Positions 1 through 63,403 of a stretch of DNA of 63,403 bases are shown here, one piece after another. The position numbers and the translations under genes were made by a program. The stretch is from Euryarchaeota archaeon UBA439 (lineage in GTDB: Archaea > Thermoplasmatota > Poseidoniia > Poseidoniales > Thalassarchaeaceae). The stretch is taken from NCBI GenBank assembly GCA_002497245.1, contig DANB01000016.1:1-63403 (forward strand). The letters run 5' to 3'. Under the pieces are notes generated by a model. The model was given only the letters and a program-made list of their open reading frames with translations. It was not told where the DNA came from and did not search any database. Numbering within the stretch: the stretch's first letter is position 1; every line of letters begins with the position of its first letter.

Positions 1-1
1 G

Positions 2-271
2 TTCAATGGAATCATGACCTCAATTGCACTTGAGACCTTCATCTTAATCAAACAGATGGGGGGAATTAGAGAAGCATTCAGAGTAGCTATTGGAATGTCT
101 CTTATTTCGATGATAGCGATGGAATCCTCGATGAATGCTACAGATATTCTAATCATGGGAGAGCCTACATTGACATGGTGGGTAATTCCGATTATGTTGT
201 TCGTAGGATTCATTACTCCATGGCCATACAACTATTGGCGTCTAAAGAAGTATGGAGTTTCATGCCATTAA
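2..271 (+). CDS. C-terminal fragment of an integral membrane protein (DUF4396-like); 5' end lies outside the window
   Basis: The frame is open from base 2. Hydrophobic helices (WWVIPIMLFVGFITPW) and a YNYWRLKKYGVSCH tail. Family assignment is from memory only. Confidence 0.5.
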   Translation, partial: FNGIMTSIALETFILIKQMGGIREAFRVAIGMSLISMIAMESSMNATDILIMGEPTLTWWVIPIMLFVGFITPWPYNYWRLKKYGVSCH

Positions 272-284
272 GAGAGTGATAATT

Positions 285-1058
285 ATGAGCGATTGGGATT
301 ACTTAGCTGAAGATATCTCAAATTGGATTTTGAAATATGCTGAACAAAATAATATTTCGACTCTAGTAGTTGGTGTTTCAGGAGGTATTGATTCAGCAGT
401 AACATCAACTCTTTGCGCAAAAACTGGAATTAATACAATCGTAATTAATATGCCAATTAATCAAGATGTGTCTCAATATGATCTTTCAAATCAACATATT
501 GAATGGTTGACTTCAAAGTGGAGTAATGTAGAAAGTCATATTATTGATTTAACAGAGACTTACGAGGTTTTCCATTCCAAATTAAACGATTTTAATGTTT
601 CAGAGCTTTCAATGGCTAATACTAGAGCCAGACTTAGAATGGCAACTCTTTATGCTTTAGCAGGTTCAAACAATGGTATCGTTGTAGGAACAGGAAACAA
701 GGTTGAAGACTTTGGAGTAGGATTTTTCACCAAATATGGAGATGGCGGGGTAGATATCTCGCCTATAGCGGATCTTTACAAATCAGAAGTATACTCATTA
801 GCGGAATCCTTACAGATAATTCAATCTATTCAAGATGCTTCTCCGACGGATGGGCTTTGGAGTGATGGAAGAACTGACGAAGATCAGATAGGTGCTACAT
901 ATGAAGAATTAGAATGGGCGATGAATGAAATTGAAAACCCATTACCTGAGAAGATACAGAATGAGAGACTCGCAGAAGTAATGAGAATATATTTGAAATT
1001 TAATCGAATGAATTCTCATAAAATGAACCCCATCCCTATTTTCAAGTTCAATCGTTAG
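285..1058 (+). CDS. nadE: NH3-dependent NAD+ synthetase
   Basis: PP-loop VVGVSGGIDSAV, then NTRARLRM, GTGNKVEDFGVGFFTKYGDGG and PIADLYKSEV. Start moved to ATG 285, after the upstream stop at 269-271, with purine-rich GAGTGA upstream. Confidence 0.9.
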   Translation: MSDWDYLAEDISNWILKYAEQNNISTLVVGVSGGIDSAVTSTLCAKTGINTIVINMPINQDVSQYDLSNQHIEWLTSKWSNVESHIIDLTETYEVFHSKLNDFNVSELSMANTRARLRMATLYALAGSNNGIVVGTGNKVEDFGVGFFTKYGDGGVDISPIADLYKSEVYSLAESLQIIQSIQDASPTDGLWSDGRTDEDQIGATYEELEWAMNEIENPLPEKIQNERLAEVMRIYLKFNRMNSHKMNPIPIFKFNR

Positions 1059-1089
1059 ATTAAAGAACAAATGATTCTATCACTCTCAT

Positions 1090-1614
1090 ATGGAATCATC
1101 CATCGGATATGCTGATAGCGGCCATAAAATGGCAGTAGAGTTTGATAGAAAAATAATTATTTATTGGTGGATGACTACTAACTTAACGCTCCTTTCAACA
1201 GTAATTGGAATACCTGTGATGATATTCTGGCTACCATTTGGCTGGATTATTCATCAAAAACAGTATGAACATATGTCGGCTGCTCTAACTGATCGTTCAG
1301 TAAATATGCGTATGGGATGGCTTTTCAAGAAACAGCAGAACATACCTCTAGACAAACTAACAGATGTTTCAATTCATGAGGGCCCAATACTCAATGCATT
1401 TGGTGTTGTTAGAATGCAATTTGAAACTGCAGGAGCCGCTCCATTCATTTTGACAGGGGTAAAAAATTCTGAAAAATTCCGCGATTTGGTATTGGAGCAG
1501 AGAGATTCTTTAGTCTCTAACCCAATTGTCAATAATTCAAATCTAGGTTCCGAGGATGTTTTTGTTGAAATTAGAGATTTATTGAAAAGTATTGATTCTA
1601 AACTTAGTGAATAA
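1090..1614 (+). CDS. Membrane protein with bacterial-type PH (bPH_2/YdbS-like) domain
   Basis: N-terminal hydrophobic hairpin followed by IPLDKLTDVSIHEGPILNAFGVVRMQFETAG, typical of bPH_2 domains. Confidence 0.6.
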   Translation: MESSIGYADSGHKMAVEFDRKIIIYWWMTTNLTLLSTVIGIPVMIFWLPFGWIIHQKQYEHMSAALTDRSVNMRMGWLFKKQQNIPLDKLTDVSIHEGPILNAFGVVRMQFETAGAAPFILTGVKNSEKFRDLVLEQRDSLVSNPIVNNSNLGSEDVFVEIRDLLKSIDSKLSE

Positions 1615-2184
1615 TTACCAAGGAAATTTCACAGACCAAATTATTAGGTCATTTAGTATACATTGTATAGAAATCATAAATGCACCTAATATCATTAATT
1701 CTGAGCTCTGAACTCCGTCAAGATATGCGCTATAAGCCAGTAATCCTAACATTATGTTTCCAATTGAAGTCAATAATAATGTTCCAATTACTATTATTGG
1801 AGTCCATGAATATTCATTTGATAAATGAAATGATGTGCTTTCAAGCCACAAAGCTGAAGGTATCAAGAATAGAACGTATGCAAGTAGTAACCTTTCCATA
1901 CCTGAGCCATCAGAATCTGACCAGGGCCATCTTAGATTTTCTAATTCTAATATCTCTAGTTGGAATAAGGCAATCCACCAGTAAATCAGGTATCCTAGGG
2001 CTGCAACAAACATAAATGGCACAATATATCTCTGCCATGAATCTGGAATTCCTCCCCATAATTTCATCGGATCCGTTGATTTTGAAACACCGTAAACATA
2101 TGATAAAAGTACAATCAAACCACTAACAATTGTAAAAATCCGTATAAAGTCTCTCGATACGTCCATGTTTATCGTAGAAGACAA
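1615..2184 (-). CDS. Polytopic membrane protein, unknown family
   Basis: 189-aa ORF with several hydrophobic helices. It fills the gap between flanking genes. Confidence 0.55.
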   Translation of the reverse strand: MSSTINMDVSRDFIRIFTIVSGLIVLLSYVYGVSKSTDPMKLWGGIPDSWQRYIVPFMFVAALGYLIYWWIALFQLEILELENLRWPWSDSDGSGMERLLLAYVLFLIPSALWLESTSFHLSNEYSWTPIIVIGTLLLTSIGNIMLGLLAYSAYLDGVQSSELMILGAFMISIQCILNDLIIWSVKFPW

Positions 2185-2251
2185 TCATTCATAATGAATT
2201 GTTCATCAATGTATTACAAAGTACCAATACCAAAGACTTCCCCCAAAGTTC

Positions 2252-2809
2252 ATGGTTGAAACTTTGGAGGAGCCCAAGTATCAATTAATTAGTGATTATG
2301 AAGATTTTGAGATCCGACTCTACAGCGAAGTTATTCAAGCCCAAGTTTCTAGAGAAATCGGGAAAAATTTTACTCCCTCAAATAACTTTAGAATTATAGC
2401 CGGATATATTTTTGGAAACAATAAATCTAACGAAAAAATTGCTATGACTTCTCCGGTGGAAATGTGGGATAATAAATCAACTATGAATATGGCATTTACT
2501 ATGCCTTCAGAATATAGTTTTACGAATTTACCCGAACCTAATGATTCAAAAGTTAAAATCGTTAAGGTTCCTGAGAGATTAGTTGCAGTAAAGAGATTTT
2601 CAGGCTTTTACGGTTCTAAGAAAGTAAGTAAAATAGTCAGAAAACTGAATAAATCATTAATAGAAAGAAGTTTCAAACCTAATGGAGGTTATATTCTAGC
2701 AGTTTATGACCCCCCCACTAGGTTACCATTTCTCAGAAGGAACGAGATTTTAATCCCGATTAAAGAAATAAGTTATTCAGAAGAAATAGGTTCAGGGGAG
2801 TTATTATGA
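2252..2809 (+). CDS. SOUL/HBP heme-binding family protein
   Basis: FRIIAGYIFGNNKSNEKIAMTSPV core, and C-terminal YDPP..RRNEILIP, typical of the SOUL family. Confidence 0.7.
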   Translation: MVETLEEPKYQLISDYEDFEIRLYSEVIQAQVSREIGKNFTPSNNFRIIAGYIFGNNKSNEKIAMTSPVEMWDNKSTMNMAFTMPSEYSFTNLPEPNDSKVKIVKVPERLVAVKRFSGFYGSKKVSKIVRKLNKSLIERSFKPNGGYILAVYDPPTRLPFLRRNEILIPIKEISYSEEIGSGELL

Positions 2810-3522
2810 GCATGCAGAGATGTGGTGAGGATGAAGTCTTGACATCTATTGAAGATGGTGAAGATGTTAGTTTAATTTTAATAAAAAGAGATACTCAATC
2901 ACCACTAATTAGTAAGATATTGAATTATGCTGATGAATTAGCGATTAAAGTGATTTATGGTTCAGAAAATGATTTATGGCGTATGTCCAGATCTACTTCA
3001 AATGGTATCCCTGACGTTCTATGTTTAGTTGGCCGTAATCCTGAATCCTCATTGAAGGAGGTACTATCCAAAGGGGGATTAGTCTGGTTGCTTGCAGGTG
3101 CATCTTACCCAGTTAATATTGGCTTTTGCATAAGAACTGCTGAAGTTTCAGGTGCTGATGCCGTAATCATCGATGCTGAATTAAATAATCAAGAAAGAAG
3201 TGCAGCAAAACGAGCATCAATGAAGGCTCACAGATTCTTACCTGTTTTTTGGACTTCCGGCCTAGAGTCGATATTAATGGCTAAGGAACATGGATTTAGA
3301 ATAATCTCAGTAGAAGACGTTGGCGATTCTGCTCCATGGGATATTGATATGACCGGAGATATTGTTTTAATTGTAGGTGGGGAGAGAAACGGCATCTCTG
3401 AAAAAATTTTAGCACAGTCGGATGAAATTATTAGAATTCCAATGTCTGGTTTTGTTCCTTCGTTTAATTTACAGGCTCCATTAAGTTATGTTGCCATAGA
3501 GGCTCAGAGACAGAGAAGTTGA
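2806..3522 (+). CDS. SpoU/TrmH-family RNA 2'-O-methyltransferase
   Basis: IVLIVGGERNGISEKIL and IRIPMSGFVPSFNLQAPLS, the SPOUT knot motifs. ATGA overlap with the upstream gene. Confidence 0.85.
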   Translation: MSMQRCGEDEVLTSIEDGEDVSLILIKRDTQSPLISKILNYADELAIKVIYGSENDLWRMSRSTSNGIPDVLCLVGRNPESSLKEVLSKGGLVWLLAGASYPVNIGFCIRTAEVSGADAVIIDAELNNQERSAAKRASMKAHRFLPVFWTSGLESILMAKEHGFRIISVEDVGDSAPWDIDMTGDIVLIVGGERNGISEKILAQSDEIIRIPMSGFVPSFNLQAPLSYVAIEAQRQRS

Positions 3523-3578
3523 TTATTTTCTTAATTTTACCTTTATGATTTATTGAGTCTCTGTACTACCCAGTGATT

Positions 3579-5324
3579 ATGAATGTACCAAGCGAGTTAA
3601 TTTCGATGCTCGTCGGCGAACATGGTACAACTAAACAGAAAGCAGCCAGACTTGTCATAGACCTTGCATCTAGTGCGGGAGCAACTGACTTCGTCCGCTG
3701 TGAGCATTCCCACGTTTCGGGAGTAAGTGTAATTACTGGCGGACATGGGCTTCGTCGCTTTCTTTCAGATTTAGCTGGAGACGATAGAGGAACTGTTTCA
3801 ATACCCACCACTCTTAATTCAGCCGGCTGCGATAGAGAAAAAATGGAAGAGATGGAAATAGATTATCCAGACTTTTTGAAATACCAATTTGAAATAATTG
3901 ATGCTTATAATAATCTCGGAATTGATGCAACCTTATCCTGCACACCTTACGACAGAGGTATCGATTTAGCAGAAGGAATAGGTTCTTGGGCAGAATCCAA
4001 TGCAGTTTGTTTCTCTAATTCCTATACTTCTTTGATTACGAATAGAGAATCCGGTTTATCTGCGTTAGCAACAGCATTGACCGGGTGGGCCCCTCTTTGG
4101 GGACTCCATATCGAAAAAAATCGAGTTCCTAATATTCATGTCGTAGTTGAATGTTCAATGGATAATATTTCTGATTGGAGTGTATTAGGAGATTGGATTG
4201 GAAAGCAGATAAGACCTGAATGGAGAATGCCATGGGGGATGATGCCTCACATTTCTGGTCTTCCTAAACATGCGACTTTTGAAATGAGAAAAGCGTTGAC
4301 TGCAGCAGCAGCAAATTATGGTTGTCCAATGCTTTGGGCCGATGGTCATACTGTTAAACCACCAATTATTGATAATTATGAAGGAGAATTAGTATTTACA
4401 GAAAATGATTTACAACTCCGATATCATGAATTATCTCCGAAAGGTATTGTTGATCTTGTGGTAATTGGTTGCCCACAAGCTAGCGTTGGAGAAGTCAGAA
4501 CAACAGCATCTTATGTCCGTTCTAAGATGGAAAACGGCGAAACTATTCCCGATAAGCGCCTATGGATATTTACTAGTGGCCATAATTATGACATTCTAGA
4601 GTCTGATGGAACCATAGACTTGCTAGAAGAAGCAGGTGCATTAGTATTGAAAGATACATGTCCAGAAGTAACACCGTATAACAGAAATAAGTTTAATCAT
4701 ATTCTTACTAATTCTCTCAAAGCCGAACATTATTTGACTTCTGGATTGAATAAAATGCCAACGAGTGTTTCAACAATCTCTGAATGTGTAAATCATGCAT
4801 TTAATCCCAATTTAATTAACAGTCCAAGGCCAACGTTAGAATCAACTAAAGTCAAACCAATGTTTTCTAATAAGGAGCACAGAAATGGTTCCTTGGAGAT
4901 AAATGGTAAGAGTCTCCCCAGCCAAAAAGAATGGTCTATAGAAGGGCGTGCCCTAGTAACTGATGTCCCAATAACATATCTTGGATACGTAAATAGGGAT
5001 ACTGGAGTAATTGAAGAGAGAGGACATCCATTAGACGGTATAGCAATAGAAGATACTATTTTGATATATCCAAAAGGTTCTGGGTCAACCGTTGCTCCGT
5101 TTGTATTAATGGGGTTGATATACACCGGTAAAGGTCCTAAGGCAATAATAAATTGCGATGTTTGCCCACTAACTTTACCTGCTGCTTCCTTGCTAAATGT
5201 CCCTTACGCTCATGGATTTGAACTAAATCCTACATTGGAAGTAAATACAGGAGACTACGTCTCAATCAAACTTAATGAAGAAGTTGTTAGTCTTTCAGTT
5301 ATATCTCGTGTAAGCGAGGATTGA
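3579..5324 (+). CDS. Fused aconitase-X (DUF521 large + DUF126 small/swivel) dehydratase
   Basis: The N-terminal ~400 aa is DUF521-like (HVSGVS, LNSAGCD). The C-terminus matches DUF126: GRALV..PITYLGYVNRDTGVI..HPLDG..ILIYPKGSGSTVAPFVLM..GKGPKAII. ATG 3579 preferred over GTG 3573. Confidence 0.8.
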   Translation: MNVPSELISMLVGEHGTTKQKAARLVIDLASSAGATDFVRCEHSHVSGVSVITGGHGLRRFLSDLAGDDRGTVSIPTTLNSAGCDREKMEEMEIDYPDFLKYQFEIIDAYNNLGIDATLSCTPYDRGIDLAEGIGSWAESNAVCFSNSYTSLITNRESGLSALATALTGWAPLWGLHIEKNRVPNIHVVVECSMDNISDWSVLGDWIGKQIRPEWRMPWGMMPHISGLPKHATFEMRKALTAAAANYGCPMLWADGHTVKPPIIDNYEGELVFTENDLQLRYHELSPKGIVDLVVIGCPQASVGEVRTTASYVRSKMENGETIPDKRLWIFTSGHNYDILESDGTIDLLEEAGALVLKDTCPEVTPYNRNKFNHILTNSLKAEHYLTSGLNKMPTSVSTISECVNHAFNPNLINSPRPTLESTKVKPMFSNKEHRNGSLEINGKSLPSQKEWSIEGRALVTDVPITYLGYVNRDTGVIEERGHPLDGIAIEDTILIYPKGSGSTVAPFVLMGLIYTGKGPKAIINCDVCPLTLPAASLLNVPYAHGFELNPTLEVNTGDYVSIKLNEEVVSLSVISRVSED

Positions 5325-7492
5325 TGACTGATAGTTGCTCCAGTCATGTTGTGAATACACGACCCAATCCTGACCCCTGTCGCCCTCAAGACAGAGGTAA
5401 GTTTGAAATTTTACAAAAAGATGGTTCCGCTAGAATTGGACGTTTACATACAAATCATGGCATGCTCAACACTCCGATGTTACTACCTGTTGTCAATCCT
5501 AATATTAGGACCATTGAACCTAGGGAAATGTGGGAAAAATATCGAGTTGATGGATTAATTACGAATTCTTATGTGATTTGGAAACATGATGATTTAAGTG
5601 AATCTGCATTAGAGAATGGGGTACATGAACTAATTAACTTCCCTGGAGTTATAGTTACTGATTCCGGAACTTTTCAGTCATATGTTTATGGCGATGTAGA
5701 AGTTGGTGTAGAGGAGATTATCAATTTCCAAAGAGATATTGGCGTAGATATTGGAACCATGCTCGATGTTTTTGGTAGACCAGAAATGAGTCGAGAAGAA
5801 ATAGAGTCTGCTGTAGAAATTACTGCAGACAGGGCTCCAATTTCATTAGATTTAGCTGGAGATGATTTACTATTGAACGGGCCTATTCAAGGAGGTCTTC
5901 ATGATGATTTAAGGGCGTTAGCAGGCAAATTAATGGGTGAAGTTAATGGCACTAATGGAGGATTTACTATTCATCCAATAGGGGGCATAGTTCCTTTAAT
6001 GGAAAATCAGAGATATAAGGATCTTTTTCGAATACTTCTATCTGCCAAATCCACTCTCCCTCCAGATAGGCCAATTCATTTGTTTGGATGTGGTCATCCA
6101 TTACTATTCCCAATGTCAATAGCATTGGGAGTAGATATTTTTGACTCTGCTGCTTACGCACTTTTTGCTCGAGGAAACCGTTTACTAACACCTACTGGAA
6201 CAGTTCGTTTGGATGAGATTACTGAATGGCCCTGCAACTCTTCTGAATTATTTAAGTGGACTCCAGAGGAGGTCAGATCATTGGATAGTAAGGAACGTGA
6301 GAAAGTTCTAGCTAGACATAATCTAGAAGTCACTCAATCAGAGTTGGCTCGCTGCCGTGAATCAATTAGAAACGGTAAGATTTGGCAGTTAGCAGAAGAA
6401 AGAAGCCATTCTTCGGCTCAATTGAGGGAGGCATTCCTTTGGGTTCTTGATCAATTAGAAGATCCTGATGATGGCCCTGTTGGAGTTTCATCATTAAGGA
6501 TGATTTCTTCTACTAATCCTGTTAGAAAGGGTGGTGAAAATCTAGTAGAAGATATTGATGATAGGCCGCATATTCTTCACTTTAAATCTCTACTTGCATT
6601 AAGGTGGAGAATACCAGGTTCTTGGTGGGATGGCTCTCTAAGTGATCCTAAAAGAATAGTCATAATTGAAGGTGCTAGCCCTCCTTGGCGAGATAGCTCA
6701 CTACACACTATAGTTTCTCTATTAGAGGAAATTCCTGAGTCAATAATACTTATCTCTACTCCAATAGGGTTGATTCCTTACAGCTTAGAAGATGTATCTC
6801 CTTGGTCTCATATTGATGGTTCTGACGACATATGGGATTCTCCACTAGATGAAAATGAGATTTTTGACGAACTAATCGAATTAGAATTATCTCACATACC
6901 ATTCATTAGAATCACACCAGGTCCCATTTCTGAAACTGAAAATAGAAAAATAGAGGAAATTTATGATTGGATTGATAGATGTTCTATAGTTGATAAACTA
7001 TCAGTTCTAAACGGCTTATCCCCGTCTTTAGGTTGTAAGTTGACCATTGGGATGAATACTCGCAAGTCAAAAACAAGAAGGATGGTCAATGTTTATTCAG
7101 ATGATTTACATATTATTTCTCCCAGATTGAATGATGGTGGTATTTCTCTAACTCTAAATGGTGCTAAAATGATTAACGATTTATCTCCGGGAACACCAAT
7201 TCATTTCGGAGTAAAGTATGAAGGTGATGAATTAGATCATCCAGGTATTGCTAAGGTTATGATAGTAGATGATGCAATTCCATTTGTCGGTCAAGGTAAG
7301 AATGTCATGCAAGGTTATGTGTTAGGAGCAGATCCACATCTAATTCCTGGTCAGCCATGTCTAGTTGTAGATTCGAATGGAAGATTAGTAGCTCATGGTA
7401 TACCTATGACTACCGCAAGAGAGATGGCATTTTTGACAAAAGGAATTGCAGTAAGAATACGAGATGGAGCATTAAAAGATAAGAAGAATTAA
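5324..7492 (+). CDS. tgtA: Archaeosine tRNA-guanine transglycosylase (ArcTGT) with C-terminal PUA domain
   Basis: GRLHTNHGMLNTPMLLPVVNP, VVTDSGTFQ, LFGCGHP, ARHNL, and a PUA-like C-terminus (GQPCLVVDSNGRLVAHG). The ATG overlaps the upstream TGA (TGATG). Confidence 0.9.
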   Translation: MTDSCSSHVVNTRPNPDPCRPQDRGKFEILQKDGSARIGRLHTNHGMLNTPMLLPVVNPNIRTIEPREMWEKYRVDGLITNSYVIWKHDDLSESALENGVHELINFPGVIVTDSGTFQSYVYGDVEVGVEEIINFQRDIGVDIGTMLDVFGRPEMSREEIESAVEITADRAPISLDLAGDDLLLNGPIQGGLHDDLRALAGKLMGEVNGTNGGFTIHPIGGIVPLMENQRYKDLFRILLSAKSTLPPDRPIHLFGCGHPLLFPMSIALGVDIFDSAAYALFARGNRLLTPTGTVRLDEITEWPCNSSELFKWTPEEVRSLDSKEREKVLARHNLEVTQSELARCRESIRNGKIWQLAEERSHSSAQLREAFLWVLDQLEDPDDGPVGVSSLRMISSTNPVRKGGENLVEDIDDRPHILHFKSLLALRWRIPGSWWDGSLSDPKRIVIIEGASPPWRDSSLHTIVSLLEEIPESIILISTPIGLIPYSLEDVSPWSHIDGSDDIWDSPLDENEIFDELIELELSHIPFIRITPGPISETENRKIEEIYDWIDRCSIVDKLSVLNGLSPSLGCKLTIGMNTRKSKTRRMVNVYSDDLHIISPRLNDGGISLTLNGAKMINDLSPGTPIHFGVKYEGDELDHPGIAKVMIVDDAIPFVGQGKNVMQGYVLGADPHLIPGQPCLVVDSNGRLVAHGIPMTTAREMAFLTKGIAVRIRDGALKDKKN

Positions 7493-7568
7493 TCAGGTCT
7501 TGTAGGGGATTAATTCAAGAACGTGATTTATAACGAAGTTATGACACTCGCAGTGCGAAGGCGATTTT

Positions 7569-8567
7569 ATGAGTTCTATTTCTTCTAATAAATTGGTTAT
7601 TGAAACTGTAGACTTAGTAAAAATGTACGGCCCTCATGTTGCCTTAGAAGGCCTTAATCTTAAATTAGAATCAGGTGCTATTGGAATTCTAGGACCTAAT
7701 GGTGCTGGTAAATCTACTTTTTTCAAATGTATTTTAGGTCTTATTACAACTACATCTGGACAGGGCAAGGTTCTAGGTTATGATATTAAGACTCAGGGCG
7801 ATATTATTCGCTCTAGAATTGGATATATGCCTGAATATGACTCATTGGACCCAGAATTAACAGCTATTGACCAAGTACGTTATTCTGGAGAATTAATTGG
7901 TATGAATCCTGCACATGCTACACAAAGAGCTCATGAAGTATTGGAATATGTGGGTCTTAAAGATCAGAGATATAGGAAAATAGAAACATTTAGTACTGGA
8001 ATGAAACAAGCTGCTAAATTGGCCTGTGCTTTAATTCATGATCCTGAAATATTGATATGTGATGAACCAACAAATGGGCTAGATCAACGTTCAAGAGAAT
8101 TCATGTTACAGACACTAAGAAATACTGTACAGCAAGGAAATAGGACTGTATTAATGAGCGGACATGTAATGGATGATATTCAGGAAGTTTGCGATAGTAT
8201 TGTAATGATATATAAGGGCAAAATAGTAGTTCATAGTCGAATTGAGGAGTTGGCAAGACAAGTTGATGAAGAGATAGAAATTTCTGTATGGGGTGGTTCT
8301 TCTAGGATGCAAGAATCATTGGAATCTCGAGGCCTATCTGTTCGTCGTTTAGGCAGGATTATTAGAATCAAAGTCGAATCAGAAGACACGATCTCCGTTA
8401 TCTTAGAATGTGCGGTAGAGAGTGGAGTACAGGTCCGTAAGATGGGCGAATACGAACCTGACTTAGAAGATATTTTCTTGCTAATCATGGATAAGTTAGG
8501 TGCTGAAGTGAAGACAACCTCTGACTTGATGACTTCGGAACATACCGGAGGTACAAACAATGACTGA
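7569..8567 (+). CDS. ABC transporter ATP-binding protein (module 1)
   Basis: Walker A GPNGAGKST, signature FSTGMKQ, Walker B ILICDEPTNGLD. Confidence 0.9.
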   Translation: MSSISSNKLVIETVDLVKMYGPHVALEGLNLKLESGAIGILGPNGAGKSTFFKCILGLITTTSGQGKVLGYDIKTQGDIIRSRIGYMPEYDSLDPELTAIDQVRYSGELIGMNPAHATQRAHEVLEYVGLKDQRYRKIETFSTGMKQAAKLACALIHDPEILICDEPTNGLDQRSREFMLQTLRNTVQQGNRTVLMSGHVMDDIQEVCDSIVMIYKGKIVVHSRIEELARQVDEEIEISVWGGSSRMQESLESRGLSVRRLGRIIRIKVESEDTISVILECAVESGVQVRKMGEYEPDLEDIFLLIMDKLGAEVKTTSDLMTSEHTGGTNND

Positions 8568-9573
8568 GGATTTGATAGACTTAGATGGCGGTCAAACTCG
8601 AATGGAAGCTGCTTATGGTTCAGATGATGGTGATGAAGATCTTTTTGCTATTACTGCTAAGAGAGATGCATCAGTAGGTGAAATTTTCGAACAAAATTAT
8701 CGACCATGGGATGGCGATTTTGGGCCACGCTGGGTCAGAAATTATGCAATCTTTAGGCATCATGTATTTGGATTGTTTAGTTCGAAAGGGCATCGTAATT
8801 ATAATCCATTTATACGGCTTACCATTTTAGTGATTTTCATTGGCGCAATCTCTCCTATTGCTATGCTCTTTTTCTCGTCTTTGTTTGGAACTGGTCCAGA
8901 TGGTTTCATCGATAAAATGTGGGGTGTTAATAGGAGTAATCTTTGGGGTCAAGTATTGGGTTATTTCCCTAGAAATTTGTGTTATTGGCCACTTTTAACG
9001 GCACTTGTTGTGGGTGGAATGATTTCTGATGATAGAAGAAATGGGACTAGTGCTATATATTTCTCCCGGCCAGTTACTAGAGTAGATTATACAATGATGA
9101 AATATCTCAGTGTGGCTGTAGTTCTAGGATTTGTAATTGTTTTCTCATATATGTCATACTATACTTTAGCTATAGTTTTCAAAGGTGAAGGTTGGGGATT
9201 TTTAATTGATACTTTACCTATGTTTTTAGCCGGTCTATTATGTAGTATACTATTGGTAATCACATACACTTCCATAGGTCTCGCATTGTCTAGTATAAGC
9301 CAAAGTCGTTTTTTCTCCGCTATTGCATTTTTGAGCATAATATATGGGACCAAATTAGTTGCTTTATTGATTGATCTTCAGTTTGAAACATCGATATTAT
9401 ACATCTTAAGCCCATATGACTGCCTTGCTCATTTCGGACAGTGGATGTTGGGATTAGAACTAAATTATTCTCACTCTCTGTCATTATCTGTTGTATCTTT
9501 AATTTTAATGAATCTAGTATCAATTTTAGTATTAATTTCTAGAGTTAGTTCACTGGAGGTTACAAGAGAATGA
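8560..9573 (+). CDS. ABC-2 type permease (module 1)
   Basis: Acidic cytoplasmic N-terminus, then about 6 hydrophobic helices. Overlaps the upstream ATPase stop and the downstream ATPase start. Confidence 0.7.
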   Translation: MTEDLIDLDGGQTRMEAAYGSDDGDEDLFAITAKRDASVGEIFEQNYRPWDGDFGPRWVRNYAIFRHHVFGLFSSKGHRNYNPFIRLTILVIFIGAISPIAMLFFSSLFGTGPDGFIDKMWGVNRSNLWGQVLGYFPRNLCYWPLLTALVVGGMISDDRRNGTSAIYFSRPVTRVDYTMMKYLSVAVVLGFVIVFSYMSYYTLAIVFKGEGWGFLIDTLPMFLAGLLCSILLVITYTSIGLALSSISQSRFFSAIAFLSIIYGTKLVALLIDLQFETSILYILSPYDCLAHFGQWMLGLELNYSHSLSLSVVSLILMNLVSILVLISRVSSLEVTRE

Positions 9574-10508
9574 GTAATAGCGTCAAAGTCCCCTCTGTAT
9601 TAGTTGAAAATGTATCTAAGTGGTACGGTCAGGTAATTGGAGTTAATGATGTATCTCTTGCTATTGAAGGAGGAGTTACGGGAATATTAGGGCCTAATGG
9701 GGCTGGAAAATCAACTTTATTTAAGTTATTAATGGGTAGAATTAAACCTAGCCAAGGAAGTGTTAAGTTATTTGGTATTGATCCGTGGCAAGACACCTCT
9801 CCTTATCGAAGAATAGGTTATGTCAGTGAGTCAGAGAGACTCTATGACTGGATGACAGGTCAAGATTTTGTTTCTACTCTGGCTAGATTACATGGGATGA
9901 CTCGTAATGAAGCTGAATCTAGAGCCGAACATGTTTTAGAATTCGTTGGTCTTTACGACGTTCGTCACAAAGAAATTGGCAAATACAGTAAGGGGATGAG
10001 GCAGAGAGTTAAGATTGCACACGCCCTAGTACACGACCCTGATTTAATAATCCTAGACGAGCCACTACATGGCTGTGACCCCATTGCAAGAACTAGTATT
10101 ATGAATGTAATCAAAGAACTTGGGAACCAGGGAAAAACAGTTTTAGTTTCTAGTCACATACTCGAAGAGATTGAACGAATTACTGAACAAATAGTAATAC
10201 TACATAATGGAAGATTGTTGGCTCTGGGGAATATTTATGCTATCAGAGATCTACTGGACAAACATCCACATAGAATTATGATTACAACCGAAGAACCTCG
10301 AAAATTAGCTAATGCATTTATCGGCGAAGAACCTATTTATGGCGTGAGGTTTCCAGAAGAGGGCAAGTTAGAGATACAAACTAATGATTTATCCGCAGCC
10401 CATTCAGTTTTACCGCGAGTCATTGTTGAATCGGAAGTTAAAGTATCACGAATTGATAATCCGGATGATAATTTAGAGTCATTATTAGAATATTTAATTG
10501 GAGGCTAA
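9570..10508 (+). CDS. ABC transporter ATP-binding protein (module 2)
   Basis: Walker A GPNGAGKST, signature YSKGMRQR, Walker B LIILDEPLHGCD. Confidence 0.9.
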   Translation: MSNSVKVPSVLVENVSKWYGQVIGVNDVSLAIEGGVTGILGPNGAGKSTLFKLLMGRIKPSQGSVKLFGIDPWQDTSPYRRIGYVSESERLYDWMTGQDFVSTLARLHGMTRNEAESRAEHVLEFVGLYDVRHKEIGKYSKGMRQRVKIAHALVHDPDLIILDEPLHGCDPIARTSIMNVIKELGNQGKTVLVSSHILEEIERITEQIVILHNGRLLALGNIYAIRDLLDKHPHRIMITTEEPRKLANAFIGEEPIYGVRFPEEGKLEIQTNDLSAAHSVLPRVIVESEVKVSRIDNPDDNLESLLEYLIGG

Positions 10509-10512
10509 TACA

Positions 10513-12201
10513 ATGTCAAAACAAGATGAACAAGGCAGAGGTCTCTCAAATACTGTTTGGACCCAACTTGATAGGAAGGCTGGAGCAATCACAGAGCTAA
10601 CTATTAGGCAACTCCGTAATCGAATTTCCACTTGGGTTGTTCTGGGAGTAGGTGTGCTGCTAATTTCTCTCTTACTTATCTTTTACATTGATTCAATTAG
10701 GGATGAATTCGAACCTTATGATAATGATGGAGATAGTGAAGATTGGGATAATGATGGATACCCATTAGGTCAAGAAAATATCTATGGGACTAGCGACTAT
10801 AATGAATTCAGTTTTCCTGGCTCATCAGAGTATATCTATCAAGGTGATATAGATTGGAATGATCAACCTCGGACTCATTACGGAAATCATACTTGGTCTT
10901 ATGCATGGGGTTATTTTACTCCGGTATGGATAGATGTAAACTCTACGAATCCTTTTATCTGGAATTATTATAATAGTTGGATTGATTGGAGTTTAGGCGA
11001 TTATTCTTGTGAGGATGAGGGTTTACCTGATAATCCATTTTATATCGGGCAAAATGACGATTATGGATATAATAGTATAGATAGAAATTATTGTCAATTC
11101 GAAAATGGAACTTATATCATGTTTGGAGCCGCATTTAGAGGAGAAGGAGAATTTTTTGTTCAGCCTGGATGGGAGACTGAATGGGGTTATTTTACTGAAT
11201 CATTTTTTGTTGAGCCACATCCTAAATCAATGTATATTGATGAAGACGATATTGATTGGAATGGTAACAGTGTTTCTGGTTCTCAAGGATTCGATGATGA
11301 TGGCGACTGCCTTAAGGAGGATTATCTAGTTGAAAGCAGTCCTGATGATAGTAATAGAAATGGAATAGTATGTGATGTTCAGTGGACATATGATCCGTAT
11401 GGAAATCTTATTAGTATTCGAGCAGATTCTAATGTAGATGAAGATCCTGATGATTCTAAACATGTAGGTGAATCAAGCCATAGGACGTTCATAATTGGGA
11501 CCGGAAAAATAGCCTTCGTTATGATACTAGGTCTATTCTTACCTCTATTTCTAGCATTAGGATTAGTAAGGGATGAATCCGAGAATGGTACTTTACATTA
11601 TCTTCTTTCCAAACCAATCCATCGAGGCGAATTTATTCTATATCGATTATTGGGTTATCTGGCCATTGTTGTTTCTTATACTGTAATTTTAACTTTCATT
11701 ATTGCATTTATTACTTCAATTATCGGACCGGGAGAATCAATAATTCGCCTCTCTGATTATCCTGTATGGATAGGAATCTCACTTTCTACAATACTAGTTT
11801 TGACAGCATATGGTTCAGTTTTCAATACTGTTGGCTTAATTTTACCTCGATATGGAGTTTATCTTTGTATTTTATTCGGAGTATGGGAATTTTTAATGGG
11901 ACTTTTCACTATTACTATCCCCAGTTCCGATATCACCATGCTATCTATTTCTCATTGGGCTATACAAATTATTGATGCTACTGTAATGATTGCTTGGAGT
12001 GATACTGCACTAATGCAGCAACAAGCTAACGCATTCGGTTTGGAAACTGGGATTTCCTTCTTCTGGCATCCACCTGTTCATACTTTGGGTACTGGAAACC
12101 CTTTCATTGCATTGATAATTAGTGTGGTTTTCATACTAGTTTTTAGCATAGGAATGATCTTAATAGGGCAACTAATTTTCAGAAATAAGGAAATAATGTG
12201 A
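10513..12201 (+). CDS. ABC-2 type permease (module 2) with a large Asp-rich ectodomain
   Basis: One TM helix, then a ~260-aa acidic loop (DNDGDSEDWDNDGYP, FDDDGDC, VDEDPDDS), then about 5 TM helices. ATG 10513 has GGAGG 8 nt upstream and is preferred over TTG 10498. Confidence 0.7.
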   Translation: MSKQDEQGRGLSNTVWTQLDRKAGAITELTIRQLRNRISTWVVLGVGVLLISLLLIFYIDSIRDEFEPYDNDGDSEDWDNDGYPLGQENIYGTSDYNEFSFPGSSEYIYQGDIDWNDQPRTHYGNHTWSYAWGYFTPVWIDVNSTNPFIWNYYNSWIDWSLGDYSCEDEGLPDNPFYIGQNDDYGYNSIDRNYCQFENGTYIMFGAAFRGEGEFFVQPGWETEWGYFTESFFVEPHPKSMYIDEDDIDWNGNSVSGSQGFDDDGDCLKEDYLVESSPDDSNRNGIVCDVQWTYDPYGNLISIRADSNVDEDPDDSKHVGESSHRTFIIGTGKIAFVMILGLFLPLFLALGLVRDESENGTLHYLLSKPIHRGEFILYRLLGYLAIVVSYTVILTFIIAFITSIIGPGESIIRLSDYPVWIGISLSTILVLTAYGSVFNTVGLILPRYGVYLCILFGVWEFLMGLFTITIPSSDITMLSISHWAIQIIDATVMIAWSDTALMQQQANAFGLETGISFFWHPPVHTLGTGNPFIALIISVVFILVFSIGMILIGQLIFRNKEIM

Positions 12202-13406
12202 TTACTGTGAGTGATGAATTAACTAGATTTTCTGGAGATTATTCATCATTATGGCGTTTAGATATCATGCCATCTTTACCTCGCCTTTCATGGTGGTGGT
12301 GGTGGGTAATATTATTCATTCCCGACCCCGATAATCCCTCACGTTCAAGACAATTAATGGTTCTATGGTCTTCTAAAGAAACACCGGCAATACGTGTTAA
12401 TAATCATTGGTGGAAACCTGGTTCGAGAATGAGGGTTGATGAAGATGGAGGGCATGTAGTACCTGGGATGGTATGTTCGTGGTGGTATGATGGTAAAGAA
12501 ATGCATGAACCCCTAATTATGAAAGAATGTAAAATGGTATCTATCGATGATAAACATCCATTATGGCCATCCGAAGGTTTAGGAGAAGGCTCTGGAGCAG
12601 TGATTCCTCTAGTTGATGATGATTTATCACTTGGCCTGACTGAAGGAAATAAGAAATTCTGGCTTAATTTGGCCAGTGATGAAATCGCTCAGAAAAATGG
12701 TGCCCCTAAGTCAATTAAGGCAGAGCTCACTCCTTGGTGGGGACCTCCAAGTAAATTGACTTACAAGAATAATGTCTTCTTCTCCAATATGGGTTACGAT
12801 ATACTAAGGATTCAGGGCACCAAAGCCTCGATAGTAATTGATGGTGAAGATTTTGAAGGTACAGGGTATTTTCAGAAAGTTAGTGTTCAGGCACCAACTG
12901 TGCCTTGGTTCTGGGGGATGTTACATTTTGATGATGGCTCTTATCTCGATTGGTTTATGCCTCATATCTCATTTTCTTGTTTAAACTTGGATGATAGACC
13001 TTGGAAATTGAGAGATATCTTTAGGAAAAAAATGAGTGGTTCAGGAATTTTCCATGACGCGAATAGAGACGCCACTGAAGAATTTAAAAATTGTGAGGTG
13101 GAACTAATAGATTCAGAAGATGAAGGTGAGATTTTGGTCGATAATGATGGTAATAGATTACCAAAGTTTCGAATTCGTCTATGGAATGAGGCGACAAAAA
13201 TTTCTTTGGAAGTCAGAGCGGTCTCTAGAGCGAAATGGACCTTCGATCAACCAACTCGTGCAGGAATGGTCAGCCATCTTACATACAATGAATACCCTCT
13301 TGAATTATTAAGAATCTCAATTTTAGATGAACAAGGTCTTCGCACAAAGAAAGATTATTCTTGGATACATGGTAATGCTGAGCATTCATGGGGATTATTA
13401 CATTAA
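12198..13406 (+). CDS. Trp-rich hypothetical protein (possible AttH/CrtC-like lipocalin fold)
   Basis: GTG start overlaps the permease stop (GTGA). 23 Trp residues, including a WWWWW run. SWWWWWVILF and GYFQKV..VPWFWGMLHFDDGSYLDWF loosely resemble CrtC/AttH motifs (weak). Confidence 0.65.
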   Translation: MITVSDELTRFSGDYSSLWRLDIMPSLPRLSWWWWWVILFIPDPDNPSRSRQLMVLWSSKETPAIRVNNHWWKPGSRMRVDEDGGHVVPGMVCSWWYDGKEMHEPLIMKECKMVSIDDKHPLWPSEGLGEGSGAVIPLVDDDLSLGLTEGNKKFWLNLASDEIAQKNGAPKSIKAELTPWWGPPSKLTYKNNVFFSNMGYDILRIQGTKASIVIDGEDFEGTGYFQKVSVQAPTVPWFWGMLHFDDGSYLDWFMPHISFSCLNLDDRPWKLRDIFRKKMSGSGIFHDANRDATEEFKNCEVELIDSEDEGEILVDNDGNRLPKFRIRLWNEATKISLEVRAVSRAKWTFDQPTRAGMVSHLTYNEYPLELLRISILDEQGLRTKKDYSWIHGNAEHSWGLLH

Positions 13407-13418
13407 GAGGTGTTTTGA

Positions 13419-14333
13419 TTGAATGAAATTGTATCAGATTCAATAGATTCGATTAATGAAGATTTAGCGAGAAAAAAGTTTTCTTTAGTAGATGTCGATG
13501 AAACTCCTATATGGATGGGTTCACCCACATTTCTTTCATATTCACCAAGGTATGTTCTTACTGCAATAATTTTTCTTACACATTTTATCTTCTATCGTGT
13601 GGCAGTGACAGTATATGCTGAAGGAAAGGAGGGTATTTTCTACACCTTTTTACGACTCATAGATCAGTTATTTGACTTAATTGACGTCTTTGCCTTCATT
13701 ATTGTGATGTTGTTAATTGCAAGAATTAATCATTTCATCAATATCTCTACCTCGAATTTTAAGACCACTCTCTTTTTGTTAGTTATTGGTTTAGTTCCTT
13801 CGATTTGGTATATGGCAAATGTAATTGATTGGATTTTATTGCTCCTAGGAAAAGAAGGGCTAAATATTCCCGAGTGGTTTGATACTTGGTTTCTAGGATT
13901 AGGAATAATAAACGCCATAATTTTCCTAATTTATACGCTTATTTCTCAATTCTCTTACTCCTATCTAATTACGGAAAAGAATATTTTCATTAAGAGAAAA
14001 ATTTTATTTTTTTATAATTCAATTACAGTATTTAGCCTAGATGAATTAGCGAATCTCAAAACCCAAATATCGTTTCTTGGTAAAATAATGGGTTATGGCA
14101 ATATATTGCCGATTGCTAAGGAAGATTTAGAAATAGAACCACAAGTAAAAATTGAAAGAGTGGGTTTTCAAAAGGTAATTCATATAATTAAGTTATTTAT
14201 CTCATATAAGAGAGTGAAAAAAGAGTTACAGAAGGCTCCTTCAGAGTGTCTTTTTGGAGTTAGAAAGCCTATGATGGTATACGAATTGGCAAATGAATTA
14301 ATGGATGAAAATAATGCTGAAATAGAAATTTAA
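13419..14333 (+). CDS. Membrane protein with C-terminal bPH_2-like domain
   Basis: TTG start with GAGG 8 nt upstream. Four hydrophobic helices, then YSYLITEKNIFIKRKILFFYNSITVFSLDELANLK. Confidence 0.6.
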   Translation: MNEIVSDSIDSINEDLARKKFSLVDVDETPIWMGSPTFLSYSPRYVLTAIIFLTHFIFYRVAVTVYAEGKEGIFYTFLRLIDQLFDLIDVFAFIIVMLLIARINHFINISTSNFKTTLFLLVIGLVPSIWYMANVIDWILLLLGKEGLNIPEWFDTWFLGLGIINAIIFLIYTLISQFSYSYLITEKNIFIKRKILFFYNSITVFSLDELANLKTQISFLGKIMGYGNILPIAKEDLEIEPQVKIERVGFQKVIHIIKLFISYKRVKKELQKAPSECLFGVRKPMMVYELANELMDENNAEIEI

Positions 14334-14387
14334 GTTTCCGCATTGTTATTAATGAAAAGGTATCGAGAGAACATTAGAGGGATTCAC

Positions 14388-14933
14388 ATGTCCGAAGAAG
14401 ATATCATTACAATAGCTGCACAACACATCACCAAAGGAGACTTCATGGGGGCCATGGAAATATTTGAGAATCATGTTAATGACAATCCCAAAGACCCTGC
14501 AGGATATCACGGATGGGCAGAAGCAGCAATGTTTGAGATTCAAGAAAATGGAAATTTTGATGAAAAAGGAAATGACAGAATAAATGAGGGTAAAGTACAA
14601 TCCTATCTCAAAAAAGCGGCTGGCTTAGAACCAGAAAATGCCGAATATCAGGCTGCACTTGCAAATGCCCTCATTGAGTTCGATCGCGTCCCTATGGCTA
14701 TTCGTGAATTCAAAAAACTGATTGAGCTTGGTAAGAAAATAGAAGATGTCGATGTATCATTCCATCTTTATGAAGCCGCTAAACAATTAATCGATTCTAT
14801 TGATGTTAAAGTTGGTTATGATCGAAGCGAGCAGTTTGCAAGGCAATTTATTCCCGTTGCAATAGAATTCGCCATCCTAGGATTAGGTTTTTCTTCTGTC
14901 GAAGAAGCAATGGAATATCTTTCTGAGGATTAA
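14388..14933 (+). CDS. TPR-like helical repeat protein
   Basis: Helical repeats with TPR-like spacing (AGYHGWAEAAMF, AEYQAALANALIEF). ATG 14388 has GAGGG upstream; alternative starts at 14343 and 14352 are possible. Confidence 0.5.
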   Translation: MSEEDIITIAAQHITKGDFMGAMEIFENHVNDNPKDPAGYHGWAEAAMFEIQENGNFDEKGNDRINEGKVQSYLKKAAGLEPENAEYQAALANALIEFDRVPMAIREFKKLIELGKKIEDVDVSFHLYEAAKQLIDSIDVKVGYDRSEQFARQFIPVAIEFAILGLGFSSVEEAMEYLSED

Positions 14934-14965
14934 TTGGGGGTTTCCGATTGACTAGCGGCCGCATA

Positions 14966-15829
14966 ATGGTCGCATTTGGTTATCATGGTAGTCATTTCCA
15001 TGGGTCTCAGATTCAACCAGATGTTCCTACAGTACAAAAGGCGATAGAAAACGCATTAAGAAAGGTTAGTTGGTGGACTGATGGATGTTTAGAAATGTCA
15101 AGCCGTACTGATGCCGGTGTTAGTGTTCGAATGAATCTTGCTTGTATCGATATACCAATTACGGTTTGGAATGATGTAGAGAAAAAAACTATTCTTAAAG
15201 TTCTTAATAATCGATTTCCTGAGGGTTTATGTGCATGGGATTTAGTCAAAGTTAATTCCGATGTAAGAAGTCGAGCTGCAAAAAATCGGACATATCTTTA
15301 TCGAACAGAATTAATTGAAGAATGGTCAACAGGAATTAATGAGGATTTATTCATTAATGCCTGTAATTTGATTATTGGTACACATAATTTTACAAATTTT
15401 TGCAAACTAGAAGAAGATAAGAACCCAATTCGTACAATTGATTTTTGTAAACCTTGGTATTCTTCTGATGGAAGAATCATAGGAATATATCTTAGTTCTG
15501 AGGCATTTTTATGGAATCAAGTCAGAAGACTTGCGGCAGCAATTACTGGTGTTGCTACTGAAAGAATTAATTTCGATACTTTTCAATCAGCATTAGAAAA
15601 TCCTGAGTCTTCTGTTGACTTAGGAAGGGCTCCATCTAATGGTCTAATACTTTGGTCGATTGAACATCAATGTTCAGAAAGAATGGGTTTGGATTGTGAA
15701 CCGGATACTACTGGTTTTTCAGCACCTCCCGAAAAAAGACATCGATTCAAGAGATGGTTGTCTATGGCAAAGTTAGAGATGGGAATGATAATTGAAAGAG
15801 ACTGGGAGAATTCACTCAATCTAGTTTAA
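14966..15829 (+). CDS. truA: tRNA pseudouridine synthase A
   Basis: MVAFGYHGSHFHGSQIQ and the catalytic SSRTDAGVS motif. Confidence 0.85.
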   Translation: MVAFGYHGSHFHGSQIQPDVPTVQKAIENALRKVSWWTDGCLEMSSRTDAGVSVRMNLACIDIPITVWNDVEKKTILKVLNNRFPEGLCAWDLVKVNSDVRSRAAKNRTYLYRTELIEEWSTGINEDLFINACNLIIGTHNFTNFCKLEEDKNPIRTIDFCKPWYSSDGRIIGIYLSSEAFLWNQVRRLAAAITGVATERINFDTFQSALENPESSVDLGRAPSNGLILWSIEHQCSERMGLDCEPDTTGFSAPPEKRHRFKRWLSMAKLEMGMIIERDWENSLNLV

Positions 15830-16250
15830 TTTCTAATATGTCCCCATCTTTACACGGCATAGACTCTCTTAGAAAAGATCCTGAAATTACTTCAGCAGTC
15901 TCGGTGTGTCTTGTTAAGTCTGGAATTAATATTGCACATTCTATCCATTTTTCTTTATCAGATGATATTTTTCCAAGAAATGCTGTAGCCCCTCCAAAGG
16001 ATTTTCCATCTCTCTCAAAACCTTTAATTCTAAATGGTTTAGCTTTTTTTGTAACTTCTCCTTCCTCAAGGCCGGATAATATTCTTAAATTTTGATAGTC
16101 ATTTATGCTGTTACTATCCATGTCGAGATTCAAAGTTCCAGGCCAAGCAGTAACCTCAAGAACTTTCTTGAATTGTTCTTGATAATGAGGCTGAGCCATG
16201 AAGACATGTGCTCTTCCAAGGCCACTGGTCACTTTGCCCGATAGGCGCAT
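15816..16250 (-). CDS. ribK: CTP-dependent riboflavin kinase (archaeal type)
   Basis: GKVTSGLGRAHVFMAQPHYQEQFKKVLEVTAWPGTLNLD matches the MJ0056-type RibK core. Confidence 0.85.
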   Translation of the reverse strand: MRLSGKVTSGLGRAHVFMAQPHYQEQFKKVLEVTAWPGTLNLDMDSNSINDYQNLRILSGLEEGEVTKKAKPFRIKGFERDGKSFGGATAFLGKISSDKEKWIECAILIPDLTRHTETAEVISGSFLRESMPCKDGDILEIKLD

Positions 16251-16297
16251 GATTGCTCGTCTTATTGTTTGTTCAAGAGGGTTGCCACTAGAGTATG

Positions 16298-17188
16298 CTA
16301 TAATTTCAGTACATCTCCAATTTCAGAAACTCCCCAGCCATACTCTTCGACAAGTTTTCTTTGTTTTGATCCTATATCATTAACTGGATTTGAATGATTC
16401 AAATGCAAAAAAGAAATTCTAGGATCCTTTTCCATTCTTTTACCAAGAAGTTTCAAACTATCTTGTATTGTAGGATGAGGTATTTCCGATATATTTCTTC
16501 CAGGTAATTCTTTCATACTCCAAAATGTTCCATCAATCAATGCGTAATTAATGTTGAACATTTTCAAAAAATCTCTAATATTTTCTTTTGAATAATATTC
16601 TAATGTTTCTTCCCATGAATCTTGATCAGGCATAAAGAGAATATTTTTTTCATTTCCCTTGATAATTATTGCAGCAGTGTCTCCTAATTCACTTCTATGA
16701 GGTATTGAGATAAACTGTAGGGAAAAACCACATCCTTGCTTTGGTTCAAATAATTGATTAAAATTCTTTGAATGAGTTCTAATATTATTTTGTTTTATCA
16801 TTAATTTTATATCGCTTCTTTCATCAAAAACATTTTTATTTTTATGACTGAGAAAAACATCTACTTCTTTTGACGCCATAACCGGTTTTCCAAATTGTCC
16901 AATACCTTCCACATGGCCTAGGTGTAAGTGTGTAATGGATACTGTTTCAGGGATAAATAATTCATTTTCATTAGATGACCAAATCATTAATTGTTCAGAT
17001 AGATTTTTTGTAACTTCTACAATATGTTTGGAGCCATCAGTTCCTATAATTCCTAGAGATACTGGATATTTTCTTAGTTTCAAATTTTTGTGAGCTTCAT
17101 TACATCTTTCACACGAGCAACCTGCTTGTGGTATTCCGCCATCTTGAGCAGTTCCTAATATTGTTACACTAACTCCTGGCTCCATCAA
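16298..17188 (-). CDS. PqqB-like metallo-beta-lactamase fold protein
   Basis: The N-terminus ILGTAQDGGIPQAGCSCERC resembles PqqB (LGSAAGGGFPQWNCNCANC). MBL-like motif THLHLGHVEG. Confidence 0.75.
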   Translation of the reverse strand: MMEPGVSVTILGTAQDGGIPQAGCSCERCNEAHKNLKLRKYPVSLGIIGTDGSKHIVEVTKNLSEQLMIWSSNENELFIPETVSITHLHLGHVEGIGQFGKPVMASKEVDVFLSHKNKNVFDERSDIKLMIKQNNIRTHSKNFNQLFEPKQGCGFSLQFISIPHRSELGDTAAIIIKGNEKNILFMPDQDSWEETLEYYSKENIRDFLKMFNINYALIDGTFWSMKELPGRNISEIPHPTIQDSLKLLGKRMEKDPRISFLHLNHSNPVNDIGSKQRKLVEEYGWGVSEIGDVLKL

Positions 17189-17284
17189 GATATCCGTATG
17201 GGTATCAATCTTTAACTCGTCGATTTACTAAATTAGTAATCATTTCATAGAAGCACCAATGAACTATCCCCTCTTGGCAAGTTC

Positions 17285-18466
17285 ATGGCTGCAGACACAT
17301 CATGGATGTCGTTGCGTTATAGCGAGATAAGAAAACAAGGTTTAGATTGGAATCCACCCACTTTGGAAACCTCAAATGATGCGAGGTGTATTATTGATGG
17401 CAAAGAGACAATTATGCTTTCCGCAAACAATTATCTTAATCTTACAAATCATCCAAAAGTCATGGATGCTATGATATCTGCAACACGTAAGTATGGGGCA
17501 GGTAGTGGTTCTGTTAGAGCAATAGCTGGCACCATGGATATTCACCTCGAAGCCGAGGAAAAAGTTGCAGAATTCAAGAAAGTAGAATCATCTTTAATTT
17601 ATTCTGCAGGTTATACTGCTAATGTAGGATTAATACCAACTTTAGTTAGAGGTTCTGAAGACATAATAATCAGCGACGAATTAAATCATGGTTCAATAAT
17701 TGATGGTGTAAGGCTTACAAAAGCACGTAGAGGTGTTTACTCACACAACGATATGGGTGAATTAGAGGCGGTACTCAAAGCAAACTCTGATGCTGAAAGA
17801 AAATTAATAATCACAGATGGAGTATTTTCAATGGATGGAGACATAGCTCCTTTGGATGAGATTAGTAAGTTAGCAGACGAATATGATTCGATGGTTTATG
17901 TTGATGATTGTCACGGCGAGGGAGTATTGGGTGAGAAAGGTGCAGGAATAGTTGATCATTTCAATTTACAAGGAAAAGTTGATTTTGAAGTTGGTTCATT
18001 TTCTAAAGCATTAGGTGTTCAGGGAGGAATTCTTGCAGGTTCTGAAGAGGTTAGAAATCACGCGTTGAACCATTCTAGATCTTGGCTTTTGTCCGGAAGC
18101 CAGCCACCTGGCGTTGCAGCAGCGCAGAAAGCCGCAATTCAGGTCCTTATGAGTGAACCAGAACATCATTCTAGACTATGGGATAATACAGATTATTTCC
18201 GAAAAGAATTACAATCACTAGGTTTTGACACAGGTTTTTCTGAAACTCCAATTATACCCATAATGTGTGGAGAATCTTTAGTAGCTAAACAATTATCAGA
18301 AGAACTTGGTAAAAATAATATAATGGCCGGGGCAATTGTATTTCCGATGGTTGCTAGAGATAAAGCTAGAGTAAGGACTCAGATGTCTGCCGGTTTAAGT
18401 CGTGAAGATTTAGATGATGTACTTAGAGTTCTAGAACAAATAGGTCCTCGACTCAAATTAATATGA
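17285..18466 (+). CDS. kbl: 2-amino-3-ketobutyrate CoA ligase / 8-amino-7-oxononanoate synthase family (PLP)
   Basis: FSMDGDIAPL, VDDCHGEGVLG, and SFSKALG (PLP lysine). Confidence 0.85.
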   Translation: MAADTSWMSLRYSEIRKQGLDWNPPTLETSNDARCIIDGKETIMLSANNYLNLTNHPKVMDAMISATRKYGAGSGSVRAIAGTMDIHLEAEEKVAEFKKVESSLIYSAGYTANVGLIPTLVRGSEDIIISDELNHGSIIDGVRLTKARRGVYSHNDMGELEAVLKANSDAERKLIITDGVFSMDGDIAPLDEISKLADEYDSMVYVDDCHGEGVLGEKGAGIVDHFNLQGKVDFEVGSFSKALGVQGGILAGSEEVRNHALNHSRSWLLSGSQPPGVAAAQKAAIQVLMSEPEHHSRLWDNTDYFRKELQSLGFDTGFSETPIIPIMCGESLVAKQLSEELGKNNIMAGAIVFPMVARDKARVRTQMSAGLSREDLDDVLRVLEQIGPRLKLI

Positions 18467-18476
18467 GGTTTTTTTA

Positions 18477-18902
18477 ATGGTTCAGACGTCAACTTTAGAT
18501 GCTAAAGAGATTAATTCAATGTTGGGAAGAATTAATTCTGTTCCAATTACTGAGACTCTGAAAATGCAAATTTTGAGGCTTGATAGAGGAGAATGTGAGG
18601 CTTTGATTCCTAGAGATATTATGTGGGATGGTATTTTTCAAACATTCCATGGAGGAATTCTTGCAACAATTGCTGACAGTATTACATGTTGGGCGATTCT
18701 AACAAAAATAGGTTCAGATCGAAAAGTCGCAACTACTGATTTTAATATTAGATTTTTACGCCCTTGCAAGACAGATGTAAGGTGTGTAGCTAAAGTAATC
18801 AGGGCAGGAAGAACGTTAAGTTTAGCCGAGGCTGAGATATATGATATGAATGATAAATTAGTTGCTGTTTCCCAAGTAAATTATATTTCACTTGAATCAT
18901 GA
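18477..18902 (+). CDS. PaaI-family hotdog-fold thioesterase
   Basis: FHGGILATIADSI motif; ~140 aa in size. Confidence 0.8.
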   Translation: MVQTSTLDAKEINSMLGRINSVPITETLKMQILRLDRGECEALIPRDIMWDGIFQTFHGGILATIADSITCWAILTKIGSDRKVATTDFNIRFLRPCKTDVRCVAKVIRAGRTLSLAEAEIYDMNDKLVAVSQVNYISLES

Positions 18903-19520
18903 ATCTAATTCTTCGATAACATTTTCCAGCTCATTAAAATTTTGTTCGGACAATTCATCATTATTTTTGTCAAGATATATCGTCTTCTTCATTCCTTCAA
19001 ATGGATCTAGGTCTCTGTCTATTCTTTCAATCATCCTCCATCTTGGAGCATAAGATATCTGAATATATAGTGGTCCTGGTGCGATTAATATGAAATAACC
19101 TAATATTTTCAGTTCTTCGGGAGTTGAAAAAATAATTGTAATTGTAGTTATTAAGAATCCAATGAATGGTAATGGATAGAGATACCTCCTCCTTCTTTCT
19201 AGTCTCACTGGAGGCCTTCTTATTAAAGAAGAAATGATAGTTGAAATAGCTCCCAAGGAAGCACATAATAGTAAGATAATTAGACTTTGATTAATCCATT
19301 TTTGTAAAATTTCCATAGAATCTTCTGAATTAGAATTTCCCTCATAAAACATAGGTAATAAAAGTGTCATATTTATCATCATACCATAGACAATACCTAC
19401 GAAAACTGGGTTGGAGAATGATAGCGAATAGTTCAAAAATAATTGACTAATTGAGCCACCTTCTAGCATATGTCTATGTTCGTCATCATATTCATTGAGA
19501 CGTTCGCGCCATTTAGACAT
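18897..19520 (-). CDS. Membrane protein, unknown family
   Basis: 207-aa ORF with 4 hydrophobic helices. Its 3' end overlaps the thioesterase by 6 nt. Confidence 0.55.
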   Translation of the reverse strand: MSKWRERLNEYDDEHRHMLEGGSISQLFLNYSLSFSNPVFVGIVYGMMINMTLLLPMFYEGNSNSEDSMEILQKWINQSLIILLLCASLGAISTIISSLIRRPPVRLERRRRYLYPLPFIGFLITTITIIFSTPEELKILGYFILIAPGPLYIQISYAPRWRMIERIDRDLDPFEGMKKTIYLDKNNDELSEQNFNELENVIEELDS

Positions 19521-19673
19521 ACTTTATTCTCAGAATAATCACTCTTTCACTATTACGGGCAATTTAATCCAAAAAACGACAATAATAGACTAAATAGAAG
19601 AGCACCATATTCTAAACTTAATATCGGAGATATTATGACTTAACTATATTGGGACAGTATTTTGTGGTACTAG

Positions 19674-20843
19674 ATGACTGATGAAGATGTATTGTTTTCG
19701 ATTACTGATAAGAATCTTGATTCTGGACTAAGAGGTGTTCCCGTTGGAACTTGTCAGACTTCTTTTGTTGACCCTTACGAAGGAGTTCACTATGTGGGCT
19801 ATCCGGTTGAAGATTTAGTCAATATGGAAGAAGAAGATGTAATCTTTTTATTATTCAATAAGCGTTTACCAACTGAAGAAGAATCAACAGAGTTTCGTGC
19901 CGAATTAACGCAAAGAGGAGAAAATATTCCCACCGGTGCACTCAGAGTTTTGGAATCTTTAACTCCTGGAAGCGGCCATCCTATGGAATGGCTTTCTATT
20001 GGGATTATGGCTCTAGGAACTGCAGAAAAAACTGGGGATACAAGGGCCGATGCAATGAATCTCATTGCTAGGATGCCTGAATTGATGGCCAGGATTTTCC
20101 GTTTAAGAGGAGGAGAGAAAGAGAAATTGAAACCGCGAAGGCCTGGTTTAGGGTTAGTGGAGAATTTTGTTCATATGATGGGTTTTGAAGATGATCAAGC
20201 ACGTGATATTGAAAGAGTACTCCGATTCTTTTTCATTCTTCATATGGATCATGGGGGGGGCAATCTTTCAACATTCTCTGGTAAAGCAGTAGCTTCTGGA
20301 TGGGCATCAATTTATTCATCTATTTCTAGCGCTATGAATGCTCTTTCCGGTCCTCTTCATGGGCAAGCCAATCAAGCATGTCTTGAATTTGTTAAAAGAA
20401 TAGGGACATCTGATCATAAGGAAATTGAAAATTTCGTCCGTACAGAGTTATCTAATCGTAGGAAAATTTATGGTTTTGGACATGGAGTTTTGAGAGCGGA
20501 AGACCCCCGTGCTCGCTTATTGTTTGAATTAGGTGATGAAATATGTCCAGATCACGAATATTTCAAAATTGCAAGAGCATTGAGAGAAGTAATCCCTCCC
20601 ATTCTAAGTGAAATTCCTAAGATAAGTAATCCTTATCCTAATGTAGATATCGCAAGTGGAAGTTTACTCCATTCAGTTGGTTTCCGAATGCCTGAATATT
20701 ATACTACATTTTTCGGTTGGGCAAGAGTTGCAGGGATCAGTGCCCAGATACTTGATGAAAGGAATGCTAGAGATGGCCGAGGAACTCCTATATACAGGCC
20801 TAAATATATCCCTAAGAATCAACCTTTGAGAAGAATCGAGTAA
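19674..20843 (+). CDS. gltA: Citrate synthase
   Basis: GFGHGVLRAEDPRA signature, plus HMDHGGGNLST. Confidence 0.9.
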   Translation: MTDEDVLFSITDKNLDSGLRGVPVGTCQTSFVDPYEGVHYVGYPVEDLVNMEEEDVIFLLFNKRLPTEEESTEFRAELTQRGENIPTGALRVLESLTPGSGHPMEWLSIGIMALGTAEKTGDTRADAMNLIARMPELMARIFRLRGGEKEKLKPRRPGLGLVENFVHMMGFEDDQARDIERVLRFFFILHMDHGGGNLSTFSGKAVASGWASIYSSISSAMNALSGPLHGQANQACLEFVKRIGTSDHKEIENFVRTELSNRRKIYGFGHGVLRAEDPRARLLFELGDEICPDHEYFKIARALREVIPPILSEIPKISNPYPNVDIASGSLLHSVGFRMPEYYTTFFGWARVAGISAQILDERNARDGRGTPIYRPKYIPKNQPLRRIE

Positions 20844-20844
20844 T

Positions 20845-22029
20845 TCATGAATGTGCATTTCTATGCGATTTTCCTGTCCCTCTATGTCCAATTATTCTTG
20901 GCGCTTCCCAAGGTAAACTTGATGATGTGGTTTCTTCAATTAATGAATGAATTTCTCTTTCCCAAGACCATCTTTTTTTCCATTCTGAGATAAAACCAAA
21001 TCTTTCATTTTTAGAAAGTTCATGCCAAGGAGTAACTTCTCTTTTCATTTCATTCACTCTTGAAAAATGTTGTTCGATTGGAGTTTCATCTAAATCCTTC
21101 CTTTGCTCATTAGTTAGTGGTTGTGTAGCAGGTTTTGTCCATCTAGCATGGCCTGAATCTAAAGTCACTGAGGTTGGAGCAAGGTCATCAGTAAGTCCAG
21201 TAAGTCCAGCATCTAGTAGCATTCTTTCAGAATTTGATTTTGCAGGCCAAACATAAACTGGATATCCTTTCCTATATTTTGTTAATCGTTCTAATTTCTT
21301 TCCTTCTAGGCCTACCGTTCTTCCTAAACTCAGCTTGCTTTCAATTCCTCTAAGATATTTTAGAGAACAAGGTAGCATTGGGGAGTTTTCTTTCCTCTGT
21401 ATCTCCATCAATCGAGGCAGTGAATTGATGATAAATGATGGTGTAGCCACAATCCTCTGTGATGTCCAATTTCCCCATGAACGTATATGTGGTCTTAATC
21501 TACTAAATTTCAAATTAGTTTTTACTTTTTTAGATGCGGAAATAATCTTCGGTTCAAATGAATAAATTACAGTACTACTTTCTGGAAAATCAATAGGTTC
21601 TAAAATTTCATTTAATTCTTCAATCATCTTTACCATATGTTTTTCTCTTTCTTTACCATTAAACCAGCCCCCTGCTTTTCCACTACTTGGATGAGGTGAT
21701 TTAAATTCAAAACATGTAAATGCTCCTTCTTCAGTCCATCTTCTAATGAAATCTTTTTTCCTTAGTAAATCTTCTATCGGCTCTACATAGTCTGGTAATT
21801 CATCTAATGTCAAACATTCCGGATAATCTCCAAACTCGGTTTTAGAGTCGTGATGAAGAACAAGCCTATTGTCTTCAGATAGTCTCAAGTCTAATTCAAC
21901 ACCATCACATTCATTCATTCCATAAACTAATGCTTCAACAGTATTTTCTCTAGGACGAATCCATTCACCACTATCATCGCCCATATGTCTTGCGAGATAT
22001 ATCTGATAATTAATTAAGCGTTTTTCCAA
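20845..22029 (-). CDS. Glycerophosphodiester phosphodiesterase-family protein with C-terminal extension
   Basis: ARHMG..RENTVEAL..GVELDLRLSEDNRLVLHHD follows the GDPD N-terminal pattern. Confidence 0.65.
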   Translation of the reverse strand: MEKRLINYQIYLARHMGDDSGEWIRPRENTVEALVYGMNECDGVELDLRLSEDNRLVLHHDSKTEFGDYPECLTLDELPDYVEPIEDLLRKKDFIRRWTEEGAFTCFEFKSPHPSSGKAGGWFNGKEREKHMVKMIEELNEILEPIDFPESSTVIYSFEPKIISASKKVKTNLKFSRLRPHIRSWGNWTSQRIVATPSFIINSLPRLMEIQRKENSPMLPCSLKYLRGIESKLSLGRTVGLEGKKLERLTKYRKGYPVYVWPAKSNSERMLLDAGLTGLTDDLAPTSVTLDSGHARWTKPATQPLTNEQRKDLDETPIEQHFSRVNEMKREVTPWHELSKNERFGFISEWKKRWSWEREIHSLIEETTSSSLPWEAPRIIGHRGTGKSHRNAHS

Positions 22030-22080
22030 GACTAATCCGCCCCAACGCTAAATAGATGAAAAGACAACCGATAGATAGGT

Positions 22081-23889
22081 ATGAGCATGTCAGAACCAAT
22101 AGAACTTGACCGAGAATCAAATCCAATAGAAGTTAGAGGCTACGCATTTTATGACTGGGCCAAGTCAGCATTTGAAACATCGGTAACTGTTGCAGTATTA
22201 CCTGCATGGTATGCCTATCTATTCCTGAAGGCTAATGGATTAACAACTACTATTGGATCTATAGAGATGCAAGGAGACGCCGTCTGGTCGTTTGCAGTAG
22301 CAATAGGTACCTTATTCATCGCAATAATTAGTCCTTCCTTAGGAGTGATTGCTGATAGAAGAAGAATCAAGATGTGGTGGTTAAGAATACTTACATATGT
22401 CGGTGCAGGTTCAACTTTCCTTCTAGCATTCGCCCCTCTTTTGCCAATTGAAACTCAGTGGTTATGGCTCATGGTATTCTTTATGCTAGCTAACGTAGGA
22501 CTTAATGGAGCAGGTGTATTTTACAATGCGCTTCTTCCTCATATGGGGAAAGACGATGAGATGGACCGAATATCCAATCTAGCATTTGCATACGGTTATC
22601 TAGGCGGAGGGATATTACTTCTAGTTCATCTTGTAATGGTAATGACATTAACTGGAGACTGGGTTATTCCCTTCGTTATGGCATCATCGGGTATTTGGTG
22701 GTATAGCTTCGCTTTGTTGACTTTCAAATGGGTACCCGAACCACCAATTGAAAATGAGATGCCATCTTTAGACTTCATGTCATCAGCAAGATTAGCTATT
22801 TCCGAGATTAGGAAAACTCTTGGTGAAATTGACAAATTTAGGACACTTTTCATTTACATGCTAGCATATTTCTTCTTTATTGATGGGATAAATAGTGTAA
22901 CTGCTCTTGGAGGTGTATTCGGCTCAACCGTGCTTGGAATAACCACTGTCGATTTGATTGTAACAATTCTTGCAATACAATTTGTTGCTTGGCCATCAGC
23001 ATTAATGTTCACTAGACTTGCAGAAAACTTAGGTACTAAATCTGCATTGAATATTTCTCTTGTCGGATGGGTTATTCTTTGTTTTGCAGCACTTTCTTTC
23101 GCTCCTCTCGAGTATTCTGATCATGCCGATTACCAAGTTCAATTACATGAAGAACCAGAAGAAGGAGTTTGGTACTATACTCCTCATGAAAATCTACTTG
23201 ATTTCCCTATAGCTCAGGTTGAAGGTGGAGATGAGCAAGAGTGGGCAAAATTAAGTCTTGCAGGAATTGTTGAAGTTGATGATGACTACACTGATACAGA
23301 AATTTACAAATGGGCTGGATTCAATGACGACAATGAACCTATAGCGATTAATTTAGGGGCACTGGGTTCAGATATAGATGATATAATTAATTCATTTGAA
23401 GATACTAGATTTTCTGTAAGCGCTGTTTATGGTGATATGAGCGAAATTTCTGTTGTCGGCGTAGACCATCCAACAAATCTAGGTGATGGTGTTATTGATA
23501 TCATTCCGAGTACAGTTCGCGATAAAGTGTGGGAACCTCTTGGCCTTACAGTTGGTCTACAATTCTTAATCCTAGGTTGTGCAATGGGTACATTGCTTGG
23601 CGGTTCTCAAGGGCTAGCAAGAAGTATGTTTGGTCAAATGGTTCCAGAAACTAGAAGTGCAGAGTTCTTCGGATTCTTTGGATTCTTCGGTAAAGTTGCA
23701 GCATTTATCGGACCATTATTATATGGTTTAATGACCGTAATGTTCGATAGTAGAGTAGGAATCTTATCCATTGCTATGCTTATTCTGATCGGTGCTGTGA
23801 TGATGAGAATGGTCGATCTTGAACAAGGACGTATGGATGCACAAGCAGAAGATGCTAAGAATAGAGGTCTTCATTTTGGAGAAGACTGA
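22081..23889 (+). CDS. MFS transporter, UMF1/Atg22-like, with acidic insert
   Basis: GYAFYDWAKSAFETSV N-terminal motif and 12 or more hydrophobic helices. A ~150-aa acidic insert sits mid-protein. Confidence 0.7.
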   Translation: MSMSEPIELDRESNPIEVRGYAFYDWAKSAFETSVTVAVLPAWYAYLFLKANGLTTTIGSIEMQGDAVWSFAVAIGTLFIAIISPSLGVIADRRRIKMWWLRILTYVGAGSTFLLAFAPLLPIETQWLWLMVFFMLANVGLNGAGVFYNALLPHMGKDDEMDRISNLAFAYGYLGGGILLLVHLVMVMTLTGDWVIPFVMASSGIWWYSFALLTFKWVPEPPIENEMPSLDFMSSARLAISEIRKTLGEIDKFRTLFIYMLAYFFFIDGINSVTALGGVFGSTVLGITTVDLIVTILAIQFVAWPSALMFTRLAENLGTKSALNISLVGWVILCFAALSFAPLEYSDHADYQVQLHEEPEEGVWYYTPHENLLDFPIAQVEGGDEQEWAKLSLAGIVEVDDDYTDTEIYKWAGFNDDNEPIAINLGALGSDIDDIINSFEDTRFSVSAVYGDMSEISVVGVDHPTNLGDGVIDIIPSTVRDKVWEPLGLTVGLQFLILGCAMGTLLGGSQGLARSMFGQMVPETRSAEFFGFFGFFGKVAAFIGPLLYGLMTVMFDSRVGILSIAMLILIGAVMMRMVDLEQGRMDAQAEDAKNRGLHFGED

Positions 23890-24650
23890 GATTTTGTAAA
23901 TAATTTATCAATCAATAATGCAACTTCTAATAATAATAAAATTGGACCTCCAACTAAGAACATAGATATTGGGTCTGGAGGGGATAGTACTGCTCCTAAC
24001 AATAGTGCAAAGAACCAAATAATCCCCCTATTCTCTATCAAACTTGATCTACTAATCATTCCAGTCCTTAGTAGTAACAATGTTACTAAAGGCGTTTGAA
24101 AACTCATTATTGATCCGAAGAAAAGACCAATTACAAATCCCAACCATGATTGTAATTGCCAAGTGTTAGTCAAACCAACATTGCTTGCATCATTTGCTAG
24201 GAAATCAAGAAGCATAGGGATTAGTATATAATGTGCATAAACAGCTCCAATTATTCCAAGCCCAATTGAGGATAAGGATACTAAAAGTAAACTAGTAATT
24301 TTAGAACCATTTTGTTTTAACTTATCTTTATTCGATTTACTAATAATTTTACTTCCATTCCAAGAAATATCTATTATTATCATTGTAAATGCCATGGCAA
24401 TTCCAATCTGAGTTGCAATTCTTAGTCGAAGTAAAATCACTTCCATTGGCTGAGTTATAATTATTAATACTTCATCGGGAAGATATCCATTGGCTTGTAA
24501 AAGCCAACTAATTACATCTCCTGAAACTGGATAACCTAATACTAGACCAAAAATGAAGACGCCGATCAATAGAGTAATTCTACCTCTCAGGTATCTTACT
24601 AAGTTTACAAATTCAGCCATAGGAATAATGTCCCTCTGCCTGCCATCCAT
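23871..24650 (-). CDS. tatC: Sec-independent translocase TatC
   Basis: Six-helix layout. LSPPDPISM motif near the C-terminus. Confidence 0.75.
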   Translation of the reverse strand: MDGRQRDIIPMAEFVNLVRYLRGRITLLIGVFIFGLVLGYPVSGDVISWLLQANGYLPDEVLIIITQPMEVILLRLRIATQIGIAMAFTMIIIDISWNGSKIISKSNKDKLKQNGSKITSLLLVSLSSIGLGIIGAVYAHYILIPMLLDFLANDASNVGLTNTWQLQSWLGFVIGLFFGSIMSFQTPLVTLLLLRTGMISRSSLIENRGIIWFFALLLGAVLSPPDPISMFLVGGPILLLLEVALLIDKLFTKSQSSPK

Positions 24651-24698
24651 GTGACTGCGTGAGCATTCACTTACTCAATACATCGCTTGATAGATTTT

Positions 24699-25814
24699 CT
24701 ATCTTCTCAGTATTATTGAAAGAATATCGCCATCTTTCAGAAGATGATCAAGACCAACTCTTTGCCAATCGAATTTACCACTTGGCCCTTTGACTCTCGC
24801 ATATCTAAATTTTCTTATAAAATCCCTATGTAATTTTACACAGACATCCCTAACTGTCGAAGTATCCTTGATAATTAGTGGTTCTACTAAATCCGCCTCT
24901 TGACCCTGCGGCTTTAGAAAAACGGACATGAAATGTAAATTTTCGAATACAAAATCTTTCATATTTTCAATTCCCTTTCCTGTTTTGGCCGATACTTCTA
25001 GTACAGGCCAATTGACTGGAATCATTTCCATAGTTCTCTGAATATCTTTTTCATTTGCTAAATCTACTTTATTTATCACAACTACAGCATTACTGTAAAC
25101 TCTATTCCCAGCTAAAGTATCAACAATATGGTCATCAGTTACATTAGTTCTCAAAGTAACTGTTGCAGAAACTATCCCGAAACTTCTGACTATTTCTTGA
25201 ATCTCCTCATGAGTCAGATTTGTTTGTTTAACAGTCGACCTAACAACGATTCCGCCTTTGTTTGACCTTGTGATAAAAACTTGCGGCTTCTTTTGATTCA
25301 ATCTCATCCCCGCTCTCCATAATTCCAAGTCTAATATATCGAAATGAGATTCTTGAAATGGATCTAGAACATACAATACCATGTCAGCACCTCTAATCAC
25401 ATTAAGAATTTCTTTGCCCCTTCCTTTCCCTTCTGCGGCTCCTTTGATTAATCCAGGCAAGTCAAGAATTTGTATCTTAGCACCTTTATGCTCCATCAAA
25501 CCAGGTATGCAAGTCAGGGTAGTGAATGCGAAATTTCCAACTTCCGATTCAACTTCTGTCAATTGAGAAATAAGACTTGATTTACCAACGCTTGGAAATC
25601 CTACCAAGGCTACAGAAGCATCGCCAGATTTCTTAACTTCGAAACCAGGTCCTCCTCCACTAGATTTAGCATGAGCTTGAGCTTTTTCTTTCCTCGCTTT
25701 CAATGCCGCTATTTTAGCTTTCAACTTCCCAATGTGAGCATTTGTGGCTTTATTTTTCTGAGTTTTCCCGATTTCTTCTTCGAGAGATTTGATTTGTTCA
25801 TCGATTGTTGCCAT
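24699..25814 (-). CDS. DRG/Obg-family GTPase with TGS domain
   Basis: G1 motif VALVGFPSVGKSSL, DLPGLI, NKVD, and a C-terminal TGS (LKDGDILSI). ATG 25814 chosen because a GGGGAG sits ~9 nt upstream. Confidence 0.9.
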   Translation of the reverse strand: MATIDEQIKSLEEEIGKTQKNKATNAHIGKLKAKIAALKARKEKAQAHAKSSGGGPGFEVKKSGDASVALVGFPSVGKSSLISQLTEVESEVGNFAFTTLTCIPGLMEHKGAKIQILDLPGLIKGAAEGKGRGKEILNVIRGADMVLYVLDPFQESHFDILDLELWRAGMRLNQKKPQVFITRSNKGGIVVRSTVKQTNLTHEEIQEIVRSFGIVSATVTLRTNVTDDHIVDTLAGNRVYSNAVVVINKVDLANEKDIQRTMEMIPVNWPVLEVSAKTGKGIENMKDFVFENLHFMSVFLKPQGQEADLVEPLIIKDTSTVRDVCVKLHRDFIRKFRYARVKGPSGKFDWQRVGLDHLLKDGDILSIILRR

Positions 25815-25935
25815 GACCATAACTCCCCTATCGCAACCGATGCTCATGTGACTGGCCCAGTCATCTATTCTTCAATTGAATGCCTAACCGATAGTTCATT
25901 GTGTACTTCTCTCTGGCTAGGCCCGAGGTACGGAC

Positions 25936-26619
25936 ATGGCAGATGTAATTCTAAATCTTGTTCATCAGTCTAATTTTCAGAAATTAGTGTCTATGCCTCT
26001 TGAAGAATTATTTGAAAAAGTACAAGATAATTCATTGAGAGCTTATAGGCCTAAGTTAGATAATCGATTCCATAGAGATTTTGACGTAGATTTAGAAGGA
26101 GATATAATGGAATGGTCCGATAAAAATTCAAACTTAGTTATGTCTGAGGCAATATATTCTCAGCAAATAAAAGAATCAGAAATTGCAGAATTAACAATTC
26201 TTTTAGCAAAATGGTGTTCATTTTCTGAATGGCGTTGCTGGGATGCTCGACTTTTCCTATATGTAGAACCTATGTTGGAATACAATATTTCCAACTCTAA
26301 TGATTTCCTTAACTTTTCATTGTGGGAGGATTTCATATCTTCTTTATCCAAAACAGATAAAAAATCCTACTCCGAATCTGTTGTTCTTGATTGGATGAGT
26401 AGAAGAGAGAAATTAGGCGAGACAATGGAGCCTTCTGAAGATCCTAGAATTTTACCTACAATGAGTTCTCATAGTAATTCAAGTGAATTATTATACATTT
26501 TTCTCAATAGTTTCGATTCAAAAAATATTAGTTTACTAATAGGCCGCGAATATTTAGAATATGAGTTATGGAGTCTGAATGGAGACTTTTTATATGGTGA
26601 AAAAGAGGTTTTAAAATGA
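25936..26619 (+). CDS. Hypothetical protein
   Basis: 227-aa ORF. Its stop overlaps the nadM start (ATGA). No recognisable motif. Confidence 0.5.
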   Translation: MADVILNLVHQSNFQKLVSMPLEELFEKVQDNSLRAYRPKLDNRFHRDFDVDLEGDIMEWSDKNSNLVMSEAIYSQQIKESEIAELTILLAKWCSFSEWRCWDARLFLYVEPMLEYNISNSNDFLNFSLWEDFISSLSKTDKKSYSESVVLDWMSRREKLGETMEPSEDPRILPTMSSHSNSSELLYIFLNSFDSKNISLLIGREYLEYELWSLNGDFLYGEKEVLK

Positions 26620-27230
26620 CAGAATTACCTTTAATTCCGCCACCTCCTTCTGATTCTCCAGAACCTGGTTTTGTGGTCTTAGGGCGTTTTCAGCCGTTTC
26701 ATAAGGGTCATGCAGCTATGATAATTAATGCTGAAAAATATCGCCTAAAGAATTTCCCAGAATTAAAACTAATTATTGCAGTTGGTTCTTCAAATAGGCC
26801 TCAGACGCTAAAGAATCCTTGGTCCGAATCTGAAAGAATGGAGATGATTTTGTATTGGCTTGATAATGAAGCAAATATTGATGCGAAGATTGTTTCTATT
26901 CCTGATATTGAGGATCCTCCAAATTGGGTCAGCCATGCTGAGAGATATCATGGTAAGTCTGGAGTATTTTTTAGTAGTGATTTAACTTCATCTGAATTAT
27001 ATGAGAGTTCTAAATGGCCGGTCATTTCTATGCCTCTGGTTGAAAGAGAACGATTTGAAGGATGGAGGGTCCGTGAGACTGCTAGAATGCTTTCTACAAT
27101 TAACGATGACAACGCAGTTAAGATGATTTTAGGTCAGTCTGTTCCTGAAAAAATTATTGAGTTCCTGATATCAAATGATTCCCTTAAGAGACTCGCTTTC
27201 TTGGGTGAAGGTGGAGAGCCAGTTGGTTAA
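26616..27230 (+). CDS. nadM: Nicotinamide-nucleotide adenylyltransferase (archaeal NMNAT)
   Basis: VLGRFQPFHKGHAAMI (HxGH) and IAVGSSNRPQTLKNPWSESER, as in the archaeal MJ0541 type. Confidence 0.8.
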   Translation: MTELPLIPPPPSDSPEPGFVVLGRFQPFHKGHAAMIINAEKYRLKNFPELKLIIAVGSSNRPQTLKNPWSESERMEMILYWLDNEANIDAKIVSIPDIEDPPNWVSHAERYHGKSGVFFSSDLTSSELYESSKWPVISMPLVERERFEGWRVRETARMLSTINDDNAVKMILGQSVPEKIIEFLISNDSLKRLAFLGEGGEPVG

Positions 27231-29278
27231 TTCCAACTCAGGTCATCCGGAGAAAATGAGCAATTACCGTTGCAAGTATCTACAATATCTTCTAATTGAA
27301 GATATTTAAATGCCATATCTCTAGCTGTAAATAGGCCCCCAATCGCATTATGAGCAGGATGTGGTTCTTCACCATATTCATTTCCATCAGGTGCGAGAAT
27401 ATATCCTCCATCAAAGAAAACCCCAACAGAGCCGATATGAGTTTCATTCACTATATCGATGCCATAAGGGATGATAGTCGATGAATTGAGAATTGGTATA
27501 TTGGCAGTTCTCATCATTCTTGCAGAAGAAATATTTGAAATTTGTAAATCCCCAATAGAGAATAGGGTCATCAAATCATAAGGTTCAATCTCATCTAGAT
27601 ATCCTTCTTCTCTAAGCGATAGGAAAGTGTCAGATTCAACTGAATCCCATAGAGTCTGCATTATAGAAATGGCGACTGCCCTATCTAGTTGATTTTCATA
27701 TCCCCATTCACTGGCAAATATGAAATGGAAGCGATCATATTGTGTACAGCGTTCTATGATATGAGAAAAGGAAGATCCTCCCGCCCAAAGAACTCCTCTA
27801 TTCAGGTCTGGTGAAAGGCCGATTATCGATGGTCCTCGTAGTCCTCCATTTGAATAACCTGTGTAAACTGGATCAGAAACATCTACTAAACTATTATTAT
27901 TAATGTACAATTCAGGTAATTCTGAACAAATTCCCATAAATGATTTTATCATCACTACCTGATTAATCATTGCTTGTTCAAGTCTTTCTGCTTGATGTTG
28001 GAAATAATTCATATCAAGAACAGCATATTCTATGCTAGTAATGTCGTCACTTGCCCATCCGTAAAAACTAGTTCCTAACATTGCTGCATTATTTTCATTA
28101 GCCCATCCATACAATCCTGAGGTGTCCCCTGTACCCAGGAATCCATGACCCCATATTGTCAAATCAGCAGGCTCATTGACTGCAGTGCCCGGAATTAATA
28201 ACCAGAAAGGAATCTCTCTATTTTCTACGAAAACAGGTGTCCGGTCTGTTTCTGAAGTCCTTCTGATTAAAGTTGGCGGATAAAATGATTCAGTATACTG
28301 TGGAGCAGTATAGGTTCCAGAGATAATCCAATGGCTTGTATTTGTAGTCCCTTCTATAAATCGCTCCTCTACGGTGATGTCGTTACAGCCTATACCGTTT
28401 TCCCCAATCCTTTGCAGAGCATCATTTCTCATCTCAATAATTGGGCCAATTATCGATTCAGTTGATGCAGTATGGAAACTCCATGCGGTTTGTAATTGTT
28501 GGATTTGAATTTCAGTATTTGATTCAATAAATGAGAACAGTTCTTCAAAAGAACCTCTTCTATTTTCGATATCAATTGATGAAGTAATTACTTGATCTCT
28601 TAGTGCAGCAAAACCTTCTGGAGCCGGCACTAATTCTCCAGATTCATCCATTAGTCCCGATATTATCACGACATAAGGTGTGTTATGTTCCAATGCCTTT
28701 ATCGTTCTAATGTGAAGTATAGTTGGTTGATCAATCTCAGATCTAATGTCAAGTTCAACCCAGTGCGGAACTAATTCTCCGGTTAATTTATTCATTAAAA
28801 TTGTAGAGTGTCCATCTTCTAAACTTTTTGAAATACTATATTGTCCTGCTAATTCTGACACATCTGGATCAATGTCAAAAGCGGTCATAATCTGTGTATT
28901 AGGGCTTGCACCATCAATTTGATTGATTATAGGGATATTAATTTGACTAGATGTACCTGATCCAGGTATTGTGTTTGGTGAATAATTTATTCTTTTGCCA
29001 GTAACCGTAGTTTGGTCATTTATTAGAAATGCATCAGAAGGAAAAGGTAGCATACAATGTATTGCATTAGTATTGTCACACCCATCAATATGTGGTATTT
29101 CTAGAATTTCTTCAACTTCTTGATATAAACAGCTTCCATCATCTATTGTGGCATTTTCATTAAAATTTAGTGCATCTGAATCCATACAACCGGGAGTTTC
29201 GAGAACTTCATCATTCACTCCAGTACATCCTGAGAGTATCATAGAGACGCATAATAAAATTACAAGAAACTTATTCAT
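27227..29278 (-). CDS. Secreted lipoprotein, possible alpha/beta-hydrolase
   Basis: Signal peptide plus lipobox-like ILSGC. Cys-knot motif CMDSDALNFNENATIDDGSCLY. GYSNGG (GxSxG). Confidence 0.65.
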   Translation of the reverse strand: MNKFLVILLCVSMILSGCTGVNDEVLETPGCMDSDALNFNENATIDDGSCLYQEVEEILEIPHIDGCDNTNAIHCMLPFPSDAFLINDQTTVTGKRINYSPNTIPGSGTSSQINIPIINQIDGASPNTQIMTAFDIDPDVSELAGQYSISKSLEDGHSTILMNKLTGELVPHWVELDIRSEIDQPTILHIRTIKALEHNTPYVVIISGLMDESGELVPAPEGFAALRDQVITSSIDIENRRGSFEELFSFIESNTEIQIQQLQTAWSFHTASTESIIGPIIEMRNDALQRIGENGIGCNDITVEERFIEGTTNTSHWIISGTYTAPQYTESFYPPTLIRRTSETDRTPVFVENREIPFWLLIPGTAVNEPADLTIWGHGFLGTGDTSGLYGWANENNAAMLGTSFYGWASDDITSIEYAVLDMNYFQHQAERLEQAMINQVVMIKSFMGICSELPELYINNNSLVDVSDPVYTGYSNGGLRGPSIIGLSPDLNRGVLWAGGSSFSHIIERCTQYDRFHFIFASEWGYENQLDRAVAISIMQTLWDSVESDTFLSLREEGYLDEIEPYDLMTLFSIGDLQISNISSARMMRTANIPILNSSTIIPYGIDIVNETHIGSVGVFFDGGYILAPDGNEYGEEPHPAHNAIGGLFTARDMAFKYLQLEDIVDTCNGNCSFSPDDLSWN

Positions 29279-29308
29279 GTTCTGTGCAATAGCAACTTAG
29301 TTATCAAT

Positions 29309-29842
29309 TTAGTCTTCGGACACAATAACTTTTACTGGTCTTAATACACGTTCATGGAACAAATATCCCTCTTCAATTACTTCTACTACAGTGCCTGAAT
29401 CCTTACCCTCCGGGGCAGGAATTACTGCGATTGCTTCCATCAACGAAGGGTCAAATAATTGGTCTAGAGCCTCTATTTTCTTGACTCCTTCATTTTCTAA
29501 AACAGTCTTTAACTTATTCATAGTCATATTGACACCTTCGAGAAATTTTCCGGATTCACTATTCTCTATTGTTATTGCTTTTTCTAAATAATCAAGCACA
29601 GGGAGAATTTTTGATGCCAGATTCATACTAGAGAATTTCAATAAAGTATTTCTTTCTCTAGCATATCGTTGTCTTAAATTCACTATTTCTGCAGCAGAGT
29701 ATTGTTTCTCTTTCTCTAACTCCTCAATTTTCTCTTCAAGAATTTTTATCGGGTCGACAATTTCAATTTCTTCTGAATTATTTCCATCAGATAACTCCTC
29801 AGTAGGCTCGTCACCCTCGTCTGCCATGATGCTTGGTTTCAA
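29309..29842 (-). CDS. grpE: Nucleotide exchange factor GrpE
   Basis: Acidic N-terminus, coiled coil (NLRQRYARE), FDPSLMEAI, and GYLFHERVLRPVKVIV. Confidence 0.85.
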   Translation of the reverse strand: MKPSIMADEGDEPTEELSDGNNSEEIEIVDPIKILEEKIEELEKEKQYSAAEIVNLRQRYARERNTLLKFSSMNLASKILPVLDYLEKAITIENSESGKFLEGVNMTMNKLKTVLENEGVKKIEALDQLFDPSLMEAIAVIPAPEGKDSGTVVEVIEEGYLFHERVLRPVKVIVSED

Positions 29843-29869
29843 CCATCCTTCAAGAATCCAATGGTTATA

Positions 29870-31639
29870 TTACTCAATGTAGAAGTATTCTCCGGCGATT
29901 TTTTGCTCCCTATCCTTTCTACTATTTGGTTTGTTAATTCGTGGCCTGTATGATTCATGGTCTCTTCGAAATGTCATGTCAATATCTTTCAAGAATTTAT
30001 TCATTCCTTTTCTAAGAGTTAGTGGACCTACCGCATTACCATTTTTCCCCCCTTCTCCATCGAAAACTAGTAGAGAGTCACTCACAATATCGATGAAATA
30101 GATGTCATGATCTATCACCATTGCTGCTTTCTCATTACTTTCCATAGTTCTTCTTATGGCCTTTGCCGCCTCCATTCTTGCGTTAGCATCAAGATGCGCA
30201 CTGGGTTCGTCAAGAAGATATAAATCAGCTTCTTTCCCTAGACAAATAGTAATACTCACTGCCTGTAATTCTCCACCAGACAGTTTTTTTGCCTGTAAAT
30301 CAACTAATTGATCAACTTGCAATGGCCTAACAACTTGTGTATGGAACTCACCGCTTCTCCATTTATTTCCTAATTCTAAATTGAGCCACTCTTCCACAGT
30401 TCCTTCGAATTCAGTATGTACATGTTGAGATTTGTAGGATATTTTTGCGTCCATTGTACACCATCCTTGATCTGGTTCAATTTCTCCAGCAATCATCTTA
30501 ACCATGGTTGTTTTACCTGTGGCATTAGGTCCTACTACGCCAACAACCTCTGCACTTCTAACCATCCCTTCTCCAGTCTTTAGACTAAATTCGCCTAGAG
30601 TTTTTTCCATATCTCCCCATTTCAAGATAGGAAGTCCAATTTCCTCCCCCCTGATTCTTCCTCGTAAAAACTCAATCTTTTTGTCTCTAATTCTTACATT
30701 TTCTTCTGGCAAATAACCCTCAAGATACATATTTATTGCACTTCTTGTAGATCTAGCTGGAGTGAAAATGCCGTATGCTGCTCTTTCTCCATAAACAATG
30801 TGGACCAGATCACAGAGTACATCTAGGATTGCTAAATCGTGTTCAACAACAATTACTCTCTTGCCTTTTTCTGCAAGTTCTTGTAAAATTCCTACCATCC
30901 TCATTCTTTCGTAAATATCTAGGTATGATGAAGGCTCATCAAAAAAGTATACGTCGGCTTCTTTAAGAATTGTCGCACAAATTGCCACTCTTTGCAATTC
31001 TCCTCCTGAAAGACTGGATAGTCCTCTATCTAGTAAATGTGAAACTCCAACTAGGAGTGAATATTTTTCTAATTCTCCTCTTTCATCAACACGAGATAAC
31101 AATCCTCTAACTTCTCCATCCCATAATTTTGGTAATTTATCGATATTTTGTGGTTTAACAGCAATACTGACTCCATCTTCTGCAACTAATCCAAGATAAT
31201 CTCTAAGTTCCCCTCTAGGGAATGTAGAGATTATTTCTTCCCATTCCGGAGATGGATTTTTCCAATCGCCTAAATTTGGTTTTATAGCTCCTGATAAAAT
31301 ATTGATAGCAGTTGATTTACCCACTCCGTTAGGTCCAAGTATGCCAACAACCTGTTTTATTTTAGGTGCAGGTAATCTGAATATCCTAAATGCATTTAGG
31401 CCATAACAATGAGTCATATCTGTATCAAGTTCTTTTGGAAGGTTAATGACAATTACAGCATTACCAGGACATAATCTTGCCCGATAAAAACAGGGTGGGC
31501 ATGCTGTTTCTAGGATCTTGCATTTATTATCTTCAACTTGTATACATTCTCCACCACACATGCCTGCATATTTCTCTAGATATCTGAAAGCTTCACTCTT
31601 CGGTTTACACCTATCTTGAAGCAGTACCGCGACTTTCAC
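29870..31639 (-). CDS. abcE1: ABCE1 / RNase L inhibitor-type ribosome recycling ATPase
   Basis: Cys-rich N-terminal domain ending VINLP. Two NBDs ([24 protein letters not shown]; two LSGGELQ signatures). Confidence 0.9.
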
Positions 31640-31705
31640 ACCCTCTCCTCCCTAATCATATTCAATATGTCTTCTATAGTATAACCTGATTCAGGTTGAT
31701 TTTGA

Positions 31706-32956
31706 TTATAATGCAAAGAAACGAAATCTAACATAAATATAGGCTGCTAGGCCTATCTTCTCGGTTTTTGATAATTGTGTTCTTTGAGAAAAAACGTCCC
31801 CATCATTTTTTTCTATTTTCTTCATAATAGAATGATAAAATGTAGTCATAGCCGCAGGAGAATATCTACTAGATTTATCGAGAAGAGGGAACAATTTCAT
31901 CCCCCTTTCTCTATACTTATCTGCCCTTTTAATGTATTCTTTAACAAACGGCTTCCATCCAGGATGTTTCAAAATATCTTTGCTATTTTTCAAGTCTTTT
32001 TCTGAAATCCCAAATCTATTAAGATCCTCAATTGGAAGATATATTCTGTCTCTCTCGATATCTTCCGCAACGTCTCTCAGAATATTTGTTAGTTGCATAT
32101 AGATGCCCCAAGATTCAGCATATTCTCTCGCTCTTTTATCATCATATCCGTATATTTCTATACATACGAGTCCGACTGTTGAAGCCACTTTGTAACAATA
32201 TGAATATAGGTCTTCAAAAGTTTCATACCTGTTCCGATGAAAATCTTCTTCCATCCCACTAATCATATCATCTAATAATTGCCTAGAAATTCCATATTTA
32301 TTCACAGTATCTTTCAATGCTATAAATATTGGATCAGTAGAAGTCATCTGACCATATGCAGTTGATAATTTCTTTCTGTAATAGAATAATTGTGACATTT
32401 TATCATTGTAAGAAGATCTATCTAATACAGGCACACCATCTATTAGTCTCTCAATTTTTGTCCTGTAGTCAATTGACTCCTGATTTTCTTCAGAACCTCC
32501 TGGAAAATAATCAATATAATCTCCATCAGCAATGTCATCAGCTCTCCTACAAAATGCATAGTAGGCCATGATTGATCTTCTTTCATCTTCTGGAAGATAC
32601 TTAAAAGAATGGTAGAAATTTCCTGCTTCTCTACGAGTTAATTCTTCGCAGTAGTCGTAAGCTGATTGTATAATGTCATCGGGTAATCTATTTTCTGTCC
32701 ATAAAGCGGCATCAATATGTGAGAAAGGATTTACTAGCTCCCCCCTTGAGCCAATTACCCCCATAAAGAAAGCTCCTTCCCTTAGAGTTTCTAAGGCAGT
32801 AATACTAATTGCATGAACGGCTTCTTTAGTCACATTTACTGCTTTACGTACTTTCTCAATTGGGACTGAATTATTTTCCTCTGTAACTAGTGATATAGAT
32901 TTACCAAGGTCATACATAACCTCTGGTTCGGAATCACTAATCTGTCTCCCGGGCAT
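31706..32956 (-). CDS. Phytoene/presqualene synthase-family enzyme (CrtB/HpnD-like) with ~95-aa N-terminal extension
   Basis: YAFCRRADDIADG and NILRDVAEDIERDRIYLP, the two Asp-rich motifs. Confidence 0.8.
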   Translation of the reverse strand: MPGRQISDSEPEVMYDLGKSISLVTEENNSVPIEKVRKAVNVTKEAVHAISITALETLREGAFFMGVIGSRGELVNPFSHIDAALWTENRLPDDIIQSAYDYCEELTRREAGNFYHSFKYLPEDERRSIMAYYAFCRRADDIADGDYIDYFPGGSEENQESIDYRTKIERLIDGVPVLDRSSYNDKMSQLFYYRKKLSTAYGQMTSTDPIFIALKDTVNKYGISRQLLDDMISGMEEDFHRNRYETFEDLYSYCYKVASTVGLVCIEIYGYDDKRAREYAESWGIYMQLTNILRDVAEDIERDRIYLPIEDLNRFGISEKDLKNSKDILKHPGWKPFVKEYIKRADKYRERGMKLFPLLDKSSRYSPAAMTTFYHSIMKKIEKNDGDVFSQRTQLSKTEKIGLAAYIYVRFRFFAL

Positions 32957-33028
32957 ACTCTTTCATATCGAGCCCAATAGATTTACTCTTGAACTTCACG
33001 CTGAGTTGTACAAATCATGAATCATCAT

Positions 33029-34054
33029 TTAATTCATTTTTTTCGGGCTTATTCCAGTTATTGATAGCCACATCGCTTTCCTCATTATTTTTCTTATTTC
33101 TGGCCTTAATACTTTAATTCTATTTTCAATATCTAGAATATTTCTTTCTCGTAGTAGTTGTAATGTTCTTTGCCCTATTAGGATAGGTAATAAGCACGAA
33201 AGTCGAAGTCTAAACTGGCTCCTTGGTAGCATTTTCACATAATCTACAGCCTCATCTAGATAATCCTCAGCTCTATCAATATAGGAATCATACAATGGCC
33301 TAAATTTATCAATATTATTCATGTCAAGTAAATCTTTAGCCGTCATTTCAATTTCTTTCAGAGATTTAATTGGGATGTAGCATCTCCCCATTCGTAAGTC
33401 TTCAGGTAAGTCTCTTAGAATATTGATTAATTGTAATGATTTTCCAAATTTGACAGCCTTGTCGAATAGGATTTCTCTTCTTTCTTCTTCTAAACTAAAC
33501 AGATGGTCTAATGACATGTGAGTCCAGAATTCCCCCACACTTCCAGCCACTAAATAAGTGTATGAGTCCAATTCTTCTTCATTTTTTAATGAAATAATTC
33601 TTCTCCCTGAAGCATCGTTAAATCTTTCCAAATCTAAAATCTGCCCACTTATTATAACATCAAGTAATTGAATAATTTTTTTCCGATCTGATTCACTAAG
33701 GTATTGCGATTTCTCTAAATAATTGACCGGAATAAATGCTTCATTTAGCAACCTCGATTCAGCACTATCCTCTTGAATAACTGCTAATTCAGTAAAATCA
33801 GGCATATCTACACATTCTCCGTGAAGAAGCCTATGATTATATTCAGCAAGTAATTTCCATAGAACTTTATTTTCACCCACTTTTGAATCTGCTATCGTGT
33901 CTGCTAAGCGTGCTAGAAGATAGGCCAAACCAATCTGTCTTCGCACCTTCTTTGGTAATACTTTCAAAGTCAAATAGAATGATCTAGAAGTTCCTTTCAA
34001 GAGTTCATCAATAATTTTTTCCGGCGAGCCCTCACTAGAACCGCCCCCTGCCAT
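33029..34054 (-). CDS. Squalene synthase-family enzyme (SQS/HpnC-like)
   Basis: TSRSFYLTLKVLP..AYLLARLADTIADS and INILRDLPEDLRMGRCYIP. Confidence 0.8.
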   Translation of the reverse strand: MAGGGSSEGSPEKIIDELLKGTSRSFYLTLKVLPKKVRRQIGLAYLLARLADTIADSKVGENKVLWKLLAEYNHRLLHGECVDMPDFTELAVIQEDSAESRLLNEAFIPVNYLEKSQYLSESDRKKIIQLLDVIISGQILDLERFNDASGRRIISLKNEEELDSYTYLVAGSVGEFWTHMSLDHLFSLEEERREILFDKAVKFGKSLQLINILRDLPEDLRMGRCYIPIKSLKEIEMTAKDLLDMNNIDKFRPLYDSYIDRAEDYLDEAVDYVKMLPRSQFRLRLSCLLPILIGQRTLQLLRERNILDIENRIKVLRPEIRKIMRKAMWLSITGISPKKMN

Positions 34055-34099
34055 GCTTCACGAGTATGCATCCAGCATCTAAGACTCTCGCATCCAAGT

Positions 34100-35020
34100 T
34101 TATCTTAATCCACTATCTTCCAATGCCTTAACTAATACATTCCCAATCTCAGAAGGGTCTCTTGCAACATAAATTCCTGCTTCTTCAAATGCCTTAAATT
34201 TCTCTGCTGCGGTACCTTTTCCACCGGAAATTATCGCACCTGCATGCCCCATTCTCTTTCCCGGAGGCGCAGTAGATCCAGCTACGAAACCAACGATAGG
34301 TTTTGTCATATTTTTCGACGCCCATTCTGCTGCTTCTTCTTCGGCTGAACCTCCGATTTCTCCAATCATTACTACAGCTACCGTTTGAGGGTCCTTCTCA
34401 AAAGCATCTAAACAATCGATAAAACCAGTTCCATTGACCGGATCTCCACCAATTCCAACACAAGTAGATTGCCCTTCTCCAACACTCATAGTTTGTGCCA
34501 CTGCTTCATAAGTTAGAGTACCCGACTTCGATACAATTCCTATTCTCCCCTTTTCATGAATAAATCCTGGCATTATTCCCACTTTACAACCACCAATATC
34601 TCCCGGAGTGATTATACCTGGACAATTTGGTCCGATTAACCTAACTTCGGGATATTGATTTACTTTAGCAACAGCCTTAACCATATCTAAAATAGGAATT
34701 CCTTCAGTAATGCAAACTATCAATCCTCCTCCTTTTTCCTGAAATGCATCTGCGGCTTCAATGATGGCAGCAGCAGCGAATCTAGCCGGGACATAAATTA
34801 CGCTAACATCTGCATTGGTCTCTTCTAAACCTTCAGCAACAGTATTGAAAACGGGAACTTTCTTATTCGGTAAATCAACAAATTGGCCACCTTTACCTGG
34901 AGTGACTCCACCTACTACATTTGTGTTATATTCATCCATTTTTGTGCCATGAAAAGTTCCTTGTTTACCTGTAATTCCTTGAATTAAGACTTTACTTTCT
35001 TCATGAATCCAAATTGACAT
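34100..35020 (-). CDS. sucD: Succinyl-CoA synthetase alpha subunit
   Basis: [20 protein letters not shown], and [14 protein letters not shown] (phosphohistidine loop). Confidence 0.95.
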
Positions 35021-36228
35021 TATTCCACGCTCCTGGTAAGATTTACAATTTTTTCCGCGCCTTCAGCAAGAGTGCTTGCTGTATGTACATCTAAATCGCA
35101 ATTATCTAAAACCTCTTTTCCTTCTACATGATTAGTACCTGAAAATCTTACAACTAGAGGCACCTTTAATCCAAGTTCATTTGAAGCCTCAATTACACTT
35201 CTAGCAACCATATCGCATTGAATAATCCCTCCAAAAATATTCACTAAAATTCCCTCAACATTATCGTCTTCAAGTATAATTCCGAATGCAGTGGTAATTG
35301 ATTCTCTAGTTGCTCCTCCTCCTATATCAAGAAAATTTGCTGGTTCTCCACCGTATAATTTAATCACATCCATAGATGCCATAGCAAGTCCTGCACCATT
35401 CACTAGACAACCAATATTTCCATCAAGTTTGACGTAAGAAAGTCCGTGATCATGAGCTCTGGTTTCTACTTCTTCTTCTTCTGAATGATCTCTCATTTCT
35501 TCCCTCCATGGGTGTCTAAATGATGCATTATCATCAAAACTAACCTTTGCATCCAAAGCAATCATTTCTCCAGAATCAGACCTAACTAGAGGATTAATCT
35601 CTATCATTGAACAGTCCTTCTCAACAAACATTCTCGATAAAGAATCTAACATTGAAACTAAATCTTGTTTTGAATTCCCTTCCAGATTGAGGTTATCTGC
35701 CATCTCTAGAGCATCTTTCTCATTTAGTCCATCCACTGGATGTGCCCAAATCTTATGAATTGCCTCCGGTGTTTTTTCTGCAACTTCTTCAATATCCATT
35801 CCCCCCTCAGTAGAGGCCATTATTAGAATTGATTTTTTTTCTCTATCGACTAATAGGGCCAAATAATATTCGTGCTCAATTGAGCAACCTGCTTCTATAT
35901 ACAAATTATTTACTATTTTTCCATTTACACCAGTTTGCTTAGTAACCAGTTTTCTTCCAATAATATTTTTTGCATATTCCTCTACATCTTCTCTAGAAAA
36001 AGCAATTTTTACGCCCCCTTCCATTACTAACTCATTGGTTTCTATGTCATAAAGAGTCCCTTTACCTCTACCTCCTGCATGAATTTGCGATTTTACGGCC
36101 ACAACTTTTGAACCCAATAAATCATATGCATTAAGAGCATCATTTACTGTTTTACAGTGTATCCCGTTTTGTACTTTAACTCCCGCTTCTTTAAACAGAA
36201 TCTTTCCTTGATACTCGTGAATATTCAT
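35020..36228 (-). CDS. sucC: Succinyl-CoA synthetase beta subunit
   Basis: [21 protein letters not shown], and [14 protein letters not shown]. Its stop abuts the sucD start. Confidence 0.95.
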
Positions 36229-36332
36229 ATTTCTCAAGCGTCCGATTTGAAGTCGCTCTTTGAACGATGCGCCTAACGATGTTCAAATCTTAAGCACGAA
36301 GTGCTGAAATCTATTGCCATATCCGGTGAACT

Positions 36333-37295
36333 GTGGATGTAGTTGTTCTCGCTGGTGGTTTCGGCACAAGACTTAGACCTTGGACTGAAGGAAGAGCTAA
36401 ACCTTTACTACCTATTTTGGATAAAACTCTCCTAGAGAGGGTAGTAGAATGTGTTCCAGTTGACATGGTTGATAGAGTAATAATTGCTGCAGGATATAGT
36501 GTCGAAGAAATGCATAATTTCTTTTCTTCTTCCGATCTTCCTTTCGAAGTGATAATCTCGGTCGAAGACGAACCCTTAGGGACTGGTGGTGCAATTTCTA
36601 AGACATTTGAGTACCTTACGGGAGATGGTCCGGTTTTGATTTTAAATGGAGATCTTGTTTCAAGTGTAGATGTTAATGATTTATTGACTCATCATAGAAA
36701 GATGAATGCTCTGGCTACTCTATCGCTCTGGCATGTTGAAGATCCTAGTAGGTTTGGAGTATGTGGTTTGGACGATTCAGGAATGATTACTAAGTTTCAA
36801 GAGAAACCTGAAATAGGTACTGAGTTTTCTAATCTTATAAATGCTGGATGTTACTTAATTGAAAGAGAAGTAATCGCTTCTCTATCTTCAGAGAGACATA
36901 GTATTGAGAGAGACGTATTTCCAGAGATTGCAAAAACAGGAAAAATGGCAGGCTTAGAGTTCAAAGGTTACTTTGTCGACGCAGGGACGCCATCCTCATT
37001 TATCGAAGCAACACAAGTTTGCATTTCAAATAAGAGATTCGCAGATGGTTGGTCTGACGGTGAAAATTGGTTCTTTAATCGAAATATCAACACCTTATCT
37101 CAGATTTCTGGTTCATCTATCTCTCGTGAAGTCTCAATAGGTAACGGTTGTAAGATTATAGATTGTGTAATTTTATCTGGCGCCATCATTGGAGATGATT
37201 GTAAATTAACTAGGTGCTTGATAGGTGAATCCTCTAGGATAAATGATAACTCGGATATTTCCGATAAGGTCGTAGGTCATGGAGAAATTATCTAA
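36333..37295 (+). CDS. Sugar-1-phosphate nucleotidyltransferase with left-handed beta-helix C-terminus
   Basis: VVLAGGFGTRLRPWT and EPLGTGGA. Hexapeptide-like repeats at the C-terminus. GTG start. Confidence 0.8.
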   Translation: MDVVVLAGGFGTRLRPWTEGRAKPLLPILDKTLLERVVECVPVDMVDRVIIAAGYSVEEMHNFFSSSDLPFEVIISVEDEPLGTGGAISKTFEYLTGDGPVLILNGDLVSSVDVNDLLTHHRKMNALATLSLWHVEDPSRFGVCGLDDSGMITKFQEKPEIGTEFSNLINAGCYLIEREVIASLSSERHSIERDVFPEIAKTGKMAGLEFKGYFVDAGTPSSFIEATQVCISNKRFADGWSDGENWFFNRNINTLSQISGSSISREVSIGNGCKIIDCVILSGAIIGDDCKLTRCLIGESSRINDNSDISDKVVGHGEII

Positions 37296-37322
37296 TTCAT
37301 CCGTCATCATCATATCGGTATT

Positions 37323-38000
37323 ATGCCTCGCAGTTCTATGAAGGACACGCTAATTGTTGTTAATTTCAAAACTTACCAAGAGGCGCACGGCGTTGCTGCT
37401 GAAGAATTAGCAATGATTATGCAAGATATAGAGACAGATGCTAGGATGATTGCCGTGGTGTCCGCTTTTGACTTATCTTCTGTTGTTTCTGCAGCACCCA
37501 ATTTAGAAGTTTGGACTCAGCACTTAGACCCTATTAACTTTGGATCTAATACAGGTTGGTTACATCCTGAAACAGCCATATGTAGGGGGGCCAAAGGAAC
37601 TTTGATTAATCATGCAGAGCATAAAGTTTCTATCGAACACATTGCAATGCTCCTAGATAGTGTCCCTGAAGATTTCACTGTCTGTGCATGCGCCGCAGAT
37701 ATTGATGAAGCAAGAGCATTATCTGCATTAGAGCCTAATTATGTGGCAGTCGAACCTCCTGAATTAATTGGAGGAGAAATTTCAGTGACTACTGCGGATC
37801 CTGATATTGTTAGTGGAACTGCTGCTGCTATACGTGAAATCAGTAAAGATGTAGGAATTCTATGTGGTGCAGGTGTGAAAAATGGTGATGATGTTGCCAC
37901 AGCAATTAATTTAGGGACTTCAGGAGTTCTTCTAGCTAGCGGAGTCACTAAAGTTGACGATCCACGAATGTCTCTCAATGATTTAGTTTCTAAAATATAG
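37323..38000 (+). CDS. tpiA: Triosephosphate isomerase, archaeal short type
   Basis: VVNFKTYQEA, LINHAEH, VAVEPPELIG; ~225 aa. Confidence 0.9.
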   Translation: MPRSSMKDTLIVVNFKTYQEAHGVAAEELAMIMQDIETDARMIAVVSAFDLSSVVSAAPNLEVWTQHLDPINFGSNTGWLHPETAICRGAKGTLINHAEHKVSIEHIAMLLDSVPEDFTVCACAADIDEARALSALEPNYVAVEPPELIGGEISVTTADPDIVSGTAAAIREISKDVGILCGAGVKNGDDVATAINLGTSGVLLASGVTKVDDPRMSLNDLVSKI

Positions 38001-38058
38001 CAAAATTCTTTTTTCTTTTCTAAAGAAATAATCTGAGAAAGCCAAAAAATCAGTAAAA

Positions 38059-38166
38059 TCACTGTTTTGCTCTCTTTCTAGATGCTTTTCGACGGCGAAG
38101 TTTCTTCTTACGCCATTTCCAGCGTTGGTTTCCTTGCTTCTTCCAGGCACGTGAACCTCGCTTCAT
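38059..38166 (-). CDS. rpl41e: Ribosomal protein eL41 (L41e)-like 35-aa basic peptide
   Basis: MKRGSRAWKKQGNQRWKWRKKKLRRRKASRKRAKQ; 19 of 35 residues are K/R. Pattern KR.SR.WKK.G..RWKW.KK.LRR.K..RKRA matches archaeal L41e as I recall it. The ATG at 38166 lies inside the longer spurious ORF 38059..38280. Confidence 0.55.
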   Translation of the reverse strand: MKRGSRAWKKQGNQRWKWRKKKLRRRKASRKRAKQ

Positions 38167-38247
38167 GCAGCCCGCCGACCTACTGCCCCTATATGAGCGA
38201 TTTGTATTGTAATAGATAATTCTAGAGTCTCGAAAAAAAATCTTTAG

Positions 38248-38324
38248 TGGTGGGCGATACAGGATTCGAACCCATGTCATCGGCTTAGAAGGCCGATATG
38301 ATATCCAGACTACACCAATCGCCC
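38248..38324 (-). tRNA. tRNA-Arg (anticodon TCT), CCA encoded
   Basis: Reverse complement: GGGCGAT..TCGGC-CTTCTAA-GCCGA..GGGTTCGAATCC..ATCGCCC-A-CCA. 7-bp acceptor stem, 5-bp anticodon stem, T-loop TTCGAAT. Confidence 0.85.
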
Positions 38325-38365
38325 TTGGGCTGACGGGACAGTATCTCTTTGATGAACCCTACACC

Positions 38366-39142
38366 TCAAACATTTTCCTCAAGAAGTCCATCTACGGCGT
38401 CTTCTAATACCTCTTGCATTTGGTCTACATCGTCCCCAGCACTGTAATTTAGCTCTCCATCGTCCAATATATCAGTTCGGATATCTTTGACAGTTCTACC
38501 TGTTTTTTTCGCAATCTCTTTCTTTTGATGAAGGTTCTTTCTTCTTAAAGAAAATATATTTATCATTGCGGATAAACTTCTAAGAATACTTTCCAATACC
38601 GCAATAAGAAATAGGCTACTAATGAAGGATGTAGCGATTTCATTCAAACCATTGAATAATTCTTCAATCTCAGAAATTTGAACTTGTGCATCTCCAACTA
38701 AGAATACACCAAGTACGCCAAAAGGTAACATTTTCGCCACATCTCTAGATAAATCCTCAGTCCAATAAGAAAGAATTCTTACAGCACCAACTACTGATGT
38801 GGCGATTAGTGCGTTTCTTGAATGATCTGCATCTGGCGATAATAATGTCAAAATTATTGCTAGGACTAAGGTCCAGAATGTAATCAATACTGGTACGACG
38901 ACAATATACTGCAAAACAAAAAACATTGTTCTTGTATATTTTTTGACCCTTCCCGAAAGGTTGTCGGAGTAATGATTTAGATTTAGTGTAATTAGATCTC
39001 TTTTTGCCAATGCTCTGTAAAAGATAAATACAAAAACTGAGTAGATAGAAATTGCAACTATTGCTCCTAAAGTAGGATAAGATTCTTCAATCACTAATTG
39101 CAACAAATCTTCAATTTCAGACATGTTGCTAGGTATTTCCAT
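38366..39142 (-). CDS. Membrane protein, unknown family, acidic C-terminal tail
   Basis: 258-aa ORF with about 5 hydrophobic helices. Confidence 0.55.
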   Translation of the reverse strand: MEIPSNMSEIEDLLQLVIEESYPTLGAIVAISIYSVFVFIFYRALAKRDLITLNLNHYSDNLSGRVKKYTRTMFFVLQYIVVVPVLITFWTLVLAIILTLLSPDADHSRNALIATSVVGAVRILSYWTEDLSRDVAKMLPFGVLGVFLVGDAQVQISEIEELFNGLNEIATSFISSLFLIAVLESILRSLSAMINIFSLRRKNLHQKKEIAKKTGRTVKDIRTDILDDGELNYSAGDDVDQMQEVLEDAVDGLLEENV

Positions 39143-39181
39143 GTAGGAGCGTATACGTCTCCCATATTATGATTATGCGTT

Positions 39182-39736
39182 TCATGATTTGAATGGTTTA
39201 GCACATTTCGGACATCTAGTGGGCATAGACACTCTCTTCCTTTCCCAAGTATAGCCACAATCACCACATATCCACTGCCTCTCTGGCAATTTTTCGAGTA
39301 CTCTTTCCCTCATTTCTTGCAGTACTAAAGAATTGGAGAACTTTGGTGAAGGTGCAATCTCTGCAACTAAGTTGGCATGTATTTCCCCATGGTCCAATAC
39401 TCCCGATGCGTGTAAAAGTTCGTGAACTAGAGTATGTCTGTAGAGAGCTTTATCTTTATTCAATATAGGATTAATCCCTATAGTGACAGGACCACAAGAC
39501 AATTTCATTTTTCTTCTCCGAAATAATTCATTGGCATTATACTCAAATCGAGTCATACCTAATCTTGAATCATCACTATCGATCCAAACCATATTCAGTT
39601 TTTTTCCAAGATATTTGAGAAAGGGGGCATCTTTTTTATTCAATTTCCCTTTCAATACTTCAATTAATTCGTGAGGGAAATCCGGTTGGGTTGGCAATTG
39701 TCCGCCCTCCGCCTCGTCTCCCGGTGCTTCGCCCAT
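39182..39736 (-). CDS. SprT/WLM-like zinc metalloprotease with C-terminal zinc ribbon
   Basis: HExxH (LVHELLHASG) plus CGDCGYTW..RCPKCAKPF. Confidence 0.6.
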   Translation of the reverse strand: MGEAPGDEAEGGQLPTQPDFPHELIEVLKGKLNKKDAPFLKYLGKKLNMVWIDSDDSRLGMTRFEYNANELFRRRKMKLSCGPVTIGINPILNKDKALYRHTLVHELLHASGVLDHGEIHANLVAEIAPSPKFSNSLVLQEMRERVLEKLPERQWICGDCGYTWERKRVSMPTRCPKCAKPFKS

Positions 39737-39789
39737 ACCCTTCCCTGTTCCATTTCCCTTAAATGGCCGTCGTAGGTCCGATGTTTAAT

Positions 39790-39866
39790 GGGCGTGTGGC
39801 GCAGCTTGGAAGCGCGCTTCTTTGGCTAAGAAGAGGCCCCGAGTTCAAATCTCGGCTCGTCCACCA
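39790..39866 (+). tRNA. tRNA-Ala (anticodon GGC), CCA encoded
   Basis: GGGCGTG acceptor stem with a G3:U70 wobble (Ala identity element). D-arm GCGC/GCGC. Anticodon arm CTTCT-TTGGCTA-AGAAG. T-arm CCGAG-TTCAAAT-CTCGG. One U:U mismatch at 6:67, and U at position 37. Confidence 0.85.
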
Positions 39867-39873
39867 TGTGATG

Positions 39874-39882
39874 TTTTTTTTT
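39874..39882 (+). terminator. Oligo-T tract (T9) 7 nt downstream of tRNA-Ala
   Basis: Archaeal terminators are typically oligo-T runs, and this one directly follows the tRNA 3' end. Confidence 0.5.
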
Positions 39883-40069
39883 CGACTCTTTTTCCTTTAG
39901 AAAATATTTTTCACAATCTTTAGAAATTTTTTTTTCTTATCTTTTTCCAAATATTCATTTGTTCTTTTTTTTATAAAACTACTTCTTATACTAAAGTCAA
40001 ATTATCAATATTTAGGATTAATAATGTTCAAATGTACAATATCGGTCATTTTTTCTATGATTTAAGGCA

Positions 40070-40077
40070 TTATATAA
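40070..40077 (+). promoter_or_regulatory. Candidate TATA box (TTATATAA) for glnII
   Basis: Lies 55 nt upstream of ATG 40132. A GGCGGTGA Shine-Dalgarno-like element sits at 40121-40128. Position-based guess only. Confidence 0.3.
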
Positions 40078-40131
40078 TCTAATATTTCTTCAAACGAACA
40101 AATAATAAACCTAATGCTTAGGCGGTGACTT

Positions 40132-41139
40132 ATGGTAGATAAAGCAAAACTCGAATACATTTGGCTAGATGGATATGAACCGACTCAAAGCATGAGAAGT
40201 AAAACAATGGTTGTTTCAGATTTCTCTGGCAATATTGAAGATTGCAAACAATGGTCATTTGATGGTAGTTCTACCAAGCAGGCAGAGGGAAACTCATCTG
40301 ATTGTTTGTTAAAACCTGTAGCAATATATCCTGATCCAGACAGAATCAATGGTTATTTGGTGATGTGTGAAGTTTACAATGCCGATGGCACCCCTCATGT
40401 GACGAATGGGAGATCAACTATCGAAGAAGATGATGATGATTTTTGGTTTGGTTATGAACAAGAGTATTTCTTGTGGGATCCAGAAACAAATCTCCCATAT
40501 GGATTCCCTAAAGATGCAACTGGGCAGGGTCAGTTTTACTGTTCTGTGGGGGCCTCTAATACCTTTGGCAGAGATATAATAGAAGCTCATCTTGATATGT
40601 GTCTTGATGCAGGTTTGAATGTTGAAGGAATCAATGCAGAAGTAGCAGTTGGGCAATGGGAGTATCAAATATTCGCTAAGGGTGCTAAGAATGCAGGAGA
40701 TGAGATTTGGGTCTCTCGATATCTAGCAGAAAGAAATGCGGAGAAGTATGGTTTAGAGATTAATTGGCATCCAAAACCTTTAGGCGCTACAGATTGGAAT
40801 GGTTCTGGAATGCATGTAAACTTCTCAGATACTACATTGAGAACTTGTGGAGACGAGGAAGTTTTCAACAAAGTATGTGAAGCGTTTGGAAAGAATATTA
40901 AGAAACACATGGATGTTTATGGTGCACATAATGAGCAGAGATTAACCGGTCTCCATGAAACTCAGTCAATTCATCAGTTCTCCTACGGTGTTTCTGATAG
41001 AGGTGCTTCCATTAGAATTCCAATTGGGACAGTCGAAGACGGTTGGATGGGTCGATTAGAAGATAGACGTCCTTCCTCTAATGGTGATCCATACAAAATC
41101 GGTGCAGTTGTGATTAGTACTACTAAGTCAGCATATTGA
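40132..41139 (+). CDS. glnII: Glutamine synthetase type II (eukaryote/bacterial GlnII type)
   Basis: KLEYIWLDGY, FDGSSTKQAEGNSSDCLLKPV, GINAEVAVGQWEYQIF, DWNGSGMHVNFS, and RGASIRIP..LEDRRPSSNGDPY align along the full length with GlnII as I recall it. Confidence 0.9.
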   Translation: MVDKAKLEYIWLDGYEPTQSMRSKTMVVSDFSGNIEDCKQWSFDGSSTKQAEGNSSDCLLKPVAIYPDPDRINGYLVMCEVYNADGTPHVTNGRSTIEEDDDDFWFGYEQEYFLWDPETNLPYGFPKDATGQGQFYCSVGASNTFGRDIIEAHLDMCLDAGLNVEGINAEVAVGQWEYQIFAKGAKNAGDEIWVSRYLAERNAEKYGLEINWHPKPLGATDWNGSGMHVNFSDTTLRTCGDEEVFNKVCEAFGKNIKKHMDVYGAHNEQRLTGLHETQSIHQFSYGVSDRGASIRIPIGTVEDGWMGRLEDRRPSSNGDPYKIGAVVISTTKSAY

Positions 41140-42063
41140 TTTAATTTGCTTGACAACCTCATCCGCACATCCCCATGAGAGAGTAACCCCTGCTCCTCCA
41201 TGTCCGTAATTGTGAAATATTTTCTTACCCATTATCTCTTCTTCTTCCAATCTTACTTCGTAGCGAGAAGGCCTCAGACCAACTGCTGTACCAACAATAT
41301 TTCTTCTATCTAATTCTGGCCATAATTCCTCACATTTCGAAAGAATATATTCATTATCCTCTAATCTAATATTTTCTTCCCAGTCATCTTTTTGAGCGGT
41401 CCCTCCCAGTACTGTAACATCTCTCCGAGGTATTGTATAAGTCAGTGTCTCAGGTTTTTGGTCAAATCTTCCAAATCCTGGGTCTTGTTTGATATAGATT
41501 ACTTGTCCTCTAACAGGCCTTAGCTCGTTATCATCGCACAATTCTCTTCCCCCTAGACCACAACAATTCACTATTATCTCTCCAGGAACATCTTTCAATG
41601 TAGAGAATTCTTTCAATTCATAAAAACCACCTAATTTTTCAAATCTAGAAAGTAACCAAGGCATGTAATGATTCATTTCTATAACAGGTGCTTCAATTTC
41701 CCAACCAAAATTATATCCACTAATAACTTCCCTTCCTTCAAGAACTCTAAAATGAGGTATTTCAGTACTCCATCCAGGTAATTCGCATTTTTCTTTCAAA
41801 TATTCTCTTCCTAAACGCATTGTTATACATTCAATATTTTCTTCATCTTTCAGTCTTATTAATTCATAGAATGTTTCTGTAGACCATTTATTTGTTTTCT
41901 CAACTGGCTCAGCAAGAAATGGATACCACCATGCTGCAGCAACATCTGAAACAGTATTTGGACTCATATTTTTTGCAAAGATTGTAACTTTAAAACCTGA
42001 TTCCAATAGTCTAATTGCCGTCGTTAGTCCTGAAACTCCCGCGCCTAGTACGGTAATTTCCAT
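41128..42063 (-). CDS. dao: D-amino-acid oxidase family FAD flavoprotein
   Basis: N-terminal VLGAGVSGLTTA Rossmann motif. C-terminal IFHNYGHGGAGVTLSWGCA matches the DAAO signature. Confidence 0.85.
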   Translation of the reverse strand: MEITVLGAGVSGLTTAIRLLESGFKVTIFAKNMSPNTVSDVAAAWWYPFLAEPVEKTNKWSTETFYELIRLKDEENIECITMRLGREYLKEKCELPGWSTEIPHFRVLEGREVISGYNFGWEIEAPVIEMNHYMPWLLSRFEKLGGFYELKEFSTLKDVPGEIIVNCCGLGGRELCDDNELRPVRGQVIYIKQDPGFGRFDQKPETLTYTIPRRDVTVLGGTAQKDDWEENIRLEDNEYILSKCEELWPELDRRNIVGTAVGLRPSRYEVRLEEEEIMGKKIFHNYGHGGAGVTLSWGCADEVVKQIKSIC

Positions 42064-42148
42064 GGGTTGGAATAGAGGTATAGTAAATCATCTAGTCGGT
42101 ATGATAACAATCTTAATGATTGGACCTTTAGAATGTACAGGTTATAGT

Positions 42149-42334
42149 ATGCCCAAAGTCAGAAGGCCGAAAAAAGGTTGGTTTAGACCTTCAAAAAAGA
42201 AGCCTCGTCGAGGACCCCTAGTGTCTCCAAGTGAGAGAGGGCTTCCTCCGTGCCCTGCATGTGGGGAATGGAGTATGCAGAAAGATAATAATCGGAAAGA
42301 GATTTATTGCGGTGCATGCGGTGCTATTGCTTGA
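42149..42334 (+). CDS. Small basic zinc-ribbon protein (61 aa)
   Basis: MPKVRRPKKGWFRPSKKKPRRG...CPACGEW..(15)..CGACG. Internal ATG chosen, because the long form starts inside the divergent dao gene boundary. Confidence 0.45.
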   Translation: MPKVRRPKKGWFRPSKKKPRRGPLVSPSERGLPPCPACGEWSMQKDNNRKEIYCGACGAIA

Positions 42335-42449
42335 TTTTATCGTAAATCCAATATGTCACAATCTCTCCGCTATCATTGTCGCAGTGATGAGGAACCGCAC
42401 CGGATATCTTGGGTATCGCGAGTGATGGGCGATCTGAGCGGCTTCCAAG

Positions 42450-44051
42450 GTGAATATATTGGATAGAATAGTAACTGATAACCAGGGCAGGAAATTACGT
42501 TTACTAGAGCCCACTTCTTTGAGTTCAGCCCCTAATGATTTTCAATTATCTAGGACTAGCAGACCTTTTAGAAGATATTTTTCTTTAGTTGCTAATTCAT
42601 TAATCATGGTTTTTCTCGTCCAAGCATTTTCGGCTCAGCTGATTGGTATTCTTGATGGTGAACCACTATATGTTATTGGATGTAGTTTTGTAACTTTTCC
42701 ATGTATTGGTTTTTTGATTTTCCTACATCGCCCCAAACTAATCGAAGTTAGATTATTAACATCTCATGAGAGTGGCATGTATGCTCATCCAATTCCTGAA
42801 GGCGGTTCAATTCAGACACCCAATCCTACGAAAATGAGCCGATTTCTTGTTAGAGATGATTCTATAATTGATACACCACCTTCATTTTGGATATGGGTTA
42901 TTTTTGCCATTTGTCTTTGTATTTCTTTTGTGATAGCAATAATTGAGATAATAGGTGGCGATTTAGGGCTTATTCTTTCTTTGATCATGGCTTTACCAAT
43001 GACTTTAATTTTATTTTCTATTCCAGTTTATGCTTGGTGGGCATCATCAACATCTTGGATTGGCCTTCCTACTCGTTTGAGAGATGCCGAATCATGGTTA
43101 ATTGCAGGAATGGCGGCGGGAATTCCTGCAATTCTGATTAATAGTTGGTTAACTCCTGCCTTAGTACCTTCATCTTGGTCAAGTGATACGGAGATGTTTA
43201 TCGTTTCCACATTTAGTGCCCCCATTGGTGAAGAAATTTTCAAGTTTTTAGCAGTATTATTCTTCATTTCTTCAATAAAAGGTCCCAAAACTGGTTTTCA
43301 AGTTGGTTTCACAGTTGGTTTAGGATTTGCTATTGCTGAAAATTTTGGATATCTCTTAATGTCATATGGAGAAGGAGGATTTACAGGATTATTTTTGACA
43401 TCATTAATTAGAGGAATTGGTTCAATCCCTGGTCATGCAGTATGGACCTCATTTAGTGGTGCTGCTTTGGGTTGGTGGATAAGTAACCCTGAAAATAAAG
43501 CAAAAATAATTTTTATTATGAAAAATCTTTCTTCTAAATCAATGGATATTATTGAGGGTATAGGAATTGATGTTGATATGGATGGCGATGTATCTGGATT
43601 TGATGGCAAAGAGTATACTATGTTAACTGCTCTTGAAGAGGCGAAAAAACCTTCTGATGTGACTAATTGGACTGTTTCTGAAGATAATTCTGAAAAAATC
43701 TCTACCTCTCTAATTGGCAATAATCCAATGTGGTGGATATTACCTGAAAATTATAGTAATAAATCGGTTATGTTTTCCGGAAATGACAGTGAAGTAGTTA
43801 ATTCTGAGCACAAATTGAAAATTATTCCTCCTAAATCAATTATTTTAGGTCTCCTAATTGCGATTGCTGGACATTCATTATGGAATGGTTCATCATTCAT
43901 CCTATGGGAAATTGGTATAATAATCGGTCTCAGTGAGGACGTGATTGTTTTACTCACCCTACTCTTGATCATTTTCCTAGTAATTCTCGTTCTTTTTGTA
44001 TCTTCTTTGCTCATGAGAGGGGTCAGCACAATCTCAGATATTAGTAACTAA
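42450..44051 (+). CDS. PrsW-family intramembrane metalloprotease with long insert
   Basis: GEEIFKFLAV (EExxK), AIAENFGY, GHAVWTSFSGAALG, and GHSLWNG. A ~110-aa soluble insert precedes the last motif. GTG start is uncertain. Confidence 0.7.
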   Translation: MNILDRIVTDNQGRKLRLLEPTSLSSAPNDFQLSRTSRPFRRYFSLVANSLIMVFLVQAFSAQLIGILDGEPLYVIGCSFVTFPCIGFLIFLHRPKLIEVRLLTSHESGMYAHPIPEGGSIQTPNPTKMSRFLVRDDSIIDTPPSFWIWVIFAICLCISFVIAIIEIIGGDLGLILSLIMALPMTLILFSIPVYAWWASSTSWIGLPTRLRDAESWLIAGMAAGIPAILINSWLTPALVPSSWSSDTEMFIVSTFSAPIGEEIFKFLAVLFFISSIKGPKTGFQVGFTVGLGFAIAENFGYLLMSYGEGGFTGLFLTSLIRGIGSIPGHAVWTSFSGAALGWWISNPENKAKIIFIMKNLSSKSMDIIEGIGIDVDMDGDVSGFDGKEYTMLTALEEAKKPSDVTNWTVSEDNSEKISTSLIGNNPMWWILPENYSNKSVMFSGNDSEVVNSEHKLKIIPPKSIILGLLIAIAGHSLWNGSSFILWEIGIIIGLSEDVIVLLTLLLIIFLVILVLFVSSLLMRGVSTISDISN

Positions 44052-44119
44052 CAATTAACTTACATGTCTCTCCGAATCTTTGATGACCCCCCCCTCGTCG
44101 CAGAAAGACTGGAATCACC

Positions 44120-44854
44120 ATGGATATAGGAGACGACCAAATTATTTCTATTGGCCTTGTCTTAGCTCTATTGCTGCTTTCAAAGGTCAGAGATCTATTA
44201 GATAATAGTGGCTTATTTGCAGCTACATTAACAGGTCTCACAGTATCGTTAATGGGGCATTGGACTTGGCTGATTTCTCTATTTACATTCCTCATAATAG
44301 GTTCTTTAGCTACAAAATGGAAGTTAGATGAGAAGAAACTACTTTCATTGGAAGAGGCAAATGAAGGACTTAGGAGTTGGAAAAATGTTCTGGCTAATGG
44401 TGGAGCGGTCTCGATAGTGGCGATATACAACTTCCTTTTCCCCGGTCAAGAATGGATTTATTTTGCAGCTATAGCAAGTATATCTGTGGCTTTGTCTGAC
44501 ACTTTAGCATCCGAAATCGGGTCACTAGATACTAGGACTAGAAGTATCACAACTTTACAGTCAGTTCCTGCTGGAACCAATGGAGGAATGTCTCCAACAG
44601 GTACTGTGGCAGCATTGTTCGGTGCAATCCTCATTTCAATTGTTGGAGTAATTTTTTCTCCTGATGATTCTAAAATTTCTGAAATTCAACTTCTTTCTCT
44701 GTTGTCACTAATAGGTTGGCTAGGGTGTCAAGTTGATTCAATTTTAGGAGCGGTGTTAGAGAATAGGGGTTATCTCGGAAAACATAGCGTAAATTTCCTT
44801 GCAACATTTTCTGGTTCACTGATGGCAATTATTTTTTATTATCAATTCCTATGA
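44120..44854 (+). CDS. DUF92/TMEM19 (COG1836) integral membrane protein
   Basis: RSWKNVLANGGAVS and LSDTLASEIGS motifs; about 7 helices. The family includes the plant VTE6 phytyl-phosphate kinase. Confidence 0.7.
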   Translation: MDIGDDQIISIGLVLALLLLSKVRDLLDNSGLFAATLTGLTVSLMGHWTWLISLFTFLIIGSLATKWKLDEKKLLSLEEANEGLRSWKNVLANGGAVSIVAIYNFLFPGQEWIYFAAIASISVALSDTLASEIGSLDTRTRSITTLQSVPAGTNGGMSPTGTVAALFGAILISIVGVIFSPDDSKISEIQLLSLLSLIGWLGCQVDSILGAVLENRGYLGKHSVNFLATFSGSLMAIIFYYQFL

Positions 44855-44893
44855 ACTAATTAGCGTTGACTTTGAGTAATAATAGGTGCTGGC

Positions 44894-47227
44894 ATGAGCA
44901 TGAGTGGCAGAAAGTCAAGTAAGACATTTGTGTCATTATCGATTATTTCATTGATTTTTATATCTCTAATTAGTATCTCCTCGGCGCAAATCATAGCTCC
45001 ACAAGGTCCAGGGATTGAATGGGAAAAACCAGAAAGCCATCGGCTGTTTCTAAAAGGTGAGGCCACATCTCCTTATCTCGATAACAATTGGAGCTCTTTG
45101 ACTGGTCAACCTATTGGTTCAATCGACTTCCAGAAAACTGTCGGTTCAACAAACTTGATCGACATTCAATCAGCTCCAATCATGGAAGATTTAGAGTTTA
45201 ATGGCAACATTACAGTTCACATTTTTGCATCTCTAGATGTTGCAAATGATGGATGTAAGTTTACAAATGTCCTTCCCGGTTCTCCTTTGGGTTCAGAAAC
45301 AAGGTTCTCTGTTTCACTCACATTGGGAAATAATCAAATTCTTTTAGATGCTCAAACTAATTCTATAGTAATGGAGGAATCCTTTACCTTGGCTCATGAA
45401 TTTTTAGTTGATGCTAACAATATCAATGTAAGTCTTAAGCAGGGCGATCTAATTGGATTACGAATTGATGTAATACACGATTGTGCACAGACAGGAGTTT
45501 TATGGTGGGATACTTATGATGCGACTACAGGAATAGAATTTAAAGGTGAACTAATTTATCCTGAATTAGATCAGACAGTTGACCCCAATGGGATAATCAG
45601 AGTAGAATTTACACCAAATTCACCTTGGGGAAATGATCTTTATCTTTCTCAAGTTTTAGAGGTTATTGGACCTGTTGAATGGCAAGACATGATTCATGGC
45701 AATGCAGATGAAAATACCAGATTAGATCATTTTGAATCCCCTCATGGAATTAGAGTAGATGAATTTAATCGTACGGTTTTAACTTGGTCCTCACAAAATC
45801 GCCTTTCTTCAGGAAAGTATATGGTCGATAGTTGTTACAAATTATCAGATCAAGACCCTGGAGAAACCTGTGACCTTATCGGAGTTCTTAGGTTTGAAGT
45901 CTTAGAACCAGAACCATCTCTATTAAATGGAACTTGGGCAGCTATTTTGATTCCTCTTAGTATCATTTTTTGGATTGGCATCTCTATGAAAGAGGCACTA
46001 CTACCTTTACCGGCATATGGAGTTATTTTGTTACTAGCATTAACAACTCTGGGCCCAGCAATGAATTTACCAGATATTGATTTCGAAGAACCGAGATTTG
46101 AGGGGGCATCTCCCTCGTTCTCATTATATGAGCATGGCGAGAATCAACAGTTAGTAGAGTTTAGTGATTTATTATCAGATTATGATGCAATAGTTATTGG
46201 ACTATTTACTCCAAGTTCTCCAAATGCTGAGATTCAAAGAGTTGATTTCGAAATAGCTCAGAAGGTAATTGATGATGATGTTGCGTTTCTCCAAATTGCA
46301 ACTGGAGAAGGTGTCAATAGTTTAGATTTAGATAAATTAGTAAATGAGATTAATGGGAGTTGGCCAGTTCTTATTGACAATCCAGATTCATCTGTTGGAA
46401 AATCGTTCCCTAGCAGAGCTTCAGACTCAGTTTTTGTGATTGATTCAGCAGGATTCATATCCTCTTGGAAGCCTGGAACTATGTCTTCACAATCAATAGA
46501 AGATTCAGTAGAATCGTCCTATCTTGGTTCAGGAAATCTACCTTTAGATTTGCTAGGTCTGATTATTGGAACTACTTTTCTTCCTCTTGTGGTCTTAGCG
46601 ATGCCTAGAGGCGGGAAATACGAAGTTCCCGATTCCCCCCTTATACCTGGAGCAGGATTAGCGCTTACATTATATTCTTCGAGTGTAGGTTTTGCTTTGT
46701 GGGCATTACCTGTATCGATCTTGTCAATATTAGGATTAGGTTCGTTTTGGATTTATATTGAACTTATAATAAGTTTGATGCTTATTTATCATGGTCTTTC
46801 TATGTTATTTAGAGGTGGCATTAAAGAAATAGAAATTATTGGAGGACTATTTTATTCTAGATTACCTGAACCGTATCAATTATGGTGGAAAGAAAATAAA
46901 TTCTTAGATGATATGTATTTAGGTCTCTGGGTTGCATGGTTATTATGGCTTAGAGCACCAAATACAATACCGCAAGCCATCGGCGCAGTTGCAAGGTCTG
47001 GATTAATTGGAATATTTATCTGTATGATATTTTTCTTAGGTTACATGTTTATGGCTGGTTTAGTAGTAGTAATTTTCAGAACTAGTTTAGCTATAGTTGG
47101 AGATTTCACACGAATTTTGGGTTCACTAAGTGTCGGACTAAGGCCACGTGCATGGGGATTAACTTGTGCCATCCTTGGAGTATGGGTTTTATTCAGCATA
47201 GTTGCTGGGCCTTTGATGATAATGTAA
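44894..47227 (+). CDS. Large surface/membrane protein: signal peptide, ectodomain, TM segments, Cys-less thioredoxin-like module, polytopic C-terminus
   Basis: N-terminal signal (SLISISSAQ) and multiple hydrophobic helices from residue ~345 onward. Confidence 0.65.
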   Translation: MSMSGRKSSKTFVSLSIISLIFISLISISSAQIIAPQGPGIEWEKPESHRLFLKGEATSPYLDNNWSSLTGQPIGSIDFQKTVGSTNLIDIQSAPIMEDLEFNGNITVHIFASLDVANDGCKFTNVLPGSPLGSETRFSVSLTLGNNQILLDAQTNSIVMEESFTLAHEFLVDANNINVSLKQGDLIGLRIDVIHDCAQTGVLWWDTYDATTGIEFKGELIYPELDQTVDPNGIIRVEFTPNSPWGNDLYLSQVLEVIGPVEWQDMIHGNADENTRLDHFESPHGIRVDEFNRTVLTWSSQNRLSSGKYMVDSCYKLSDQDPGETCDLIGVLRFEVLEPEPSLLNGTWAAILIPLSIIFWIGISMKEALLPLPAYGVILLLALTTLGPAMNLPDIDFEEPRFEGASPSFSLYEHGENQQLVEFSDLLSDYDAIVIGLFTPSSPNAEIQRVDFEIAQKVIDDDVAFLQIATGEGVNSLDLDKLVNEINGSWPVLIDNPDSSVGKSFPSRASDSVFVIDSAGFISSWKPGTMSSQSIEDSVESSYLGSGNLPLDLLGLIIGTTFLPLVVLAMPRGGKYEVPDSPLIPGAGLALTLYSSSVGFALWALPVSILSILGLGSFWIYIELIISLMLIYHGLSMLFRGGIKEIEIIGGLFYSRLPEPYQLWWKENKFLDDMYLGLWVAWLLWLRAPNTIPQAIGAVARSGLIGIFICMIFFLGYMFMAGLVVVIFRTSLAIVGDFTRILGSLSVGLRPRAWGLTCAILGVWVLFSIVAGPLMIM

Positions 47228-47299
47228 AATAAATTTTTATTTTTGAAGACATCACACCGAGAGCATCATAAGAGTGTAGTCTTTCGTAGTGTTACCCTT

Positions 47300-47488
47300 G
47301 GGGGTATAGTATAACTTGGTAGTACAGCGGGCTCCAGTTGCACGGGAATGACGACGAATAAGTGATCTGATGGTATTGATGACCAACTGGAGCACCGACC
47401 CGTCGCAACCCGAGAGCGTGCAATTGCCAAGTGCACGCTAGGCGGAAGATACCCGCTGATCTGGGTTCAAATCCCAGTGCCCCCACCA
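47300..47488 (+). tRNA. tRNA-Trp (anticodon CCA) with ~113-nt intron (about 47338-47450), CCA encoded
   Basis: Exon 1 is GGGGGTA..GCGGG-CTCCAG. Exon 2 is A-CCCGC-TGAT-CTGGG-TTCAAAT-CCCAG-TGCCCCC-A-CCA. Acceptor, anticodon and T stems all pair. Intron placed at the canonical 37/38 position. Confidence 0.85.
47342..47403 (+). ncRNA. Box C/D sRNA embedded in the tRNA-Trp intron
   Basis: Terminal stem ACGGG (47342-46) / CCCGT (47399-403). Box C ATGACGA 47348-54, D' CTGA 47367-70, C' TGATGA 47377-82, D variant CCGA 47395-98. Both spacers are exactly 12 nt. The D-guide (47384-93) pairs 10/10 with 47331-40. Confidence 0.7.
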
Positions 47489-47611
47489 GCTCAATTTCCA
47501 ACTATAGTTAAACTAGTTCTGAAAATGATGGTGCTATCGACGCAGAAATTGTAGAATAATGGAAGTCTACAGTACACTCCTTTCATATCTCTGTGCATAT
47601 GTCCGCAGGTC

Positions 47612-48754
47612 ATGGTGCGCTTCTCAGATAGAGCAAATAGTATTCGTCCGACGGGTGTTAGACGGATGTTTGATCTTGCAGGAGATGATGCTATACAGTT
47701 TGGTTTGGGGGAACCCGACTTCCAACCTCCAACATTAGCAATCAAGGCATTTTCCAAGGCAATGGAAGAAGGTCGAAACAAGTATACTACTACTGCTGGC
47801 CTTCCTGAATTAAGGAAAAAAGTAGCCGAAACATGGCACCATAGAGATTCAACATTAGATGAGAGGAATGTATGCATAACCATGAGTGGAACAAACGCTT
47901 TATTGGATATATTTCTTGCATTAGTTAATCCTGGAGATAATGTATTGATACCCGAGCCATACTTTCCGTTATATCCAACCGATGTAGTTCTTTGTGGAGG
48001 TGAGGCAAATATGTATCCTTGTCATTTTGAAAATGGTTTTGTCCCTACAATTGAAGATTTAGAATCTCGAGTTAATGAAAATACTATTGCTATTCTTTAC
48101 AATTTCCCTAGTAACCCAACAGGAGGGAATGTGACTAAAGAACAAAGGGACACTCTCGTTCAATTTGCTAAAGAAAATGATTTGTGGCTTATTACTGATG
48201 AGGTTTACGATAAAATAGTCTATGACTCGGAACATGTTTCATTTTTAGGTGCTGGTTATGAGAAAGTGATTATGATTAACTCTTTTTCTAAGACTTTTGC
48301 GATGACTGGGTGGAGGATTGGTTATTTGTTGTCGCCAGATTTGGAAGCTATGGGGCAGTTGATTAAAATGCAGTATTATGTTACTGCTTGTAGTAACGAT
48401 GCCATGCAATATGCTGTATTAGAGGCTTTAGAAAAAGCTAGCAATTATCCGGCAGAGATGTGTGCCGAATTCAAAAAGAGAAGAGATCTGATTTGTGATA
48501 GACTAAATTCAATGCCGAATGTTTCTTGTAACATTCCAACAGGTGCATTTTATGTATTTCCCAAGTTTGATATCCCAGGTTATACAAGTGAAGAATTAGC
48601 TATGAAGATGTTAGAAGGAGGTGTTCTATGCTCTCCTGGAACTGCTTTCGGAGATGCAGGCGAGGGACATCTTAGATTTGCTTACACGATTTGTCAAGAA
48701 GAAATCTCTAGAGGGATGGATAGAGTTGAAGAAATTATTTCCAAACTAATTTAG
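47612..48754 (+). CDS. aspC: Class I PLP aminotransferase (aspartate aminotransferase-like)
   Basis: NSFSKTFAMTGWRIGY (PLP lysine), NFPSNPTGG, and LRFAY. Confidence 0.9.
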   Translation: MVRFSDRANSIRPTGVRRMFDLAGDDAIQFGLGEPDFQPPTLAIKAFSKAMEEGRNKYTTTAGLPELRKKVAETWHHRDSTLDERNVCITMSGTNALLDIFLALVNPGDNVLIPEPYFPLYPTDVVLCGGEANMYPCHFENGFVPTIEDLESRVNENTIAILYNFPSNPTGGNVTKEQRDTLVQFAKENDLWLITDEVYDKIVYDSEHVSFLGAGYEKVIMINSFSKTFAMTGWRIGYLLSPDLEAMGQLIKMQYYVTACSNDAMQYAVLEALEKASNYPAEMCAEFKKRRDLICDRLNSMPNVSCNIPTGAFYVFPKFDIPGYTSEELAMKMLEGGVLCSPGTAFGDAGEGHLRFAYTICQEEISRGMDRVEEIISKLI

Positions 48755-48762
48755 GCGTTAAT

Positions 48763-48981
48763 ATGAGTATTCTTCTTTCTTATGGCTCAGGCATAGTAAC
48801 TTTATTTCTCTCTTGGTTTTTACTTAAGGACATACTTTATGCAAGCATTACAGCATTTTTTTTCTCATCATTATTTTTGTATCTAGAAGGTCCCAATGCC
48901 GTTGCCTTTTCTCTTTGTTTATCGAATGGTTGGATAATTCTGAATGCAATTATTGAACAATTATTTCCAGTAAACAATTAA
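48763..48981 (+). CDS. Small membrane protein (72 aa)
   Basis: Two or three hydrophobic helices, 8 nt downstream of aspC. No family recognised. Confidence 0.4.
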   Translation: MSILLSYGSGIVTLFLSWFLLKDILYASITAFFFSSLFLYLEGPNAVAFSLCLSNGWIILNAIIEQLFPVNN

Positions 48982-50081
48982 CCAAATAGGTTGAATGGAA
49001 TATCAATCATCCTACCCTCCTCATCGTCTTTTTCATCTTTAGAAATAAGATTATCTTCTTCATTTTCGATTTCTTCTTCATATTGTTCCTCTATTTCTTC
49101 CTCATCCTTGGGAAGAGGGAGGCTCTGCTGCGATAGATTCTCTAAATCCTCTTCTTTATCCTTCATCCAAGGCGAAAGGCCATTTGAGCCACCTAATACG
49201 CTGATAGTAGTGAACGCTGCCATCGGCAATACAGAAATTGCTACTAAGAAATCGATAATTGCAGTTTCAGGAACCTGTGCCTCTGGAGCTACAAAATTTA
49301 AGATTAAACCTTCCAATTGAACATCATGCCATTGTGAAATATCAATTCCTAATGAAGTTAATGAAAACTGAAGAATTACTCTAGCACATGCCCATAAGAT
49401 AATTACAGGTAGAATCCAGGAAATTTTTGTTATTCTCCATAGGATTTTCCTAAACATTGCAGCAAATCCGACAAATTGTGAAGAAATAATTGGTTGTACT
49501 CTGAATGAAATCCATAAGCCAATAACATATCCTAGCATACCTAATTCGAATGCACTGTCCTTTCTAATTAGTTCTTCAGGAATACCTTCCATAATTATTA
49601 GTGGAATTGAGATTAACAGTACTTGTGATGGCACAGCAAGTAATTGTAATCCCCCATGTACTGCAAATAATTCAGATTGATCACTTTTTATTCTGTTTGC
49701 AACTAATCTGCTCATTTTTCCATAAGGGCTAGAATAAGCAGACATTTTGGCTCTATCAATAAGTTCTGGGTCATACTTCCTTCTACTAAGTCCGACAGTG
49801 GCTATCCAACCTCCTCTTTCAACAACCGGTGAAGGCCGGTAACCTCCAACAATCAGAGCTAACGCGAGACATATAATCCCATAAGTCAATCCTGATACTA
49901 GAATCCAATAGAATAATTCTGCTCTTATCGATATGCCAAAATTTTCTCTATCTATATCAATTAGATATGTAAGAGAGAAACCAATTATTGGAATAATTGT
50001 AATTTGAATAAGTAAAATTAGTGCCAAACCCAATCTATGAGAAAGACTGGCCCTACCCTCCATATTCTGCACGCGACTCAA
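48978..50081 (-). CDS. Polytopic membrane protein with highly acidic C-terminal tail
   Basis: 367-aa ORF with about 8 helices. Tail KDEEEIEEQYEEEIENEEDN. Confidence 0.6.
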   Translation of the reverse strand: MSRVQNMEGRASLSHRLGLALILLIQITIIPIIGFSLTYLIDIDRENFGISIRAELFYWILVSGLTYGIICLALALIVGGYRPSPVVERGGWIATVGLSRRKYDPELIDRAKMSAYSSPYGKMSRLVANRIKSDQSELFAVHGGLQLLAVPSQVLLISIPLIIMEGIPEELIRKDSAFELGMLGYVIGLWISFRVQPIISSQFVGFAAMFRKILWRITKISWILPVIILWACARVILQFSLTSLGIDISQWHDVQLEGLILNFVAPEAQVPETAIIDFLVAISVLPMAAFTTISVLGGSNGLSPWMKDKEEDLENLSQQSLPLPKDEEEIEEQYEEEIENEEDNLISKDEKDDEEGRMIDIPFNLFG

Positions 50082-50217
50082 TTAATGCATAAGTCCTTCA
50101 TTGATAATTCATCAGTAGGTGTAGTTTTTATGAGTATTTTCTCTTTTTCATTAATACTACCAACTGAATCGCTCACAAACTTTTACCCCCAACCTTCTTA
50201 CACGATTTCTGTACCGA

Positions 50218-53200
50218 ATGGACTTGTTAATCATGCGTATGCTAACTCCAATCTTTGTGTTGTCAATTTTGATTATGATGAGTTTATCTCCTTTATTTGT
50301 TAATTCAGAATTACAGGAAAATGAAAATAGGGACGATATAGGACCTAAATCTTTGATTGATTTTGAGATATCATCCATAGAAATTGGTAATCAAACAAGA
50401 GATGCTAAGGAATGGACTCAGCCAGATAACTCGATAGTCGAATATATCATGAGGGATGAAACAATTCAAATTAATGTAACTTATACTCAGGCAGGATCTT
50501 CCGGTCAACCAGCATCTGCTGAAGGTTATCTTCAGATATGGCACCCAGTTGGCTTTATGATAGCAGAATATAACGTAAGTATGCTTCTTTCTGGTTTCCA
50601 GTCTTTGAAAGCAACTTTTGTTTGGACTCCGAGTTCTGCTCACAGTGCATTAGATGAGAATGGTTACCTAGTAGGTGGAATCATCCTAAGAGGTATAGTT
50701 GATGGTGGTCTGGCTGACGACACGGAATCAAATAATGAATTAGATCGTTATGTGCCTGTCGCAATGTGGAACGATCCTATGGAAAATGGTTTCTGTGGCG
50801 ACGTAGATGGAGACAATGTGATTGATTGCACCAATCAACTTCAAGCAAATGTGCCAACTTGGGTAGGTGCTGGATACGATTCTTCGGGGCAATTATCATC
50901 TGACCCAGATAGCTTTGGCCATTGGAGAATGGAAAACGCTTCTAGCGAAGAAGGGGAGAATCATTGGCGTGTATCTCGACCAGGTGCAAATTATGCCAGC
51001 AATCGACATGATAGACTTTGGTGGGGATGGTTCACTCCGTTTGACAATTGTAACGAGCCAGGGCACGGACTAGGGCTAGGTACTCTAGACTCTGCTGTCA
51101 GTTCGAATTATGGTAATAATTTCTGTAAGATTCGACTCAAAGGTTTTGATTTCTTAACCATTCAATTGGTGACAAATGCATGGGGGGAAATGGCAGCAGG
51201 TGATGAAATGAGAATTGAAGCGGATTCAGGAGGTGTTAAAGAATTCTACAATTTTTCTTCTCAACCTCTTTCAACTACTGGTGAATGGACTCAGTTAGTT
51301 TGGAATATGACCGAAGTCCATCCATCAGCAGAGTATACTTTGGCCTTCAAATTTGACTCAAATAGTTCCTTTTCAAGTCAAGGTATACAAATTGATTCAT
51401 TCATAATTTTCGCTATTCAAAAGGTTCCTCAATATACTCTGGACTTTGATTGTGATGATCCACTTCCAAACTCTTACTTAGTAGTTCCATCCGATCCGCA
51501 TCCTCCCTCTTTGTATTGCAGTATCAAGAATAATGGCTATGTAGATATTACTTTGAGACTCTATACAGAAGTTACAAATCGTTCATGGATGTATGATTTT
51601 CCATTAAGAATTGATTCTAATAACCCTGTAGATCATGATAATTATGTAATTACCAAGGTAATCCCTGCTCTAAGTTATATGGATACTTGGTTTAATCTTA
51701 CAATTCCTGATGCTTCGGGTGTACAGGACTTATATTGGGATGTTTGGGTAAATGATGGAATCACTAATATTACCAAAGAGTATGTTAGTTTACCAGTTTC
51801 AGTTATGCCTGCTTATTCAAGCAAATTAAGGCAGGTCACTTTACAGAATCCAGCTGCAACTTTGGAACCTGGGGCAAGTGGTATTATCCCAATGTCTTTC
51901 AAAAATACAGGTAATCAAATAGCAACTTGGAGTTTTGATGCAGCATGGCCTAATATTGACTGGGTCGACAATGCTGACATTAAATGGTATTACAACGGTT
52001 CCGAGGTTTCGACACTAGAACTAGCTTTAACCGATGATGTATTGATTGATGCTGTAATTACGGCACCTCCTCAAGTGTCTCCTGGGACATATTCTGTAAC
52101 ATTACTTGCATCTGGTGTTTCTCCAGCTCAATATCTTGCTGAATGGCAAGTGAATATTGTTGTTCCAATTTACTCTGATTTATTAATAGAACCAGAGGTT
52201 TTCAATTTAGTTGCTCCCGCAGATAATTCTTTGAGACTAATAGAAATTAGGTTGGTGAATAATGGGAATTCCCCCGAATCTTTCGATTTAAGTATCCAGG
52301 CCGATTGGAAACTAGGCTTGGAAATGAATACAGAACAGACTTTTGAAATTGATCCATTCGGTGGAGACACTACAGTAACTATGCTTCTTCCCATGCCTTA
52401 CGGTATTGTGGCTGAAACTTATTCAATTATCTTAACTGCTTCGAGTAAATTAAATTCTGATTACCAAATGTCATCCCAGATGTTATTAACAGTTCCAGAA
52501 ACAAATTTAGTTGAAGTTGAAGATTTAGATATGTTAGACGAGGTTTTCCGTGGGGGAGACGACCCTAGAACTGTTAATTGGCGTATCTGGAATAGAGGAA
52601 ATGTCGCAGATTCTTTCGAAATATCTTTTGACCATTTTTCAGATGTTTCCGCATCTGCTGTAGGGCTTAGTGATGGTAAGACTCCATATATTCTTCCTGG
52701 AGAATCACATAATCTCACTGTAAGATATTCTTTTAGTTCATTGACCTTTGGGGATAGGACAATTTCAATGACAGCTACCAGCGTCCTTTCTCAATCTTCT
52801 GAATCTCCGGTTTCGGGAACAGGAAACGCTGATTTCCAAGTTGGTGCTCAAGGTTGGATAACTCTAACTCCTCCGGGATTAATTGAAATTAGAGAAGGAG
52901 GAAATGATATAGAAATTACTTTCAATGTAAAGAATGAACATCCAACAGATGCTCAGTTGTTAAGAGCAGATATTGATAGAAATTCCAATATTTTCTACAA
53001 TATAGTAGATGCAAGAGTAGATACGGGTGATCAAAACTTCGTCTTAGAAGCTCAATCAATGAGAGAAATCACTGTCTTTTTGACCGCTACTGACGAAAAT
53101 TTAAGGAATTTGAATAATAATTCTGAGGTATTCATGCTACCTCTCAATGTAGACGGAGATATTGACAAAGTTTCTATGTCTGCTAGTATTCAAATGTTCA

Positions 53201-53664
53201 AGATTGATCCAGTAGATACTGGAACTAATGCAGGAGAATATGCTGGTTTGGCAGGCAATATTATTTTCATATTAATTGGTTTAGTGATTTTAGGTGCTGT
53301 TTTAGTAGTAACTTTCAGAATAATGCGTAGTGCTTCCTCTCCTTTAGAAGAACTTTCAACTTTTGATGATTACGAATACACTCAAGGAAATAATTTCAAT
53401 CCAACTACTTTACCAAATGCTCCAGATTTGCCCTCGGAGGATAAAGTTGCAAATTCAATGTACGGTGGTTCTGAAGATATATTCAAACAACCTCCACCGC
53501 CTTTACCACCGGCTGAAACTTCTGTAGAAGAATTACAGCCTGAAGAAGAAAACTTACCGCCAGGAGTGCCCGAGATACCAGATTCAGGACTGCCTGAAGG
53601 ATGGACAATGGAACAATGGGTTCATTATGGTCAAGCATGGATTGATCAGCAGAATGAATCTTAA
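50218..53664 (+). CDS. Giant (1148 aa) surface protein: signal peptide, repeated beta-sandwich-like modules, single C-terminal TM anchor, Pro-rich cytoplasmic tail
   Basis: Signal LSPLFVNSE. Recurrent N-x-G-N/F-x-L modules (IKNNGYVDITL, FKNTGNQIATWSF, LVNNGNSPESFDL, IWNRGNVADSFEI, NVKNEHPTDAQL), CARDB-like. TM helix IIFILIGLVILGAVLVVTF. Confidence 0.75.
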   Translation: MDLLIMRMLTPIFVLSILIMMSLSPLFVNSELQENENRDDIGPKSLIDFEISSIEIGNQTRDAKEWTQPDNSIVEYIMRDETIQINVTYTQAGSSGQPASAEGYLQIWHPVGFMIAEYNVSMLLSGFQSLKATFVWTPSSAHSALDENGYLVGGIILRGIVDGGLADDTESNNELDRYVPVAMWNDPMENGFCGDVDGDNVIDCTNQLQANVPTWVGAGYDSSGQLSSDPDSFGHWRMENASSEEGENHWRVSRPGANYASNRHDRLWWGWFTPFDNCNEPGHGLGLGTLDSAVSSNYGNNFCKIRLKGFDFLTIQLVTNAWGEMAAGDEMRIEADSGGVKEFYNFSSQPLSTTGEWTQLVWNMTEVHPSAEYTLAFKFDSNSSFSSQGIQIDSFIIFAIQKVPQYTLDFDCDDPLPNSYLVVPSDPHPPSLYCSIKNNGYVDITLRLYTEVTNRSWMYDFPLRIDSNNPVDHDNYVITKVIPALSYMDTWFNLTIPDASGVQDLYWDVWVNDGITNITKEYVSLPVSVMPAYSSKLRQVTLQNPAATLEPGASGIIPMSFKNTGNQIATWSFDAAWPNIDWVDNADIKWYYNGSEVSTLELALTDDVLIDAVITAPPQVSPGTYSVTLLASGVSPAQYLAEWQVNIVVPIYSDLLIEPEVFNLVAPADNSLRLIEIRLVNNGNSPESFDLSIQADWKLGLEMNTEQTFEIDPFGGDTTVTMLLPMPYGIVAETYSIILTASSKLNSDYQMSSQMLLTVPETNLVEVEDLDMLDEVFRGGDDPRTVNWRIWNRGNVADSFEISFDHFSDVSASAVGLSDGKTPYILPGESHNLTVRYSFSSLTFGDRTISMTATSVLSQSSESPVSGTGNADFQVGAQGWITLTPPGLIEIREGGNDIEITFNVKNEHPTDAQLLRADIDRNSNIFYNIVDARVDTGDQNFVLEAQSMREITVFLTATDENLRNLNNNSEVFMLPLNVDGDIDKVSMSASIQMFKIDPVDTGTNAGEYAGLAGNIIFILIGLVILGAVLVVTFRIMRSASSPLEELSTFDDYEYTQGNNFNPTTLPNAPDLPSEDKVANSMYGGSEDIFKQPPPPLPPAETSVEELQPEEENLPPGVPEIPDSGLPEGWTMEQWVHYGQAWIDQQNES

Positions 53665-53753
53665 ATCTTAGTTTTTTGATTTCAACTTATTGTGGGAGGC
53701 CTTATGAGGGTCTCTTAAGTGGCCCGAATCCCAATACAGGTGGCTGATTTCTA

Positions 53754-55364
53754 ATGTACAATGGACAACAACCAATATTTATCCTAAAAGAAGGCACTGA
53801 AAGAACCAGTGGGCGTTCTGCTCAGAGCAATAACATTGCTGCAGCTAAGGCAGTAGCAGATTCCGTTCGTTCTACACTAGGTCCTAAAGGAATGGACAAA
53901 ATGCTGGTTGATGGAATGGGTGACGTAGTAATCACAAACGATGGTGCTACAATCTTAAAGCAAATGGATATCACAAATCCGGCTGCAAAAATGATAATCG
54001 AAGTTGCTAAAACTCAGGAGCAGCATTGTTTCGACGGAACTACAAGTGCTGTTGTCATTGCCGGGGAATTATTGAAAAGAAGTGAAGATTTAATTGATCA
54101 GAATGTACACCCTACTGTAATTTGTGAGGGATTCCGTTTAGCCGCAGAGAAAGCTGCAGAGTTAATTGAGAGCCATTCTCTTGAAATAAATGAGCAAATG
54201 TTGACTGAAGTTGCTAAGACCGCATTGACTGGTAAGAGTGCCGGAGCAGTGAAAGAATTCTTAGCGGATATCTGCGTTAGAGCAGTTCTATCCGTTGCTC
54301 AGGAAGTTGATGGTGACACAGTTGTTGATCTTGATGATGTCAAAGTTGAAAAGAAACAAGGCGGTTCTATTGGCAGTAGTACTTTGGTTGATGGAATTAT
54401 TTTGGATAAAGAAAGAGTTCACTCGGGAATGCCTAAGGTAGTTAATGATGCTAAGATAGCACTAATAAATTCTGCAATAGAGGTTAAGAAAACAGAGGTT
54501 GATGCTAAGATCCAGATCACAGATCCAAATATGTTGTCCCAGTTTTTAGATGAAGAAGAGTCATATCTAAAATCTTTAGTTGAGACCATTAAATCATCTG
54601 GTGCAACTGTAGTAATATGTCAAAAGGGTATTGATGACTTAGCACAACATTACATGTCAAAATCAGGTTTAATGGCAATCAGAAGAGCAAAGAAAAGTGA
54701 TATGGAAGCACTTTCTAAAGCAACAGGTGGAAAAATAATTACTAATATTGATGATTTATCCTCTGATGATTTAGGTCATGCATCTAAAGTTGATGAGCGT
54801 AAAATAGGTGAATCTGATATGATTTTTATTACTGGATGTAAAGATGCCAAGAGCGTTTCGGTACTTCTAAGAGGTGGTACTGAACATGTTATTGATGAAA
54901 TTAATCGTGCATTTGATGATGCTATTGGCGTAGTTGCCGTAGCCTATGAAGACGGGTCAGTTTTGACAGGTGGAGGCTCTGTATTAGCGGCAATTAGTAG
55001 GTCATTAAGGTCATATGCCGAAGGAATTGGAGGCAGAGAACAGATGGCGATTGAAGCCTTTTCAGGAGCTTTAGAAGTAATTCCAAGGACATTAGCAGAA
55101 AATGCAGGGCTAGATCCTGTGAACACAATAATTGATCTAAGAAAAGCTCACTCTGAAGGGAAATCAGAGTTTGGAGTAAATGTTTACGAAGGTGGTGTGG
55201 CTAATATGGCTAATAGTAAGGTATTCGAGCCTAGCCGAGTAGTCGACCAAGCGATCCAATCTGCTACCGAGACTGCAGTGATGATTCTTAGAATTGATGA
55301 TGTTATTTCCAGTAGAGCCTCCAGTCCAATGGAAGGTGGAGAATTCGATGGAATGGGGATGTAA
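53754..55364 (+). CDS. thsA: Thermosome subunit (group II chaperonin)
   Basis: [24 protein letters not shown], and VAGGG-type motifs (LTGGGSVL). C-terminal GGEFDGMGM. Confidence 0.95.
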
Positions 55365-55462
55365 ATAGTCCTATTCAATAACTTAATTCAATCACTTCAA
55401 CACGCTACATTCAATAATCGTCGATATCTCGAAGTATTGCCCTGAGTGGTATAGGTGCTTCT

Positions 55463-57640
55463 ATGTCAGCTGTTCGTCCCCTCTTGGTGTTGTTTGGTTC
55501 TCAATCTGGTAACGCCGAGGATGTTGCTTCTAAAGTTGGGAAAGCCGCATCTAAATATGGACTTGAGGCAACAGTAAAAGGAATGGATGAAATCAAAATT
55601 AGCGATATGGCGGGTCAAAAAAGAATAATGATTTGTTGTAGCACTTGGGGAGAGGGTGAGCAACCAGATAACGCAGAGGATCTATGGACTTCAGCCAATG
55701 CTGATGACTCTCCTTCGATGAGTGGCGTGAATTTCTCTGTTCTAGCATTGGGCGATTCTTCATATGATTTATTTTGCGAATCTGGTAAAGAATGGGACTC
55801 CTGGTTAGAGTCTAAAGGAGGAGTTAGAATAAATCAACGTGTAGATTGTGATGTTGATTATGAAGCTCCTGCTAAAGAGTGGATGGATGAAACTCTTGCG
55901 AGGATGGGTGCAGTAGATGATTCAGGAGTTTTCCAAGAAAGCTTAGTTGAAGAAGTGAAAAATAATGTTTCTGGCAGCGCATCAAATAAGGCGGAACCAG
56001 AGTCGAAAAGTTCAGAATCTTCAATTGAGATTTCTACAGATGGCGATCGTTCAATGACGATTCTCTTCGGTTCTCAATCTGGAAACGCGGAAGGTCTAGC
56101 GGCGAAGTTTGCCAAACAAGCCACCAATTATGGTTTAGATGCTGAAGTTGCAGATATGGATGGCTTTGATTTATCTTCATTATCTTCTAAGAAGAGAGTT
56201 TTGATCATCTGTTCTACATGGGGCGAAGGCGAGCAACCAGATAATGCAGAGGAATTATGGAAAAAAGCAGTCTCTGCATCTTCTGGTTTACTAAATGGAG
56301 TTTATTTCTCAGTCTTGGCACTTGGAGACACATCGTATGAGTTGTTTTGTGAATCTGGTAAAGAATGGGATAAAAGGTTTGAAGAATTAGGTGCTATCAG
56401 ATTGGTCGATAGAGTAGATTGTGATGTAGACTATGATAAAGTATCCCAATTATGGGCGGAAGAAGCTCTTGCTTCAATGGCCGCAGTCGATGGCGAGGGG
56501 ATCTTCCATGAAGAAATGGTCCAAGCAATAAAAGATTCAATTACATCTGATTCAGCAGGCGCATCCGGAGAAGATGGTTTTACAGTTCCAAATCTCAAGT
56601 CCGATTCTTTAATGGCTGAGATTAGTATTTTCAGATATGACCCTTCTTCTTCGACAACAGGTAAAGATACGTGGATTTGTTCATTACCTGGACACATGTC
56701 TATCCTAGATGTTCTCCGAACTCTGAAAAATACTCAAGATGGCTCTTTAACCTTTAGAGATGGCGCGATAGATGATCCAACTACTGCTATTACAATAAAT
56801 GGCAGACATGTTTTACCTGGTAATCTGAGACTAGACCTAGCAGCTCCAATTCGTGATGGTGGAATTAGTATTAAGATAGAACCACTCAATGGTTTTGAAG
56901 TAATTAGAGATTTAGTAGTTGATTATTGGGCTTTTGAGACAAAACGAGAGGCGAGTAAGCCTTGGATGGTATCTGTAACTAGAAAAGGATTGAGCACCCC
57001 TCAAGGGGCTATTGGCTCTATGGAACCTCTTATCGCCTCTGAACTCCATTCAATTACTGATATTCACAGTTATCCAATTCTTCATTCTTGTTCCGATGCT
57101 ACATCTCATTCTGATGAATATTTGGGCCCCTCAATTATTTCTCATGCCTGGGCGAGAAGAAATGACCCTCGTCTATCCCCTATTAAGAAGAAGGAAATTG
57201 AGGATCTACTTGATTCCCCTAATGGCATTAAGGCTGAAACAGATTTGTCTTCAATAAGAAGACAAGGTAAAGGTTCGATAATCCACGATTCTCTTTTAAA
57301 TTGTAAAACCTCATCTTTAGCAAGAACAGGATATAATGGTCGTCATGGAAAGCATGTCTGGTGGTATGCAGTCACTGTCAAAAGTAGTGGTAAAGTAAAT
57401 GATACCGTATTGTATCGTCAGGTTTTAGGGCCAGTTGGATTGATTGGAAATTTATTTTCTGGAGTCACTGCTAGAATGGTACTTGGTTTCACTAGAACTG
57501 GCGGTAACATGATTAACGATATGTTAGCATTAATAGCTCCTCCAGCAGGTCTCGGAAAGATGCCTCGTCAGTTTAATGCTTCAGTAAAAAATCATCATGA
57601 GGTGGTAGCAATATTCAATGAGATGGATGGTCGATTTTAA
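55463..57640 (+). CDS. Fusion protein: flavodoxin-like x2 + cysteine-depleted SdhB/FrdB-like module
   Basis: Two CysJ-type flavodoxin units (LFGSQSGNAE..CSTWGEGEQPDNAE..FSVLALGD.SY.LFCESGKEWD..RVDCDVDY). Then ISIFRYDP..SILDVLRTLK..SLTFRDGAIDDPTTAITINGRHVLPG..IKIEPLNGFEVIRDLVVDY, which aligns to E. coli SdhB. Confidence 0.85.
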   Translation: MSAVRPLLVLFGSQSGNAEDVASKVGKAASKYGLEATVKGMDEIKISDMAGQKRIMICCSTWGEGEQPDNAEDLWTSANADDSPSMSGVNFSVLALGDSSYDLFCESGKEWDSWLESKGGVRINQRVDCDVDYEAPAKEWMDETLARMGAVDDSGVFQESLVEEVKNNVSGSASNKAEPESKSSESSIEISTDGDRSMTILFGSQSGNAEGLAAKFAKQATNYGLDAEVADMDGFDLSSLSSKKRVLIICSTWGEGEQPDNAEELWKKAVSASSGLLNGVYFSVLALGDTSYELFCESGKEWDKRFEELGAIRLVDRVDCDVDYDKVSQLWAEEALASMAAVDGEGIFHEEMVQAIKDSITSDSAGASGEDGFTVPNLKSDSLMAEISIFRYDPSSSTTGKDTWICSLPGHMSILDVLRTLKNTQDGSLTFRDGAIDDPTTAITINGRHVLPGNLRLDLAAPIRDGGISIKIEPLNGFEVIRDLVVDYWAFETKREASKPWMVSVTRKGLSTPQGAIGSMEPLIASELHSITDIHSYPILHSCSDATSHSDEYLGPSIISHAWARRNDPRLSPIKKKEIEDLLDSPNGIKAETDLSSIRRQGKGSIIHDSLLNCKTSSLARTGYNGRHGKHVWWYAVTVKSSGKVNDTVLYRQVLGPVGLIGNLFSGVTARMVLGFTRTGGNMINDMLALIAPPAGLGKMPRQFNASVKNHHEVVAIFNEMDGRF
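55478..56498 (+). repeat. Intragenic tandem duplication (period about 573 nt) encoding the two flavodoxin units
   Basis: Nucleotide-level similarity is visible, e.g. ggttctcaatctggtaacgc (55497) vs ggttctcaatctggaaacgc (56069), and gagcaaccagataacgcagagga vs gagcaaccagataatgcagagga. Confidence 0.8.
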
Positions 57641-58500
57641 TGGCGTTAAAATATGCGTATCATCCAGGTAATGTGGCTCACTCCGGCTCCCCTGAAGTTT
57701 CAGACTCTATGATTCCTTTGGCTAAATCATTGGGTATCAAACTTACAAATCTCGATGGAGCAACAAGTTGTGGCGCCGGAATAATTAGACAAGCAAACAG
57801 AAAGTTACAATTAGCATTAAATGCCCGAATTTTTGCACAGGCTGAATCACTTGGACTGGAAATAATAACACCATGCGCATCAACTGCGGGCAATCTTTCT
57901 GAAGATTTGTCAGAATTGCAATCAGACCCTATACTATTAGCAGAAATTAACGATGTTCTGAATAAGACATGTGGTATGGAGTTTAAAGGAGAAACTTCAG
58001 TTAATCATCTATTGCACGTCATTGTGGATGAGATAGGGCTAGATAAGGTCAAATCTATGGTATTGAACCCTATTGGTTTCAGAGTTGCCTCATATTATGG
58101 TCCTAATATGCAACAAGATGGATTTTGTGGAGGCGATGATGTCTATGATCCAAATTATATGGAGCAGTTGATGAGAGTTTTAGGGGGGGAGTCCGTTGAA
58201 TGGGATTCACGAATGCAAAGCGTAGGTGCACCTAGCCTTTTATCTGAGGAACCAACAGTTCTCAAATTGTCTGCCTCAGTTCTTAACGATGCCAAATCAG
58301 AAGGAGCACAATTAATAGTTAGTGCCTGTAATTTATCACATTCAGTAATGGATATATATCAAGGTAAAGCATCGCAGAGAACTGGTCTCAGAACAAATAT
58401 TCCGGTAGTTCATCTTTGTGAAATACTGACTTTTGCATTAGGTCATCATAATACCCGATTTGCCCAATTAAAGACAAGAGTAATGGTAATTGGAGATTAA
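57640..58500 (+). CDS. HdrB / type-E SdhE (CCG-domain) like protein with degenerate CCG motifs
   Basis: Two-fold repeat layout: YHPGN..TSCGAG..TPCASTAGN and YYGPN..FCGGDD..SACNLSHS, in place of GC..CCG..CxxC. TAATG overlap with the upstream gene. Confidence 0.7.
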   Translation: MALKYAYHPGNVAHSGSPEVSDSMIPLAKSLGIKLTNLDGATSCGAGIIRQANRKLQLALNARIFAQAESLGLEIITPCASTAGNLSEDLSELQSDPILLAEINDVLNKTCGMEFKGETSVNHLLHVIVDEIGLDKVKSMVLNPIGFRVASYYGPNMQQDGFCGGDDVYDPNYMEQLMRVLGGESVEWDSRMQSVGAPSLLSEEPTVLKLSASVLNDAKSEGAQLIVSACNLSHSVMDIYQGKASQRTGLRTNIPVVHLCEILTFALGHHNTRFAQLKTRVMVIGD

Positions 58501-58505
58501 TTACT

Positions 58506-60257
58506 TCATTTGCTGCCATTAAAATCTTCCAACCCGGTTTGGCCCATAGGTCTAAATCCAGAAGGTTCTATTTTCCCTACATCCTCGTTTTCATTGGTTT
58601 CAATTTCATTCAAATCTCTTTCTTTCATTTTCGGACGATAACTTTCTCTCTCATGTTTGACAAAGTCTGATGCTGAAATTATTTCCTCTCCGTTTTTTAT
58701 ACTGAAATTACCAATATTGGATAAATCTTGATGAGTTTTTCTTGGTAATTTCCTCCTCACTCTTTGAACAGTTCTATACATATTCTCTTCTTTTTTCTGA
58801 GCAGCTTTCCTCATATTTTCATCTCTAGTACCTTCCGCAATAAGGACCATGACTTCTCCTTCTCTGTGCCTCCCCGTTCTCCCTCTTCTCTGTATTGTCC
58901 TAATCTCACTCGCAACTGGCTCATAGAATATGACTAGATCGGCACTAGGGATGTCCAGTCCTTCTTCAGCGACAGAGGTTGCTACGAGAACATTATATTC
59001 ACCTTCTCTGAATTTATCCAGGACTTCTATTTGTTCTCTTGGTTTAAGTCCTTTTTTGCCTGATCTTTCTGACTGTCCTATCATTTGTATTGATTTCACT
59101 CCCCTCAAGTCAACCAGTGCTTTTTCTAAAGATTCCACAGTGTTCCTAAATGATGCAAAAACGATAATTTTGCTATCAGGGTCTCTTCTCAAACGATGTC
59201 TCACTAATCTTCTTACGGTGCCAACTTTATTGTGTATTTCTTCCATATCAATTAACGCTTTTCTTAATTCTATAATTCTCCGATCTTTATGAAAATTCTG
59301 AATTGATTTACTGGGATTGTTTTTCAATTCTGCCGACGTTTCTAGAAATTCTCTTGCTGCTGTTATTCCTTGTGTCAGAAGATGATTAATTAGATGATTC
59401 AGAGTCATAGCAGTTGCTATGTTTGATACTGAAGAATATCCTCTGGCATCTCCTAATTTAATAGAATGTTGTGCCCTATTCATAGCTTCTTTCAGCCCTC
59501 CAAATGAGGGCGGCCCTGTTCTAACATATTTTCCAAGTCTTCTTTCCCTATTTACGATACTGTTAATCCATAATTCTAATGGAGTTACTAATGTTTTTAT
59601 TTTTTCAGGAACATTGACTAGTATTTCTTGTATTTCTAAACCAGAAAGATAATCTCTCAACATTGGTTCATCTGCCTTTCTAATATGAATTCTTTTTATT
59701 TTTAATCTACTGCAAATTTCGTTGACAATCATTGAATTAGATCCTGGACTAGCAGTAGCTCCTAAAATAAGCCCATTTTTTGATGCTAAATTAAACATTT
59801 CTGCTGATTGAACCATTGCGTGTTTGCCGGTGGAGTGATGCGCCTCATCCAAAATTAATAATGAACATTCTTCTAATGATAAAATATCATTTAATACATC
59901 ATTACGTACAACTTGGGGTGTTGCTACAATTATCTTCGAAGTTTTCCATAATTTCTCACGCTTTTTAGGAAGATTACTACCAGTAATTGAGATCGCCTCA
60001 ACATTCTTGATAATCTTCTTCAGATCTTTTAGATGTTGATCAACTAGTGCACTAGTTGGCGCGATAAATAGTACCCATCCCTCGTTTCTATTCAATATTT
60101 CAGCAATCAACATCCAAGAAACTGCCGTTTTTCCAGCCGCTGTTGGTAGCACAAGTAACATGGATCCAGCAAGTGCTTCATCTACTGCTTCTAATTGATA
60201 AGCTCGACCTTCAACAGAGCCTTCAACTAACTCAGTATGTTGAACCACGTGTCTCAT
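58506..60257 (-). CDS. hef: Hef/FANCM-type SF2 helicase without a recognisable ERCC4 nuclease domain
   Basis: YQLEAV..LPTAAGKT, LILDEAHH, VATSVAEEGLDIPSADLVIFYEP, and QRRGRTGR. The C-terminal ~110 aa is a charged tail. Confidence 0.85.
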   Translation of the reverse strand: MRHVVQHTELVEGSVEGRAYQLEAVDEALAGSMLLVLPTAAGKTAVSWMLIAEILNRNEGWVLFIAPTSALVDQHLKDLKKIIKNVEAISITGSNLPKKREKLWKTSKIIVATPQVVRNDVLNDILSLEECSLLILDEAHHSTGKHAMVQSAEMFNLASKNGLILGATASPGSNSMIVNEICSRLKIKRIHIRKADEPMLRDYLSGLEIQEILVNVPEKIKTLVTPLELWINSIVNRERRLGKYVRTGPPSFGGLKEAMNRAQHSIKLGDARGYSSVSNIATAMTLNHLINHLLTQGITAAREFLETSAELKNNPSKSIQNFHKDRRIIELRKALIDMEEIHNKVGTVRRLVRHRLRRDPDSKIIVFASFRNTVESLEKALVDLRGVKSIQMIGQSERSGKKGLKPREQIEVLDKFREGEYNVLVATSVAEEGLDIPSADLVIFYEPVASEIRTIQRRGRTGRHREGEVMVLIAEGTRDENMRKAAQKKEENMYRTVQRVRRKLPRKTHQDLSNIGNFSIKNGEEIISASDFVKHERESYRPKMKERDLNEIETNENEDVGKIEPSGFRPMGQTGLEDFNGSK

Positions 60258-60369
60258 AGGTTACTGACCTCAAGGACAGGGTTCAAAATAGTTACACCGC
60301 TCGGCTTTTTCGTTATTCGCACTTTGAGTGTAATATTTCATTCCCGATTCTTTCATAAAGGGATGGTAG

Positions 60370-60549
60370 GTCGCAAGGCCGCTCACAACGTGAGGTACCA
60401 GACACTATAGGGCAATGCAAAAGCAACCCGCACACCAAAACCACATTCGTGTTTTTGGTTCGGTGTCACGGTATCTCCCTAGCGTTAAGAGCCCGGCAAA
60501 GTGCCGTACTGCGGCATGAAGTTGGTAATTTTAGAAGGAGGAAGCAAAA
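60370..60549 (+). promoter_or_regulatory. GC-rich structured 5' leader (or small ncRNA) upstream of the rpl3 operon
   Basis: Locally much more G+C-rich than its surroundings. Helices: CTCAC-AAC-GTGAG (60382-94); TACCAGACAC (60396-405) with GTGTCACGGTA (60463-73); imperfect hairpin 60431-60465; TGCCG-TACTG-CGGCA (60502-16). GGAGG at 60537-41. Confidence 0.35.
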
Positions 60550-61629
60550 ATGGCTGACCGTAGTAAACCCCGTCGTGGTAGCATGGGCTTTAGCCCTAGA
60601 AAAAGGGCAATTAGACCGTATGGTCGTATAACATCATGGCCGGAAACAGATGCATCAGAGATAAGAGTACAGGGATTTGCTGGTTGGAAGGCAGGAATGA
60701 CACACGTATTGATTAGAGATAATAACCCTCATTCCACTTCTGCGGGACAGGAAGTTAGGAAAGCAGTTACAGTTGTTGAAGCACCTCCTATGAGCGTATT
60801 AGCAGTTAGAGGATACAGAATGACTCCATACGGAATGCAAACTTCCGGTGAGTTTTGGATTAATGCATCCGATGAAGGTCCACAGGGATTAATGCCTCGA
60901 TTTGCTAACCAAACACGTGGTGAGCGTGACGCAGAAGAAGGTCGAAAACCGGAAAAGAGAGCTGGAAGAATTCCGGGAAGAAGTAATGGATCATCAGAAG
61001 CAGCTTTCGAGGCTTTAGTCAATTCTGATCTATGCGATGTTCGCCTTATTGTTGCAACTCAACCAGCTATGGTCAAGAGTGTAAATAGTAAGACTCCAGA
61101 AATTATGGAAGTAGGTTTAGTTGGTGGAGATAATAATGAAAAATTAATGTGGGCCAAAGAGCGCCTAGGTGGGACTATTACTGTATCAGATGTTTATGAT
61201 ATAGGTACTGAGATAGATGTTATTGGTGTAACTAAAGGTAAAGGATGGCAAGGTTCGATTAAAAGATGGGGAATCAAGCTCCTAAGTCACAAAAACAGTA
61301 AACGCCGAAGACAAGGTGGAAACATGGGTGATTTCGGTACAGGATACGTTAGGAAAACTATCCGTCAGGCGGGCCAGACAGGTTATCATCAGAGGACTGA
61401 AATGAATAAAAGAATTCTCAGGATATCCACACCTGATGAATCAGACATCACTCCAGAAGGTGGTTTCTTACACTACGGTGAAGTATCAAATGATTACATG
61501 ATTATCGAAGGAAGTCTTCCTGGGCCTGCTAAGCGAATGTTAAGATTCAGAGACGCTATTAGGCCTAGATCTAGTAAACCAGATGTTGATTTGACTTATG
61601 TCAGTACTTCGTCAAAGCAGGGGGTCTGA
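60550..61629 (+). CDS. rpl3: Ribosomal protein uL3
   Basis: MADRSKPRRGSMGFSPRKRA N-terminus, and GVTKGKGWQG. Confidence 0.95.
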   Translation: MADRSKPRRGSMGFSPRKRAIRPYGRITSWPETDASEIRVQGFAGWKAGMTHVLIRDNNPHSTSAGQEVRKAVTVVEAPPMSVLAVRGYRMTPYGMQTSGEFWINASDEGPQGLMPRFANQTRGERDAEEGRKPEKRAGRIPGRSNGSSEAAFEALVNSDLCDVRLIVATQPAMVKSVNSKTPEIMEVGLVGGDNNEKLMWAKERLGGTITVSDVYDIGTEIDVIGVTKGKGWQGSIKRWGIKLLSHKNSKRRRQGGNMGDFGTGYVRKTIRQAGQTGYHQRTEMNKRILRISTPDESDITPEGGFLHYGEVSNDYMIIEGSLPGPAKRMLRFRDAIRPRSSKPDVDLTYVSTSSKQGV

Positions 61630-61633
61630 ATAG

Positions 61634-62512
61634 ATGAAAGTAAAAACTTACAACTTACAGTCAAATGTTGAACAGGAAGAGTTAGATGCTGGTTTGTTAG
61701 CTGAATCTTATGTTGTAGAAACGACTGATGGTAAAGCAATGAATTTACCTTCATTCTTTGCATCTGAGATTCGTGAAGATTTAGTAAGATCAGCAGTTCA
61801 TGCATCTCGTGCTAATCGCAGGCAACCATATGGTCACAATGAACATGATGGAAAGCGTGCACCTCAGCCAGGAATGAAACATTCAGTTGAATGGTGGGGT
61901 AAAGGCCGTGGTGTATCTAGAATTATGAGAAAAACAGGTCAAAGAACAGGTGCTCAGAATCCACACACTCGTGGAGGACGAAGAGCACACGGACCTAAAG
62001 TAGCTAAAGATTGGTCACAGAAATTAAACAGTAAGCAGAAAACTCTAGCTCGTAATTCTGCTATTGCAGCCACGGTAGACCCTGAGATGGTATCCTCTCG
62101 AGGTCATAATTTTGATGAAAATGTAAGATTCCCAATCATTATCGATTCTTATACTGAATCTCGTGAAGGCTCAGTTGAAAAATTCGATGTTGAATCTTTA
62201 CCTTTACAGAACTCTACAAGAAAATTTGTTGCCATGATGGAAGGGCTTGGCCTTGGTGCTGATTTGATGAGAGCTAAATCTGGACGAACAATCCGCGCAG
62301 GTAAGGGTACGATGAGGGGTAGAAAATATCGTACACCTAAGAGTATTTTACTAGTAGTTGCAAATCGAGATGGTCTACACAAAGCAGCAAGAAATGTCCC
62401 AGGCGTTGACGTTGTAGCAGCTAAAGATTTGTGTGCAGAAGATCTTGCTCCGGGAGGAGATCTAGGTAGACTTACTGTTTGGACTAAATCAGCAATAGAG
62501 GCAATGGAGTGA
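61634..62512 (+). CDS. rpl4: Ribosomal protein uL4
   Basis: Position in the operon. WGKGRGVSR..TRGGRRAHGPK motif. Confidence 0.95.
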   Translation: MKVKTYNLQSNVEQEELDAGLLAESYVVETTDGKAMNLPSFFASEIREDLVRSAVHASRANRRQPYGHNEHDGKRAPQPGMKHSVEWWGKGRGVSRIMRKTGQRTGAQNPHTRGGRRAHGPKVAKDWSQKLNSKQKTLARNSAIAATVDPEMVSSRGHNFDENVRFPIIIDSYTESREGSVEKFDVESLPLQNSTRKFVAMMEGLGLGADLMRAKSGRTIRAGKGTMRGRKYRTPKSILLVVANRDGLHKAARNVPGVDVVAAKDLCAEDLAPGGDLGRLTVWTKSAIEAME

Positions 62513-62517
62513 TAAAT

Positions 62518-62808
62518 ATGGTGAACCCTTATGATATAATTTTGATGCCTTGGATTACTGAGAAAACTCTAGAAGCACGTAGAGTTGCTGATTTAGAAAA
62601 TAATTACAGAGAGAATAATAATCGAATTGAATTTATTGTTCGTCGAGAATCAACTAAGAAACAAATTCGTGATGCGGTTGAAATGTTACTAGATGTTAAA
62701 GTGGCCAAAGTAAATACGAAGATAACAATTACAGGTAAGCATGCAAGTATTAGACTTGCTGAAGGATATGATGCAGAGGAGGCCGCGCTTAAATTAGGCG
62801 CTTTCTGA
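62518..62808 (+). CDS. rpl23: Ribosomal protein uL23
   Basis: Position in the operon. PWITEKT N-terminal motif. ATG 62518 with GGAGTGA upstream is preferred over GTG 62509. Confidence 0.9.
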   Translation: MVNPYDIILMPWITEKTLEARRVADLENNYRENNNRIEFIVRRESTKKQIRDAVEMLLDVKVAKVNTKITITGKHASIRLAEGYDAEEAALKLGAF

Positions 62809-62818
62809 GGTGATATTT

Positions 62819-63403
62819 ATGGGTAAAAGAACAAGATCACAGCGTAGAGGCTCAAGTCCTAAGAATAAAGTTTCAAGCCACAAATTCCCTGCAATGAATA
62901 AGCTTCCAAGAGTTAGTGAGGAGATTGCAGAAGTAGTAGATCTGGTACATAGCCCAGTTCACACAACTCCTCTTGCCAAAATTAAGTTTGAAGATGGCAG
63001 AGTAGGTCATATGGCTGCTCCTGAGGGTATATCAATTGGACAAAACATTGCCTTCGGAGATAACGTTTCACTAAGGCCGGGCAATGTAACAACTCTTGAT
63101 AAGATACCTGAAGGAACTCCAGTATGCAATGTTGAATTAAGGCCAGGAGATGGCGGTAAATTAGCACGTTCAGGCGGTAATTCTGCAATTCTAGAGACTA
63201 GAATGGATGACAAAGTTAGAGTTAGGCTGCCCAGCGGTCGTTTGAAAGAACTAAATGCAAAATGTCGAGCAACCATTGGTGTACTTTCAGGACACGGAAG
63301 AACTGAAAAACCATTGATGAAGGCAGGAGCAGCACATTACAGAGCAAAAGCTCGTGGTAAATTGTATCCAACAGTTAGTGGTGTTGCAATGAATCCAGTT
63401 GAT
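62819..63403 (+). CDS. rpl2: Ribosomal protein uL2 (3' end outside window)
   Basis: Not in the ORF track because there is no in-window stop. My translation from ATG 62819 gives MGKRTRSQRRGSSPK...LRPGDGGKLARSGG...GVAMNPVD, open to the window end. Confidence 0.95.
   Translation, partial: MGKRTRSQRRGSSPKNKVSSHKFPAMNKLPRVSEEIAEVVDLVHSPVHTTPLAKIKFEDGRVGHMAAPEGISIGQNIAFGDNVSLRPGNVTTLDKIPEGTPVCNVELRPGDGGKLARSGGNSAILETRMDDKVRVRLPSGRLKELNAKCRATIGVLSGHGRTEKPLMKAGAAHYRAKARGKLYPTVSGVAMNPVD

Follow-up and report, generated by a model that had tools for sequence, protein, structure and literature searches.

A probable box C/D guide for C34, with a decayed D' arm, in the tRNA-Trp intron of a Marine Group II archaeon

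That the intron of an archaeal tRNA-Trp can carry a methylation guide has been known since 2001 and is textbook material; for Haloferax volcanii, the intron guide was reportedly worked out by Clouet d'Orval in 2001, Bortolin in 2003, Singh in 2004 and Joardar in 2008. Guides of this kind also occur in Archaeoglobus, the Methanomicrobiales, the Methanosarcinales, the Thermococcales (Pyrococcus sR50) and the Thermoplasmatales, and in the published examples a D guide of the form xxxxCUGGAGxx addresses C34 while a D' guide addresses position 39 (PMC2584109 supplement 4). According to PMC7994747 and PMC11408192, the Haloferax intron guides formation of Cm34 and Um39 and does so in trans, either as precursor or as excised intron. 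The latter also cites Joardar 2008 for the finding that Haloferax needs neither the intron nor its methylations for growth, and the presence of such a sequence is therefore no proof of its use. A literature search for Marine Group II in conjunction with a tRNA intron, fibrillarin or sRNA returned nothing on this lineage in the papers covered. Here, we describe the tRNA-Trp intron of Euryarchaeota archaeon UBA439, a marine archaeon of Marine Group II (Poseidoniales; assembly of 1.39 Mb, 37.6% G+C, 82% complete), located in a window of 63,403 nucleotides, by which we mean the whole stretch of contig DANB01000016.1 that was analysed. With a probability of roughly 0.88, we consider it to be a box C/D guide of the euryarchaeal pre-tRNA-Trp intron family that comprises those of Haloferax, Pyrococcus (sR50) and Rfam sR3, one that would be directed at C34 by its D guide and whose D' guide has decayed.

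The bounds of the intron are well defined (Table 1). With introns allowed, ARAGORN starts the intron at gene position 39 and gives it a length of 113 nt, and the Rfam tRNA model, in a local E-value search, yields 47.3 bits with an insertion of 117 nt within the anticodon loop. Because the intron is long, the gene is missed by ARAGORN in default mode and by Rfam at gathering thresholds. The cut at 47338-47450 is the only one that produces a 7-nt anticodon loop, CUCCAGA; splice registers shifted by one base at both cuts were dismissed on inspection, for they create U37 or break the G31-C39 pair. An intron at about 47338-47450 had been proposed by a sequence-only reading of the window, and the ARAGORN bounds bear this out and leave the box arrangement intact. 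In 80 distinct relatives the cloverleaf pairs are kept at 99-100%, and the relatives' introns are 109-118 nt long and located identically. Upstream of the gene, at 47209-47250, lies a weak match to Rfam snoZ159 (20 bits, E 0.34), which overlaps the end of a 777-aa open reading frame and an A/T-rich stretch; it probably reflects chance or promoter or terminator sequence.

Table 1. Features of the tRNA-Trp gene and its intron, and candidate machinery genes elsewhere in the assembly
Feature	Coordinates	Strand	Basis or remark
tRNA-Trp(CCA) gene	47300-47488	+	ARAGORN intron mode; Rfam tRNA model
5' exon, positions 1-37	47300-47337	+	ARAGORN with introns; Rfam tRNA, 47.3 bits
Acceptor stem GGGGGUA/UGCCCCC			read from sequence
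Anticodon stem GCGGG/CCCGC	47327-47331 / 47452-47456	+	
Anticodon CCA	47334-47336	+	wobble C34 = 47334; G37 = 47337
Intron, 113 nt	47338-47450	+	canonical 37/38 position; ARAGORN i(39,113)
C/D terminal stem ACGGG/CCCGU	47342-47346 / 47399-47403	+	98.3% of cells paired, 80 sequences
Terminal-stem extension	47337-47341 / 47405-47409	+	C47404 bulged; 92.5% paired; zero double changes
Box C AUGACGA	47348-47354	+	C for U at position 5; ATGACGA in 128/131 parsed Poseidoniales introns
D' spacer CGAATAAGTGAT, 12 nt	47355-47366	+	decayed remnant of position-39 guide; no credible target
Box D' CUGA	47367-47370	+	CTGA 127/131, CAGA 4/131 Poseidoniales introns
Loop between D' and C', 6 nt	47371-47376	+	
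Box C' UGAUGA	47377-47382	+	
D spacer CCAACUGGAGCA, 12 nt	47383-47394	+	47384-47393 pairs with 47331-47340
Box D CCGA	47395-47398	+	C for U at position 2
3' hairpin AGCGTGCA / TGCACGCT	47415-47422 / 47432-47439 (47415-47439)	+	all 8 pairs changed on both sides, 80 sequences
3' strand of bulge-helix-bulge (BHB)	47442-47450	+	predicted splice motif
Outer splice helix (U.G, G-C, C-G)	GCG 47442-47444 with UGC 47339-47341		90.8% paired; U.G/U-A and G-C/G.U changes
Central splice helix	C32-G47448, U33-A47447, C34.A47446, C35-G47445		GAAG at 47445-47448; 3 of 4 pairs invariant
Splice bulges	5': A36 G37 / U; 3': A47449 U47450 / A38		two 3-nt bulges
3' exon, A38 to A73	from 47451	+	A38 = 47451, C39 = 47452; ARAGORN, Rfam
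Encoded CCA end	47486-47488	+	
Fibrillarin	contig C27, one of 35156-35809 / 35913-36401		149.6 bits, above Pfam cut-off; adjoins Nop5
Nop5	contig C27		104.5 bits, above Pfam cut-off; adjoins fibrillarin
L7Ae			41.2 bits, above Pfam cut-off
Fibrillarin/Nop5/L7Ae Pfam loci, as listed	C27:35156-35809, C27:35913-36401, C11:43571-43837		
EndA splicing endonuclease domain			49.1 bits; 344-aa frame

The intron is widespread among the relatives of UBA439. By BLAST, the intron-bearing gene was detected in 57 of 61 genomes (UBA439 and 60 relatives), and an exact-pattern scan of species-representative genomes, for which the intron's conserved 5' part served as the query, recovered at least 119 records; among the matches listed (L039-L118), nearly all are named as Poseidoniales, Poseidoniaceae, Thalassarchaeaceae, Thalassarchaeum or Marine Group II. 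At the threshold used, nine Poseidoniales genomes that look complete (G020, G024, G032, G036, G038, G050, G053, G055 and G060) matched only the 5' exon of the pre-tRNA (query 1-37/38), which may reflect either a very different intron or a different gene organisation. We parsed 131 Poseidoniales introns and aligned their 80 distinct sequences. Over the structure as a whole, 93.3% of cells in this alignment are paired, compared with 40-50% when the partners are slid against each other.

The window contains a single instance of the complete box arrangement, and 100 shuffles yielded none. The four boxes, the terminal stem and the two exact 12-nt spacers are all present as the sequence-only reading had described them, and the order C, D', C', D, with spacers of about 12 nt and a terminal stem, is conserved in the 131 parsed relatives. 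Boxes C and D of the window each deviate from the consensus by one base. In the pairing model of the k-turn, these boxes form tandem G.A pairs, a G6-C1 pair and a 3b.3n pair. With AUGACGA and CCGA, the G6-C1 pair is preserved along with the GA/GA dinucleotides, and the model would set the two bases that deviate, the fifth of box C and the second of box D, opposite each other, as C.C in the window and as C.U in its sisters. Among the Poseidoniales introns, box D reads CCGA in 107 and CTGA in 24 of 131; CTGA is found in all 22 other sequences of the window's own genus-level clade, and the sole difference between the window and its nearest relatives, L010 and L156 (99.5% identity over pre-tRNA-Trp), is C versus T at position 2 of box D. 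Haloferax and other haloarchaeal introns join a box D CCGA to a box C that reads GGACGA or UGACGA and so carries the same C for U, and the Pyrococcus intron combines UGAGGA with CCGA (PMC2584109 supplement 4). The suggestion that CCGA distinguishes this intron from those of Haloferax and Pyrococcus accordingly has to be given up, since both carry it, as does the majority of Poseidoniales. More distant relatives differ here: L170-L189, a sample of 20 tRNA-Trp genes that represents other Thermoplasmatota families, all possess a C/D module inside an intron of 65-163 nt, and in this module box C is UGAUUx, box D is mostly AUGA and the D' guides are intact and of the C39 type. The pair UGAUUx/AUGA may represent a compensatory change of the neighbouring G6-C1 pair to U-A.

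How might the module recognise its target? The D guide forms 10 of 10 Watson-Crick pairs with G31 to G37 and the first three intron bases, U1, U2 and G3, and in this register C47334, that is, C34, lies opposite G47390, which is fifth in the count upstream from box D (N+5). Among the 32 tRNAs of the genome and the rRNAs of the genus, this duplex is the top match, and it is equalled by only 1.3% of shuffled guides. It is paired in 99.1% of cells across the 80 distinct sequences, and such changes as the D spacer has undergone are either compensatory or confined to the end that is not paired. In five distinct sequences, at three or more separate places in the alignment, G37:C has been replaced by A37:U through a double change; the two exceptions among introns with A37, L063 and L132, have broken C' and D boxes as well. 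We regard this covariation of guide and target at position 37 as the strongest evidence here for use of the pairing. Three of the ten pairs, none of which is ever broken, involve bases of the intron, and the substrate would therefore have to be the unspliced precursor. Complete pairing, conservation across more than 130 relatives and the compensatory changes thus support the earlier proposal that the D guide selects C34 of the pre-tRNA in which it resides as the base to be methylated; its expectation that relatives keep both the boxes and the C34 guide agrees with what we find in those examined.

The proteins needed for such a ribonucleoprotein are encoded in the assembly (Table 1). A loose regular-expression scan of the assembly, which is 82% complete, revealed no other clean dual-box C/D RNA; its remaining output was repetitive coding DNA on contig C19 and one weak match at C8:1619-1667. 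Outside the window, a second tRNA intron has box-like motifs: the elongator tRNA-Met(CAU) gene at C27:11857-12008 (- strand) contains a 76-nt intron with UGAUGG, AUGAUU and a 3' CUGA, and with short antisense to the anticodon loop (CAUGAG, and UUGAGU two bases upstream of CUGA). With a pairing of only about 5 bp and C34 at N+6, it did not convince us as a guide.

Conceivably, the C/D module is a non-functional relic in an intron that is kept only as something to be spliced, with both guides unused. We deem this exceedingly unlikely, even though the methylations are dispensable in Haloferax (PMC11408192), the D' guide has already decayed, and two introns, L063 and L132, have a broken C' box (TGAT-A / TGAT-TT), a box D reading CCTA and an A37.C mismatch in the guide, such that a few lineages seem to be losing the module as a whole. 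A relic would not be expected to have kept its four boxes, its C34 guide and a D spacing of 12 nt in nearly every one of some 130 genomes while the flanking intron and the D' spacer diverge, nor to show a guide and a target that have changed together. The fibrillarin-Nop5 pair and L7Ae, moreover, have been kept in a genome in which the scan found no other clean dual-box C/D RNA.

In the nt-39 register, the D' spacer of the window offers only three contiguous pairs, one of them a G.U wobble. Exactly half of the distinct sequences (40/80) have a 12-nt D' spacer with at least 7 contiguous pairs and C39 at N+5, whereas the other half show eroded pairing or spacers of 10-11 nt; all sequences of the window's clade fall into the latter group. 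The commonest D' spacers among Poseidoniales are CGAGUGGGUUUG, CGAGUGGGUAUG and CGAGUGGGUAAU, which pair with A38 to C43 or U44 and have C39 opposite their fifth base. Relatives with spacers of the form CGAGUGGGUxxx achieve 7-10 bp with A38-U44, again with C39 at N+5, and spacers of the CGAGUGGGU type likewise represent the relatives' C39-guide type. In its ancestral state, then, the D' arm would have directed ribose methylation to C39; in the genus of the window it has decayed and most likely guides nothing any more. Judged from the alignment, the loss in this genus is secondary, since 40 of 80 distinct relatives still have the position-39 guide. The sequence-only reading had found no complement for this spacer in the tRNA and had concluded that C39 is not targeted, which is correct, but it had also treated the spacer as a guide with an unknown target, a role that the relatives argue against by exposing it as a decayed C39 guide.

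Might the D' spacer CGAAUAAGUGAU instead have been retargeted in trans to a new substrate such as 23S rRNA, making the intron RNA dual-purpose in this genus? Both boxes of this arm, D' and C', are undamaged and their spacing is still 12 nt, and an identical spacer is present in 17 of the 131 parsed introns; L042, a record of the genus-level clade named Ca. Thalassarchaeum sp., is among the sequences that share it. We looked for targets in the genome's own sequence, in all its tRNAs and, because the 82% complete assembly lacks both 16S and 23S rRNA, in the 16S and 23S rRNAs of the genus. In the genome itself, the only exact complement of the spacer stems from the guide, and matches with one or two mismatches are as frequent as for a reversed control pattern. 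The best candidate overall is 23S rRNA at about 1952-1963 of genus relatives (GUCGCUUAAUUG), with 8 contiguous pairs including two G.U, yet 76% of shuffled spacers equal or beat it against the same set of genus rRNAs and genome tRNAs. Spacer variants within the genus (CGAAAUUGUGAU, CGAAUUAGUGAU and an 11-nt form) worsen the match, although in G008, the only variant genome with a 23S sequence at hand, the site itself is unchanged; in other words, the variants fail to track the site, and we rejected it as being at chance level. In addition, the D' spacer varies within the genus, unlike the D spacer with its restricted changes. The proposed target search therefore produced nothing above the level of shuffled spacers, retargeting seems highly improbable, and there is only a slim chance of a new D' substrate, which would lie outside what the incomplete assembly shows. 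In a weaker form of this improbable idea, repeated independent erosion of the C39 guide in Marine Group II might track a relaxed need for methylation of the anticodon stem in cold-water mesophiles. We favour decay of a C39 guide.

The intron must also be removed, and its predicted splice motif overlaps the region contacted by the D guide. The C.A mismatch that had been noticed by eye in the central helix of this motif is indeed there, and it is conserved in 79 of 80 distinct sequences. We considered an alternative central helix that employs G47444, and discarded it: this base is A in Poseidoniaceae and thus not conserved. In the 20 tRNA-Trp genes from other Thermoplasmatota families, the central helix is often mismatched at C34 or U33, the strands opposite CUCC being, for example, GAAG, GUGG, GCGG or GGUG and only in a few cases the perfect GGAG. 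Mismatches being so common across the sample, they are a trait of the phylum rather than a peculiarity of the window.

The intron bases 47338-47341 can pair alternatively with the D guide, with GCAAC at 47405-47409 in the extended C/D stem, or with GCG at 47442-47444 in the outer splice helix, and the alignment suggests that these mutual exclusions are conserved. In rough in silico evaluations that leave proteins aside, the guide-duplex and extended-stem folds each come to about -52 kcal/mol and the splice-competent fold to -44 kcal/mol, so that the latter is about 9 kcal/mol less stable than its two alternatives; these named conformers were evaluated since the unconstrained minimum free energy fold was not a cloverleaf and uninformative. 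A more specific switch had been put forward by the sequence-only reading, in which the pairing of 47338-47344 (TTGCACG) with 47417-47423 (CGTGCAA), as opposed to the hairpin 47415-47422/47432-47439, selects the guide or the splice fold. Both complementarities exist as described, about 76% of the cells across relatives would permit the alternative pairing, and competing folds are known for this family of intron guides. We nevertheless hold the switch to be very unlikely, because its 5' partner never varies and the pairing hence shows no covariation, and because shuffling gives an equal percentage of pairing in 500 of 500 trials. Compensatory changes in the arms of the hairpin keep the hairpin and break the alternative, for example in L032, L096, L123, L141 and L148, and more distant Poseidoniales have hairpins of unrelated sequence. 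The covariation thus points to the 3' hairpin as a real conserved element of the intron in its own right, and the exclusions that are conserved are those among guide duplex, extended stem and outer splice helix, all of which use 47338-47341.

From the gene, the boxes, the complementarity and its conservation, the compensatory changes and the protein genes, we infer a pathway of RNP assembly and C34 methylation that could proceed as follows. L7Ae would bind the C/D k-turn, formed by AUGACGA with CCGA, and the C'/D' motif, after which Nop5 and fibrillarin would assemble on both motifs. The D spacer would then pair with G31-G37 and the first three intron bases of unspliced pre-tRNA-Trp, allowing fibrillarin to 2'-O-methylate C34, which faces the spacer nucleotide at N+5 of box D. 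By analogy to Haloferax, the guide probably resides in a second precursor or in an excised intron and acts in trans. Given that no two of the BHB fold, the guide duplex and the extended C/D stem can form together, the RNA would have to refold before EndA could cut at 47337/47338 and 47450/47451. The D' arm, with its boxes retained and its ancestral C39 guide decayed in the genus, would be a bystander to these events.

What does this intron add to the family? It extends the tRNA-Trp guides to Marine Group II, which is among the most abundant planktonic archaea. It also provides a comparative series that leads from introns with both guides intact, via partly eroded ones, to those with an orphan D' guide and finally to a few with broken boxes, and relatives with and without the C39 guide amount to a natural experiment on the purpose of Nm39. 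Its end with both guides is represented by sister introns such as L033, L038, L041 and L048, which share the gene, the boxes and the C34 guide (72-93% identity over the entire pre-tRNA) but whose D' spacers (CGAGUGGGUAUG, CGUGUGGGUUUG and similar) form 8-9 bp with the 3' junction and place C39 at N+5. Other Thermoplasmatota have UGAUUx and AUGA where Poseidoniales have AUGACGA and CCGA or CUGA.

The Rfam family sR3 (RF01133) matches 47344-47400 end to end (model 1-55), with 23 bits and E 7e-4 in a search of 401 nt, a score that lies below the gathering cut-off of 41 bits. Poseidoniales introns with intact D' guides reach 26.7-29.2 bits, and the cut-off is passed by the tRNA-Trp introns of two other Thermoplasmatota, from two families of which one is in the window's class (47.6 and 43.4 bits). 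The sR3 consensus, ...UGAUGA-nt39 guide-CUGA...UGAUGA-xxxxUGGAGCx-CUGA, is that of the tRNA-Trp guide in the published alignment, and the window shares with it the core of the D guide, CUGGAGC. By its apparent descent and its layout, the window is a divergent member of this family that has secondarily lost the nt-39 guide.

With Haloferax volcanii, the window shares an intron at the canonical position of tRNA-Trp(CCA), the order C, nt-39 guide, D', C', C34 guide, D, a C34 at N+5 of box D within a target that spans the exon-intron junction, a GACGA box C with a CCGA box D, and the hBHBh' layout with bulges A36 G37 + N and N N + A38. The Pyrococcus intron, too, has its boxes and guides in this order. 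The window differs from Haloferax in that its D' guide is unmatched to position 39, which is C here and U there, and in that its extra hairpin is located 3' of the C/D core rather than between D' and C'. Its spacers are strictly 12 nt long, whereas the D' spacers of haloarchaea are longer, and its central splice helix contains the C34.A mismatch in place of the four Watson-Crick pairs of Haloferax. Neither the mismatch nor the CCGA box D is peculiar to the window. Mechanistically, there is nothing new in this intron: it is an ordinary member of the family of tRNA-Trp guides, down to its CCGA box D.

What the first reader, a model, noticed from the sequence alone, without database searches (positions are those of the whole stretch)
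55463..58500. Fe-S-ligand-free SdhB/FrdB-like module fused to two flavodoxins, coupled to a CCG-eroded HdrB/SdhE-like protein
Seen in sequence: residues ~10-150 and ~200-345 of the 725-aa ORF are two near-identical CysJ-type FMN flavodoxin units. Residues ~387-725 align by eye with the succinate dehydrogenase/fumarate reductase iron-sulfur subunit. ISIFRYDP matches FSIYRYNP. SILDVLRTLKNTQDGSLTFR matches MLLDALIQLKEKDPSLSFR. IKIEPLNGFEVIRDLVVDY matches IVIRPLPGLPVIRDLVVDM. The 2Fe-2S ligand stretch (RRSCREGVCGSDGLNMNG..LAC) reads RDGAIDDPTTAITING..LPG here. No CxxCxxCxxxCP motif remains. Only 3 Cys occur in this ~340-aa part, none in a CxxC context. The next gene overlaps by 1 nt (TAATG) and has the two-repeat HdrB/type-E SdhE layout. 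Each Cys pair in it is reduced to one or none: GC to GN/PN, CCG to SCG/FCG, CxxC to CAST/CNLS. Inference: either an electron-transfer module in which FMN domains replace an Fe-S relay (iron-sparing in an oligotrophic ocean lineage), or a redox-dead scaffold or sensor derived from complex II. I know of no characterised protein with this architecture. No SdhA-like flavoprotein lies in the window.
Basis: partly seen in the sequence, partly recalled or inferred. Interest (0 to 1): 0.85.

Follow-up and report, generated by a model that had tools for sequence, protein, structure and literature searches.

The report
Cluster-free SdhB with tethered flavodoxins
A two-gene unit found in essentially all Marine Group II archaea descends from the iron-sulfur and anchor subunits of a succinate dehydrogenase, but has lost every iron-sulfur ligand in one protein, has rebuilt the metal site in the other, and has small electron-carrier domains (flavodoxin or ferredoxin) fused on; its function is unknown and databases mislabel it.

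Summary
ORF 55463-57640 (725 aa) is Fld-Fld-[SdhB-like]. ORF 57640-58500 (286 aa, 1-nt overlap) has the HdrB/SdhE fold. The two flavodoxins are 53% identical, not near-identical.

This is not decay. dN/dS is 0.03-0.08. The pair occurs in 311 species-level genomes, and all 80 listed are Poseidoniales/MGII. It always sits between the thermosome gene and the Hef helicase/ribosomal operon.

The SdhB-like module aligns end to end (hhalign E 3e-40) with the long SdhB class, whose genes lie in sdhA-sdhB-CCG operons. All cluster ligands are substituted in every lineage. Its C-terminal tail is its most conserved part.

The N-terminal carriers vary by lineage: Fd, Fd-Fd, Fd-Fld, Fld and Fld-Fld.

The partner shows a graded series of ligand Cys: 5+5 in HdrB/SdhE, 5+1 in deep branches, and a fixed pattern in crown MGII (C44, C79, C163, C230 plus gained H8 and H14). 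This is remodelling, not erosion.

Best reading: a scaffolded CCG reductase fed by tethered carriers. Substrate and metal content are unknown. Published MGII reconstructions label the pair 'cysJ' and 'sdhC'.

The parts
55463..57640 (+). Gene 1 (725 aa): Fld1 - linker - Fld2 - linker - cluster-free long-type SdhB body with conserved tail
   Evidence: ORF. Pfam/NCBIfam. Family found in 311 species genomes. dN/dS 0.03-0.08 in folded domains.
55481..55912 (+). Distal flavodoxin unit (Fld1 type, residues 7-150). In other lineages a [4Fe-4S]-type ferredoxin occupies this position, or nothing does.
   Evidence: Flavodoxin_1 and cysJ FMN-domain hits. FMN phosphate loop FGSQSGN intact. Positional Fd/Fld1 alternation.
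55913..56053 (+). Acidic Ser/Gly/Ala-rich linker 1 (residues 151-197)
   Evidence: Composition: 11 D+E, 18 S/T/G/A of 47. Relaxed dN/dS of 0.05-0.4.
56054..56497 (+). Proximal flavodoxin unit (Fld2 type, residues 198-345). Present in nearly all crown-group family members.
56498..56614 (+). Linker 2 (residues 346-384)
56615..56935 (+). SdhB N-terminal (2Fe-2S-type) domain without ligands (residues 385-491). The former ligand columns are now a gap, D, T and G.
   Evidence: Pfam Fer2_3 E 1.4e-10. Alignments to E. coli SdhB/FrdB and the long SdhB class.
56936..57337 (+). SdhB C-terminal ferredoxin-like core without any CxxCxxCxxxCP motif (residues 492-625). The YLGP motif is retained.
57338..57637 (+). 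Conserved C-terminal tail (residues 626-725: GRHGKHVWWY...GVTARM..GFTRTGG...GKMP...HHEVVAIFNE). It is homologous to the C-terminal extension of long SdhBs and is the inferred arm that holds the CCG subunit.
   Evidence: Most conserved region: mean column identity 0.73, 20 of 100 columns invariant. hhalign covers it. The long-SdhB profile reaches into the HdrC C-terminal extension. No Pfam or PDB hit when searched alone.
57640..58500 (+). Gene 2 (286 aa): HdrB/SdhE-fold CCG protein, translationally coupled to gene 1 by a 1-nt overlap
   Evidence: Always adjacent to gene 1 in the loci examined.
57652..57882 (+). First CCG repeat, remodelled: H8, N11 (was Cys), H14, S43 (was Cys), C44, C79. T82 (was Cys) lies just after it at 57883-57885.
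   Evidence: Pfam CCG 38.4 bits. Column analysis. Coordinates.
58081..58347 (+). Second CCG repeat, degenerate: P155, S194, V195, S233 replace Cys. C230 is retained. C163 (58126-58128) is newly gained.

Best explanation
This is a core, vertically inherited two-gene operon of Poseidoniales (MGII) and their deeper relatives. It descends from the sdhB-sdhE half of a type-E succinate:quinone oxidoreductase operon (sdhA - long sdhB - CCG subunit).

Shown:
- The sdhA neighbour is absent.
- The SdhB body has lost all three clusters in every lineage, but is kept under strong purifying selection. Its C-terminal tail is the most conserved part.
- Ferredoxin and/or flavodoxin domains are fused to the N-terminus on flexible acidic linkers, and their cofactor motifs are intact.
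- The CCG partner has gone from two noncubane-cluster motifs (HdrB/SdhE) to one (deep branches), and then to a fixed C44/C79/C163/C230 + H8/H14 site (crown MGII).

Inferred mechanism:
- The SdhB body no longer conducts electrons. It is a scaffold whose tail clamps the CCG subunit, much as the HdrC extension holds HdrB.
- The tethered carriers swing between an external low-potential donor and the pocket of the CCG subunit. The donor could be a 2-oxoacid:ferredoxin oxidoreductase or an NAD(P)H:flavodoxin reductase.
- The carriers deliver single electrons to a minimal metal or thiol site in that pocket, which reduces a small acceptor (a disulfide or a quinone).
- The alternation of Fd and Fld1 at the distal position is a hard-wired version of the classical ferredoxin/flavodoxin exchange. 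Loss of the O2-labile, iron-rich noncubane clusters fits life in oxic, iron-poor surface water.
For: Homology and origin:
- hhalign of 14 diverse C-modules against 12 long Cys-bearing SdhBs gives probability 100%, E 3e-40, 310 columns end to end.
- Those long SdhBs lie in sdhA-sdhB-CCG operons whose CCG protein has all 10 Cys.
- The HdrB fold of gene 2 has TM 0.85.

Functionality:
- dN/dS is 0.03-0.08 in all folded domains.
- The family is in 311 species genomes, with constant synteny even at 38-45% identity.
- The two genes overlap or abut in 83 of 84 loci.

Carriers:
- Architectures are Fld-Fld 40, Fd-Fld 21, Fld 17, Fd 1, Fd-Fd 1.
- All FMN loops are intact. Fd domains keep CxxCxxC...CP.

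Scaffold and arm:
- The tail is the most conserved region.
- The long-SdhB profile extends into the HdrC C-terminal extension.

Site remodelling:
- The site pattern is invariant in 80 of 81 crown species.
- There is a graded series, including a Cys44->Asp swap and gain of C163, H8 and H14.
- EtfD shows that substitutions of CCG ligands yield different clusters, and that ligands are shared between the two half-sites (PMC13083937).
Against: - No structural model of the SdhB-like module or of the complex was obtained. AF2 gave pLDDT 35. Tail-partner contact and carrier docking are therefore inferences.
- No donor, acceptor or expression data were found.
- In crown MGII both HdrB catalytic bridging Cys positions are replaced (T82, S233), so Hdr-type disulfide chemistry cannot be assumed.
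- The loops carrying H14 and C163 are low-confidence in the model.
- I could not establish what the true SDH of MGII looks like, or whether it uses this CCG protein.
Confidence: 0.5

Rival explanations
1. Redox-inert pseudoenzyme. The SdhB-like/CCG pair is a purely structural or regulatory scaffold (sensor, assembly or docking factor). The fused carriers would then be the organism's main Fd/Fld, merely anchored to it, with no electron flow into the CCG subunit.
For: - No cluster ligand is left in the SdhB body in any lineage.
- Both Hdr catalytic bridging Cys positions are replaced in crown MGII.
- The pair sits among housekeeping genes (thermosome, ribosomal operon), not redox genes.
Against: - Invariant C44, C79, C163 and C230, the gained H8 and H14, and a Cys->Asp swap look like ligand behaviour.
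- Deep branches keep a complete 5-Cys noncubane motif next to Fd domains.
- The partner has the lowest dN/dS, 0.03-0.04.
Confidence: 0.2
2. It is, or is part of, the real complex II of MGII. The module would bind an SdhA encoded elsewhere. FMN domains would stand in for the Fe-S wire, or the 286-aa protein would double as the SdhE-type anchor of a conventional SdhAB.
For: - The pair descends from type-E sdhB-sdhE.
- The MGII core table of Tully 2019 lists sdhA and a single 'sdhC' cluster but no sdhD. JGI gives the 286-aa protein that same KEGG name.
Against: - The same table lists a separate sdhB cluster (92% of MGIIa, 90% of MGIIb genomes), distinct from the 'cysJ' clusters (100% and 99%) that most likely correspond to gene 1.
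- sdhA is never adjacent in any locus examined.
- The 2Fe-2S site that normally faces the SdhA flavin is gone.
- The carriers are on flexible linkers rather than placed along the relay.
- Neither protein has a membrane-spanning segment.
Confidence: 0.12
3. Database reading: gene 1 is CysJ (the sulfite reductase flavoprotein) and gene 2 is a succinate dehydrogenase cytochrome b subunit or a heterodisulfide reductase B.
For: These are the automatic names in JGI, RAST and KEGG, and they were carried into MGII papers. The FMN domains do resemble the CysJ FMN domain (TIGR01931, E 6e-85).
Against: - The match covers only profile positions 28-204 of 597. There is no FAD/NADPH domain. The score is 286 against a cut-off of 668.
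- No cysI or sir is in the MGII core table.
- Gene 2 has no haem-binding membrane helices. It lacks 7 of the 10 Hdr/SdhE Cys, and all equivalog cut-offs are missed.
Confidence: 0.02
4. Decaying pseudogenes or assembly artefacts.
For: Loss of nearly all cofactor ligands. One close relative (P0001) is an Fld1/Fld2 chimera.
Against: - Intact reading frames across hundreds of species.
- dN/dS of 0.03-0.08.
- The same substitutions recur in 80 of 81 crown species.
Confidence: 0.01

Closest known systems
Type-E succinate:quinone oxidoreductase, subunits SdhB (long form, PRK12577/PRK12576-like) and SdhE (CCG protein), as in Sulfolobus/Acidianus SdhABEF and the Campylobacterota MFR SdhABE
   Same: - End-to-end homology of the SdhB body, including the C-terminal extension.
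- The same gene order, sdhB then the CCG gene, tightly coupled.
- The same two-repeat fold of the CCG protein.
   Different: - No sdhA neighbour.
- All 11-12 SdhB cluster ligands are gone.
- 7 of the 10 SdhE Cys are gone, with new His and Cys residues.
- N-terminal Fd/Fld domains are fused on.
- A ~20-residue insertion (GFTRTGG...APPAG) lies in the tail.
Heterodisulfide reductase HdrBC (for example PDB 5ODC, 8RVV)
   Same: Gene 2 superposes on HdrB (TM 0.85). The long-SdhB/HdrC ferredoxin core and the start of the extension are related.
   Different: - No noncubane-cluster motifs remain in crown MGII.
- The catalytic bridging Cys (HdrB C81, C234) are T82 and S233 here.
- There is no HdrA.
- The organism is an aerobic heterotroph.
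Thiol:fumarate reductase TfrB (an SdhB-like + HdrB-like fusion)
   Same: The same succession of modules. NF004898 hits both proteins, in their order within TfrB.
   Different: The modules are on two polypeptides. The Cys are lost. The scores are far below the cut-off. There is no TfrA or SdhA.
Mycobacterial EtfD (PDB 9OJN)
   Same: It is a CCG-domain protein in an aerobe whose ligand substitutions remodel the Hdr-type clusters (linear [3Fe-4S], a His ligand).
   Different: EtfD keeps full Fe-S wiring, has transmembrane helices and a haem, and takes electrons from ETF. Here the wiring is absent and the carriers are fused.
FMN domains of CysJ, cytochrome P450 reductase and MioC
   Same: Sequence family and FMN-binding loops. 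They act as mobile one-electron shuttles on linkers.
   Different: There is no FAD/NADPH domain. The domains are in tandem or paired with a ferredoxin, and are attached to an SdhB-derived body.

Membership tests
SdhB/FrdB iron-sulfur subunit | Homology over both the 2Fe-2S-type N-domain and the ferredoxin-like C-domain | tested here: met
   Profile against PDB, E 3e-9. hhalign E 3e-40. Pfam Fer2_3 scores 41.6 bits against a cut-off of 27.
SdhB/FrdB iron-sulfur subunit | Four ligands of the [2Fe-2S] cluster (Cx4Cx2C/D...C) | tested here: not met
   The columns are a gap, D, T and G here. None is a conserved Cys in 117 relatives.
SdhB/FrdB iron-sulfur subunit | CxxCxxCxxxCP and CxxxxxCxxxCP motifs for the [4Fe-4S] and [3Fe-4S] clusters | tested here: not met
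   The columns are I/Y/L/S and E/L/I/G here, and there is no CxxC anywhere in the module.
SdhB/FrdB iron-sulfur subunit | Curated family score (TIGR00384 cut-off 88; PRK05950 cut-off 228) | tested here: not met
   53.5 and 59.3 bits.
SdhB/FrdB iron-sulfur subunit | Operon partner SdhA/FrdA | tested here: not met
   Absent from the window and from all flanks examined. Whether an SdhA encoded elsewhere binds it could not be tested.
HdrB / type-E SdhE (CCG-domain proteins) | Two-repeat HdrB fold | tested here: met
   Foldseek TM 0.83-0.85, E 1e-17. phmmer E 2e-34.
HdrB / type-E SdhE (CCG-domain proteins) | Two CXnCCGXmCXXC motifs (10 Cys) that bind Fe-S clusters (PMC2754724; PMC13083937) | tested here: not met
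   3 of 10 remain (C44, C79, C230). The pattern is invariant in 80 of 81 crown species.
HdrB / type-E SdhE (CCG-domain proteins) | Curated equivalog scores (TIGR03288 cut-off 345; NF042965 cut-off 500) | tested here: not met
   133 and 118.5 bits. Pfam CCG passes for repeat 1 only.
CysJ (sulfite reductase flavoprotein) | FMN domain plus FAD/NADPH (FNR-like) domain | tested here: not met
   Only profile positions 28-204 of 597 match. The score is 286 bits against a cut-off of 668.
Flavodoxin-like FMN domain | Flavodoxin_1 profile, and the phosphate-binding and isoalloxazine loops | tested here: met
   211 bits against a cut-off of 25, in two stretches. FGSQSGN and STWGEGEQPDNAE are present in both units.
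Flavodoxin-like FMN domain | Actual FMN binding and redox activity | not testable with these tools
   Needs purified protein.
TfrB (thiol:fumarate reductase B) | Full-length match to the fused SdhB-like + HdrB-like protein, with its Cys motifs | tested here: not met
   NF004898 scores 29.9 and 11.5 bits against a cut-off of 385.

The most novel reading that the evidence does not exclude
The module is the missing link between low-potential carriers and the respiratory chain or thiol pool of MGII: a ferredoxin/flavodoxin-dependent quinone or disulfide reductase. In it, an entire Fe-S wire (three SdhB clusters plus two noncubane clusters, about 17 Fe) has been replaced by tethered flavodoxins and a minimal Cys/His site. 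That would be a genetically hard-wired, near iron-free redesign of a complex-II-derived enzyme in one of the most abundant archaeal groups of the surface ocean.
Probability: 0.2. Interest if true: 0.9.

Novelty: new variant of a known kind. Interest (0 to 1): 0.7.

Why it matters
**1. Fe-S protein evolution.** It documents, step by step across living lineages, how an Fe-S electron-transfer module can lose its clusters and stay under strong selection. The tethered carriers and a remodelled CCG site make it a natural experiment in Fe-S protein evolution. It may also reflect iron and oxygen adaptation.

**2. MGII metabolic models.** It is a core gene pair of Poseidoniales, a dominant group of surface-ocean archaea, and its function is unknown. 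Current reconstructions carry it as 'cysJ' and 'sdhC'.
- In Tully 2019 the 'assimilatory sulfite reduction' core trait appears to rest on the cysJ label alone.
- The 'canonical complex II' call may partly rest on the sdhC label.
- Both inferences need re-examination.

**3. A tractable target.** It is small and soluble, which suits biochemistry on the cofactor plasticity of CCG domains.

Tried and rejected
- **AF2 of the SdhB-like module.** With a 12-sequence alignment it failed (pLDDT 34.8), so no fold search was made on it.
- **The conserved tail searched alone.** It gave no Pfam hit and no PDB hit.
- **Finding a genuine Cys-bearing SdhB of MGII.** Three routes all failed:
  - Cluster look-ups of the best Cys-bearing profile hits carried no MGII names.
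  - A homology search with P0282, from a marine MAG with a similar GC content, showed it is an orphan. Its nearest named relatives are Nitrospinae, Chloroflexi and Firmicutes.
  - Literature searches found nothing.
- **P0280.** This 1287-aa repeat protein with 11 matched stretches has no Cys and no family motifs. I treated it as spurious.
- **Apparent degenerate Fld units.** A motif count suggested 12 of them. They proved to be a trivial Q->E variant, FGSESGN.
- **First architecture count.** The count was wrong because of alternative start codons. It was redone on stop-to-stop frames.
- **Readings considered and rejected.** The CysJ reading fails for lack of an FAD/NADPH domain. The pseudogene reading fails on dN/dS. 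Treating 'FCG' as the remnant of the second CCG fails on the alignment.
- **Literature on function or expression.** Searches for MGII flavodoxin, for transcription of this pair, or for a described Fld-SdhB fusion found nothing.


Full report
**1. What is at the coordinates**

Two ORFs on the + strand, 55463..57640 (725 aa) and 57640..58500 (286 aa), share one base (TAATG).

The large protein:
- Pfam finds two Flavodoxin_1 stretches (E 8e-63) and Fer2_3, the N-terminal domain of SdhB, at residues 387-491 (E 1.4e-10).
- NCBIfam SdhB models cover residues 384-571 (best E 3e-16), far below their cut-offs.

The small protein:
- It matches Pfam CCG, HdrB (TIGR03288, E 1.3e-38) and the MFR SdhE model (E 3.9e-34), again below the equivalog cut-offs.
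- Against solved structures it matches HdrB at E 2e-34.
- Its AF2 model (pLDDT 80.5) superposes on HdrB chains with TM 0.83-0.85, E about 1e-17. Weaker matches are to 3KWL, LutA and EtfD.

**2. The cysteine claims**

The C-terminal ~340 aa of the large protein holds three Cys (406, 543, 614), and none is in a ligand column. The 2Fe-2S columns and both ferredoxin-type motifs of SdhB/FrdB are substituted.

In the small protein, seven of the ten HdrB ligand Cys are replaced: N11, S43, T82, P155, S194, V195 and S233. C44, C79 and C230 remain.

- The two flavodoxin units are only 53% (protein) and 59% (DNA) identical.
- The second CCG motif corresponds to S194-V195-G196, not to F162-C163-G164. Cys163 is a new residue.

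No SdhA is in the window. Ten large ORFs, including eight of the twelve of 500 aa or more, gave no FAD_binding_2 hit. Of the other four, 55463..57640 was scanned, 53754..55364 (thermosome) and 58506..60257 (helicase) have orthologues typed, and the orthologue of 50218..53664 has no Pfam hit.

**3. Not decay, but a conserved family**

- Both proteins have hundreds of relatives in marine metagenomes labelled Poseidoniales, Thalassarchaeaceae or MGII.
- A scan of one genome per GTDB species found the family in 311 genomes. All 80 listed are Poseidoniales/MGII.
- The gene order is constant: thermosome, gene 1, gene 2, Hef-type helicase (opposite strand), then the rpl3 ribosomal operon. It holds even for relatives at 38-47% identity.
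- Gene 2 overlaps or abuts gene 1 in 83 of 84 loci.
- Pairwise dN/dS against close relatives (L005-L007, dS 0.26-1.1) is as follows:
  - SdhB-like module: 0.05-0.075
  - Partner: 0.03-0.04
  - Each flavodoxin: 0.03-0.06
  - Linkers: higher
- None of the SdhB ligand columns is a conserved Cys in 117 relatives.
- The thirteen-column site pattern of the partner is identical in 80 of 81 crown-group species.

**4. Origin**

An exhaustive profile search found only 21 clusters (at 50% identity) with E <= 1e-30. Then comes a gap, followed by ordinary SdhBs, the best of which are about 310-320 aa long.
- Those belong to the PRK12577/PRK12576 'long SdhB' class.
- A profile-profile comparison of 14 diverse C-modules with 12 long SdhBs gives probability 100%, E 3e-40, over 310 columns. 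It runs end to end and includes the conserved C-terminal tail.
- Two such long SdhBs lie in sdhA-sdhB-CCG operons, and the CCG protein there has all ten Cys.

The MGII pair is therefore the sdhB-sdhE half of a type-E operon that lost sdhA.

The tail (residues 626-725) is the most conserved part of the module: mean column identity is 0.73, and 20 of 100 columns are invariant down to 38% overall identity.
- No solved SdhB contains it.
- The long-SdhB profile aligns with HdrC beyond the ferredoxin core, into its C-terminal extension.
- From my own recollection of the HdrABC structure papers (not checked here), that extension packs against HdrB.
- That the tail holds the CCG subunit is therefore an inference, not a demonstration.

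**5. Variable carriers**

The N-terminus differs by lineage:

| Architecture | Loci (of 84) | Example |
|---|---|---|
| Fld-Fld | 40 | this window |
| Fd-Fld | 21 | P0242 |
| Fld only | 17 | P0068 |
| Fd only | 1 | P0252 |
| Fd-Fd | 1 | P0254 |

- The carrier next to the SdhB body is always the 'Fld2' type.
- The distal position holds either a single-cluster ferredoxin (CxxCxxC...CP, PF13370) or an 'Fld1'-type flavodoxin.
- All flavodoxin units keep the FMN phosphate loop.
- The linkers are acidic and rich in Ser, Gly and Ala.
- The SdhB body is cluster-free even where only ferredoxins are fused. Loss of the relay is therefore not a consequence of acquiring flavodoxin.

**6. Graded remodelling of the CCG partner**

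Columns use window numbering: 8, 11, 14, 43, 44, 79, 82 | 155, 163, 194, 195, 230, 233.

| Lineage | Site 1 | Site 2 |
|---|---|---|
| HdrB | F C N C C C C | C I C C C C |
| SdhE (L086) | F C K C C C C | C L C C C C |
| L003 (Fd) | F C K C C C C | A I S V C S |
| L004 (Fd-Fd) | F C Q C C C C | A N S V C S |
| L091 (Fd-Fld) | F C K C C C C | S N S V C S |
| L090 (Fd-Fld) | Y C Q C C C C | A C S V C S |
| L087 (Fld-Fld) | F N R S C C S | P C S V C S |
| L088 (Fd-Fld); L089 (Fld, partial: site 1 only) | Y N R S D C S | P C S V C S |
| Crown MGII, including this window | H N H S C C T | P C S V C S |

- C79 and C230 are universal.
- C163 is present in every lineage that lost motif 1, and also in L090, where motif 1 is still intact.
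- C44 alternates with Asp.
- H8 and H14, which flank the lost Cys11, are gained in the crown group.

These are the habits of metal ligands rather than of drift.

The EtfD structure paper gives a precedent:
- A CC->CT change converts a noncubane [4Fe-4S] into a linear [3Fe-4S].
- A His in one CxxC segment helps ligate the neighbouring cluster.
- The second Cys of each CxxC (HdrB C81, C234) is the catalytic bridging ligand (PMC13083937). Those are T82 and S233 here.

I could not obtain model coordinates, and the loops with H14 and C163 are low-confidence. Whether the four Cys and two His converge therefore remains untested.

**7. Mechanism**

Shown:
- descent from sdhB-sdhE
- loss of all SdhB ligands
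- strong selection
- obligatory gene pairing
- intact carrier motifs
- positional Fd/Fld alternation
- the ordered remodelling of the CCG site

Inferred:
- The SdhB body is a scaffold whose tail clamps the CCG subunit.
- The tethered carriers shuttle single electrons from an external donor to a minimal metal or thiol site in the CCG pocket.
- That site reduces a small acceptor (a disulfide or a quinone).

I give this 0.5. The rivals are:
- a redox-inert scaffold that merely anchors the cell's carriers (0.2)
- a role in the true complex II with an SdhA encoded elsewhere (0.12)
- the database readings (0.02)
- decay (0.01)

Neither protein has a membrane-spanning segment.

**8. Relation to the literature**

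- Pereira et al. [quoted passage not shown]
- The core-function table of Tully 2019 lists the following (PMC6336850):
  - cysJ: 100% of MGIIa and 99% of MGIIb genomes
  - sdhA: 98% and 98%
  - one sdhB cluster: 92% and 90%
  - one 'sdhC' cluster: 96% and 92%
  - no sdhD, cysI or sir
- The text of that paper counts assimilatory sulfite reduction and a canonical complex II among the core traits.
- The cysJ entry very probably is gene 1, and the sdhC entry probably is gene 2. This is an inference from matching names and prevalence.
- The separate sdhB cluster suggests that a true SdhB exists elsewhere. I could not retrieve it.
- No paper describing the architecture or its function was found.

**9. 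Verdict**

This is a real, conserved, uncharacterised derivative of the type-E SdhB/SdhE pair, so I rate it a new variant of a known kind. Interest is 0.7: it is a striking case of cofactor loss with retained function in a globally abundant lineage, it has direct consequences for annotation, and the function itself remains to be shown.

Noticed in passing
relative P0001 (534 aa), compared with window 55463-56497: P0001 has a single flavodoxin that is a chimera. Its first ~100 residues match Fld1 (87-93% identity) and its last ~50 match Fld2 (87-100%). The crossover falls on a 20-nt stretch that is identical in the two repeats (GAATCTGGTAAAGAATGGGA, encoding ESGKEWD). It is either a natural recombinational deletion or an assembly collapse.
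   Followed up: partly
literature: Tully 2019 (PMC6336850) Supplementary Data 10; Pereira 2019 (PMC6741140): The MGII core trait 'assimilatory sulfite reduction' appears to rest on a cysJ KO alone, since no cysI or sir is in the core table. The 'sdhC cytochrome b' entry probably corresponds to the 286-aa CCG protein. Both are likely mislabels of this gene pair.
   Followed up: partly
window 50218-53664 (+), and its orthologues upstream of the thermosome gene in L001, L003, L004, L087 and L090: A ~1100-1150-aa protein with an N-terminal hydrophobic segment, a C-terminal transmembrane-like segment and a Pro/Glu-rich tail. It has no Pfam hit. It is syntenic across all lineages examined and is probably a lineage-specific surface protein.
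   Followed up: no
L003 (contig ctg495766, 3.0 Mb, 68.7% GC), L090 (59.6% GC), L004 (53.3% GC): Deep-branching relatives that share the thermosome/Hef/ribosomal-operon synteny come from much higher-GC genomes than MGII (38-48%). One sits on a 3.0 Mb contig. Their taxonomy was not determined. They carry the presumed ancestral state: Fd carriers plus one intact CCG motif.
   Followed up: partly
window 3573-5324 and 5321-7492 (+): An aconitase X (AcnX plus swivel domain) gene overlaps the start of an archaeosine-type tRNA-guanine transglycosylase gene (TGT + PUA).
   Followed up: no
window 27227-29278 (-), 44894-47227 (+), 12198-13406 (+): Three large ORFs (683, 777 and 402 aa) have no Pfam match at E <= 0.001.
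   Followed up: no
window 38248-38324 (-) and 39790-39866 (+): tRNA-Arg(TCT) and tRNA-Ala(GGC) genes.
   Followed up: no
L086 (GCA_964459835.1, 222 kb contig), gene at 6001-7146: An orphan long SdhB (P0282, 381 aa) has a ~60-residue Lys-rich N-terminal extension. It lies in a DoxX-sdhA-sdhB-CCG operon. Its nearest relatives are only 46-48% identical. P0307 has a similar Lys/Ala-rich extension.
   Followed up: no
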